A stretch of DNA of 57,724 bases, counting the filler, from Sphacelaria rigidula (lineage: Eukaryota): assembly GCA_964200075.2 (NCBI GenBank). It is 6 parts of 6 records of this genome, joined end to end, with 100 filler letters (N's around TTAATTAATTAA, not from the genome) between each part and the next. Parts side by side here need not be neighbours in the genome. Positions count along the whole stretch, not along the records: positions 28,915 to 38,452 come from CAXNAA020008270.1; 5 more parts are not named here. One strand, written 5' to 3'. The translations under genes were made by a program, and so were the position numbers. This document shows positions 1 through 57,724 of this stretch, one piece after another; the first letter of the stretch is position 1; each line of letters begins with the position of its first letter. The notes beneath the pieces were generated by a model, which was not told where the DNA came from, searched no databases, and saw nothing but the letters and a program-made list of their open reading frames with translations.

Positions 1-93
1 TGAGAAAAGATTCCAGATTGCTCCGGGAATCGAACCCCCCAACTCAACGATCAGAAGGTTACGACGTTACCAACTGAGCCACCGGGGCGACCG
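1..93 (-). mobile_element. tRNA-derived SINE head (same family as 18732-18922), cut by contig end
   Basis: Minus strand reads CGGTCGCCCCGGTGGCTCAGTTGGTAAC...GGTTCGATTCCCGGAGCAATCTGG: Pol III A and B boxes. Matches 18732-18820; the cloverleaf does not close. Confidence 0.7.
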
Positions 94-3000
94 CGCAGTG
101 TGAAAATACAACGCTCAACATCGTCGTGTTGTATGTGTCACATTTTTCGAGTCGTATTGGCTCGCATACACTAGAGTCGAGTATACCAATTGCAAACAAG
201 AAATGGTACTGTATCGAGAAGTAAGAGCCATCGAACGACATATTATGGTTACGGTTATCCTCATGTTTCGGTCTGATCTCGATCGACACGATCCACCGGT
301 TGTGCATGTCATTTTTAGAGGAGCAGTTGCGAGTAGCCTAGAACCGTTCATGTAGAGATAGGTGAAATATCATCTGGTGAAAGTCGATGACATGAACGTA
401 CCGCAGCCGAGAACATGCTCCATTCTTGTCAGGGAGTATGCCATTTAGACGAGTTCGAAATCCCTTCTTGTCTGTATCAATGCATCACACTAACGTGTCT
501 CGATGTATATCTGTTGAATCAGACGGAGTCCCACAACGAATCTGATTTCCCCAATTTTAGGATTTTTCCCCAGGTTTTGTGCCCGAACCCAACGTATTTC
601 TGAAATTGCATTATGAACGAGATACACACTGAGAAAAGGTTACGCTGAGAAAAACAGGGGGTCGTACGCATTGTTTTTGGGCACTTTTGACGCATGGTTT
701 TCAGCACTTTCATGGTTGGCAGACTCGGAAAAGGAGCGATTTAGAATCGTACGGAAGAAGTGCACACGAACGCGACAATCTTCCAGTTGCCAGCACATGC
801 ACAGCACGCTGCGCACTGCCTGTTGTCAACGTAGTTCCCCAAGGTTGTGTTGTGTAAGGGATCCCCCGCAGTGGGGCATTTTTGGTCGGTATTCCAAGCC
901 ATGCCGGAATGTGGACCGAGTTTTTTGGTATGGCCCGGCAAGGTATCGAACCCTGTACGAACACTCCGCAATGGCTCGGAAGGATATTTGCCGCTTCAAG
1001 ACTTTTTTTATACGAATGTAAATACCCGGGTTTTGGCCGGTATACCCCGCAGAGCACAACCTTGGAAGTTTCATTCGGACGGGTGCTTCACGAACACACG
1101 CGCATGGCGCCCTACCGATGCGGGAAAACCCAAACGCTTTCCATTTACCACCGAACGCTACAAGTGCCGTAATAAACACAGTTCAAAACATACCCCGTTA
1201 CGGTACCAAATGTAGACGAGCCTCCGTCACCAAGCTGCGTGATACACTGACGGCGGTATAGTACAGTGTACGGGTGGTATCATGCGATAGCCACGGCGCG
1301 GTCTTCGACGGGGTTACACGATAGTTGATCTGCGTCACCGGTAACGTAGTCATCCTCGGATTGTTTCGTGCTGGTCGACTGAGATTTTGAAGGCAATTTT
1401 CATGACTCCTGCCTCTTACAACGCGCGATCGAACGGCGCGAAATAGCTCAAAAAGCAATATGAAATGAGAAATACACTGCACTGGAAAGATCGGTCGAAT
1501 CAGGAACCCAAAAAGGGGTGCTCTACCACGTTGGTACACATGGGGGTGGATGATCGGGAGCAACAAGCGCCCCGAGTTGTGGGATTTTTGATTGCATACT
1601 CAGTCTGTAGGGGTAAAATGAATTGAACTAAATTGCGTTTCGACACCTCAGGCTTGTTCGGAGAAAAAAACGTTTTCTCCGAAATTATTGAGAGATGTCT
1701 TAACTGGATCAGGCAATAGATCAACTGAAGACTATACAGATTTTTCCAAAACAAATCTAGCGCCGGATATTTTTTCAGTGTCATTCGGGAAGATTTTGGG
1801 AAAAATGCAGAAGAAAATTGCTGGGAGAGTAAACAAATAATGAATAATTGTCTCGTGAGCAAGACACCGGAGTTCCCGTTGATATTCTGCTACTTTGTAA
1901 GGTGCAGTACGTGTTTCATGTATCAGCGAGTCAAATTGATGAATTAAAATGACCGTTTGAGTATATTTGGTCTGATTGGACAGATTTCATACATTAGTTT
2001 CTACAGTACAGTGAAGTACGAGTTCAAAAAGGTCGAGTCACGAGATCAACTCGCTCAGACTGCATACACTGGCTATGCCTAGTGGGCTTGAGTTAGTTAC
2101 CAAATCTCAAGTTCACCCTACGCTTGAGAGCGACAGAGGTCAGGCCCTACCCTCTCTCCGTCTCCTCGACCCCCCTCGCTCTCGACTACTACCTTCGTTT
2201 CGACTGTTGGGCCACATAAGCACCGCATACACAATTGAGCGTTTTAGCTTGTGAGGAAAGGGCGTGGGCGTGACGGCCCCCGTTCACCCTCTGCGCGAGC
2301 CCATCAAGTACCATACGCAGGTTATTTTCCAACACGCTGGGACCGCGGGGCGCTTTTCGTAGAGAAGCCCTCGGTGGACATTTTCTTTCAGGATAACACG
2401 TCATTTTGCGCCACTTTACAATTCATTCTCGCTCATCGACGGCTTCTGAAAACGTGGATCTGAGGTCGAGGAACGCTAGACATGATGCACTGATGCGCCC
2501 ATCATGTAGTCCACCCATGACGTCAACGGAATCTCTCTTCACCATGTATAAATGCGATTACCGCTAGCGTGATGTCCATCTCGCAACTCACGCACGCGGA
2601 TACTCCGACACTCGATATCAACTGCTCGGCATATCGTCACAGACTGTCCTCATGTCTTTGATCCGATCTCGCACTAAGCCCGAACTCATCTGCCCTACAG
2701 ATTTGAAGATCTGAAGTACCGCCCTGCGTACTGTCGCGGGCCGCGATCGATACCAAAGTTGCAAAAAGACATGCTCCAGATATACCAACGGAGAGGCACA
2801 CAACACCTCCCGTCTCTGGTAGAAGTTCCGCCCCAGGTTTCAAAACTGCCCTTTTACGAGAGCTGAACGGTATTACTGCCTGATGCCAAGAAATGATGCT
2901 GCCACTCAAAAACACCAAGGGTGCATGTGCGGATCATGTCTCCACCGTGGTATTCGTATCTCTTCAACATCTGACTAGCGGTTAGGTGGCGTCAGGCGGG

Positions 3001-3524
3001 GGTTTAACGCCGAATTAGCGCGCAAAATCAGCGGCCACAATCCCTGATATGATCGGGCGGCTCTCAAAACCGAATCGCTGGCAATCCGCCGATCGCCCTC
3101 AACATGTTCGGCGTTGCGAGTAAAAAATCCTGAAATTCGGCGTCCGTCCACCTACTTTTCGGAGTAGTAGTAGCCACACATGCGTCTATTTCTTCGTGCT
3201 ACATGTCAACAATTGATAACCGATTTCGCACACCGCATATGTTGCATGAGAACATGCCGTATGTCTCCCACCCATCCGCATATGTTGCATGAGTACATTC
3301 TGTATGTCTCTCACGCATCACCGGCCGACGCCCCCTGCTCCCCTCTCTACCGGTTATGGGGTGTGCCCGGGAACGGCAGAATAAATCAGGTTTAAACCAT
3401 CTGTCTCATAGGGAAGGGGGTTAATGGAGATTGGCTAAGTCACAGCATATCGCTTGGGCGATGAAAACGCATTGTTTACACACCGTGTGATTTCCGGTGC
3501 AACGGCATACTTGGCACACTTCCA

Positions 3525-3695
3525 GCACCTCCTCTTTCTCGGGACGTGTCCGTGGTTTCAAGAGATTAACCCATTTCTCCCCGGTACACGCCTCCTTACA
3601 TTCTGGCATCGCGGATTGGATCATGACCAGCACCCCTGCACTGCGTCGACTCTCGCCGGATACACTCTTGCTGATACTCACATCTCCACGTTTCC
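3525..3695 (-). mobile_element. SINE-like dispersed repeat (second family)
   Basis: Colinear similarity with 12688-12850 in another contig (gtccgtggt.tcaag.gat.aacccat...gattggatcatgac). Confidence 0.6.
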
Positions 3696-6262
3696 GACGG
3701 CGGTAAATCTGGAACATTCCAAGGGAAACTCCGAATGCAAATGTCGGGAATCAGGCACATTCTTCCTTTCTCATGGCTTTATTTGTACAACTCGACCCCC
3801 GGGGCACGGCTGTGGAGTATACAACTAACATGTGACACAGCATGTTTTACCTCGGGTACGTCTATGATGTGACCATGACGGGATCCCTGGGGAATAAGTT
3901 GATGTGCGACGATCACTCAAATCAATCAAACAAAATGTTCAAATGCCCTGCAAAGCCCTGCGAAGTAGTCCCCCCCTCCCGCCCCCCCAACCCCCCTCCT
4001 TCCCTCCCCTCTCCGCTCTACCCTACTTCATCGCGCGAAGATTGTGCGTGCGTGTCTCGAAGCGCAAGGTGCAGGTCCATCCACCAGAGCAAGATCTGCC
4101 GGACGGCGTGTTGAAGTCACGCCAAGGAGGGGGTCTTTTGGTCAGGTGCGAGAGACGTGCAATGATGGGCGGGGCGGCGGCAAGACATGGGGAGTATCGT
4201 TATACGTGCCTTGGGAGCTGCGTATCCGAGAATGGTGCTTGATTATTTACGGTGTCGGCTTATGTTCGCATTTCTCACCCGGGGAAAATGGGCGAAGCAT
4301 CGAAATACCTCATTGTTACACATAGAGATCGCCTTGGAGTATATTGTCCTGAGCCTCGGCATGCTGGCTACCCACAGCGCGAAGGAAGCTCTAACAAAAG
4401 AAGCTTGAGAAGCAGACTTGTCGGCCGAGTGCCGTGCTGTCACGTTCATGGAATAGATACGAAGTGTACTACCACACAAAGGGATCAGGATGTCTATCCC
4501 GACGTTTAAATATTTCCGCTCACGGTTTGGGAAAACAATGCCCCCTGTATCCCATTTAACCTTTCGAGGCCACAAGAGGAAGTACAAAAAACCGTCCGTC
4601 CCTGGTGGCGCAAAATCGACAGCTACGCAAAGTTTACCTTGATTGGGGCAAGGCCTAGACCTAGCAGTCACCGGTTGATCGCGCAAATTCGACATCGGGC
4701 GCCTCCGCGGTATCAAAGCAGCACCCCAGACTACACACTCAACGCTTTGGAAGCCCGTTCTGTTAATCAGCTGATGTGCTAGTATGATGACCACAAGACA
4801 TTTCATAGCTCATTCGATGCCAACCAATACGTAGTGGGCGCCTACAATCCGACAGCATGCGGAACGCGAAACTCCATAAATCATAGACTTGGCATGAACC
4901 GATGTATGTACATATATATATATATATATATATGGCAATGAAGTAGTATTGGGTATTTGACCTACTTTGCGATTCAATCGCCGGTGCCTATGAGGGGCCC
5001 TCACCGGGGCTTACTGACCACGAATTCCTGGCTCCGAATCCTCATCGTTGATGACTAATCGCGAATATCATGCAAACATACAACAAAACGTGGCCCATTC
5101 ATGCCACTACGTGCGACAAGTTATGAAAGTGCTCTAGATGGACGTCGCTTCCTGAAGTTGTAGAACGGATTCCAAGGTATTCCAAGGACAGCCGTCGAAC
5201 GGCCATACACCACGGGAGCTCATCCGTTTTCTCGCCCCGCAGCTACTCTAGCAAGCGAGGCATTGTCCGCGAAAGGCAAAGGCACATCCGACGAGACGTA
5301 TCCATGCATTGAACTATGTTGACGGAGTTTAGTGTACCTTGGATATGTCGGACTTCTGCCCGATTTTTGGTTCATATTACTTTTGTTTCTTGTGCAATAA
5401 AGGTACCAGAGTTCTTCTCTCATACGCGCGGAAAATCTGCAAGGTCTGATGAGACGGCAATCAGAAAACTACCGATTCGGAGTTCACGCGATGAAGACGT
5501 CATTTTCTTTCCTTTGCTATCGGCCCGTTTCTATTCTGTTTTTATGTTGTCTCTCACTTTTGTCCAGTTTGCTGCTCACTTCGTCCTATCTTTATCCATC
5601 TTGCCTCTCTCTCTCTCGAGTTCTCTTGAGCGATTGATTCCGTCCTGTTTATCGTGTTTACGGCCATCGTGTAACAGCAAATGGATTACTCGGGGATCAG
5701 TTAGTGTGCAACATTCAGCCAACCAACCAAACACTCTACCGATCAACGGGTCAAAGAACTCGTTTCCCATGTCGTAAACAGGGAGTACACACGGACTGTG
5801 GAGTTATGGCACGGAGACGATGGCGTCATGTCAGTGGCAATCGCGAATATTAATAATCGATGACTGGCCATTCAGCCTGTCATCTAGGCTTCCCCGTGAG
5901 CTCTGATCCTGACGGTCTGCAGTAGCTTCGTCTAGCGCTGAATGTTTCCGCAACAGGACAATTTTCAGATTGACTGAAGGGAGCTGCAGAACTTGCGCCG
6001 GGCAAAAGATATCCCCTCGACCACACGGCCAACACGGTCAGCCGAGTCTAGGGAGAGTTGTCTAGCTGTGCCAACCCGCTGCTGTAATAGCTGTTGCACA
6101 AGGAAGACATGCTTTCAAAGTGAATCAACTCCCGAGATCAACAGTGATGATCCCGGAGGTATCCTTTTGCCCCGCGACAATTTCATACCTGTAGGTTCGT
6201 TGGGCTTGTACGGTTCGAAAAGAGCCGTGCGAGGTGGGGGCGGTCTCGGCAATGTGACAGGC

Positions 6263-6562
6263 AACGACGTTTTCGTGAGAGTGAGAGTAAAGCACTGATG
6301 GAAAGTGGCTTCGACCATTCGCTTCAACTTAGCCATTTTTTCATTCCGCGTGTGCTTTTCATTGCCTCTATCACTTGCGTGTGCTTACGGCTACACGTCG
6401 ATATTCTACTCAGGGATATCAAGGGCCTCAGTGGCCAGCTACTACAGAAAGCATGTTGAGCCTCGTGGAGGAACATTTCGGAGCTGAAACGATTTATGAC
6501 CTAATTGACCGCTTTTCCCTCCCAATCGTATCCTCTACTCTCAATCTCACGAAAACACTGTT
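6263..6562. mobile_element. MITE, ~300 bp, TIR ~AACGACGTTTTCGTGAGA(T/G)TGAGAGTA
   Basis: Imperfect terminal inverted repeats; a second copy at 12528-13048 and a fragment near 31125-31185. Confidence 0.75.
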
Positions 6563-7896
6563 AGACGTGAGTTTAATCGAATACAGAATATCGCGATGAA
6601 GCTTTTCACAATATGTCGGTTTGACCAGAGTCATCGAAGCAAACAGCGCACTATACAGTAAACGACACCACAGTTTACGACGGTGCTCGATAGGTTGGAG
6701 TGAACGGCCGAAGCCGAAGACGCCCGAAATTTCTTCTCAGCGTACTGCAAGATTGAGGTCAACTCTCGTGTGGTGTGCTCATCACTTGGCTTTACTACAG
6801 CAGCGAGTCAACCCTTCTTAACAGCGGGGGTAAGCAGTATATATTTTCAGCCGTAGATTCCAAGACGCCGCGTTTTAGCTCGAGTGCCCTTGTAGCCCAC
6901 TGTAAAACGATGCGATCAAAAACGATTTTTGTTTGGGAATGAGCCCAGCGATGTATATACCCTCAACTGTCAAGTAACCCCCGCAAAAGTAGTACTCGCA
7001 GCGAATGAGGTGACGCCACGTGAAAAATACGCTAAAAATGAGTTTCTCAAGAGCTGTGTGAGAAACGAGGGTTCCTCTGATTCTGTCTATTATCATCAAG
7101 GCGTTTTGATTACGGCGTCATTTTTCTCGTCCTGGTGATTTTGAGAGAGCAAGCGCGACTCAAGGATGGCTCACTTCCGTCTCAAACACACGGTCATACT
7201 GTCGGCATGCGCGTTGCAGTATTCATTTCCTCCCCTTTTCAAGCATCTGCGTTCGTTCGGAATGGCCGAGAAGTAAGAATATTCCAAACAGCTGGCATGC
7301 TGCAGCAGCTCGAAAGTACCTAACCTGGATTCCAAAATTCCGTATCGCGACCGCTTGTGTCTGAACGTGTGGCATGTACCCCATGAAGCGTGTCAAGTAT
7401 ACTTCCCACGTTCTCGGCCGTGGTTTGCAAGTTGGGACTAACGATGGTTATCTTGGGGTCTTTCCCGAAGCCGCTGAATATCCTTGCTACCAAGCGTCCT
7501 CGAAGATTCCAGACACGCATATATATATATATATACACACACAAGAGTTTCGGCGGCTTCGCCGCTAAGACCAGTGGATCGACATCCCAAATACATGAGC
7601 ACCGGTGATAGCTTTGTGCGTTGCGTAATGGCAAAGATTATACTTTGGAGAAGGCCGTAGCTGCTCGCCACCTGAGTATGTTATGCGTCAAGCTTTAATG
7701 TTGAAGATGATGCCGATTTCAAAAATGAATATATTTGCCTCGTTTGTAATCTGAAGAGGAACAGAGCTGTCGCGTTCATAGGGACACATGCAAAGGCTTG
7801 ACACAATGAACGATACCTTCGAAGGTGGACCTCTGGAACGCATTGCCCCCGCAAAAAACAAAACCATACAGCACCAGCCGTAGATGGTCATTACCT

Positions 7897-8095
7897 GAGC
7901 TGTGCGTGACCTTGCTTAATGAAATCTGTTCAGAGTTGGATGAGAAACAATGATTTGTGTAAGACGCGCGCGAACCGGTGCTAATCGCGTGCGTTGCGAG
8001 GTGGCACAGGTAATACTTCGAAGAAAACGCCGTAGCTGCTGATCAGCTGAGCACGTTGTTTGTCCTGTTTATCCAGACCGCGAGGGTAGGTTATC
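7897..8095 (+). repeat. Dispersed repeat copy (probable non-autonomous DNA transposon fragment)
   Basis: Colinear with 8683-8875 and, more diverged, 7597-7685; contains GACCGCGAGGGTAGG, which matches the TIR at 14066-14171. Confidence 0.6.
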
Positions 8096-8682
8096 TAGTC
8101 ATGCTGTGGAGATCGCCATTTGGGGATGTGCGGAGAGATTTCTTTTATGACGTGTAACCTAGTGAACGGCTGTTGCAGGCAGGGGTAGTTCTCGCAGGAG
8201 CCCCGAAACTCCAATATCTGTACAGCCGGATATGAGACCCCAAGGTAACAGGGATCTTCCCAGCGAACTTCTGGCTATCCCTGGGGATCACTTAGACTTA
8301 GACTTCGACTTTGTCTTAGGGATAACTCGCTCGCGCTCGTCGAGCTTCCCGAGTAATCCACTTTGCCTCAACCCCACGAATTACGGTCAATCCTTGACCA
8401 CATATCCCGAGGAAAGTCATCGGCCACCTTCAACGGTTCCTACCGTCACCGGGAGTCTCACGACTTTCATAATTCAGTGTTTTTCAAGTAAAGCTGATGC
8501 TGATTCAACAGATGACCCGTGCTCGCGGTCAAAGAGTGACGGACTTGCACAAAGCTGTCAAGGATCCAATGAGAGACGATCCGGAAAATGATGCCTATTC
8601 AATGTCTGGAGTGATGCCGACTGATAATCGAAGAAACGTTGCACGTGCCGCGCCTCATCGTGAAAAACAGTTGCTCGTCACT

Positions 8683-8945
8683 CGAGCTGTGCGTGACCTT
8701 GCATGCGTCTGTTCAGAATTCAATGAGACACGATGATTTGTGCAAGACGCGCGCGAACCGGTGGTAATTGCGTGCGTTGCGCAGTGGCACAGGACATACT
8801 TCGAAGAAAACGCCGTAGCTGCTTGTCAGCTGAGCACGTTGTTTATCCCTTGGAGCGCGAGGGTAGGTCATCTGGACATGCAGTGTATGTTTCAAGCAAA
8901 ACTGATGGCGGTTCCACATAGGACACATGCTCGCGGTCAAAGAAT
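8683..8945 (+). repeat. Dispersed repeat copy (same family as 7897-8095)
   Basis: gagctgtgcgtgaccttgc...gacgcgcgcgaaccggtg...gaagaaaacgccgtagctgct; ends near ctcgcggtcaaa. Confidence 0.6.
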
Positions 8946-9538
8946 TACGACCTCGCACAAAAGCTGCTCAGACGACTCAAACCTGCCAATATAGAAGCCG
9001 TTGCTTATAGCGCCTCGTGATGAAACAAATCGCATGCACGGTAGAGCAGCAGCCCAAACACAGCAAGAGGGAAGTACAGCCGAGACGATGCGACATGCGA
9101 GCAAGGTCACAATATGCTCGACGTGTGCGCCTAGAGTGAAACGGAAAGCGATGGCACTTTGCCACTTCGTACAGTTCCCATTCAAGTGAGAATGGTGTCG
9201 ATTCAATTACTAAGTCAAAACGACGCCAATTACACGAATGCATGTGACCTATGTCCGGTCGAGAGGTGACATCTCCGACGGTCAAAGGGTCCACCGAGAA
9301 GTCCACCGAGGAAATGCATCAAACGGAACGCATCGCAACGTCAAATGCCATGCAGAACACAGCGCGGGAAGTGTATGCACTCCAAACCCAGTAGAACCGA
9401 AACACACCGTAATTTCCAACGAAATGTAAGCGAAGAGGCTGATATGTATAATCAGCGAAAACGTTAAGTCTAAAGAGCCATGCTAAGATTTGGGGGGGGG
9501 GGGGGGGGGGGGGGGATAACGCGCAAACAATACATAAC

Positions 9539-9638
9539 NNNNNNNNNNNNNNNNNNNNNNNNNNNNNNNNNNNNNNNNNNNNTTAATTAATTAANNNNNN
9601 NNNNNNNNNNNNNNNNNNNNNNNNNNNNNNNNNNNNNN
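9539..9638. other. Artificial contig spacer (44N-TTAATTAATTAA-44N)
   Basis: Identical 100-nt linker with stop codons in all six frames; recurs five times at ~9.64-kb intervals. Confidence 0.98.
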
Positions 9639-9692
9639 CCCCCCCCCAGCCCCCCCCGACGGGGGGCCCCCTGGTGAAGCCGCGGGCGGGCG

Positions 9693-9732
<40 letters not shown>

Positions 9733-10807
9733 CTAGGAGGACATGAGTTTACCCAGCGGGTTGCTCATGTCAGTTGGATCACTCCTACAGCCAGTGCGGA
9801 GACGTGAAGTGTATGGGTTTCATACCGTTCTTGTAGCGGTCTCCAACTTTCTCCTTCGACATGAGAGTGCGCGAGGGCGCAGTGCGCAAACACACCACCA
9901 CAGGTGGGCACGGGCACACCAAATAGAGAACAACAGTGCAACACATCCACCAGTACAAAAATGAAATACTCTCTCACACGTCTATGTAGTTCATGCCCAT
10001 CATATACGACAAACTGACATCGGGATTCGTTTACGTGTTTACTTTTGTGCGTATCTTCATTCCGTTATGGTTCACCATGCCGGTGAACCCCCCCCCCCGG
10101 CCCCGCCAAATATGTACGAACGATCTCAAATACCCTGGAACCAACTATCAACGAAAATTACTGTTCTGAAAACGTTGTTGCGTCCTACGGGTCGAAACTC
10201 AAATTTTGTACGCGTATCACGGACAAGTGAGTGAAGATAGAAAGGCACAAGCAAGGCGAGAGGGAAAATTTACAACATAGAAAGAAAAAATGCAAACAAA
10301 CCAGAAAAAAAAAAAAATGCAGGAAAAAGTGACAGGAGGTGAGATGGAATCATGCACGAACGGGGCAGAAAGAGGTGTGAGAGAGACACGCTGTGCAATT
10401 TGAGCAAGAAGGTAACTCACTAGAAAGGGCTGCCAAGCAAAAAAACAAGGTACACATGCGACACTGCATATGACAATGCATCGCTGTCAACACTGTGTAT
10501 GCCGAGATACACAGTGGCGGTCCCGCCATAGTGCGGTCCTGTGAAGTGCGAAGGTTCCGGAGCAGTGCGGACACTCTCTACGATAGCTTCCCCCCAAAAC
10601 CAGCCCGAAACTGGCACGAAGAAAATGATCATACAGCGTCTGATGTTTGGTTTCAGGCTGCACGAAGCGCCTCAAATGGGCGACATTGGCAAAAACGAAC
10701 CCAAGCGTGGAATTCTCAGCTGCTCATTGTTCTCATTTTGTTTTCATTTTGATTCACGTACAAATTTTGCATGCTGAAACCAGCGACTTTTTCTTTTTCT
10801 TTTTTTT

Positions 10808-10920
10808 GGGGGGGGAGCGTACGTACGTGTTGCTTGCCTCAGTTGTTTAACCATTGACCAAGCATCCCTTTCGAAAACGGAGCACCGTTCCTACTCCTCG
10901 TAAAGATACCTCCAACATTC
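10808..10920 (-). mobile_element. 5'-truncated copy of poly(C)-ending LINE 3' end (family 1)
   Basis: Reverse complement of the 38265-38370 LINE terminus, abutting a G-run. Confidence 0.75.
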
Positions 10921-11224
10921 CGGCGCTCATTACGTTTCTTGCATACATCGCAAGGAAACATTGGGAGGGAGCGCTATCGTAGAAAGTATCTGCGGTCGAA
11001 ATCTCTTGTCACAACTGGGATCTGAAGAAATCGCAGAATACCAGTGTAGTGCGGGGTTCCAACATAGTGCAGTCATGACGCACTGGCGAGCTATCGCACT
11101 ATAGCGGGACCCCAGATGTAGTACCATATATTAGTAGGCGACTGAAACAGGCACACCAACAACAACGCCAGTCGGCATCAAAACCAGCAAATAAATACAC
11201 AAACAAAAACAAACACAAACACAC

Positions 11225-11279
11225 CTTCTTCACTTGTTCGAGCTTGTCGGAAGCGACGTTGTAGGATACCATCAAATAC
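11225..11279 (-). CDS. hisG: ATP phosphoribosyltransferase exon ((K)YLMVSYNVASDKLEQVKK)
   Basis: cag|G...AAG|gtgtgt splice sites; phase-2 join with the 13481-13611 exon gives ...GYITAEKYLMVSYNV..., typical of the HisG C-terminal regulatory domain. Confidence 0.85.
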
Positions 11280-12527
11280 CTGGCGCCGCCGGCCACAGCC
11301 GCCCCCGCCAAAAAAGACGGCAAAAAACAAAGGAGGTTAAAACAAAAAATGGCAACGATGAAATGGACGAAACAACAGTTGAATTATTTCAAGTAATGAA
11401 ATCCTAGAGCAAAAAACAGAGCATATGTCTTGCACACGCCCTGGACACAGTACATGGTTAGTAGTTGCAATAGAAGAAAAAAAAAGTACTGCGTTAAGTA
11501 TAGACCCATTGCAACTCAATGTCGGATGTAATACAATAGTTGCAATAGGCGCATACTTTATGCGGCACAATTTTCTTGTACATACTGCAACTGTTGACCA
11601 TGTGTTGTCCAGGGCGTGATATCTTGGATACTGACTACTTCGAGATCTTCCTTCACTCCTCCGCGCAAACATTTATTTTCGTTAAAAAGCTTCTTTTTTT
11701 CTCCATTTTTCCGGGGCCATTACGGTTTTCTCAGATGTTTCTTTCTTTCCGCAATTGTCAAACTTTTCATTCAAGATACCACGCGAAGAGAGTCATTCTC
11801 CAGCAGAGACAAAAACAAAAACAAAACAAAAAACAACATGAACGATCTCCGGAATTTCTTCCGGTCTGTAACTCATCAGCAAATATATACGGCAGCGGCG
11901 ACACCGATAGAATATATACCCTGAGGTGGCGTTGCTGGCGTTGCTGGCTGAGGCACGCACTTACTGCCGACAGGCGTTCGACACATGACGTACTGTGTGT
12001 TCATGATCGACGCCGTGTTGTTTTTGTTCATGACCGCTCATGGGTTCGTTTCTCACCAGGAAGAACTAAAAAAAATGGAAATACACAAGCCGCACAGGAC
12101 CGGGGGCTTCGCCCCGGTCCCGTCCGTCTTTTTCGGGGGTCTCGGTATTCTCCCCTTGCCAAGCCCTCCTGAGAATAAATCTTCTCTCGAAATATCCATG
12201 CCCGCCGGACACATCGCAGGACCACCGCGATCGCGCGTCCGTTCGAACGGTCGCGAATGCATGTGTACCCCCGCACAAGCTAAAGCACGAATCCCCTAAC
12301 CGGGCCCCTAGCGTTGGCATTGGCCCGAACTGTCATCTCCCGGGGCGGGTGCGGAGAAACTTGCACGCTAAAATCAGCGATAAATCTCGTGGATGCCTCG
12401 TTCCAAAGTATGTTTGACGCTCGTGAGTTCGACATATTCCATGTACATACTACATATATACGCTATGCTGTGACCGGCGGTCTCATTGAAAGTGCGCCAA
12501 ATGCGACTGTACACACGAAAGGGATGC

Positions 12528-13048
12528 AACAACGTTTTCGTGAGATTGAGAGTAGAGCGCTGATTGAGAGTGGATTTGATCATTCGATTTAACTTAGCCA
12601 ATTTTTCATTTCCGTGCGTGCTTTTCTTCGCCTCCACCATTGGCGTGTGCTTACGCAGCTTTTTTTTCCCCCCCTCACACTTTGAACCCCTCCCCTTCCT
12701 CGGAGTGGGTCCGTGGTCTCAAGGGATCAACCCATCCCTCTCCCGGTACGTGCCTTTCATTTTGGTCTTGCAGATTGGATCATGACTAACACTCCCGCAC
12801 CGCGTCAACTCACGTCACACAAACCCAGTCGACTACTTTGTTTCCTCACGTTCTCACACACACCGGGGTGCGGCAACTACACGTCGATATCCTACTCAGA
12901 GATATCAAGGGCCTCAGTGGCAAGCTACTGCAGAGAGCATATCGGGCCTCATGGAGGGGCCTTTCGAAACCTAAACGATTCATTCACTAATTGATCGTTT
13001 TTCACCCTCAATCGTATCCTCTACTCTCAATCTCACGAGAACGTCATT
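12528..13048. mobile_element. MITE (family of 6263-6562) with nested SINE
   Basis: Same TIRs and body as 6263-6562, interrupted at gcttacg..ct|acacg by a ~220-bp insert. Confidence 0.75.
12660..12878 (-). mobile_element. SINE nested in MITE
   Basis: Absent from the 6263-6562 copy; T-run at its left end, flanked by gcagct/gcaact; matches 3525-3695. Confidence 0.65.
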
Positions 13049-13051
13049 ACA

Positions 13052-13270
13052 TGTGGTCAATGAACAAACGACCAAGGCAACCAACAACTTAGTACACCCC
13101 CCCCTCCTCCCCCCCCTTTGGTTTGGTGATTGAGTGTGAGCCGGCGGAAACACGGCGTGCTCTGTCCCGGCTTCGTAGGGATTCGAGTCTACAATGGGGT
13201 TATGGCTACGGCATGCATGATTCTGAGTACACCCGCCTCCTTGTATCCTCCCAACCCCCCCCCCCCTCCT
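13052..13270 (+). mobile_element. Adjacent 3'-end fragments of poly(C)-ending families 1 and 2
   Basis: gtggtcaatg..caaacgaccaaggcaaccaacaacttagtaca(C)n followed by ...ggcatgcatgattctgagtacaccc...(C)n. Confidence 0.6.
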
Positions 13271-13480
13271 ATCGTAGCATCACTGTGCAGTGATTCGGTG
13301 TTTCAGGTCACCTCATTTTGTGGCATACTGTAGCCGCCGTGCAAGTGCAATTTTGACTTCTGACTTTCCGCGAGAAACGCCGCTGCTAAAGGCACACATC
13401 CTGTCAAGTCGATGAATTGCTTAGACTGCTATGATAAAAAGCACGCATGAAATGTATGAAATTGATCTGAGAGTACCCAC

Positions 13481-13611
13481 TTTTCAGCGGTGATGTAGCC
13501 TTCGATGCGCTCGACGATCAGGTCCGCCAGCTCTCTGTCTCTGCAGTTTTTGCCGACTATCAGGAGGCACTCCGTCTCTAGCACGTCCGCCACCACCTCC
13601 AACCCAGCCGC
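13481..13611 (-). CDS. hisG: ATP phosphoribosyltransferase exon (AAGLEVVADVLETECLLIVGKNCRDRELADLIVERIEGYITAE)
   Basis: aag|GCG acceptor and AA|gtgggt donor; the peptide resembles the HisG/HIS1 segment following the VDLVETGTTM motif; phase-compatible with 11225-11279. Confidence 0.88.
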
Positions 13612-13712
13612 CTTCATGTCAACATATATAAACATAAGGATAGACGAATATGCAATGAGAGGGGGAAACGCACACATATCCACACCTCGGGGACGATATA
13701 TGGTCCATAGTT

Positions 13713-15005
13713 CACACGTCGGACAGATCAACTCCCAATAGCTCGAGCTAGCTCTTGTTGAGCGTAGCTCCCTGGTGAGCTATGAGAGCTGCATGAGCTA
13801 CGCATGTTTACCGTACGTGAGCTACGGACCCGTAGCTCATCCTCTCGTATTCGTCCTGGGTGAGCTATGGGAGCTGTACGAGCTGCGCACGTTTGCGATA
13901 GGTGAGCTACCAACCCGTAGCTCATCAGCTCATATTAGCCCTGGGTGAGCTATGAGAGCCGCATGAGCTACGCATGTTTGCCCCGGATGAGCTATGAGAG
14001 ATGCATGAGCTACACATGTTTGCCCTGGATGAGCTATGAGAGCTGTGAGAGCTACGACTGCTCATCCCTTTGACCGCAAGGGTAGGAGATCTCTGAATCG
14101 GCATCATTCACGCTCGAAAAAAAAATGAATTATGCTGATTTCTCAGATTGCCTACCCTCGCGGTCAAAGGGCTAACCCCTTGACGGCGAGCATAAGTCAT
14201 CTGTTGAATCGGCTCCAATTTCATTTGAAAAACGTATGCATGACCAGATGGACTCGTACCCTCGCGGCCAACCGATCAAAAGAAATGAATCGGTCAATTA
14301 TTGTAGACTGAATATCAATACTTGTTTTAACCATCCGACCATGCGAACGAGGATGTGTGCTGGCTTCTTTTCTTCCTATCGCAAAAAATGAGGCAAAACA
14401 TCACAACATTATGATATGTGGCGCCATCATTCGGACCCTTCGAACAAGAATGTTGCATATACGCGACACGAGGTTGGCCAGCGGCGAGCAAGGCATATGG
14501 CGTGAGTGAGCCACGACCATGTGTCCCTAGGGTGAGCTACCGGGCGTAGCTCATCCGCTCATGTTTCCTCCGGGTGAGCTACAAGAGCTGCGTGAGCTAC
14601 ACGTGTTTGCCTTGGGTGAGCTATCGAGCGGAACTCATCCGCGTATGTTTTCCCTGGGTGAGTTGTGAGAGCTACATGAGCTACGCATATTTTCCCTGGG
14701 TGAGCTATCAACCCGTAGCTCATCAGCTCATATTCGCCCTGAGTGAGCTGTGGGAGCTGTATGAGCTACGCACGTTTGCGATAGGTGAGCTACCAACCCG
14801 TAGCTCATCAGCTCAGATTCGTCTTGGGTGAGCTCTGAGAGCTGAATGAGCTACGCATGTTTGTCCTGGGTGAGCTACCAACTCGTAGCTCATCAACGCA
14901 CCTCTACCTTGTGTTGATCTATCGGGCGTAGCTCACATACACGTTTTTGACTACAAGTGAGCTACCGCCCGCAGATGAGCTAGCTCATGAGCTGTCCTAC
15001 GTGTG
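13713..15005. mobile_element. Non-autonomous TIR transposon (CACACGTCGGACAG termini, 8-bp TSD) with internal GAGCTA-rich tandem arrays
   Basis: Left end CACACGTCGGACAG, right end CTGTCCTACGTGTG; TSD CCATAGTT/CAATAGTT; ~40-bp tandem units at ~13770-14060 and ~14525-14990. Confidence 0.85.
14066..14171. mobile_element. Small MITE nested in the CACACG element (piggyBac-like CCC termini)
   Basis: TIR CCCTTTGACCGC(A/G)AGGGTAGG ... CCTACCCTCGCGGTCAAAGGG; a degenerate second copy follows at ~14176-14272. No clean TTAA TSD. Confidence 0.7.
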
Positions 15006-15469
15006 CAATAGTTGCAATAGACGAAAAATGTACAGCGTGAAGTATAGGCCTCTCGCGACTATTGTATACTGTACGCGGTACACTTTCTGAAAACTCAATC
15101 TATTACTGTCCAGGGAGTACTTTTGAACAATCACGAGCGGCTGTGGAGCGCTTGCACCGAAGGGGATGTGCGCGCGTCCAAGGGTGTACATTGGGTAGGG
15201 TAAATACCCGGGCATTGCCTACATTTGGGGTTTTTTCTAAATCGCATTTTGCGTACCCACTACTCAGGTAGAGTATTTAGATTGTACCCAATCTAACTGT
15301 GATCGTACCCCAACTCTACCTAATATCTGGGTAAATGTTTGCGATTGGACCATCGCCACTCAGAACTCGGGAGAGTGAATCCCCCGGTATTAACCCTGCC
15401 CATTGATGCGTCTTAAATCAAGATCTGTGAGGATACCCGCCGCCCCGCCTCCCCACCCATCCACCCCAC

Positions 15470-15815
15470 GGTGAGACATCCTTGAGGCAGTATGGAACCC
15501 GTGGCTGTTTCTGGAAGTGGCGATACCAGAAGATGAAGCAGCTGATTATAGACTGTCATCTACATGCAAGATAATCAGTGCGCTTCGGATCGAAATATTT
15601 CAGCAGGACGCAGGTCACTCACCCCTCATGCGACTCGCCGAACACATAACGGCGCTTCGCGCTTGGTAATTGAGTGCGAGCCTGGTCCGGCGAAGAGCCG
15701 GCGTGCCACTTCCCGGCTTTGTAGGGATGCGAGGCCAATAGTGATGTATGTATATATATATATATATATGACTACGGCAGGCGACACCATGAGTACACCG
15801 TCCCTACCCCACCCT
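15470..15815 (+). mobile_element. Retroelement 3'-end fragment, family 2 (ends ATGAGTA + C-rich tract)
   Basis: Colinear with 18415-18685. Confidence 0.7.
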
Positions 15816-16224
15816 AGACCTTCTCATATTCGGAATTCTGGTCGATTTTAACGCGGTCTGCGGGTGTGCAAATAACGTAAAAAAAAATGATGTTACATTA
15901 TACTTCTAGATGGGCGGGGTTCTTATTTGGGCTTGATTGTCACTGTTTCGTTCTTCTTCAGTTCACTCTGGTCGTCCGTTTCCATCTTTGAGTTTTTCTT
16001 CAGTTTTCTCTTCTTTCAGCGAGCGCTGCCGTGATTGCTTACCTTGGAGGGACAGACGTCTATCTTGTGGGCAACGAGCACGACTGCGTCCCTCAGGGAT
16101 AACTCAATGTGTGTCAATCCATCAATCGAATCTCATCGACACGTTTCCCGTCCTACCTCTTCGTGAGCTTCACGCGCGCACAAAATAATGGTCATTTCGC
16201 AACCACAACACAGGACACCCCCAA

Positions 16225-16320
16225 CTCCGTCCCGAGAGGGATGCGTGGTTAATGGTCGAATGACTAAGGCAAGCAACAAATGAGTACACCCCTCATCCCC
16301 CACCCTCACCCCCACCTCCA
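16225..16320 (+). mobile_element. 5'-truncated LINE 3' end (family 1)
   Basis: ctccgtcccgagagggatgcgtgg...gactaaggcaagcaacaaatgagtaca + degenerate C tract. Confidence 0.8.
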
Positions 16321-16759
16321 TGCCCAACAATAACGAGTAGATGGTTCAAAATATCCCCTTGCCTGACTCAAGAGACCATACTTCAGTCATTTTGTTTTAT
16401 TTTGTGAGACTGATCGCAAATGCACAACAGCAGACAGCTCAGGGTGACAGAGAGCATGCCTCTTGTTGAGGTAGAGGGGACCCCTTCCATAGCATGGTAA
16501 TAACACATTTTTGTTCCTCAGTAAAAACTGTCGGCCACGTGGCTGTTACGGCACTAATTTTGCAGATGCCAAAATAGATGCTGACACCCACGAAGCTCGA
16601 AAACGATTTCAGTACACAGCGCATTGACATTCCTATTTACAAAATACTATTGTACCGTAGCCCCGCCCCCCCCCGCCCGCACACGAGACTGGGATTTGAA
16701 CCCCGCTTCACTTCTTACCATTTTCGTAGTTATGTTTATCCTGTAGGGTGGGCGGAGGG

Positions 16760-17885
16760 GGCGCGACCTATTTGTAGGTGGGGTATGCAAATTAGAGCGT
16801 ACAGGTCGTGAACGCCTCCAGAACTAATTCCACGACAAACCCTACTTCAAATGCTGATGAGCACACGAAGCAACAGGCATACTCCACAGTAGCGCACGGC
16901 AGGGCTGTAACACCGACCATATTTCTTTTGTTGTAGGGCAGGTTGCTGTACACGTAGGTGGCGATGACTTCTTCGCTCCATACTACTGGGAATCGTAAAA
17001 TCAATCGTTTTTTCTTGGGGCACTTCTTCAAGCCACGTTCTTGAATAGCAAACATATGTTGATAGTTGCTGCGGCATGGACAACATTATATTCGCTAGGT
17101 GTTCCAAGTGTAATCCCGTCATCATAAAGTGTGCATTACGTCATGACAACCGTTCACACCCGCCGCAGCCCATGCGCTGGAATACAGTGTGTCCGCGCAG
17201 ATAACGGCATTTGGATGCTCTGAGTACTATACATGACCGTATACCCGCAAGTAGGGAAACTTGTGAAATCACACCATCATTGTACTACAAGTACCGTTGT
17301 CTGCTACGTGCTGTGCGGACTGTACATCATGTAGAGCAGACGACAGACAACAGCAGCAGTACAGGAGTACTACTCTACAGGGCCTATAGTGCTCTGAACG
17401 CAGTTGACAAGTGGTGCGATACAGGAATACTCGCACTGCTCGTGCTGCCAATTGGATAGCCTGCACAGTACACAGACACAGTGTACAGACAGCCTGTTGT
17501 ATGGTTCAACAGCAGTGCAACAACAGTAGTACGATATGGCGGTATTCTCGATGGCAAGCAGCTGATGCATACCGTGTGCGGTCCGTGTCGTCAGAGCATC
17601 CACATAAGCGAGCATGCGCGGTGATTGGCTGGCCAAGAACACAAGACGACTATTTGCTCGTCAAAATTGAGCGAAGAGGTCATCGCCGCAGGCGTGTGTG
17701 GTCTCCTGCCCCACGACAAGATGTTTTCTTCACTACCCTGCTGTGGACTGCTGTGAAGTGGGACTGACCGTTGTTCGTATGCCCAGCATTTCGCTTTGAA
17801 ATTGGGTTTATCTTGGGTTGGTTCTGGAGGCGTTCGCGACCTGTACGCTCTTATTTGCATACCCCACCTGTAAATAGGTCGCGCC
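16760..17885. mobile_element. Non-autonomous Mutator-like element (MULE)
   Basis: ~110-bp imperfect TIRs beginning GGCGCGACCTATTT; perfect 9-bp TSD GGCGGAGGG at 16751-16759 and 17886-17894. Confidence 0.85.
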
Positions 17886-18414
17886 GGCGGAGGGGGTACG
17901 AGTTCTAGCATGTATATTCCAACCCCTCTTTTTCATACCATTTTTCTCGAAAGTATGCAAAACCGGCGACCCTCCAAGCGGGCAGGCCCTTTCTCCTCCG
18001 CATGCATTTCCCCCCTAGAGGATGTCTTTTTACACATCTCAACAATAACCTTCTAGGGCACACAAGCACTAACCCGCACCGTGCCATATCGCCCCCCCCC
18101 AGGAGGAAACTCGGTACTGGATCGTGTTGCCTGTACAGTAGCAGTGCGTAACATGTTCGCACCCATTTTTCTGTTATGTTGTCATTACGTCCAACCCCTC
18201 CCCTTCTCTCCTTTCAGGATTGACGTCGGTTGGCAACGACGGTGTGAAACACCCCACTCACTGCGCAAGCTAGGCAACCAGGTTTTACTGATTTTCATTT
18301 CGTTTGCGTTCTTTTGCGGTTACCACGATGGTGGTCGAACTAGACCATGTTGTGCGGCGTGGAGAACCCGACCTCCGTGCAATGGGGGCGATCGTACTGC
18401 GTAGTGCCTATATA

Positions 18415-18685
18415 TGGTGAGACACCTATGAGGCAGTGCGGGACCCGTCGCTGTCTCGTAAAGTGGCGATACCAGAAAATGAACTCATACGTAGGCTGTC
18501 ATCCAAATGGAAGATAATCAGTACGCTTGGGGCCGAAGACATCCCAGTGCTTCGCGCTTGGTGAATGATAGCGAGCCTGGTCCGGCGAAAGCCAGGCGAG
18601 CTCCGCCTCAGCTTTGTAGGGATGCGAAGTCAATAGCCTTACGACTACGGCATGCAAGATCATGAGTAACCCCCCCCCCCCCCCC
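18415..18685 (+). mobile_element. Retroelement 3'-end fragment, family 2
   Basis: Ends GGCATGCAAGATCATGAGTAA followed by a pure C run; matches 15470-15815 and 13130-13260. Confidence 0.72.
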
Positions 18686-18731
18686 GCGCGCGCGCCCTTT
18701 CGTGGGACAAATCCTCGTAGTACTGAAGTAG

Positions 18732-18922
18732 CCGGTCGCGCCGGTGGCTCAGTTGGTAACCTCGAAACCTTCTGACGGTGATTGGGTCGTGGGTTCAAAT
18801 CTCGGAGCGATCTGGGATTTTATATCACACCATGCCCAACAGTGGAGAGCGACTATGAGGTGGGTATACAAGATTTGACTCAGAGGTCGACGAGGGAAAG
18901 GGACTGCTGAACTCCTCTCGCG
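18732..18922 (+). mobile_element. tRNA-derived SINE, 5' part
   Basis: A box GTGGCTCAGTTGGT and B box GGTTCAAATCTC; matches 1-93; the body matches the inverted copy at 19104-19168. Confidence 0.72.
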
Positions 18923-19176
18923 ATGTGTGTGTGTGTGTGTGTTGTCGTCCCACTTATTCTGGGCGACAGTTTACCCCTTTCGGGATATGTGGGCGCATCA
19001 GCCGGGGTCACACAGGAGGAAGGTCAACACAAAGGACTTTTTTTTTGTTTTTTTGTTTTTAATACCCCCACCTTCCTTCTGCGGTGCTTGCCTTTTTTTT
19101 TTATCGCGAGAGGGGTTCAGCAGCCCCTATCTCGCGTCGACCGGTAAGCCGAATTTTGTGTACCCACGACACAGTC
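18923..19176 (-). mobile_element. Second copy of the same SINE family, 3' part with (CA)n tail, inverted
   Basis: 19104-19168 is the reverse complement of 18860-18922; begins with (GT)n on the plus strand. Confidence 0.7.
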
Positions 19177-19276
19177 NNNNNNNNNNNNNNNNNNNNNNNN
19201 NNNNNNNNNNNNNNNNNNNNTTAATTAATTAANNNNNNNNNNNNNNNNNNNNNNNNNNNNNNNNNNNNNNNNNNNN
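19177..19276. other. Artificial contig spacer
   Basis: Same 44N-TTAATTAATTAA-44N linker. Confidence 0.98.
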
Positions 19277-20536
19277 CAAACGTCCCAAAAGTGAACAATC
19301 CGTGGGCCAAAAATCTGTTTACCATAACATCCGGCCTTAGGCCCGCTATTAGAGAGTTTCGGAAAACGTTTTTTTCCCATCTTAGAGTCAGAATGGGAGG
19401 AAAAATAGCCGGTAACGGTGCACATTCCACTCTGATTTTCTTCTTGTAGCGAGTTTACAGAGTCAGAGGGCTATTTGCACCCGTTCAGGGCGTGTCTTAG
19501 CAATTTAGTTTTCGATCGAAAATGTGTGGTGGAAACAAACATCCCGATCTGACAGATCGTAGTTTCAGCCATCGTCGAAAATGTTGAAGATGGTTGAAAT
19601 CACAACCTATCAGATCGAGATTGTTGTTTTCCACTGCACAATATCGATCGAAAACTAGTGTGCCAAGACACGGCCTCACTCTGCAAACCGTTTTTCCTCT
19701 CTAGAGTTTATAGTGGAACGAAAAAGAACCACGCCCACCTTCACCACTATGGTCACGTCCAGTCCAAAGCCAACACACCCTAACCAGCAAAGTGGGACGT
19801 TCATCATCCATCACAACTGCCATGCCCATCACAATGGGCCATTCACAAATTAGAAAAGCTTGGCATCATAATCAGAAGACCTCCCCGACGCCGCCACGGT
19901 ATCAGCATTCGCTTGGTTGCGTTGCTTGAAAATTCAAATACTCGACGGGTACCTACACACGTTGCCTTGGGTGCTGGAAGAAGACGGTGGGAATGATTCG
20001 TAGTCTACAGCGTACAAGCAGTACTACACCTGGCTGCATTCCCATCCCGTCAGAGAGCATCACGTCTTGGACCACCGTTTTTGGCGGCATGTTGAAAAAT
20101 CGTCACAATGCGGCCTAGATCTGTTGTTTGGAAGTGTTGCATACCCTACTGTACTACTATTTGTACAACTGACTCTCTGTACGGTGTCGCTGTACAGTAG
20201 TTCACTGTATCGCAATGCACTGCACTTTTTTAGGGTTCTGTATTGCACTCTCTGTACTGCACTGTCTGTACTCCACGCTGCACAGCACTACAGCACTCCA
20301 GTGCCTTGTAGTGCGCCGTGGTGACTTGAAGTATTGCAGGTGTAGTGAAAAAGCGCAGTGTACGGTGCGTACGGTGCGGCAGTGTACGGTACAGTCAGTG
20401 TTGTGGCGGCCTATGTACTTTCGAACTGGACGCTGGTCGATCGTACATTTGGCGGGGCAACCTGCGGCCAATCACTGCTCGATACAAAAGGGTCACGTCA
20501 AGCCACGTCGCATCAGCTCTAGAGTTTCGAAGCTTT

Positions 20537-20712
20537 CATTTGCTTTTGGCTCAAGAACTATGGATTATTTGGGGTGTAGAAAAAACTGAAAACTAACGCA
20601 AACAAAACTGCGAGACAAAAAATGCGTTCTCACAGTTGGGAAACTATCGGGCTAACCCGAGACTACTGTACTTAATACTGGTCCGCCCTTGTGGTTGGTC
20701 ACCCTTACCCCC
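20537..20712 (-). repeat. Terminal direct repeat B2 of the Ngaro-like element
   Basis: ~176-bp diverged direct copy of 21060-21236. Confidence 0.85.
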
Positions 20713-21059
20713 TTCTCCCACCCCCATTACTTCATCCATATAATCCGCACCCTGGTGCCTCCCTCCCTTGAGCGACAGGGTGGTGGGCGGGGGAAATCGA
20801 TCAAGTGCCAGGGGCGACTGTACTACTGAGACTGCTGGCGTGTCGCTGTCTGGTCAACTGGTCTCGAGTGATACTGTCTGTCTGCTTCTTTGGTGCTCTT
20901 GTACCAGATCAGTCTCGCTCGCTTGAACAACACTCTGCGACGGTGGCGCCTTGGCCACGCGAACCCTTATATTTTATTTCAAGCTCGGCATACGCCAGAG
21001 TACATCCCTTATAATTCGTCACCCGCCAACACAAACCTCGTATTCGTGCAGAATACACC

Positions 21060-21236
21060 CATTTGCTTTTGGCTCAAGAATTATGGATTATCTGGGATGT
21101 AGAAATAGACGGAAAACTAACACAAACAAAACTGCGAGACGAAAAGCGTGTTCTCGCAGTTGGGAAACTATCGGGCTGACTCGAGACCACTGTACTTAAT
21201 ATTGGCCCGCCCTTGCGGTTGGCCACTCTTACCCCA
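21060..21236 (-). repeat. Direct repeat B1 of the Ngaro-like element
   Basis: catttgcttttggctcaagaa...cttacccc, duplicated at 20537-20712, just downstream of the recombinase. Confidence 0.85.
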
Positions 21237-21314
21237 TTGGGCAGCCCGATCTGTTCCCTCTTTCCTTCTCCTCTTTTTCTTCACCTCATTTTTCATTTTT
21301 TTCTTTGTTTGTAC

Positions 21315-22280
21315 TTACTCCCCAGCGAGTGCCTGCGATACGAATTTCGCTCTGTCGCCCCCCGCATTTAAGTATGCGTGAAGACCAGCGGTTTCCACCT
21401 CCCCGCCCTCTGAATCTGCAATTGCGGCGCCCCCTGCGCCGCTAGATGTGTCGCCCCCCCCGACCCTACCGGAGGGCAGCGCGTACTGCGTCGGGTCCCT
21501 CCCTGTACTCGAAATTAGTTGCCTAAGTGCGCTCGTCGCGCGCGGCCGAGTGACTGCTACCCATCCGGTCTTACCTACGGTCTGCATCAGTGAGGCTTCT
21601 GCCCCCAACTCTGAGTGGTAGTCAAGCAGCTCGAATAGGAGCTCTAGCGTCCTTATGTTTTCAGATCTGTCGGTGCCCCGCGCTCCTCCCCCTACTCTTG
21701 TTCGAGTTACCACCGCCCCTAGGCGTTTTTGGTCCGCCTTGGAGGCTCTAACACGCAACTCGACCCCATCAGCCATGCCCCTGTCTGGCCAGATCAGTTG
21801 GGAGCTTTCCCTGAAGAAAGTAAGGTCTCCCCTCCGGAGGCAAAAATCTGGATGTACCGAACCATCGTTGTATGCCCAAAAGAAAATACGATAGGGCTAG
21901 GCCTATCCATGTGACTCGGCTCTGTGTCGTATCCATCTCCAGCGTTCACCCTTCTACCAACAGCGACAGCGTCAGCGGTTTTCGCACGCGGGGCCTTACT
22001 TCCGATTTCCCGTGTGCTCGATCAACTCCCTTGAGCACGGCCGCTGTCATACAGTGTTTCACGAGTAACTCCCAACCGGTATACATCTTGTGGAAAAATC
22101 GTATCGCTGACAAATACCCCCGCACTGTCCCCCTCTGGTATTTGTGGGTAAAAAGCCGCCACGCAATGAACTCGGTGATATTGATCACCGCGCTAGCCTC
22201 GCCGTCGGTCCTTGACATATATACGGGCTTTTCTCGGCGAGCCCTCCAGTTGGACCACGTTTTGAACCGTTTCTAGTTTC
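21315..22280 (-). pseudogene. Tyrosine recombinase of DIRS/Ngaro element (stops and frameshifts)
   Basis: TVRGYLSAIRFFH, RKPLT, RASKADQ, YALPSGRVGG (HSxRxGG box with H>P) and frameshifted IQRAGRWK motifs. Confidence 0.88.
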
Positions 22281-22348
22281 AATAGTTTTGCAACGCCCCT
22301 CTCGTCTCTGACGGGGCCTCCCTTTTGTCCTGCAATGATATCACGAGT

Positions 22349-24788
22349 TCAGGGTGGGTTCAGTCTTCTTGTCGGGACATTATGTTCCAGATCTGTTGGT
22401 CTAGGCTGTGGTCCAGGGTTTTTTGTTGCAGAATTATTTCGAGTACCCCTGCCTCGGTTTCCTAGATCTTGCTGCTTTCCATTGAGATTCCCTGATAGCC
22501 GTGCTACCCTCTCGGCCACCTCCGACTTCGGCCATCTCGAGATGCCGTCAGCTAGTATGTGCTCCACTATGGTACCCCACCCGGTGGCGACTTCCACGCG
22601 ACCCATCATTCTCATCAGGGGGGTGGCGCGTCTGTCTTTCGAGCCCCCGCATTATGTACCCAGTGTACGGCCGACGAGTTGTCCCCGCGCATAAGGGTTG
22701 GACCCCCTCTCTCTGTGGGCCTTTCGCCCTTAAACATCTGGAGAGCGCAGACGATCATGAACATTCCACACACTTCTAGTAGGTTGATCGTGATCGCGCA
22801 GGCTCATCTATTTTTTGCTTTTCTCTCCAGTTCGCATTTGAGCTCATGTGGTAGAGAGTACCGCTAAAATAACCCGAGCTCCGGGCAGTACCCTCCTATC
22901 GCCGCCAGGTTCGCGTCGGAGATGTATGTACGAGATGCGGTGCGTTTGGTGTGGGCAAAAAACGGGGCGCTAAGCGATTCACCGCGTTGCACCAGGTTCT
23001 CTGTGATAGCCCGTTTCCAAAAAGCGATATCCTCGTGAAACTCCCAGCCAAGGTTCACTGTTTGTCTCACCTTACGTTTCTTCTTTGCAGCTACGTTTAG
23101 GTCGGTGAGGCGTAGTAGTTGCCATATGAAGTATTTTCCGGGTCTTACAGCAAACGTGAGGTTCAAGACTTTTCCAGCTTTGCTGAGTACGTCTTGCGCA
23201 GTCGCGCGTGTCTTGTCCGCGGGCCAGTCGCGCTCCAGCAATTCTTTGATAGCTTCAACCTTTACTGGAGTGACCGCTATCCTCGTGGTGTGTGTGTCGA
23301 TCATGAATCCCAACGCGTCTACGCTGGTGTCCCAGTTTGTACTTTTTTACGTGCGACAATGGGTATCTCGCCTGGCTCTCCGGGACCGAGCAGTCTGATG
23401 TGATCTGAGGCTAGCGAAGCTGAAGCGACTAGCGCCAATTCACCTTATGCGCCGTGCTGTACCCTTGCTAGGATGTAGTCGTCCACGTATACGTTAACGA
23501 AAAAAGGGTCGTGTAGTTCCCCCCCCGTTTGGTGGGTGCTCCGTCTCGAAAGGGATGCGTGGTCAATTGTCAAACGACTAAGGCAAGCAACAAATGAGTA
23601 CGCCCCCCCCCGCCCCCCCCCGTTTGGTGGGGGAACAGCAGCTTCGGGCGGGACCTGTGTAGGCGTCCCTTTTTCCCAGGGCTCGACTATGGTCACGTGT
23701 TTCATCTTCTCTCTACCTTCTTGGAGTATTGCGGCGTCGAGTATTGTGGTATTGCAGTGTGCGTACTCAGTGGCCTGTGATGAGAATCCCCAGTAGCCGG
23801 GGGATCCCGTCCATTTAAACGTGAGCCGAAAGTCTGCTACTATAACATCGTCTACCGCGTAGCAGCAGTTTTGCGCCGGTCGGGCGCGATCCTGACATTT
23901 CTGAATGCATTCGAGACGTCCGCCTTTGACAGTAGGGTTCTGCTATCCGGAAACTCAACGCGTAACTTCAAGAGTTCATTCAGTAGTTTTGAAAGTGCTT
24001 CTCCGCACAGGCATTGCGGCACCTCGTCCACAATCTTGTCCCGGTTGAGGCCGCCTTTCTCTCCCTTCGGTACGCTGGGGTCAAACGAAAAGTCGTTGAT
24101 AATCCTGACTTTGCTAGTCACTACTGCCCCAAGCGGGGGCCACTCTGAGGCCACTGATTTCAAGCGCCGCCCTTTTTTCAAACACCAGGCATCTGTTCCT
24201 TCGTACATCCTCTACCAACTTCTCCCGGACTTGAGGCACAATATGTTCTTCGATACTGCGGTGATTACCGTATTTTAGCGCTCCTTGAGGATCGGGGTCG
24301 CGGGACGATGTGTTCATTGGGACTCCGTGCTCTATCATGTGCAGGAGCTCTCGTATCCGGGGGAAGTGTTTTTGGTTTCCGAAATACTCGTGGATATCTC
24401 TCAGGTTCATCAACGGTGACACCAAAGTGCCGCCGAGCTCCTTTGCTACGTCCGCGATTCTTCCGTGGTTGAGTCGGACGAGACTCGTGCAGGTGGCGGC
24501 TAGGTCTGTGATGATACGTTTCATTTCTGTTAGGTCTATGTGTGTATTCGGTAGCTCTTGCTGTTGCTGTTTCCACCGGGTATTGAGGTTTTCGCTTGGG
24601 TCGTCTGTGTGTACGGTTGGGCTTCGGTGGCGTGTGGTCCCAACTGGAAGTGAGTTTCTCACCGACCCGAAATTTCGCCTATCGATGGTCTCCCAACTGT
24701 CGGTGTTGTTCTTTTTCTCTGCCGGCTTCTCGCTTGTCAACGTGTGCGAGCCGTTGTCTGGGGCTACCTGTGTGTAACTATTGTTCAA
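22349..24788 (-). pseudogene. Reverse transcriptase-RNase H of DIRS/Ngaro element (disrupted)
   Basis: YGNHRS, KVRIINDFS, KADVSNAFRNVRI, VYVDDYIL, LGFMIDT, ISDANLAAIGG, INLLE, GDNSSAV and ADGISR motifs across several frames. Confidence 0.9.
23537..23631 (+). mobile_element. 5'-truncated LINE 3' end (family 1) inserted in the Ngaro RT, with TSD
   Basis: tgctccgtctcgaaaggg...caaatgagtacg-C9-G, then TSD CCCCCCCCGTTTGGTGGG (copies at 23519-23536 and 23614-23631). Confidence 0.9.
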
Positions 24789-24828
24789 CGGTTTTGTTTT
24801 AGTGCACTAGGTGCTGTTTTGAACTCGT

Positions 24829-25472
24829 GCACGCTTTCCGCTCGTCAACATGGGCGTGCCGTTGTCCAGGATTCCCTCGGAACTGCCAGACAACCGGTCT
24901 TCTTTGCACTTCTATGTTTTTTTTCTCCCGTACGTTACTGTTTATCGAGTTTGCACGCTTTGCGCTCGTCAACATGGACGTGCCGTTGTTCAGGATTCCC
25001 TCGGGTGCCGAACGGCGGGTCTTCTTTTGCCCTGGGTGTGATTCGAATTTCACGGGGAGCATGAGTTCTGTTATTGCCTGATCTACCGACGTTCAGGGTT
25101 ACCTGTGCGTAACTGCCGAGCGCCGGGTCTTCATTTGTGCGATGATGGTTGGGTAGAACTCTTGCATGCTTTCCGCTGAACAATATCGACGTGCCGTTGT
25201 CCAGGGCTCACTCAGAACTGCCAGACAACGGGTCAACGGGTCTTCTTCTGCACCTTTATGTTTTTTTGCTCCCCTCAAGTTACTGGTTATCGACTTTACA
25301 CGCTTTGCGGTCGTCAATGTGGACGTGCCGTTGTTCAGGGTTCCCTCGGAACTGCCGAAAGCCGGGTAATCTTCTGCACTGGGTGTGATTCGAATTTCAC
25401 GGGGAGCATGAGTTCTGTTATTGTTTGATCTACTGACGTTCAGGGTTACCTGTGCGTAACTGCCGACCGCCG
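24829..25472. repeat. Internal tandem duplication (~340-bp unit, each with two ~80-bp subunits) between ORF1 and pol
   Basis: ctgggtgtgattcgaatttcacggggagcatgagttctgttattg... at ~25030 and ~25380; four copies of the cgcttt.cg...cgtgccgttgt.cagg motif. Confidence 0.8.
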
Positions 25473-26168
25473 AATCTGCTTCTACACGTCTCCTGTCTGT
25501 GAGGATGTGCGAAGTGGTTTTGGCGTGGTGTCTGCGTGTACTACTGTTGTCTTCGTTAGTCGTGCACGAGCAGATTACCTGATCTTGTTGCTGACCTACC
25601 TGTCCACGCTCGTGCATTCCGTTGTACCTCAGAGTCGACCAGTTACTGTGGCCGTGGGGGCCGTTATTCGCGTGTATGCTGTTTTTCATGTTATCGCGGG
25701 GTGCGGTTATCTCATCGAAGTTTTCATGCGTGTGAGCTTTACCGTCCAATCTAATGTACCCTGCTGACGTTTGCTTGTTACAGTACGTCTTGGTGGGGTT
25801 GGTCATCGACCTTTTTGTTGGGCGTGGGCGATGCGGAATGGGGCTACGCGATCTACCGCTGTGACGTGCTTCAGGGTTGCTACATGCGTCGGTACTTCTG
25901 CTCTCACCTTGAAAGAAGCTTGCCGCCACCGACCCCGGTTGGGAGGCCTGGGCGATACCCACCGACCTCGCTGAGTCCGTGACCAGTCCTTTTCCTCCCC
26001 CCAGACTGGTAGGCCCCGCCGACTGGCGGAGCCCGCACCCTCAGGTGCCCCGCCCAGCTCCGCCATTTTCGCACAAGTTGTGGAATAACCGCGCCACTGT
26101 ACTCGCTGCGGCCGCCGGTGCCGCTAGTGCTGGTGGTTTTGCCGTCACCGCCGCCGGGGCTGTTGGAG

Positions 26169-28106
26169 TTATCTTGATCGCCTCTGGCGGCTGGAGGGGC
26201 GGGCCTCCGATGGCTTCGTGCTTGCTGGTGTGGTCCGGGAGGCGGCAGCCGCGCCCCCGTGGGCACGTGAGGCCCTGCCATGCTCGTGACCAGACGCCCG
26301 CCGGCGGGGCTCATGACGCCAGTTCCGTGTTGACATCGGTGTTCGGTGAGGTGAGGTGTAGCCACTAGGGCGGGTACGACGGAGGGTGGGGGGCGACGCG
26401 TTTTACCGCGTTGCTCGTGCCTCCGTCGGGGAGCGCCTTCCGCTTGACGGCTGTCGTGGGGGCGGGCTGCGCGGGTGAGCCTGCTACGGTGAGGCCGGGG
26501 TTCTGGCGTCCAATGGGGTTGCTGGGATGATCGTCAGCGGTGAGCGTCTTGACGCGGGTGAACGCTTGTACCGGCGCTGCGGGTCCCTGCCCGTTGGTGG
26601 GTGGGGCGGCGGATGACTTGAGTCACCCTACGATAGGGGGGGGGTATTTGGGGCCATTTCTTGCACGAAATTCCAAGACAAATCGCCGCTGAAATCAGCA
26701 ACGGTTGCTCGAACGAGCTTGTTATAGATATATACCGCTCGTTCATACCGATTGACACCGTTTTGAACCAAATACAAGCGCATCGCGAGTGTTGCAGGTC
26801 ATCTGACACACTTATTAGCCTTTTTTTCGTGCAACCAAATACCCCCCCCCCTATCGTAGGATGACTCGCTTCATGCGTGGATTCAGCCCGGCGTCCCTGC
26901 AGTCTGTCAGCCACCCGTTGACGTCGTGATTGAAGTCGGTAATTATGCGGGTTTTCACGGCCGCCTCGTCTCTGTGTGTAGCTTCGTACGTTTTCCCGGT
27001 GTACGCGCCCAGCGCCGACGCCATCCTCGTCAGCCCCCCTGTGGTAAAAGCTCTCCTATCCCGTCCGCCGTGGTTGTCGTTGGCGCCGAAGTTGATGATG
27101 ATGACCAACGCCTTGGTGAAGGTGGTGACGTGAACGTCGGCGCGGAAGTAAGGTTTGTTTATGCCCGGGGGCACCGGGGAGTGAAAGTTGGCGGCGTCTA
27201 CATCAGTTAACGTCTGGAGGTCGATGAGCATGTCGCGGTTGGTGTCTGCCACGTCGCGGAGTTTAAGCTTTAGGTTTGCATCTGACATGGGAATGGAAAT
27301 GGAAATGGAGACCCCGCCCCTGAGAATGTGGTGAGGTGCTGTATTTTCGTCCGACAGCCAGCTGTTGATCTCCTGTTTTCCCTGCATTTTTTCTGCCTTC
27401 TTTCTACTGGCGGGGGCGGTGTTAGACGCTCCCATTGATGAATGAGTTGTTGAATCTGCACCCCTCCCGCACCATTGAGAGGCTGGAGGAGTTGGTGGAC
27501 CTGGGATTGCGGCTGTGCTCGGTAGTATTGCTGTGGTTGACGTTGTTGGTGTTGTTGTACGTGGTGCTGATCCAGCTGCGGTTGTTGATGGTGCTGCTGC
27601 GGCTGCGGCTGTTGGTGTTGGCGTTGCTGCTGCGGCTGTTGGTGTTGCCAGTGCTGCTGAGGTTGTTGATGTTGCTGGTGCTGTTGCAGTTGTTGATCAT
27701 GGTGATATGGCTGCGACTGTTGGTGTTGGTGATGCGGTAGCGACCCTTCGATGGGTGGCGGCAGTGGGACGTTGGGTGCGAGCAGGGGGAGCCCGTGTAC
27801 TCTTCCCCCCGCTATGTTCTGTAGCTGTGAGGCGCTCGCCGGCTGCCGGCCGGTCCTACCTCGCGGTTGTGGTTGCCTGTACCGGAGAAGACATACCTGC
27901 TGTTGAAGGGTCGATATCACTTGGCTCTGCTGCTGCTGTCTGTGGAAGTTTTGCTGGTGTTGCTCTTCCATGTTGATGTTCGTTTTTACCTGTGCCTGCA
28001 GGATTTGAGCCAGAATGTCTGACGCTGGCTTAGGCCATGTAACAGCCTGGATTCGTTTTTGAGGTTCAATATTTGGATGAGGTTCAACGGAGCATCGAAA
28101 TTTCAC
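26169..28106 (-). pseudogene. ORF1/gag-like region of the Ngaro-like element: Gln-rich N-terminus, frameshifted and MITE-interrupted
   Basis: ORF 27270-28106 (poly-Q/H) overlaps ORF 26851-27435; removing the 26620-26867 MITE restores the frame (MK(S/P)SAAPPTNGQGP...). Assigned by position, not homology. Confidence 0.55.
26620..26867. mobile_element. MITE with GAGTCA(C/T)CCTACGATAGGG TIRs
   Basis: ~33-bp TIRs, imperfect 4-bp TSD (ACTT/GCTT); inverted copy at 45689-45918. Confidence 0.85.
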
Positions 28107-28814
28107 TCATTTGGTCAAAAGGCTCGGGATTCGCAACCGGTTTCGACCATGTGCCCTTAACCCAGAAACTTCTGCACGGCAGCGAAAGCATGATGATGAG
28201 TGGTCCAACAGAAAAACCACCGTCATTCCTCGTGCGGCATCTTTTGGGCAACCTCTGCGTCTAAGCGCTACGGAACACGTAACAAAGTAGCTGGAAGCAT
28301 ACTTCTTTGGGCTAGTCATCGAGTTTTTGAGCGTCTCTTGTTGAGTATCTGAGAGAGACTTCATACTGTTGCGCCGGCGACGACCGCCGCCAGCGAAACG
28401 ATCCAATGCGGCGGTAGACGCCAAAGATCTTTGAAACGCAGCATCATTCAGCAGTCTGCTGAGATATACCATCACCAGAGTACAGCATTACTACAGAACA
28501 GAGGTGAGTTGTTTCAAATGGATGCCCCACAATAAAGCTACAGACACGCATAACAGGGGTAAGGGTTAGCCCCACGCCTGGGGTTATTTCGCCAGTAGTG
28601 TCCATGCGAGGCGCTTCATCCAGTCTGAACCAGCTATCACGCCTTGTATGGCCACCTCCGCCGTGGCTGTGTTGAGAACCGGTTTCGCGGTGAGGCTGCT
28701 GAACAATAAACAACAAATTGTGCGAATTGAGGTTTACCTTTGAGATGAGGCTCAAGCCTTAAACAGTGCTTTCCTCACACTTTCAGAGATGGTGCCCAGT
28801 GACGTTTTCGTCGG

Positions 28815-28914
28815 NNNNNNNNNNNNNNNNNNNNNNNNNNNNNNNNNNNNNNNNNNNNTTAATTAATTAANNNNNNNNNNNNNNNNNNNNNNNNNNNNNN
28901 NNNNNNNNNNNNNN
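28815..28914. other. Artificial contig spacer
   Basis: Same linker; next contig starts in a long poly-G tract. Confidence 0.98.
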
Positions 28915-28947
28915 GGGAGAGGGCTGGAGAGGGGGGGGGGAAGAGGA

Positions 28948-29010
<63 letters not shown>

Positions 29011-29289
29011 AGTGTGGGTCCAGGCATCTTTTTTTCACCCGTCCTTGGTCGATGCGCTGAAATCCTCATACTCGTACATACCGAGATTCGTTGCCATAAA
29101 AGTGGGTCTCAAGCAACTCACCATTTCTCCATAAATTCTGAACAGATTTGAGCAATAAGGTCACGTGCACAGCTGATAAGCAGCTACGCATATGCCGCAC
29201 ATGTCAAAGTAATTGCCGCCCACCAATTGTACAATCTTCCATCCGTGTTATTACTCAAGTTGGTCAACCTTATCCGGAGCCACCATTCG

Positions 29290-29420
29290 AAAACACATGC
29301 GATATTTCTACAGACATGATCACTACTGTACATTGACATACAGCCTATCGTATCCATATATTTTCGACTTGCGTCACCCCCGGGAGGCCCGTACCAACCT
29401 CCCGAAGGGAAACCTTGTAT
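29290..29420 (+). repeat. Direct repeat ending in GC hairpin (Helitron-like 3' end), copy 1
   Basis: Matches 30600-30735; CGGGAGG-N10-CCTCCCG hairpin followed 8-9 nt later by CTTG. Confidence 0.55.
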
Positions 29421-29833
29421 GTACATGTACCATTTCACATTTTTCACCACTTTTGCCGAGTTTTATTTGGCGGCATGGCATTTTTTCCCGTGCTTTTTTT
29501 TTAAGCGCACTGAGAAGGTTCAGCGGTACATTACCGTCCAGGTTTGGATGTCATCTGATACCTGTGGCGCGTGTTCTGGCCACCGAAAGTTGCTCAAATT
29601 GGCCCTTTTTCGCGGGGTGTCGATCCCGAACCACAAACTCCTTTTCAAGATAATGAAGAACTTGAAACAGGGACCCGAACCACAGAAGCCTCTTGAAGAT
29701 CATGGAAAACTTCGAACATGATTGCTTTGGGCGGGTTATTTTTTCCCCGTCTTTCTCTTTGTCGCGTTCTCGTTCATTTGGGAGCACGAGCACACCGGTT
29801 TCGCCGCCAACGTCACGAGAGCATGAGAGCAAA

Positions 29834-30235
29834 CACACGCGGCCATTCGGCTACCCCCATGAACATCCTCTATCGCGATTTTCATCCTCTCGAGGGTAAA
29901 GTGACCCCCCGGAGGATAAAAATACCCTTATGAGGGTATTTCATACTCAGTTTCGGTCATAAAATGAATCCTCGGGAGGGCATCTGATGCTCCAGTGACT
30001 TCTGAGGTCTGAATCCCTCGAGATTAACAAAAAGGATGGTGATCTGGAAGGCTGCGCATCCTCTACGTTCCTCCAGACGGTGCGCGACCCTCCAGAGGCA
30101 AAACAAGCCTCTGCAGGCGTTCGACCCCACCCATCTGGAGGGCCGCGCACCCGCTGGAGGCGTTCAATTCCTCTAGAGGCTCGAAAAGTCGACCGGAACT
30201 GAGTATTTTGGGGGGTAGCCGAATGACCGCGTGTG
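29834..30235. mobile_element. MITE with CACACGCGG(C/T)CATTCGGCTACCCC TIRs
   Basis: 24-bp TIR with one mismatch plus subterminal inverted ATACTCAGTT.CGGTC; TSD degraded. Confidence 0.75.
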
Positions 30236-30599
30236 AAGCAGTTGAAAACAATTGAACGTTGCCTTGGCCTTAGTCAGCAGCAAACACATGACCGTGCAAT
30301 GGGCCGTTGGCGAGTTGAACAAGGCACAGCAGCACGGCAGCACAGGAATGTTTTGCCGCATAACCGATCACCCTGTTCAAAAAAAGGCCCGGTGATGTGG
30401 AAGCCACAGTGATGTACAAAGAACATGCCAAGAATGTTCCACGCATTCCAACTTTTCGGGAAGTGCCTTCCTCTGCCATGTCTTTGTGGCGCGAGAGCTA
30501 CTTCGCACTTTCGCACCTCGGGAATGCCACACATGTCCTACGCCGGTGGTTCCGCCGTCGGCCTCCGTCCGAATTCCCATATTCCAGAACGGCATCCGA

Positions 30600-30735
30600 T
30601 AACACACGCGATGTTTTGTACAGCCACGATCACTACTGTACGCTGAGATACCACAGCCTCTCTTGACCATATATTTTCGACTTGCGTCACCCCCGGGAGG
30701 CCCGTACCAACCTCCCGAAGGAGAACTTGGCATGT
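30600..30735 (+). repeat. Direct repeat ending in GC hairpin, copy 2
   Basis: A core of about 55 bp (ccatatattttcgacttgcg...cctcccgaagg) is identical to 29290-29420. Confidence 0.55.
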
Positions 30736-32762
30736 ATATATATATAATATATATATATTTCAAATACAATGGAGTACAACTGAAAACAAAGGCTGAGCCC
30801 CAGTTCCTCGGAAGTTGCGGGACTCGCATGGAATTTGCATGGTTCTAGTTTTACCCACGTTCGAAATTCACAGACACCGGTCCGTTGTTCTTTCTCCAGA
30901 CATTTTGTGCGAACAGCGTCAGCGAATATATGATTTGCACGTGACCACTCACAAAAATATTATTTTCGGCTCGGATGACATGTGGTGCTCTATGCGGGGG
31001 GACTTGGCCATGGTGATCGAGTGTTCTTACTTCAGCCGCAATGCTCACCTAATACAAACGATTTCAAGCTGGCATGTCTAACGAGGGTATCCAGGTTTTT
31101 TCACCAGATTGAAATACGTTGATTGAGATAGAGGCCTCAGTTGGCAAGCTATTACAGAGAGCGTATAAGGCCTCGCATGAGGTTCAGGGGGGAAATTTGG
31201 GAGTCATACTAATCTAGGGATGAATCGACCATTTCTGGAAACAAACGTGGAGTGCTAGATTGACGCTGATTGACAAAGCCAATGCAATCAAAATATACAA
31301 TAGAATCATCCCACGGCTGCGAGCTTTCATTCGAGCTGCTCCTTGCCTGACTCGGCGAAGTACTCCCCAAGGAACACCAGTCGATGAACGGATTAGGATT
31401 TCCCATTCTTTGGGTTCTCACCCTCAACCAAGCGCTAGACTCTCAATTTGGCGAATGCTCTGTTGGTATTGTGTGACGCTAAAAAATACCGGAAGCATTG
31501 CAATTTTGGGCTCATCTCTTGACACAGCCAGTGTGGTACCGGTAGCTGTTTCAAGGCGCCACCTAGAAACAAATTGCACCCTAAAACAGTAAGAGCTTCT
31601 GCTGCTGTATGAAACATGAGCAAATGCCGCTCTCGGGAATGGCGTAGAGAATGCCTCAATTATTGGGCTAAAAAACGACCTGAGAGCATTGTACGGCAGA
31701 TCATCTTCCAAGCCATCCTTTTGTTTCGAGGCTATATTGGCGATACATGCAGCCAGTAGTCTCGAGCTGAACCGGGGGAGATTTTGAATGTTGAAAACCG
31801 ATAGTAATTTAGAATGAAAATGACACGAAACTTCGTGCGGCAAATCGAAGAACAACTTCATCTTGATTTTTTCATGTGTCGTTTTTCTTAGCTAGCAACG
31901 GGGGTAAAATCACCCCTTTGAACGTTTTTGGTACTTTCCCGCACACTCCAGTCCGCGTTTTCGGTCTGAGCGCATTCAGAATGGTACCCTGGTTGCAAGA
32001 CGTCTGTCACGGTATGTCGACGACATCACGTCGTCAATGGCACACTGTTTTTGTTTTGGGAGGGGGAGGGGGGAGGGAGGTGGCGTAACGTATTACGTCT
32101 ACCATCGAAGAGAGCGCGTTAAGTGGTTTTTCAGCAGGGCGTGTTACCAGGTTATCGCTCGTTTTGTCTCATAGCCGGCATTGAGGAAGGACGCACATGC
32201 ACCGTCAAACGATTCGCAGGAAAAATCCGTGTCCTCGGCGTACACTTTGTCCACCCCCCAAACGGCCCCCGATGACAATTACCCCTTGGCCAAGTGTAAT
32301 CGCCTGTAGCAAGAACTGTCCACCCTCTGAGTAAGGTGAGTGTTTGATCAGTATGCCTTTTTCCGTTGAAAGCAGCAATTTGTATGAAAATAGAACAAGG
32401 GGAAGGTGCTCTTTGTTTTTAATTCTTGTGTGACGTTTATTCCTGAAACGCTTCGTATACGCACCTCAAGATGAACGAACTACGTCGTTTTCGATTGTTG
32501 TGAACAAAATGAAGCTCCCGAGATCGTCACAGAAGTTGACTACAAATGACCCTGACTCGCTTAATCTCCCTGACCCTCTCCCTTATACAGTTTGAATCTG
32601 GATTGTGTCGTGTGCGTCGGCATACAACAAATGGTCAAAGACAGAGCCCACACCGCGAGGAAAGCTTGCTTGGCGGCCATCACCTGCCACGTTGCCCGGG
32701 CGACATACTCATCTATTTCCTGTTGCCCACATGACGGTGTGCTTACATGGGGACCCCTTCAG

Positions 32763-32919
32763 TGTCGTTGCTGACGCCAACTACGAGTACACGAATACGG
32801 ATGGTTGCTACGAAGCGGTCACCTCAGTCGACAGTCAGGACTACAGTGCCTATTACTTTAACGGGGAATTATACGATCAGGACTTTTTCTTCAGGACCTC
32901 CGACTTCGGCGGTGTCGAC
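32763..32919 (+). CDS. Exon of putative extracellular protein (acidic, Tyr/Cys-containing domain)
   Basis: cag|T GTC...GAC|gtgagt; peptide VVADANYEYTNTDGCYEAV...FFRTSDFGGVD joins in phase 0 to 33895. Confidence 0.75.
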
Positions 32920-33466
32920 GTGAGTAAGGCACTCGACATATTTATTCCCGGGTCAACGTGATATTTTCTGCGCTGTTGGTCAGATACCCAGACATAGCTG
33001 CCAGGTGTTGCACCTCGAGTTTCAAGCCGATTCGAGAATCAAGGGTAATATTATGGTAATATTTCAGTGTGGAGCGATCCTATGTGTCGTCGTAGACTTA
33101 CGCGCTGTGATAAATTAACGACCCGTTGAAAAGGGGTTTCCTGGTGTAGTATTCGGTAGGGGCATCTGAGTATCCTTGGGTCGGACTTCGGGTAGGGGTG
33201 GTATGTAACTCTCCGGAGATACCTGCCGTTAGTGGTAAAGTAGAGGTATGCCGAGCATATCCAGCAGCAGTGTCAACATGACAATCGTAGAGGTGTATGG
33301 CGCTTCACTGTCAAGAGTTATTTCGCGATCTATTTTTCTTTTTAATTTTTGCCACGATATATTGGGCGTAGACCAACGCAGTATCTTTGAGCAGTATTTT
33401 TAGCACTTGTTGCCATCACATACCCATCTCATCACCGGTGCGTGCTCTTTTTACAGTACTATTCTC

Positions 33467-33735
33467 CACACGTCGGACAGCTCATGAGCTACCTGGATAT
33501 TACTTCTTATTAGAGTACTGATCCAGATCATGAGCTATAATATAATAGCTCATTCGGCCACTATTTTTTCTCATTAGCTCCCGACAGCGATGGGCGTCGA
33601 GCACGCCGTGTAGCGGAAAGGTAACGCTTTGGCTTCTCGGGCACTGCTGTCACGTCTTTTGTGTTTTTTTACAGCGGATCTGAGAGTTCCCTTCGGTTAT
33701 TTATTCCAGGTAGCTCATGAGCTGTCCGACGTGTG
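33467..33735. mobile_element. Intronic MITE, CACACGTCGGACAG family
   Basis: Perfect 31-bp TIR CACACGTCGGACAGCTCATGAGCTACCTGGA; 8-bp TSD CTATTCTC/CTATTTTC. Confidence 0.9.
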
Positions 33736-33894
33736 CTATTTTCCCTAGTCGCCAACAAGTCACCAACGTGCATTGCATGCTTCTTGTTCACCCGTCGTAA
33801 ACCGTGCGTCAAGGCGATGTGGCTGTCGTGTTGACCCCTTCCCGTTCCCTTCCGCGCACGCTCTCGATTTGGAACACCTTTCACTTGTGTCCAG

Positions 33895-34744
33895 GTGTGG
33901 GTATTCGCTACATATTACGCTGATCGTGACACCTACATCATTCGGTGTAAAGACGCCTACGAGAACGACTGGTCTACGTTGCATCCCACGGAAGTCTTCC
34001 AGTGGGATTGCAATGACAGTGATACTACCGACTACACACTATACGACTACTTGACAACCACCTGCCTCTGCGTCGATCCCATTCCTACTCAAGCTCTTAC
34101 TGCCAACACGGACCCTAGTGCTGCTACCCTTGCTTCTGTTCCAGAGACTACTCCTGCTCCTGCTGCCTCGCCAGTGCCTACTTCCGCCGAGGCTACTCCT
34201 GCTCCTGTTCCAGAGACTACTTCTGCTCCTGCTGCCTCGCCAGCGCCTACTTCCGCCGAGGCTACTCCTGCTCCTGTTCCAGAGACTACTTCTGCTCCTG
34301 CTGCCTCGCCAGCGCCTACTTCCGCCGAGGCTTCTCCTGCTCCTGTTCCAGAGCCTACTCCTGCTCCTGCTGCCTCGCCAGTGCCTACTTTCGCCGAGGC
34401 TTCTCCTGCTCCTGTTCCAGAGACTACTCCTGCTCCTGTTGCCTCGCCAGCGCCTACTTCCGCCGAGGCTTCTCCTGCTCCTGTTCCAGAGCCTACTCCT
34501 GCTCCTGTTGCCTCGCCAGTGCCTACTTCCGCCGAGGCTTCTCCTGCTTCTGTTGCCCCAACAGACCCCACTGCGGCTCCTAATGCCACCTCGGGACCTA
34601 CTGCTTCTTGGGTTTCCACCGAGACCCCAGTAACATCTTGGACGCCGGCGCCCCTTGTAGGAGCTCCTACTTCAACTCGTGCTCCTGAGACTGCGTCGTT
34701 CCCGCCTGCAGTCAGCACGCCGACAGGCCAACGGGGGGATGAAG
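33895..34744 (+). CDS. Exon of putative extracellular protein with Pro/Ala/Thr/Ser-rich repeat stalk
   Basis: ccag|GTG acceptor and GAAG|gtaggc donor; VWVFATYY...WDC...TTCLC followed by six 23-aa repeats. Confidence 0.8.
34135..34549 (+). repeat. Coding tandem repeat, 6 x 69 bp (PVPE(T/P)T(P/S)AP(A/V)ASP(A/V)PTSAEA(S/T)PA)
   Basis: Directly visible in-frame 69-bp periodicity. Confidence 0.92.
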
Positions 34745-35189
34745 GTAGGCACAGGTGGGGAATGGAAGTGGACATGACATCGCGATGGGGGGCGTGGATG
34801 GTTTTGCGGACGGGCCCATTTTGGAAGCCCGTCGAGTACGCTGATTGTGCTCTCGTTTGCTCGTTCCCCTTCAGCTCATGCCTGTTCGTTTTCACCTTTC
34901 GATATTATTTGTCGACTCTGAGCCTTTTGCGGTTGTTTCATTCATCAAATCCCCTATTGCTTTTTTACATGACACGATCCGCGCGTGTGCTATATTATCA
35001 TGTCTCCCAAGGAATGTTCCGTTCCCTTTGTTTTGAGCCTGTGGCCACGGAAGGAAATCGTTTCATTCTACGATTTAGTGGGGTAGGTAAAACCACAGAT
35101 GTGCTAAGCAACAGCAGGGTAACTTCCCCGCCAATTCTTCGGAGGTTATCAGGCCCAAGACGGATACGTTCTTGTCTCTACGCGGAGCA

Positions 35190-38100
35190 TACCCGGAGAC
35201 AGATCAAAGAAATGCCGGACTTCCGGTGCAATATGCCCCCAGAATCGAGAAGTACGGTGAACGGTTTACAGCGGAGGTTTGGAGAGATAGAACCAGATGT
35301 ACATGGGCATAAAAGGCACGGAGGAGTAATGTTAGTCGGAGGTTTGACGAATGCAAGGATTAGAAAAGCAGGTTAACCGGATGATATCATTGGGCAATAC
35401 GGTGAAGAGACAAACAACACGAATGGGCGTAGAAACGCTAAAGTTCCTTCAGAATGACGAGATGAAGACACTGAACGATAGAGCACAAAAGCCAGAGGCG
35501 CAATGGGCATGGACTAGAAAATGCAAACACGAGAGAGAACGCTCCGTTCTTGACTATGTAGTGGTGAAAGCATTAAAATAGTAAGGAAATGGAAGTACAT
35601 GTATGCGCAGAGGACGTGGGCACTACAGATCATTGTCTGATGTGGACAGAAAGCCAACGGACGAGAGAGCTAAAAGAAATAGGCGGGGCAGGAAGTTGTA
35701 GTAATTGAGAATAGATATACTAGAAATGGAAGAAAATCAGCGGGAGTTACGAGAAGAGATGTCCAAAACTGCAGTGAAGTTTTCCGAACTGTTGCAGAGC
35801 GTAGGTACAGTTGATACCGAAATGGAAAGAAACCGGGCAGGGGCGGAGATTGTAGAAGAATGGGAGCAGTTGGTCAAGAACACAGCGAGTAAAATCGTAG
35901 GGAAGAAACTGATCGTTTGCAACAGTGCAGTAAAATAGTGGGATGAGGAAGTAAAAGAGGCTGTAAGAGTAAGAAGAGAGGCCCACACAAGATGCATATC
36001 GCGTGAAACTACGGGAGGATGGGAAGAGTATACTAAAGCTTGAAAGGAAGTAAAAAGTATGGTACAGCATGAAAAGAAGAAGAAAGGAATATGGGAAAAT
36101 GTAGTGAATGAAACAAACATTAGTGCACCTTTCAAATGTGGGTAGCGATAAGAGGGATAACGGGAAAGCAGGCAGGAAATATAGGCAAGGGGATAGCCAC
36201 ACTACGAGCACAGAACGGTAAATTGGTTTGTAGTTCGGAAGGGAAGAGATAAGTGCTGGTAGAGCACTACCGTAAACTAGGAACACCAAAAACTAACAAG
36301 AGATTCGACACGGGATCCGAAAAAGATATCGTGGGCAGAGGCAAACGTAGAGGCGTCAAAACGGGAGGATAGTGGCTCGAAAGAATTGCACAGAGAGTTT
36401 GAGAGTTTACTAGAGACAATGTAAAGGAGTGCGTAGCTAAACTCAAGAACAGAAAGGCAGGAGGGGCAGACGAATTAGTGAATGAATTTCTGACGCACGG
36501 GGGAGAGGGAATGATTGCCGTGATAGCTATGCTGTACAACTGGGTCTGGGAACACGAGTACATACCCAAGAGATGAAGAGAAGGAGGAGTTGTCAACATT
36601 CTCAAGAAAGGAGACAAGGCTGACCCAGGGGACTACAGAGGGACAACGCTACTGGGCACGGTAGGGAAAACATTCTGTGAGATTCTGAGTGATGGGGTGC
36701 GAACGATGGTAGAAAAGGAAGAGAGAATCAGCGAGGGGCAAGCAGGTTCTAGACCAGACCGTGATTGGGTAGAGCATGTGTGTACATTAGGTAAGATTGT
36801 TCAAGGGAGGAAAGACGCCGGGCTGACAACGTACTGTTTCTTGCTGGACGTGCAAAATGCCTATGACACAGTATGGAGAAAGTGGGCTGTGGAAAAAGTT
36901 ATGGGAGACTGGGATCAGAGGAAAGATGTGGAGAATGGTGAAGAAGATGACAGAATGTGCGCAAAGTGCTATGATGCTAGACGAGCAAGTATCGAAATGT
37001 TATGGTATTTCACCAGGAGTTGCACAAGGATGTACGTCTCATCACCCAGGTTAGTCAAGGTATCTATTATTGACCTGCTAACACAGCAGTAGAAGCAGCA
37101 AAACAAGGAGTCAAGGTGGGGGAAGACATGGTATCAGGATTGATGCTCGCGGATGATTTCGTGGGGATATCAGGAACAGCAGAAGGATTGCAAAAACAGA
37201 TAGACAAGGCGCTACAACACACTAGGAAAATGGAGAATGACAGCGAACGTTAACAAATGCGCGGTACTTGTCTGAAACGAAGATTAGAAAAACCCGGTAG
37301 ACTTCAAATGGGAGTGAGGAGGAGAGGAATTGTCGATTGTAGACCAGTACGCATACCTTGTGCCTAGATACTAGGATTAAGATATGTATCTTGATGAACG
37401 CGATTGTACCACAGCTGGAATATGCAGAAGTATGGGAGGGGGGACGTGAAGTTGGTGAAGAAGTCGGAAACGGTACAGACGGCAGCAGCTACGAAAATAC
37501 TTGGATGCTCGAAAACGACGAGTAATACAATCTTGAGGGCAGAATTGGGAGTGTACCCACTTGAAACAGAGACATGAGGAAATTGAGATGACAATATAAC
37601 GTAGAGAACATGCAGAGAAAGATCATGTCCGCCATAGTTGATAGGATTGTATGGAAGAAAACGACGAGAGGACAGGCTGGAATGTATGGAACGAGAAAGG
37701 AAAAAACAAGGACGAGGCAATGTCCACAGGTGAATGTGGCGGGTACAAGACAACAGTAAGAGACATGATAAAAATGAAAGAAAAAAAAGTTCTAGGACGA
37801 AAAAGTAGACGAGGAAGAGCACCTGGAGATATACGGGGGGTTGAGGAAGAGGATAGGCATGAAAACATGCTTGCATGACCCAATGGACGCGGCAAAACCT
37901 TGAAGCTTCAGTTTCGAGTAGGGGACCTGGACCTGCCAGAAAGGAGAAGGAAATATACCAGTAGTCGAGAGGAGGAAATAGATGCACCGAATTGCCCCTG
38001 TGGCAAAGCCATGGAGAGAAGGACTCATACAGTGGCAGAATGTGAACTATGTAAGGAGGAACAGGATGTGCTAGATGGGGGAATGCGGAAAGTAAAACGA

Positions 38101-38371
38101 AGGTAGCATGATTTGGTTTGATGCACTCAGACGGCAGGGAGAAAACTATGGCTATACCGGGAGATAGATGGTGGCCACAGACGGCGAAACAGGACGGGGG
38201 TGAGATAGATAAACGGTCTTTGTGTAACACGTGGAAGAAGCGTAATGACCGACGAAATGTTAGAGGTGTGTCCATCAGGAGTAGGAACGGTGCTCCGTCT
38301 CGAACGGGATGGGTAATCGATGGTCAAACGACTAAGGGAAGCAACAAATGAATAACCCCTCCCCCCCCCCC
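35190..38371 (+). mobile_element. Degenerate non-LTR retrotransposon (APE endonuclease + RT + C-terminal Cys/His knuckle), family 1, ending in poly(C)
   Basis: APE remnants (IGQYGEE, SVLDYVV, TDHCL); RT motifs KAGGADE, KKGDKADPGDYRG, EGQAGSR, LLDVQNAYDTVWR, GVAQGC, LADDFVG; CPCG...H....EC; many stops. The 5' boundary is approximate. Confidence 0.92.
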
Positions 38372-38376
38372 ATGTA

Positions 38377-38452
38377 GTGCTCCGTCTCGAAAGGGATGCG
38401 TGGTCAATGGTCAAATGACTAAGGCAAGCAACAAATGAGTACGCCCCCCCCC
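38377..38452 (+). mobile_element. Second short LINE 3'-end copy inserted beside the C tail of the long copy
   Basis: gtgctccgtctcgaaaggg...caaatgagtacg(C)n running into the gap. Confidence 0.85.
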
Positions 38453-38552
38453 NNNNNNNNNNNNNNNNNNNNNNNNNNNNNNNNNNNNNNNNNNNNTTAA
38501 TTAATTAANNNNNNNNNNNNNNNNNNNNNNNNNNNNNNNNNNNNNNNNNNNN
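38453..38552. other. Artificial contig spacer
   Basis: Same linker; preceding contig ends in a LINE poly-C tail. Confidence 0.98.
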
Positions 38553-39056
38553 CACTGTACCCCAAGCCAAGCAAAAGCTGTAGTAGCAGCAGGTACACGC
38601 GGCTAATCGGGTACAACCCTTTTACCTTCAAACCGCTGCGACAGCAATACAAACACATATTCGACTAGAATCCTTCCATACCCGCTGGTCGTTTCTGGGG
38701 ACCATCTGCATATCCACAAGAAAACTAGTTTTAATTTAGGCCCTCAGTCATTCACCATCACACCAATCAGTACCGTAGACTACTACACCGAAAAGCTCGT
38801 TCACCCGAATACCCCCCTTGCAATGGTATCTCTGTAGTAGGCCAACAAGAAACCAGCCCGGAGAAATTCAACTCATGATCTGAGCGGAGATATCTCTCCA
38901 TACTACACACGTCCTCAAACAGGTGCTTGTGGGAAAAGATCGCACCTGTCCCCAGAGATATTCACACGAATATTGTGAGTGTGTCCCTTCTTTCGAACAG
39001 TTACACCGGAATCCCATATTCGACCCTCAGCCGAAGCCCTATGCGTAAAGATTCCT

Positions 39057-39337
39057 AACACTATATTCGTCAGATTCAGAGTGTAGTTTCAGATTCAGAG
39101 TCAGAATTTCAAACGGAAGAACTGTTTTCTTCGTGGTCAATCGTTATGCGAAACAGTTTGCGTCACTAATCAACCAACCCGAGTAATAAACGTGCGTGTT
39201 TTCACAGCCTCCAATGTTGGTTGATTAGTGACGCGATCTGTTTCGCATGAGAATCTACCACAAAGAAAACAGTTCTTCCGTTTGAAATCCTGGCTCTGAA
39301 TCTGAACCTACACTCTGAATCTCATGAGTATAGTGTT
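39057..39337. mobile_element. Foldback/palindromic MITE with ~120-bp arms
   Basis: aacactata...cgtcactaatcaaccaac / gttggttgattagtgacg...tatagtgtt inverted arms around a ~37-bp loop. Confidence 0.8.
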
Positions 39338-40825
39338 CCCTATCTGCATGCCGAGACTCAAATCAAGCTCTCGCGAAACTAGAAAAATATCCGTACTTGG
39401 AAATTGGCAAACACAGACTCGCACGTGTTGTGCCTTTCAATGGTGCAAATAATGCAATACACACCAAGCACCGGTTTAGGCGATCATCTCGCTTGCAATA
39501 TAGTACAAAATCAAACCCCTCGGGTGAGATTGATCACACTAATACCCTTCACACCCATCTTCCAGCACGGTAGTGCGCATGATTACGTACACATGCCCAA
39601 CTGTCCAAATCCTCAAGATACCAATACTCCAAACAGGAAATAGGAAAAAATGGTCTCAGTCCTTCACGTGTAGTAGTACATGCAACCCTCATGTCGCGAT
39701 CCGGCGGAGCAAAAAATCTCAACACCTTCCGGCATACAGTCAGTCCAGCATTCAGTCAATCATCTACAGAAACCTACCTCGCGACCAGGCGGAGCGAAAC
39801 TGACTAAACGCTTTTCAGCGCACGCAATCAAAAGCAGCATCAAATGACATCACAGCCCCCCCTCCCTTTTTTTTGCTTTCAAACAGTCTGCATCTCTCTC
39901 TCCCACCCCATCGTTTTGAGCTATGGGAAGGGAGCTTCTGTATGGCGGGGCAATGTTTCCTCCCTCCACCGATGTCCACCGAGAGATCCTTGCAGCGGGG
40001 GTTGTGCTCGTTGCCGGTCGCGTTACACCCAAACATTCAGCTTGATACCTATCGCCGGAGAAATTTGTTTGAAAATCGAGTCTCACCGGGAAGTAAGGCT
40101 CGAAGCGGGACAGTGGGGCGTGGAAATATCCAGAAACGTATCAGTTTCCAGGTCTCATCAATAGTGATATGTCATTTCACGAACCGTTATACTTGAACCG
40201 TCCAAAATACTATTCCACGAAGATTTGCATCTCAACAGTCGTCGGTATTTACGTGAATGAATACGTGCTTTTGCACCAATATATAGCATGCTGTGCGCAC
40301 ACTTTCTACTGTGGCTGGCAAACCGTCTAATATTGAAAACCACGCAATTCCAGCTACACTCTTGTTAATGCATGTTGTGTGAACATGCTCGCGTGCTTCG
40401 TGGTGGATCCAGTTTGCCAGGTTACAACTTGGCCAACATCCAAGAACTATTGATGCTGTACACTCTTGTTTTAGCACGCAATGCGAGCATGTCTATACAC
40501 CGCACATGATTCCAGTGCCGTCAACATACAGCTTGACCACCAATCACGTGGGGTGCAAAGGAGCATTTCTTGTTTAATCATGCCATACAATAACGTATTT
40601 TGTCTACCACATGATGGCCTTAGTTCTGTCAGCTGTCGTGTTCGGCGGAGACAGTGCGGTTGATAATGCTCTGCCCATCCTCATACATTCTCCGGATAAT
40701 ATCGTAGCCGTGAGTGCTGTCTCGATCCTTTTCTTCAAGGTTTTCGAACTAGGGTTAGGGTTACTGTCGCGGAAGCTGGATTGGCGATGGCAGTGTTGGC
40801 TTGGCGTTGATGTACATTGAAGCTG

Positions 40826-40897
40826 TTGCTGCTGTTGTTGTTGTTGTTGTTGTTGTCGTCGTCGTCGTCGTCGTCGTCGTCGCGGCTGTTGTTGTTG
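40826..40897. repeat. (GTT/GTC)n trinucleotide repeat
   Basis: Direct observation. Confidence 0.9.
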
Positions 40898-40929
40898 CGT
40901 TGGTTTCTACACTCAGAGTCGTCGTGTTT

Positions 40930-42018
40930 GTCTGTTTGGTGAAAACTGCACCATTTGACAGACCTGTTCTGGTGGTCTGACTACCCACTAGAACGGCAGT
41001 CACGGACGTGGTGACCTCTTTTTCCGCACTAGAAGCATTTTCCGCAAATTTTTGCGGGTTGATTCGAGGATTTTGACATTGCTGCCGCCAGCATAGAAGA
41101 ACCACGGCCATGTGATCTGCTCGCGGTTACTCTTCTCGCCAGTCTATTGCCATACATGTTACGTAGGGTAGTTTCAATATCCCCGATGCTCAAGTCTGGA
41201 TCTCGTTCTGCGGTATATTTTACTCGGTCATACTCGCTGGTTAGACCCTCGACTTTGATATCAGTGAGTCGTTCGTCGGAGAAGGGCTCGCAAATGTGCA
41301 CGAGCTCGTCCCGGAGCTGGAATAGTTTTACCAAAAAAACGTCCGGGTCTGGTCCCGGTGACATGGTAATGATGTCCAGCTGTCGCATCAGTAAGCGGCG
41401 TCTTTGCTCAGATGAGTTTTCCTACTTGGCTACCAATCCTTCCCACGCGCTTTTGACGTTTGGTTTCTCTGAACCCTTCGGCTAAAAACGCAAGAGGTAA
41501 CTTGCCGCTGAATCACTTGTCGATAAGTACAAAATGTTGAACAACTGTTCGTTATACCGGTCCCAGTTTTGTCTCTCACGCGTGTTCAAAATTTGTCTTA
41601 CATTTGACTCCACAATGGGATGACGAAACACTTCTCGAACAGGAGGTTGGGCTTGATCACCAGCAGTTTAAGTGTCACCCGCCGCTGCTGTCGTCTCGTT
41701 CCCCGTGGTTGCCTCCACCGATGGTAACGGCGAAAGAGAGGGCGGCTGCTGATGTCTCCTGAAACGGGTCGCAATGGGGCTTGTTCTTGATGTCGATCTG
41801 GCAGCTGGTTGTGGGTGATCTACCTCAGAAAACTCTTCATCATAAATTTCCGGGGGGCGTTCAAACCCGTCGAGGATATCAGATATTCGCGGATGAGTTA
41901 AGGAACTTATCGCGCACGTAGAGCGCGTCCACTCGACGAATTTCGTACCGTCGAACTTGTTGATACTCCTGATGAGTTGAGTTACAGATGGCTCTCCCGA
42001 TGTATTCATCTGCCTCAA
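40930..42018 (-). pseudogene. Ty1/copia gag (disrupted)
   Basis: INKFDGTKFVEW; MSPGPDPDVFLVKLFQLRDEL...FSDERLTDI.VEGLTSEYD (copia gag/UBN2-type); in-frame stops; no pol recognised downstream. Confidence 0.82.
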
Positions 42019-42198
42019 GTTTTATTTGTAAGAAAAAACGTTGTATTCACACCTGTAGATCCTTAGAAAGGATCTGTTTCCTTGGTCTTCTGATTGATGC
42101 TGCTGGGACGATCTTGGAGTGACGTCCCCTCGCTCGTGCTGACCTTTGTAGTCTCGAATCAAAGGTCGATGACCTGAAGGACTACGTGGTCGCAAATC

Positions 42199-42507
42199 GA
42201 AGGCTCAAAACCTGTCGGAAATATTTGGTGGCTCGTGGCTTGTTGGCACTGTTCTCGAAACAGACCGACTACCGTCGCAGAGACAGTAGTTTAGCAGAGG
42301 TTGCACAGTAGCAGTCAAACTATTTGCTTCTGCAGCCGACAGAAAGTCCAAAGACAAAAATGGTGTTTTGGGCTCTTCACTTCGGCCGAACAAAATCAAG
42401 GCAGCCTCTTTTGCAAGCAGAGTGCTGAGGAAATGAAGAAGAGCTGGGTAAGCTTGGTAAGCTTGGGAGAGTGATTGCAAGGGCGATAGATCACCGATAT
42501 ACAACCA
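42199..42507 (-). mobile_element. Probable copia 5' LTR (~42213-42507) and primer-binding site
   Basis: Minus strand ...TTTCCGACA directly followed by GGTTTTGAGCC, resembling the copia half-tRNAiMet PBS GGTTATG(A/G)GCCC, ~190 bp upstream of gag. The far LTR boundary is a guess. Confidence 0.5.
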
Positions 42508-44512
42508 TGCTCAATCCTGGAAGAAGAATCCAACACTCTACACGTACGTAAGGTCTAATCGTATCATTCAATGCAACTTCGCTATTGCTGACGCGGTAGC
42601 CTTGCTAGTTCAGATTTACTGCAAAGTTGCACACAAGATATCCTGTAGCTTATATGGCCTAAATACTCCGCTAGAGTATCTTTCATTGACAAAGCATGGC
42701 AACACGCCTACTGTAGCAATATCCTACCTGAAACGTCCTTCACACAGGTAGACTACAAATCAACACAAAAGAGGTACTCTCCGTGAATAGGATACTAACA
42801 AAGCGATCTTACGTGGTTCATTGTTCCGTTGAAACGCAACAGATTGTACCGCTGTCTTTTGTTGCAACGACTTCAGTCAAACATAATGAATATAGGCTGC
42901 ATCGTCTAGATTTTTGCAACAGCTTTCTCTCTGTCGTTGCTTTTCTCTCTGGTGATATCGTCATCGACACGCGTGTACACCGAAGTCGTTCGGTGCATTT
43001 AGCCACACCTGATGATTCACAGTTGCAGAGTTTTGGGGGGAAGGATGGTTTCGCTCTGTGTTATTGTTTTGCGTCACCTCTGCAAAAAAGATATGCCACT
43101 TGAACCTCATTTCTGAGATCGACCCTATTTTTCAGGATCCGATGTTTGATGTTTGTCGTGTGAAAAGACGACCTCATACTGGCTGCGCGAGGACAAGCTC
43201 TACAGCTAATGTTAGTGCTGGTACATATTGTGGTGTTAGTGATGTCGTTGTTGTGGATATGTTGTTCTACATCCGCAAGTGGCTGCAGCGGGCTGCTGTC
43301 GCTGATAGGTGTTAGGCTGCTGGGCTAGCTCTTGCTCAATTGCGGAAGAAAACGGTGTGTTGAACGGGTGCGGATGGTCAACAAAGACTTAGAGAAAACA
43401 GTAAATTGCTGGAGACTTTATTGATAAATTGGAGATTTGAAACGTGAAAGAGTGGGGCTCGCGACGTGCTCGTGGGCTCACTTATGTTCATCTTCTCAAG
43501 AAGTCGTACCCTACTCTTATCAAGGATTCTCCGTCGTACTGAGCTGTTACTCAGATCGGTATATATTCTTTCAGACTAAAATCCTAAATCCCCACATTTG
43601 AAAACTTCAACCGACTGAGGTCGCTCCGCATAAGCATCACACAAAATATCCTACCTGCACTGTGCTGTTGAACATCGTCTAGATAGTCTATTACATAACC
43701 TTTTTCTAACAGTTGCTTCTTAGTATGAGCTATCCGCCGCATGCTATATGTACATATCCCCATCATGCTGCACGCACCACGCTGAACGCTGGATACGCGG
43801 AGAATACTATTCGGCGGGGCTCTTCTGGCTACTTAAGACACGTGTTGTCGTCATTGGAGAGTTCTATGGTGGCTCAGTCATGATTTGAGTCGCTCGACTC
43901 CCACAGAACAATTGTTTTCGTCCGGCGAATCAGCCAAAGGGGACCACTGCATGCTCACTCGCGTAAATAGCATACACCTGCATGTTGAAGCACAAAAGCG
44001 ACTTTGAGTCAGTCCACGTTGCATATTTGAGTCCAGACATGTTTCATCAGCGGAATCCTAGAGTTGGGAGGTACGCGGGAATATGGGTCAGGGCATTCCC
44101 ATTTGAACATTTATCCGAGATATCCCTAGTTCATTACAACGATCATCGTGGCGTGATCTCACATATTACATGGATTATTTTCTGGATAAACCAGAGAACT
44201 CCTGATGATTCAAGCGTAGGAAATGTTTTCTTCAATCCTACCGTGGCATGACTCTTCTGACGCTCAGCTGAAGATAATACAATTTTGATTTTTTCCTAAA
44301 CATTTCACCTATCGGGTGATCGAAGTGACTCTGGGCGGAGCTTCAGCAACACTCATTGCCTTTCAACGACTCATATCAAGTTGCTTAGTAGTCCATGTGA
44401 CCGCGGTCAACAGGAGAGGAAACATACGGGGATGATGACCCGACCCGGGAACGGTGAACACCGTACTCCCTCCTTTTCCTTCGCTGTCCCTCCTGTTGTG
44501 TCCACTGCGAAG

Positions 44513-44629
44513 GTGTACGAAAATGATATCTTCAACTGCGAACATTCAGGGGTCAAGATCCAGGCCAATAATCAGGCCAAAATATGCGGAAATACTATCC
44601 ATGTGCCGGACGGAGTCGACGAACAGGAT
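44513..44629 (+). CDS. Exon of beta-helix + WSC protein (VYENDIFNCEHSGVKIQANNQAKICGNTIHVPDGVDEQD)
   Basis: Polypyrimidine tract, aag|GTG and GAT|gtaagc; spacing typical of parallel beta-helix rungs. Confidence 0.78.
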
Positions 44630-45393
44630 GTAAGCTTTCAGCAGCGCCAAAAAGGTTGCTCACTACATCAGATTTTAGCACTGAGTACAATACAATAGAC
44701 GCATTGCCGATGAATGATTAGGAACACTTATCCTGTGGTGAGGGAGCTGGTTAATGTTTGCCGGGAAAAACAATACTATTGATGTGTAGCATGGAACGCT
44801 TCATATACGTGCTTTTTCGCCGATAACGTGTCTCAGATCTTCCGCAACATCGCGGCATATAAACAAAACAATCGTGTCACGAGTTTCTTACTATCCCGCG
44901 CAAAATATCGAAGAGAAGATCTTATTCGAAAAACGCTGTGCCAGAACCTCCCAATCATGCCACCCCACTGTGCGATGGCTTGCTCATGTCAACTCAACGA
45001 CGAAGGGTGCTGAGGGATAATGGAGGCGGGGTTGTCTACTGTGATGGAATATAAACTTTAGCGCTATGATGTTGGCTTGGACGTGACGCAATTGTTCTGC
45101 ACGTGCAACGTTCGTATTGTGGTTTCGTGCGAGACAACAATGCACTGATGCCATCCTTTTGTTTGTGCGTCTTCCACACCCATGTGAATGATACGCGTTT
45201 TTATTGCCGTTTGAAATATTGCCACAGGGAAATAGTGTTGCGAATCCATATCTATTTCTAACAAGTCAAGTTTGCAGTCGAAAGTCCCGTATGGAACGAT
45301 TCATGATATCGCGGCTACTGCTACAAGATCTGTGGAACACTTGCTTGTTTTCCTTCGCATGATACCACGTTCAACTTCTGTCTGTGGATCCAG

Positions 45394-45639
45394 TATGAGT
45401 TCGCAGGTGGAACGTATGGGGAGGACTACGAAGCGCGGGTAACGGCACCGTGTTCCCCAACAATCGCACCAACCCCAGGACCCCCTCAACCCTCCGTCGC
45501 TCCATCCGCTCTCACCCTTTCTCCGACAACTTCTGGCCCTATCTTGCCGACCCCTGCGGGCACGATCGGATGCTTCGCTGACAATCCAAGCGACCGTATC
45601 ATGAGGCGTGCTTTTGAATCTTCCGACATGACCAATGAG
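45394..45639 (+). CDS. Exon: Pro/Thr linker and start of WSC domain (...TIGCFADNPSDRIMRRAFESSDMTNE)
   Basis: cag|TAT and GAG|gtggga; phase 0 on both sides; GCF.D...R..MT motif of WSC. Confidence 0.85.
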
Positions 45640-45688
45640 GTGGGAATAAGCCTCAGGTCGTAGTCGAGAATAGCGGTGTGCGGTTGTC

Positions 45689-45918
45689 GAGTAATCCTAC
45701 GATAGGGGGGGAAGCTCGTAGGTGTGTCAGACGACCTGCCACACTCGCGGTGCGCTTGTATTTGGTTAAAAACGGTGTCAAGCAGTGAGAATGGGCGTTA
45801 TTTATCTGTAACAAGCTCGTTCGAATAACCGTTTCGTTACTGCTTTCAACAACGATTTGACGTGCCATTTCGTACAATAGGTGGCCCCAAATACCCCCTC
45901 CCTATCGTAGGGTGACTG
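45689..45918. mobile_element. Intronic MITE (family of 26620-26867, inverted)
   Basis: GAGTAATCCTACGATAGGG...CCCTATCGTAGGGTGACT; body matches reverse complement of 26620-26867. Confidence 0.8.
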
Positions 45919-46326
45919 TGTAATCCGCTGGGTTCCAAGCGTCGTGTGTGTATGCCGTTCTGTGAGTGTCCGATAGAAAGTGTACAGGCCATCGCGAATG
46001 CTGGACTGCTATCAAATGACCCGGAGCGAGCGCTGTACACTCGTATGTACTAAGAAGCTATCAGTACAGACAGGGATGGGTGTTTGTTGTACATTGAAGG
46101 AGAGTCACGCTGTGTGGTCACACCGTGCGCTCTGGTCAACCTCACAACACGTTCTTTCGGCATGCGTACAGCCCTTCGCATTCGTGGGGTAAAGGTATTT
46201 TGATATCAACGAAACATAGTCACCGAAGGTGATCTGTAGGCTTCGTGTCTTTGATAACACCTCCTCTTGAAAATCACGGCCTGCTCACCTCTTCCTGTTT
46301 TCTTGCCTCGACGTGTTCATCTGCAG

Positions 46327-46388
46327 AAATGCGGCCTCTACTGCAAGGAGAGCGACTTCACGTACAGCGGCACGCAACATTACGACGA
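46327..46388 (+). CDS. WSC domain exon (KCGLYCKESDFTYSGTQHYD(E))
   Basis: gcag|AAA and GA|gtgagg; C...C...Y.GTQ motif. Confidence 0.88.
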
Positions 46389-46769
46389 GTGAGGGATATC
46401 ACGGTATCTTGTATACATTTTAGCGTGGGTGACTCGCGTGGAGTGAGGTCTCTATCCAATCTGCATGTATGTTGCTCATTCAGCCCTATACTAGAAACAA
46501 CACGATTCAGTTATGTCATCACGAAGGGGGTTGACGCTACGTTTGTCATTTGGCATGCGTATCGGTTTTAACTGGCTGGACTCCGCCCCTAGAACCCAAC
46601 GGGATGAGACCATGCTGCACCCATTCAGCTGGAAACTGATGCAGAAGACATGTAGACACCTGCAGGGAATGTGTGTTCAGTTTATGAAGCATTGACATAT
46701 TGAGAGCGTAACACACTCATAACGCGTACCTCAGCTGCACACGTACTCCCCTCCAACACACACGCGCAG

Positions 46770-46933
46770 GTGCTGGTGCGGTAACTCTTCTCGACGCTAC
46801 GCCAGGTACGGTTCCTCGTCGCAATGTACCACCGAATGCTCGGGTGACCCCACGGAGTATTGCGGAGGGTCCTACGCCGTAACGGTATCGGCAACTTCGA
46901 GCTACACATCACCCGAACCGCCGCTGGCAGTCG
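46770..46933 (+). CDS. WSC domain exon (CWCGNSS...CTTECSGDPTEYCGG...)
   Basis: gcag|G completes the GAG codon; CWCG and C...C.GD....CGG motifs; G|gtacag donor. Confidence 0.9.
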
Positions 46934-47607
46934 GTACAGACCCTCTCTCCACCCTTGAACCAGCGACCTCTCCGTTTGCAGCGACATCTGTTCCCATTCC
47001 TCAATGATCTGTAGCGGCCATGCTTCCCTCCGGTTCAAAATGAAAAAACAAGGGGTTGGCGTTACACGCCGCATATATCGTCAGATGCAATTCATATGCC
47101 CCCTGACAATTTTGTATTGCTTTTCAAAATATTCTTCCACAGTCGACTCCTGGCGTGCATGCGCCCATTTTGTGTCATCAGTTGGTACAGGGGTCCCATC
47201 ACAGACAAGAAGCTGGTGTAGTTTGTGGATGTTCGGTCGCACATAAGACCAGCGTTCAAACAATCTCGGCTTTCATCCGCTTTTTTGGGTGTCCTCTCTT
47301 CTGTTGATCTTTGTTTTTGTCCTCCTTTGATTCTAGTGGTTTGTGTCGCCCTTCCTGAATGTAGCGTTCCACGAATCTCAATAATTGTGATGAAGCGGGG
47401 AGTTCATATCCCTCGGGCGAGGCGCTGTTTCAGTTTTGAGGTAATGAACTGTGATCCCATTGTTGATGATGTTTATGTCCTGTTGATGTCGACTTATTTT
47501 TGGGTGTTTCAGACCGCAGTTAAAGATACGGTCGGGTTAGTTTGAGTGTAGTTGCGTCAGTCTACAAAAGACCCTGATACTGTGAAGGGAGAGGATGAGA
47601 AATTGAG

Positions 47608-47737
47608 CTTTTGACCGCCGGAGGTGTACATATGTTGAAAGTCTTCATTTCATTTGTCGAATGGGCATCATTTTCACTCGAAAAATGCCTGAGAATGAGG
47701 CCGATTCCACAAAGGGGCACCTCCGGCGGTCAAAGGC
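47608..47737. mobile_element. Small MITE (TTTGACCGCCGGAGGTG TIR)
   Basis: Inverted termini; resembles the 14066-14171 family. Confidence 0.7.
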
Positions 47738-47778
47738 TTTGGGTCGGCGACGTAGGACAAATCACCCTGTGACTACAA

Positions 47779-48088
47779 GAACCAATGAACACGCTCGCTG
47801 CCCGAGTGGTCACGATCTGCTGTCGTCGGGTTACGATTGGAGTTAGAGTTAGAGTGTCGTTGGATCAGTCTGTGAAAGATATGGATATTATTGAGAGAGG
47901 AACTGACGACGAAATTGAGCTCTTTGATCGCCTTTTGCTGAATAGGCATCATCTTCCAGCGAGAACCAATGAACACGCTCGCTGCCCGAGTGGTCACGAT
48001 CTGCTGTCGTCGGGTTACGATTGGAGTTAGAGTTAGAGTGTCGTTGGATCAGTCTGTGAAAGATATGGATATTATTGAGAGAGGAACT
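47779..48088 (+). repeat. Tandem repeat, 184-bp period, truncated by contig end
   Basis: 47779-47904 appears identical to 47963-48088. Confidence 0.9.
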
Positions 48089-48188
48089 NNNNNNNNNNNN
48101 NNNNNNNNNNNNNNNNNNNNNNNNNNNNNNNNTTAATTAATTAANNNNNNNNNNNNNNNNNNNNNNNNNNNNNNNNNNNNNNNNNNNN
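48089..48188. other. Artificial contig spacer
   Basis: Same linker; preceding contig ends in a tandem duplication. Confidence 0.98.
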
Positions 48189-49352
48189 GAAGCTGGGAAT
48201 TCCCACTCTTGGGTTTGTTCTAGTCAATGTCACCGATATGAGGCGCTTCATGTAGCCTGAACCCGAACATCAGGCGCTGTATTGCCATTTTTTTTCGTTC
48301 CACTTTCAGCTGGTTTTGGGGGGGGGGCTATCGTAGAAAGTGATTTAGATAGAATATATTTATATAGATATATACGTGCGTCCATTATGTCCATTGTGTC
48401 CATTCTCCTGGCAGGCTCCTCAGGTCCTGAGTGCTCGAACTTGAACGAAATTCGCAGCCCCGGTCGCTAAGTGAAACCCAAGAAGCAGCAGAGTCCCCCC
48501 CGTGTCAAACGGAGGAGACAGGAAAGGACAAGTCTCGTACCTGCCCCTGGCCCCACGATGGGAATACTTCCGCGTGCAATGCACTTCGTAAGGTGGCGGA
48601 GTAGAGTATGACACCCAGCGAGTAATGAAGGGGATTATTGGCCTCGAGGGTTTGCTCGGAAACTGAGGCGACCAGAGCCATTGAGGCAAACAACATCGGT
48701 TGCCGTTGTCGCGCTCGAACTATATCAATACATCACACATGATAGATGTTTCGTCAAAGACTGGGCCCTGTCCTTCTTTTTCCAACAGTACGAACGCACC
48801 TACGCATTCGCGCACGCGATCCACGTTTGGTTTGGATCGGCGTTTTTTCTCACGCGCGAAAAAACGAGAGTAATGATCGAGAGGCGGCCAAAACTATTGT
48901 GTTTTTTCTTCACTAGGACGAAATGCGATAGTCCATTCTTCATATATTTAATCGTTGAGACGACGGCATGAAGCCCGTTCTCTGGGGTAGCTCATCAGAC
49001 TTTGAAAAAACACGTGTCTTATTAGACAAAATGCCCCATATTTTCTCTTTCCAAGTATGAGCATTGTTTGGTTCGGCGTGGAATACGCGCATTAACGTCT
49101 CTTCATACTGTTGTAGGAACGTTTGTGACATATTCTGAAACTGCAACACCAAAAAAAGGCGTATGTGTGTGTCCATATATATTTAGGAATACATGAATGT
49201 ATCTCGCAAGAGTTCCGTTCATCCTCTCGCCTTCTTCGGGACAAGTCCATGGGCTCAAGGGATTCACCCATCTCATCCATGTTTCATGTAAGTGGCTACT
49301 TCCGGAGAGGAGGGGGATGAGGGGGGGCAAAAGAGAGGGTGGCCGTTTACCG

Positions 49353-49676
49353 TTATCTGCGGAGAGAAGACGATCCTTTTGTACTCCCGTGGCTGCTGCT
49401 ACGTGTCGAGGATCCGGATCCACCACCTTTTCCGATACTATTCTCTCCATCGCCGCCTCCCCCGTCCGTTCGATAGGAGACGTACCCGCTGCCATTGTTT
49501 GCCTGGCTGTTACTTGGCAAACTTGAAGATCGAGAGGTTTTGTTGTAGCGGGGGGGACGGGGGCGTTGTTGTCCTGCGCTCCGCGATCCTTTTGAGTCGC
49601 CGCCGCCGTTGATACCATGGCTCGGTAGTGCTGTAGTCCCTCCGGCCCCGCCTTTCATGTCCTTCGGTTTCACCAC
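49353..49676 (-). CDS. FAM184-like protein, terminal exon (VVKPKDMKGG...SSSLRR*)
   Basis: gtag|GTG acceptor, phase 0 after GVMQ; low-complexity tail ending in TAA. Confidence 0.72.
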   Translation of the reverse strand: MVKPKDMKGGAGGTTALPSHGINGGGDSKGSRSAGQQRPRPPRYNKTSRSSSLPSNSQANNGSGYVSYRTDGGGGDGENSIGKGGGSGSSTRSSSHGSTKGSSSLRR

Positions 49677-51044
49677 CTACGTTTTTAATTATTTGCATTT
49701 TTCATTTTGGTTCGAAGAGGATTATGTCAGCGAGAAATGCAGACGGTGGCGAAGAATGAAACATGGATAACGGACAGGCTACCTTTAAGAATGATGTTCA
49801 GCTCATACGATGAGGTGCAACCCAGGAGCAACGTTCCTCCGGACCTAAAAATGATTAGTTACAATACTCTCTTTTTCGGCCTAATATAATAGTATGGCTC
49901 GCGTAAGTACATTTTTCGCGGCTTTCGAACCGACTCTGGATACCCGCGCTCATCGAAAGCGTACTTTTGCGTCGGTTTTGAGGTGGTGAATTCTGCAGTG
50001 GAGGCGACTTCCGCACTGCGATGTAGACGTACAGAGTTGATGGAAACCGCGGGAGGCGTACCGATGCGATCGAGGGTAGTTATGTTGACGAAAACTTCAA
50101 GTCTGGCTCGAATTCACTTGGGGATGGGGAACGCGCTGTTTTGGGGTAGATTATTCACAGATGGCGTTGACAAATGACATTATCAGTCGTGGTCGACATG
50201 ATGTATCACAAGTTTTGTTGCCCTCTGATCGTTAAATGGTAGCCCATGCGGATGAAGGGTGTAACGTATATTGCGCCTGCTGGCTTGCCCGCGTGATGCT
50301 CACGATGTGCTGGCATTGGATGCTTAGTTTGTTGATCCTCCGCTAGACTCAACAGTTTACAGATGGCAAGACTCACAGCATGTCCACCGTTTTGCATGCC
50401 GTAGATAGCGCGCAAGGTGTCGTCTCCATTAGTACATTTTAGTACTACAGCTTTTCGCCGCAAGTTTACATGACTCCCGTGGCGGGGCTGCCGTTGACCT
50501 CGTGCTGCATGCAAACTCGTGTTGTAACCGTCTCTTCTCGCTTCTTCTCTAGGGGTTTACAGATGACCAAGAAAAGGAAATCCATCAGAGGCACTACATG
50601 GTTGCCATCATTCAATACAGTGGTGTACTACTGTACTGCGTTTCACTTTTCCCGGAGCATGACCCAACGGCGTGGCTGACAGTGAACCCGTGTCGTTTGT
50701 TCTTCCGCACCATTATCGGCTCGACTGGACAAGTTTGCATACAACAGGAATCGATCTGACACAACAGGTACCTAGCGTGCAAAGTACTTGTGGGTACTGT
50801 CTGCACTGCGCCGACGCGTGATGATATTGATTGATAGATTGATTGATCGTCGCAGTTTAACTGATCCCCCAGGGGTATAGCCGTGGTGTCATGGTAGACG
50901 TACCCAACAAAAACGAAACTGAAACACGCTCTGAGAAAAAGAAGGAACAGAAACACAAAAAGAGGGTCGAACAGAACGATATAGCAGACTAAGTCGTAAC
51001 ACACAATATATATATAAATATATATGTATATTGTTTGGCCTTGC

Positions 51045-51234
51045 CTGCATGACCCCCACGACGGGGCTAGCGTTAAACTTCTTGTTGTAGTTCTCCTCTC
51101 GGTTCAGCAGTTCTCTCTTAAAAAACGCCATCTCTTCCTTCGTTCTGGCCACCAGGAGCTCCTGCTGAGCGACCTTTGCTTCGAGCGACTGAATGTTCGT
51201 GAGGTCTTCTTGGCGGCTGGGTCGGTGCTCATAC
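51045..51234 (-). CDS. FAM184A: FAM184-like coiled-coil protein, conserved C-terminal exon
   Basis: RPSRQEDL...FFKRELLNREENYNKKFNASPVVGVMQ resembles the FAM184A/B C-terminal motif; acag|G acceptor and CAG|gcaagg donor. Confidence 0.82.
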
Positions 51235-51450
51235 CTGTTTTGTTTACGGGAAAACAGAAGAATAAAACATTCAGAAGTAACTGCCTGAGACCGCCAAATA
51301 CAAAAATACAGAACTGCCAAGTACAGTAACCTGAGAGCACTGTCTGTACGCTTCCACTGAGATTCTGGCTCATCTGGTTAAGATTTCAGCATAACCAATT
51401 GAAAGTGACCGTGGGAGTAAAACGACCAGAATGAACGAACAACATGGATT

Positions 51451-51713
51451 CACACGTCGGACAGCTCATGAGCTACCTAAGTAGTACTCCTTATGACTGT
51501 ACTGATCGAGATCGATCATGGGCTAGCTCATTTGGCCCCTTTTCCCACTTTCGCTCCCTGCAGCGCCGGACGCCGAGCACACGGAGTAGCGCAAAGGTAG
51601 CGCTTTGACTTCTCGGACCCGCTGTCACGTATGCCGTTGTGTTCTTGGAAGAAGGATCTGGGAGACCTTTTCGATTATTTATCTTAGGTAGTTATTGATA
51701 TGTCTGGCGTGTG
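51451..51713. mobile_element. Intronic MITE, CACACGTCGGACAG family (older copy)
   Basis: Colinear with 33467-33735; right TIR degenerate. Confidence 0.82.
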
Positions 51714-54700
51714 TTGGCTTCGTAGTCCCAGGAAATCATGCGGAAACGCTCTACGCCAAAACTCGCGCTCACTAATGAATGGCGCCACAGAAAGGATGCA
51801 CGAAAGAATTGTCGAGTTTGAACTGTCAGGGGCCCAATGTCTCATTAAAAAAAATTGACTAATGAAGTATTTATGAGAGCGCGCCACGGTCAGCATTCCA
51901 CTGGGCTAGGGATATCTCGAATGACGATTCAAACGAAATGTCCTGACCCATGTTCTTGTGTTGCCCCTAAATTTAGGACTCCCTCAATGAGAAACGTCCG
52001 GGCCCAAGAACGCAGCCCCTATCGTGGCATGCTGACTCTAATCTATATTTTTTCATCTTGGTCTGTTGCTGCCAACACCATGCAGCTCCATATGTATGTT
52101 CGTATTCATAATAAATAATGAATGCACCAGCAATGCGCACACAACAGATGATACAGGCACAACGCACAGTCCCGGCAGCGGGGGCACACTTAACTAACTC
52201 ATGGGTTATGGGGTTGAGAAAGCATAGGTCAAAACGAGACGCGACAGATGCGAAAAAGTGGATAGAAAGCAAAATCAACCATGCAATTATGCCAACAGAG
52301 CACGCAGTGTATGTTCGCACGGTATACGGCAAGACAGCGCCAGAGTGGTTCCTAGGGCATTGCAATAGAGCAGCAGGAATTAAACAAGCTCATGATGATG
52401 GTACAACCGCAGCAATGTATATAGCCAGAAGTATGGCGATAAAACAAACAAACAAACAAACAAACAAGAGAGAAAACATCGTTAAAAGCAAGGAGGCCAC
52501 GTGTTCAATTTTTTGTTTGTCGTTGAACACCTACGTCAGGGCGGACCTTATTTTGTTTTTGCTTCTTCTTTTCTCGTTGAGTATTGAACGTGCTGCCATC
52601 TCGAGACTTGTTTCTTTCCAGTCATGCCACGGTATCGAGTCAGGAGGCGTTTCGAGGTATTTTGTATTGAAAGGGATCTCTTTCAGGTATCTCCACTTCA
52701 TGCCGCAAACTATCCATTTTGACGAATAGATGATGCTCTTGTTATCAACGTAATACACCCACACACAAAATAACACTCACCCACACACAGAAGGCACACA
52801 TACACACACATATGTTTGCACACCGCACTTTAGAGAGCGACACCCTCGCTCACGACGACGCAATATACTTGCCGCGAGACCAAAGGCGTGATTGCGGTTG
52901 GTAGTATGTCACACCGGAGAAGGAGTCCTCTGCATTACAAACCATATTACCGTACCCCACATCGACCGAACTAGCGGCACTCGTTCATGTGATAGCATCC
53001 ACCAGCCAGGTCGACTGATTGATGAGCCATGCCGTTAAAATCGCAGTGTGTTTCATTGAGACTGCATTGTTGTATACTACAATTCTATGTCAGGCCAGTA
53101 GAACATACTGCTCGTTTTGGAACCGATCGTTTTTCAGTTTCGCTGTTCGACGTTATTTGGTACAGTACAAGGTCACAGTCCGCCATTCGCTATTTTCTGA
53201 TCAATTTCTGCAACATGCTCTGCATACGGTCAACAGCCTCTGAAATTGGTGTGGTGGTGTTACTATGATTTATTGGGGCTCTTGTTGGCGAAGTGACGTG
53301 ACGGTGTGCGTGGCTGGAGCTCATGCTCCAGATTGTGTGCGCACCCCCGCATTTTTGTCCGAGCGGGCAGGTACCGGGGAAGCGAACTGCGTTGCCCCCC
53401 CTTTCTCAGAGAGCTTGTCGTGATTCAGAAACGCGTCGGGCTACCCACCTCCGATTAATCTCCGATGGTTGTGTATATTTTTGAATTGTGTGTCTTTCAG
53501 CGTCTGTGGACATTCAACCACTCGATAACAGTCGGGTTGTTCCGTAGATCGTTGGGTCGGTGAAAACAATTGCTGTATGACTTGACCGTCAACCAGACGT
53601 ACTTGTCAACATGTGACGCATTACACAAATATGTGCCGAACATTGACTCGTCCACAACGGGTTGGTTTTTCGGTCTCGCGCGTGTTTGTTCTTAACGTGT
53701 TGTATCCAGGGGAAGGTCTATTTTCCTGCGGGCGAGTCGCTTGCACGCTGTTGGCTTTTGCTGATGGATGAGACTGATGACTAGCACACACTGACTGCTC
53801 CGTGATGTAAATATCTCGGCAGGTTGCTTGCTTGTTATTCCTATCAATGAGCTGAAGATATGTGAAATACCTCAAAGACTGATCTGTCCTCGGAATGATA
53901 CAGTAATGGGCATATATAACGATAACTTCGATCAAATGTCTACAATTTATTTGGCGGGTCTATGAAGGCTGACGACATTGGGGGACGTTCTTATTTCAGT
54001 TTTCCTCCGCGTTTGTTTTGGTCGTAGTCGAAACACCTCAACGTGTTCGCATCGATAATACTTTGAACTCCTGGTAATAGAGTGTACACTGGTTCGACTA
54101 TAACTTAGTGTAAAGGTTTTGTGGTGCGGGAGTGGGGTTTGACTTGTAATACCTTCGTTCCCCCTCATGAGGAACTGCTCTCGCTACAAGCCAGGGTGAG
54201 CTAACGTTAAAATGGGCTAGTATTATGCACTGACCTTCCGTCATACCCCGCGGTTCAAATGGATAAGACCAGCGAGTAGGAGAAGTGGATTTCTAGGCGA
54301 GTATTTATTTGCAAGACATGGATACGTGCAAGATGTGAATACGTCGTTGGATACCTCTGGTCATTATAGTCCATTGAATGGCGAGTTGTTGGACACCTCC
54401 GGTCGCTGTGATACCTTGAATTGAACGCCCAATGGAAGCTACCGATAGATAAAAGTTGAAGCGTCAAGACGCTTGAAGTTCGGTGTCGTGGATGACGCGC
54501 CAGAACTGTGGAAAGACTAGAGTAAGGTGTTATGCATGTAGCAGTCAACGAGAGGGCTACCCCCCTAGACCACTATGTTTTTACCCTACGTTTCCTAGAA
54601 GTCATGAATTCGAAGGGTAATCGCTGCGCATCCGACTTTTAGCTGCCTGCAGGTGAATTGATCCGCACCGATTTTGTTTTGTACTCTATTTGTTTGACTT

Positions 54701-56059
54701 CGATTGCTCCCTATTCAAGATTTTATCATGCTGCGAAGATACGCGTGCGTATCGAGGGACCTTTGACTCGCTAAGCAGCATACAAGGAGTTGATCCTAGG
54801 CACGGCTGCAACTCAACTGTCTTCCACCAAATTGGGTGTCTAACAGGACTACAACATCCGTCCAAACGCTACGACTAGTAGTATCCACGGGTTTCAAGGT
54901 GATGGAACATGGAATATCCCACATTCATAAATGTGCGAATGTTGAGATAGCTAAGAAGCCACAACTCGCTTCCGCGGCAATGCCTCTCGCTCCGCTTCTT
55001 CACATGAAGCCCTGGTAAGGGTCTGTCGGGGATGTTCTCAACACCGACACTGCTGCTGAATCTATCGATCTAAGACTGGCGTTTTGCTTGTTTTCTCTCA
55101 TGTATCTTCCTGTCTTTCATGTTCATCTCCTCCATTATCGTTTCTTCCATTGTTCTCTCTATTCTTTTGTCATGCCCCCCTCTTTCTCGAGCTTCCTCTT
55201 TTCTTCAGCAAATGCTTCCATTCGTTCAGCTTGTGACCACTGCTGGATGCTTTCGGGATTTCTTCAATATACCGCCCCCAACTTATTCCCCACGCCCGGC
55301 GGTGATCTAATGGTACAAGTTACACCACCAAGTCGGAAAGTGCAAGTTCGATTGCGGTATATGCATTTGAGTTTCTTTTGAGGAATTCGTCTCTTTTCCG
55401 TCGTCGAATGCGTGAGAATGTCAGGGGCAAAAACCCTTCATGTGACGAAAGTCCGCGCGGTGCGAGGGTGCTTATCTCACCCTTAATATCCAAAAATGTT
55501 AGGCGCATACGAAGGAAGAAATGGGGTGATCTTCTGAGACCACGGATTGGTCCCGAGGAAATGCAGGGGATGAAATTTTGCCGAAAAATAAACAGATAGT
55601 CAACCAATCAGCCAAATGGATCAAAATAGTCATCAACGGTTCGACAAGGAACTAAATGCCTGGCTTGTGCAGGATGATTTCACGTCAACCCCTGAGTATC
55701 GTTTTATCGAGCGATAAGTATCGAAAATTGGATGATTTCCTGCGTGGTGATGCGCGTGGCATTTAAGACATATGTCTATATTGGTTGGTTGTCGCACATT
55801 AACATTAAGTGACCCTCGAGGAATCCAGCTGCACTCGTATATGAGATAGACGTTCCCAAGGTGAATGGAACTCGAGAACGCGGAGACATGAAGAATGAAA
55901 GGTGAAACAAACAGAGTAAACCGAGAAAACCGAGAAAATGATCAAACAAAAACGGGGGATAGGATAAAATGGGAAGAAAATGAAAAATACATATAAAATA
56001 GAACTCAAACGTACACCTGGTACCAGTCCCGAGAAAGATAATTTCAAGAAAAATATCAA

Positions 56060-56092
<33 letters not shown>

Positions 56093-56280
56093 AAATCATA
56101 ATGACGATAATAACAATAACAATAGTATTGAGAATCATAACTTTACCATTAATTATGTTATCATCATTATCATCATCAATGTCATTATCACTGTATTATA
56201 ATCATTGTCATCATTATTATCACGATACCATTGTGATAATAATTCCTTTACTGATATTACTATTATTACTGCATTTATTA
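56060..56280. repeat. (AAC)n / (ATC/ATT)n low-complexity tract
   Basis: Direct observation. Confidence 0.85.
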
Positions 56281-56508
56281 CTCAGAAGAAGAAAGAAAAG
56301 AAACAAGATGGCTGCCCCCTACCATATGGCTTCAAGTAGGAAAGCATTACGAAGAAAGAAACCAGGAAAAGGCCATGGGATCCATCACGGCTTAGCCATT
56401 TGAGAATCATCTTACTTGGACATGAACCCTCACCCACGACGTGTGCAAGAGTGAGACACAAACACAGCAGCAGCAACAGCAGTAGCAGCAGCTAAAACGA
56501 CAACAAAC

Positions 56509-56598
56509 CTGAGCTCGAGACGACGCTGCTCCTGTTGGAGAGCGTCGATGCGCTGACCAAGGTTCTCCTCTTTTTCTTTGAAGCGGCTTTCGGCATCC
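56509..56598 (-). CDS. FAM184-like protein exon (DAESRFKEKEENLGQRIDALQQEQRRLEL(R))
   Basis: gcag|G and AG|gtttgt; phase-2 join to 51234 gives ELRYEHRPSR; coiled-coil composition. Confidence 0.8.
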
Positions 56599-56743
56599 CT
56601 GCGTTCATTCACCCCGGGAGTCGCACACGGCCACGGCAAACGCGGCGACCAGAGGCACAGTACGGTTTGTTTTAAGTTCTTTTCCATACACAGCGATGAT
56701 CAAGGGAACAGGCGGGAGTCATCCCAACCTGGAGAGGGGGGGG

Positions 56744-57176
56744 CGTACTCCTTTGTTGCTTGCCTTAGTCGTTTGGCCATTGACCACGCATCCCTTTCGA
56801 GACGGAGCACCGTTCCTACTCCCAATAGAGCCACCTCCAACATCCCAACGCCCATTACGTTTCTTCCATACATTACACAAAAACCTTTTACATATCTTAT
56901 CCCCGTCCTGTTTCGTCGTCTATGGCCACCATCTATCTCCTAATATAGCCATTGTTTTCTCCCTTCTGTATAATGCATCAAACGATCTCATGCTATCTTC
57001 GTTTACGTCCCGCATTTCCCCCTCCATCACGTCCCGTTCCTCCTCGTATAGTTCACATTCTGCCACTATATGACTTCTGCTCTCTATTCCTTTGCCACAG
57101 GGGCAGTTGTGTCCATCTTCTTCCTCCTCCTTTCGACGACTGCTATATCTCTTTCTTCTTTCTGGCAGGTCCAGGT
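56744..57176 (-). mobile_element. 5'-truncated LINE (family 1), ~430 bp, with TSD
   Basis: Matches 37925-38350; TSD AACCTGGAGAGGGGGGGG at 56726-56743 and 57177-57194. Confidence 0.92.
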
Positions 57177-57656
57177 AACCTGGAGAGGGGGGGGGCGATA
57201 ATCCATCCCGAGTTGAGAGGGGAGTGTCAATCATTACCCGAAAGCAGATCCTCCGAGCAACCGCTTGGTAACACATACACTCACCACGCTGCCCCCACAC
57301 CTTGGAATGGCTCTTCGCAAACATTTGAGGAATTTTTACGTTGTGGGTCGGCGACGGCAGCTTGCTACTACCAACTCGTGACAGCCTGAACCGACGGCCT
57401 CTTTCGTCCCTGCAACAATTTGGTCACCTCCCCGCCCGCGCCCCCTCGCGAGCGTGGGGTCGCTCGCGGGTACTGCTGCGGCAATACAACGGAGGGCATG
57501 GTGTCGCGGGCAGATTTATCCGACGTCAAGCGCACCCTTCGAGTCCGTTATGTCTCTCAACACACCGAGACAGACCATCCATACAATCATCTAGTTCCGG
57601 GAACTCTCCCCCTTGTTTCTTCTCGGAGTAACTTCTCACAGTCTTCGATGTACGTA

Positions 57657-57724
57657 CGTATGTATGTATGTATGTATGTATGTATGTATGTATGTATGTA
57701 TGTATGTATGTATGTATGTATGTA
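57657..57724. repeat. (TATG)n microsatellite
   Basis: Direct observation at contig end. Confidence 0.95.

What the first reader, a model, noticed from the sequence alone, without database searches (positions are those of the whole stretch)
35190..38452. LINE family with almost no 3' UTR and a poly(C) tail, apparently targeting G/C homopolymers
Seen: the APE-RT element ends ...GCAACAAA-TGA-(G/A)TA(CG/A)-(C)n, with the stop codon 4-5 nt from a C run and no poly(A). Seven copies in four contigs end this way (10808, 13052, 16225, 23537, 38371, 38452, 56744). Both copies with intact flanks have ~18-bp TSDs whose first 8-9 nt on the element strand are C (CCCCCCCCGTTTGGTGGG; CCCCCCCCTCTCCAGGTT). One copy sits right beside another copy's C tail. 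The 23.5-kb copy has an extra C9G beyond the TSD, so C's seem to be carried by the element as well as the target. Known: L1 pairs its poly(A) with a nicked T-run during target-primed reverse transcription, and other clades use short tandem tails. Inference: this is a GC mirror of that mechanism, in which an APE nicks G-runs and primes on a poly(C) RNA end. It would seed and lengthen the poly-G tracts that fragment this assembly. I do not know of a description of it, but could not search.
Basis: partly seen in the sequence, partly recalled or inferred. Interest (0 to 1): 0.8.

Follow-up and report, generated by a model that had tools for sequence, protein, structure and literature searches.

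The report
Brown-alga LINE ending in a C-run
This is a real jumping gene (an RTE-X-type LINE of brown algae) whose copies end in a run of C and insert at existing C-runs, but curators of the Ectocarpus genome already recorded this habit in 2025, so it is a new member of a known kind.

Summary
The window carries one long, decayed, 5'-truncated APE+RT LINE copy (35231-38371) and at least eight short 3' fragments. All end ...CAACAAA-TGA-GTACG (or a variant) followed by a C-rich run, with no poly(A). Four independent outside copies, three with long open ORFs, end the same way (C8-C13).

Three window copies have target-site duplications that begin with a C-run. Uninterrupted paralogous sites show the run was there before insertion. 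Contigs of four public runs show the 3' end at very high depth, tandem unit-Cn-unit arrays, and C-tracts of 30 or more after many copies.

The best reading is target-primed reverse transcription in which the nicked target's G-run pairs with a C-run at the RNA 3' end. The targeting is shown. The RNA tail is inferred: one of three duplicated copies carries extra C9G.

It is not new. The curated Ectocarpus transposon table (PMC12477816, supplement) lists RTEX-1/RTEX-2 with "(C)n 3'", "(C)n termini/TSD" and "C-rich" duplications. RTE-type LINEs are known for minimal 3' UTRs, simple-repeat tails and tail-matched insertion sites. No mechanistic study turned up. Interest is moderate.

The parts
35231..38355 (+). 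Long, 5'-truncated, decayed LINE copy: part of the APE domain, the RT, a Cys-His motif and the C-terminal module. Stop TGA at 38349-38351, then ATAA.
   Evidence: Aligns to L004 (rc) 1751-5007 at 76-80%. tblastn with P0002 covers residues 283-1360 with frame changes and stops. RVT_1 hit. The start was fixed.
38356..38371 (+). C-rich end of the long copy (C4 T C11).
38372..38377 (+). ATGTAG spacer between the long copy's C-run and the next short copy. With the run it is the probable 5' duplication of the short copy; its 3' partner lies beyond the piece end.
   Evidence: inference.
38378..38452 (+). Short 66-nt 3' unit (TGCTCCG...TGA-GTACG) plus C9, cut by the end of the piece.
   Evidence: 97% identical to L004 and to the 23.5-kb copy.
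23519..23536 (+). 5' target-site duplication: C8 + GTTTGGTGGG.
23537..23602 (+). Short 66-nt 3' unit, young (97% to L004).
23603..23612 (+). C9 G lying between the element end and the 3' duplication. This is the only stretch in the window that must be element-borne or made during insertion.
23613..23631 (+). 3' target-site duplication: C9 + GTTTGGTGGG.
56744..57176 (-). 433-nt 5'-truncated copy, starting in the LDLPERR region of the protein.
   Evidence: The first ~32 aligned residues of the tblastn HSP carry no real similarity.
56726..56743 (-). 3' duplication (on the element strand, C8 + TCTCCAGGTT). No extra C between the element end and the duplication.
57177..57195 (-). 5' duplication (on the element strand, C9 + TCTCCAGGTT).
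10820..10960 (-). 141-nt older copy, inserted in the C/G run of a palindromic repeat (element Y).
10806..10819 (-). 3' duplication of the 10.8-kb copy (element strand: CGCT C8 AA).
   Evidence: The paralogous empty site is at 48318-48327.
10961..10973 (-). 5' duplication of the 10.8-kb copy (element strand: CGCTCCCTCCCAA).
16225..16330 (+). Short 3' unit followed by an interrupted C-rich tract. A possible 10-nt C-rich duplication is tentative.
13040..13116 (+). Diverged 3' end ...TAGTACA followed by C8 TCCT C8.
18416..18685 (+). Non-autonomous partner (about 270 nt) that shares the LINE's last ~70 nt. Ends GAGTAA + C16.
15470..15808 (+). Second copy of the non-autonomous partner. Ends GAGTACA + a C-rich flank, and its 5' flank is also C-rich (tentative duplication).
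13160..13266 (+). 5'-truncated copy of the partner subfamily, followed by a C-rich stretch, C12 and the element Y motif.
26842..26851 (+). Uninterrupted C10 inside an arm of element Y: an example of an empty target of the kind used by L004, by w13.2k and by joints seen in public runs.
48318..48327 (-). Uninterrupted C10 (minus strand) in another element Y copy: the paralogous empty site for the 10.8-kb insertion.

Best explanation
What it is. A family of APE-type non-LTR retrotransposons of brown algae. It is most likely the RTE-X family that Ectocarpus curators call RTEX-1/RTEX-2, together with non-autonomous partners that share its last ~70 nt. One ORF of about 1380-1430 aa encodes endonuclease then reverse transcriptase. 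The ORF runs to within 5 nt of the element's end.

Shown.
- The last ~100 coding nt are far more conserved than the rest of the ORF.
- Every copy is followed by a C-run on the sense strand.
- Insertions sit at the 5' edge of C-runs that existed beforehand. The run plus about 2-12 further nt is duplicated.
- Old copies' runs are re-used, which gives tandem arrays.

Inferred.
- The endonuclease nicks the bottom strand at the 3' edge of the G-run.
- The freed G-run 3' end pairs with a C-run at the 3' end of the RNA. That C-run is transcribed from the run that follows every source copy.
- The RT, bound to the conserved 3' module, starts cDNA synthesis at or inside that run.
- The register of pairing, and slippage, decide whether no extra C (two copies), extra C9G (one copy) or a much longer tract is left behind.
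- Each insertion doubles the run at that site, so the family breeds its own targets.
For: Identity.
- Pfam finds Exo_endo_phos + RVT_1 on P0002, P0004 and the L004 ORF.
- The best solved relatives are L1 ORF2p (6.6e-21) and R2 (8.8e-20).
- ORFs are 1426 aa (L004), 1382 aa (L006) and at least 1253 aa (L002). Each ends TGA-GTACG-Cn.
- The nearest named proteins are from Ectocarpus (55% over 79% of the query; 71% over 35%). One of them ends in the same C-terminal peptide.

End anatomy.
- 13 of 13 aligned ends are followed by a C-rich tract, and 9 of 13 by an uninterrupted run of 8 or more C.
- This includes copies from three metagenome records and one mis-binned MAG contig.

3' module. The last 100 nt are 96% identical between L004 and L006, against 49-86% in the other ORF windows. 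The partner elements share only this part.

Targeting.
- Duplications C8/9+GTTTGGTGGG, C9/8+TCTCCAGGTT and CGCT-C-run-AA.
- Empty paralogous sites carry C7-C10.
- L004's 3' flank is the same element Y site.
- In public runs, a 5' junction in element Y (26851->23537, with 12 nt between; runs X3, X4) and a 3' junction (23619->26844; runs X1, X4).

Self-targeting. 'Goes back' joints from the C-run to the unit start are listed in 69, 30, 72 and 5 contigs of X1, X3, X4 and X6. The window's own pair is at 38356-38452.

Element-borne or expanded C.
- The extra C9G at 23603-23612.
- Loose ends behind 23621 continue with 11-19 more C in 408 (X1) and 260 (X4) contigs.

Literature.
- The same traits are noted for RTEX-1/2_Ec32 (supplementary table seen).
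- The first base of duplications correlates with the 3' microsatellite in RTE-related retroposons (abstract of PMC6007223).
Against: - No RNA 3' end was seen, so the C-run on the RNA is an inference.
- Two of the three duplicated copies (56.7 kb, 10.8 kb) have no C beyond the duplication. That fits equally well an RNA ending at GTACG.
- The long copy (35231) has no C-run at its 5' edge.
- One partner copy (18416) has a non-C-rich 5' flank.
- The full-length copies L004 and L006 run off their contigs at the 5' side, so no duplication of a full-length insertion was seen.
- The long C-tracts come from short de Bruijn contigs. They cannot be paired with their 5' duplications.
- The predicted RNA fold of the 3' module is no better than shuffles (z -0.55) and shows no covariation.
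- Assignment to RTE-X rests on the paper's own BLAST note and on the link through Ectocarpus proteins. No tree was built here.
Confidence: 0.68

Rival explanations
1. Targeting only. The RNA template ends at ...GTACG with no C tail. The endonuclease (or the RT's choice of primer) is specific for the edge of G/C runs. Every C after a copy is duplicated target.
For: The 56.7-kb and 10.8-kb copies have no C beyond the duplication. Empty element Y sites have C10, and the filled site in L004 has C10. Microsatellite-specific APE LINEs are known (Waldo, Mino, Kibi, Koshi, Dong; passages of PMC3812793).
Against: The C9G between element and duplication at 23603-23612 is absent from the 5' side. Hundreds of contigs carry C-tracts of 30 or more after the element end, while the 5' duplicated runs seen are 8-11. 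Any transcript reading past GTACG must contain the run, because every source copy is followed by one.
Confidence: 0.22
2. Tail only. The C-run is a templated tail like L1 poly(A), and insertion sites are not chosen for C-runs.
For: A C-run follows all copies. The Ectocarpus table writes '(C)n 3''.
Against: The 5' copies of 3 of 3 duplications contain the run. These are original target DNA. Uninterrupted paralogous targets also have the run. The same table lists the duplications as 'C-rich'.
Confidence: 0.04
3. Artefact. The C/G runs are sequencing or assembly errors (poly-G from two-colour chemistry) attached to a repeat end.
For: Very long G-runs (G24, G38, G59) lie near piece ends, and none is next to a LINE end.
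Against: The same junction occurs in five independent assemblies and in four runs from three studies. The runs are flanked by matching duplications and by unique sequence.
Confidence: 0.02

Closest known systems
RTEX-1_Ec32 / RTEX-2_Ec32 and RTEX-N1/N2_Ec32 of Ectocarpus (Genome Biol 2025, PMC12477816, supplementary annotation table)
   Same: Single EN-RT ORF and a length of 5.5-5.9 kb (here more than 5.16 kb). The table's notes read '(C)n 3'', '(C)n termini/TSD' and TSD 'C-rich'. Its non-autonomous partners share about 60-100 bp of the 3' end and 'can be present in tandem'. All of these traits are seen here. Ectocarpus proteins are 55-71% identical.
   Different: Probably another brown-alga genome and a diverged family. 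The paper's main text does not discuss the C-runs (0 hits for 'C-rich') and offers no mechanism.
RTE-clade LINEs with minimal 3' UTR and simple-repeat tails (lepidopteran RTE, PMC2887409; RTE-1_Ec32 with (CAA)n; the RTE-related SINE insertion signature, PMC6007223)
   Same: One EEP+RT ORF and a 3' UTR of a few nt ending in a repeat. There are many 3'-partial copies. The tail repeat correlates with the start of the duplication, and the elements seed simple repeats (abstracts).
   Different: Here the repeat unit is a single C, and the matching stretch in the target is a run of 8-11 nt rather than one or a few bases. The T-stretch signature described for RTE was not looked for.
L1 poly(A) / T-rich target priming
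   Same: A homopolymer at the element end pairs with the complementary homopolymer exposed by the nick. Duplications begin with the tail's base.
   Different: There is no poly(A) and no separate ORF1. The 3' end is recognised through a conserved module (stringent type) rather than through the tail alone. The run is largely supplied by the target.
Microsatellite-specific APE LINEs (Waldo ACAY, Mino AC, Kibi TC, Koshi, Dong TAA; review PMC3812793)
   Same: APE-type elements that insert specifically into simple repeats.
   Different: Those elements target di- to tetranucleotide repeats and, as I recall, belong to other clades (R1, Tx1, R4). The passages read list no mononucleotide C/G target.

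Membership tests
APE-type non-LTR retrotransposon (LINE) | An AP-endonuclease-like domain N-terminal to a reverse transcriptase in one protein. | tested here: met
   Exo_endo_phos at 170-392 and RVT_1 at 740-989 of P0002, and the same on P0004 and the L004 ORF. The RT matches L1 ORF2p and R2 structures.
APE-type non-LTR retrotransposon (LINE) | 5'-truncated copies flanked by variable target-site duplications. | tested here: met
   Copies of 66, 141, 433 and 3125 nt share one 3' end. Duplications of 13-19 nt flank 3 copies.
RTE-X (RTEX) clade; specifically RTEX-1/2_Ec32-like | RT-domain phylogeny grouping with Repbase RTEX references. | not testable with these tools
   No Repbase or Dfam reference is held. 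The paper's table reports best blastp RTEX-4_NV / RTEX-1_BF for the Ectocarpus families.
RTE-X (RTEX) clade; specifically RTEX-1/2_Ec32-like | Single EN-RT ORF, about 5.5-5.9 kb, (C)n at the 3' end, C-rich duplications, and partners sharing the 3' end. | tested here: met
   Searches compared with the table. Among the table's 11 LINE rows only the RTE-X rows have these traits; the RTE rows have (CAA)n and the CRE row has (CA)n.
RTE-X (RTEX) clade; specifically RTEX-1/2_Ec32-like | Sequence similarity to the Ectocarpus elements. | tested here: inconclusive
   There is 55-71% identity to unnamed Ectocarpus sp. proteins, and one has the same C-terminal peptide. That these proteins are RTEX-1/2_Ec32 copies was not verified.
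RTE group (general) | Extremely short 3' UTR ending in simple-sequence repeats. | tested here: met
   TGA + 5 nt + Cn in L002, L004, L006 and the window copies.
L1 clade | Poly(A) tail, and a separate ORF1. | tested here: not met
   No A-rich tail on 13 of 13 ends; the A-rich stretch after w10.8k is target. The only long sense-strand ORF listed is a single one of 1382-1426 aa, preceded by about 700-1000 nt. A short ORF1 was not looked for.
Microsatellite-specific LINEs (Waldo, Mino, Kibi, Koshi, Dong) | Insertion at a fixed place in a simple repeat. | tested here: met
   The element end abuts the first C of the run in the duplicated copies and in the element Y sites. This is likeness of behaviour only; clade membership was not tested.

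The most novel reading that the evidence does not exclude
Pairing between a G-run primer and a C-run on the RNA, rather than endonuclease sequence specificity, is what selects insertion sites. Because each insertion duplicates and can lengthen the run, this one LINE family and its 66-nt tail-only and SINE-like derivatives would be the main generator of G/C homopolymers and of unit-Cn tandem arrays in brown-alga genomes. That would make it a natural G:C counterpart for testing the primer-pairing models of target-primed reverse transcription.
Probability: 0.35. Interest if true: 0.55.

Novelty: new member of a known kind. Interest (0 to 1): 0.35.

Why it matters
It explains why G/C homopolymers are so frequent in this genome: 32 runs of 8 or more where about 1.3 are expected. 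It may also explain why short-read assemblies of such algae break at them. It gives annotators a clear signature for a very abundant brown-alga repeat, namely a 66-nt unit plus Cn, often in tandem. The family could also serve as a test system for how far base pairing between the nicked target and the RNA 3' end decides where LINEs integrate. The trait has been noted in a curated table, but none of the papers I found studies it.

Tried and rejected
- Rfam scan of the whole window: no family.
- RNA fold of the 3' module: z -0.55, 0 compensatory pairs. No structure is claimed.
- Whole genome of the window: not held.
- Earlier-findings look-ups: nothing on this genome or sequence, and the two unrelated red-alga notes were not used.
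- Viral contigs: one chance 18-mer match (L001), and no relative of P0002.
- Genome contigs: L005 is a chance match. The MAG holding L006 has only that one copy.
- Duplications of full-length copies: L004 and L006 run off their contigs inside the 5' UTR.
- Duplication of the long window copy: none was recognisable at 35231, and its 3' flank lies beyond the piece end.
- The upstream ORF 33835-35376 runs into the copy but has no Pfam hit and no homology before 35231. It was rejected as part of the element.
- The apparent tblastn extension of the 56.7-kb copy past its 5' duplication has no real similarity.
- Other LINE coding regions in the window: none.
- Expression: no RNA holder is listed. Runs X6-X9 are only guessed to be RNA, and X6 covers neighbouring bins too, so nothing is concluded about transcripts or their ends.
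- Orthologous empty site of the 23.5-kb copy: no contig skipping it was listed among the 15 joints shown, with 96 more not shown.
- Literature searches that found no description of a poly(C)-tailed LINE: 0 papers; 4 papers, judged unrelated from the listing.
Window references were used instead.
Full report
**Layout and observation.** The window is six pieces of about 9.54 kb joined by N spacers. No whole genome is held for it.
- 10.8 kb (-), 13.0 kb, 16.2 kb, 23.5 kb, 38.3 kb, 38.4 kb and 56.7 kb (-)
- two ends of a diverged subfamily, at 18.6 kb and 13.2 kb.

The end reads ...GCAACAAA-TGA-GTACG (ATAA in the long copy) and then a run of C. I aligned 13 ends, 9 from the window and 4 from outside. 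Nine have an uninterrupted run of 8 or more C directly after the stub. Four have an interrupted C-rich tract. None has an A-rich tail. About 1.3 runs of 8 or more C or G are expected in 57 kb of this composition (my calculation), and 32 are present.
- The long copy starts at 35231, not 35190.
- The 16.2-kb copy's run is interrupted.
- The A-rich stretch after the 10.8-kb copy belongs to the target.

**What the element is.** A piece of the long copy hits RVT_1. A protein search found intact relatives of 1328-1360 aa (P0002, P0004) that end in the same peptide as the window copies. They carry Exo_endo_phos and RVT_1. Their RT resembles L1 ORF2p (6.6e-21) and R2 (8.8e-20) among solved structures.

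A 21-mer of the element end found 3 records in metagenome contigs, and all 3 are copies. A 22-mer found 2 records in genome contigs. One is a copy on a contig of a bacterial MAG, presumably mis-binned, and the other is chance.
- L004 carries an open ORF of 1426 aa.
- L006 carries an open ORF of 1382 aa.
- L002 has an ORF of at least 1253 aa that is open to the contig start.
- In all three the ORF is followed by TGA, GTACG and C10, C13 and C8.
- L003, a 1.3-kb record in which the reading frame shifts once (two open stretches of 198 and 226 aa), ends CTACG plus C11.

So the family is, or recently was, active, and its 3' UTR is 5 nt plus the run.

The window's long copy aligns to L004 positions 1751-5007 at 76-80% and is full of stops. 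It is an old 5'-truncated copy. The nearest named proteins are from Ectocarpus (55% over 79% of the query; 71% over 35%). A fragment from Undaria also matches, and one Ectocarpus protein has the same C-terminal peptide. The runs that hold the window's sequence are labelled with one coded organism and 'algae metagenome'. The host is therefore very probably a brown alga.

**Target or tail.** Three window copies have recognisable duplications.
- 23.5 kb: C8+GTTTGGTGGG on the 5' side and C9+GTTTGGTGGG on the 3' side. A further C9G lies between the element end and the 3' duplication.
- 56.7 kb: C9+TCTCCAGGTT on the 5' side and C8+TCTCCAGGTT on the 3' side, with nothing extra. The apparent protein match beyond the 5' duplication is empty of similarity.
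- 10.8 kb: CGCTCCCTCCCAA on the 5' side and CGCT-C8-AA on the 3' side, with nothing extra.

Under the standard model of target-primed reverse transcription (recalled, not read here), the 5' copy of a duplication is original target DNA. So the run was there before insertion in 3 of 3 cases.

This is backed by paralogous empty sites. The 10.8-kb copy sits in the G/C run of a palindromic repeat, which I call element Y. Other copies of element Y carry an uninterrupted C10 or C9 at that place (48318-48327, 26636-26644, 26842-26851). L004's 3' flank and the 13.2-kb copy's flank are the same element Y site.

Two further duplications (16.2 kb and 15.5 kb) are C-rich but tentative. Against the pattern, the long copy has no C-run at its 5' edge, and the partner copy at 18416 has a non-C-rich 5' flank. 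The full-length copies L004 and L006 leave their contigs inside the 5' UTR, so they give no duplication.

**Public runs.** I laid contigs of four runs on 22500-27500 at 90% likeness. These were X1, X3 and X4, taken as DNA, and X6, only guessed to be RNA.
- The bin holding the 66-nt unit has a summed depth of 1.4-4.4 million in the three DNA runs, against about 2-10 thousand in most other bins. The tool warns this is not a copy number, but it shows very high repetition.
- Contigs that go from the C-run back to the unit's first bases (23535-23539) are listed in 69 (X1), 30 (X3), 72 (X4) and 5 (X6) contigs. These are tandem unit-Cn-unit arrays like the window's own pair at 38356-38452.
- A joint from element Y's C10 to the unit start, with 12 letters between (X3, X4), and a joint from the unit's run into element Y's run (X1, X4) are the two junctions of insertions at element Y's run.
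- Loose ends behind the first C9 go on with 2-13 C and then become heterogeneous. Behind 23621 they go on with 11 more C in 408 contigs of X1 and with 19 more C in 260 contigs of X4. Many copies are therefore followed by C-tracts of about 30 or more.
- Loose ends before 23535 mostly continue into the LINE body (agreement 0.55-0.60).
- No contig skipping the 23.5-kb insertion was among the 15 joints shown (96 more were not shown).

**The 3' module.** L004 and L006 are 49-86% identical in 100-nt windows across the ORF, but 96% identical in the last 100 nt. A non-autonomous element of about 270-340 nt (15470-15808, 18416-18685, 13160-13232) shares only the last ~70 nt. Three window copies and most 'goes back' joints begin within 5 nt of the same point, 66 nt from the end. 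This fits a stringent-type LINE whose RT recognises the end of its own coding region. A stable or covarying RNA fold was not found.

**Mechanism.**
- *Shown:* insertion at the 5' edge of pre-existing C-runs on the sense strand; duplication of the run plus 2-12 nt; re-use of earlier copies' runs; long C-tracts after many copies.
- *Inferred:* the bottom strand is nicked at the 3' edge of the G-run. The G-run 3' end pairs with a C-run at the RNA's 3' end. That C-run is transcribed from the run behind every source copy. The RT starts at or inside it. The pairing register and slippage then leave no extra C, C9G, or a long tract.
- *Odds:* I put 0.68 on this reading and 0.22 on targeting only, in which the RNA ends at GTACG. 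The rest goes to tail-only or artefact, both of which the duplications and the independent assemblies contradict.

**Comparison with what is known.** The supplementary annotation table of the Ectocarpus transposon paper (PMC12477816; I saw passages of the main text, part 1 of supplementary file 1, and searches in the supplements) lists:
- RTEX-1a_Ec32: 'single EN-RT ORF; (C)n 3'', 5867 bp.
- RTEX-2_Ec32: '(C)n termini/TSD'.
- RTEX-N1a_Ec32: 'can be present in tandem', with 60 bp of its 3' end 83% like RTEX-1/2.
- 'C-rich' as the TSD entry for all six RTE-X rows.
- The RTE rows in the same table have (CAA)n and the CRE row has (CA)n.

The main text calls RTE-X the most abundant LINE group (16,418 copies) but has no occurrence of 'C-rich' and does not discuss the runs.

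Other relevant papers:
- The Saccharina genome paper mentions a young RTEX-1 (passages).
- Abstracts seen show that RTE LINEs generally have an extremely short 3' UTR made of simple repeats and spread 3' partial copies. They also seed microsatellites and show a correlation between the tail repeat and the first base of the duplication.
- A review lists microsatellite-specific APE LINEs (ACAY, AC, TC, TAA and others). The passages read list no C/G homopolymer target.
- Searches for a poly(C)-tailed LINE found nothing else.

Membership in RTE-X could not be tested by a tree, because no Repbase references are held. It rests on the unique match of anatomy and on the Ectocarpus protein link.

**Verdict.** The RNA-tail half of the mechanism remains an inference. 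The trait is already recorded for the same kind of element in Ectocarpus and fits the known habits of RTE-type LINEs, with the repeat unit reduced to one base. I file it as a new member of a known kind, of moderate interest. Its use is as an explanation of G/C homopolymers and assembly breaks in brown algae, and as a possible G:C test case for primer pairing in LINE integration.

Noticed in passing
26610-26877; 45705-45917; 10572-10973; 48189-48342: Element Y, a high-copy MITE-like palindromic repeat of about 270 bp. Its inverted arms each contain a G/C run of 7-10 next to the motif CTACGATAG / CTATCGTAG(GATGACTC). Its depth in public runs is about 10-50 times that of neighbouring bins. Its runs are recurrent LINE targets. 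It may correspond to a 'C-rich termini' unknown family in the Ectocarpus table (unknown7-N1_Ec32), but this was not tested.
   Followed up: partly
15470-15808; 18416-18685; 13160-13232: A SINE-like non-autonomous element of about 270-340 nt that shares only the last ~70 nt with the LINE. It begins GGTGAGACA... Its head has no Rfam match. One copy holds a (TA)n insert.
   Followed up: partly
L004 and L006, roughly 4300-4500 nt before the element's 3' end: A stretch that is 91-93% identical between two subfamilies that are otherwise about 78% alike. It lies in the 5' UTR and, in L004, just into the start of the ORF. It may be a promoter or another cis signal.
   Followed up: no
9492-9515, 9695-9732, 28951-29009: Very long G-runs (G24, G38, G59) lie within about 100 nt of piece ends, and none abuts a LINE 3' end. 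They could be real expanded tracts or poly-G sequencing artefacts; this could not be told.
   Followed up: no
34123-34587: A tandem array with a period of about 69 bp (self-matches 89-95%), inside a 513-codon open frame that has no Pfam hit, just upstream of the long LINE copy.
   Followed up: no
P0009-P0012: More distant LINE families (39-40% identical) keep a ...GCVVNG-like peptide 6-25 residues before their stop. The 3'-end module may be conserved well beyond this family, at the protein level, the RNA level or both.
   Followed up: no
L006 1-286 (reverse-complement orientation): The 5' UTR region of this copy holds about 66-bp tandem repeats, each ending in a T8-T10 run.
   Followed up: no
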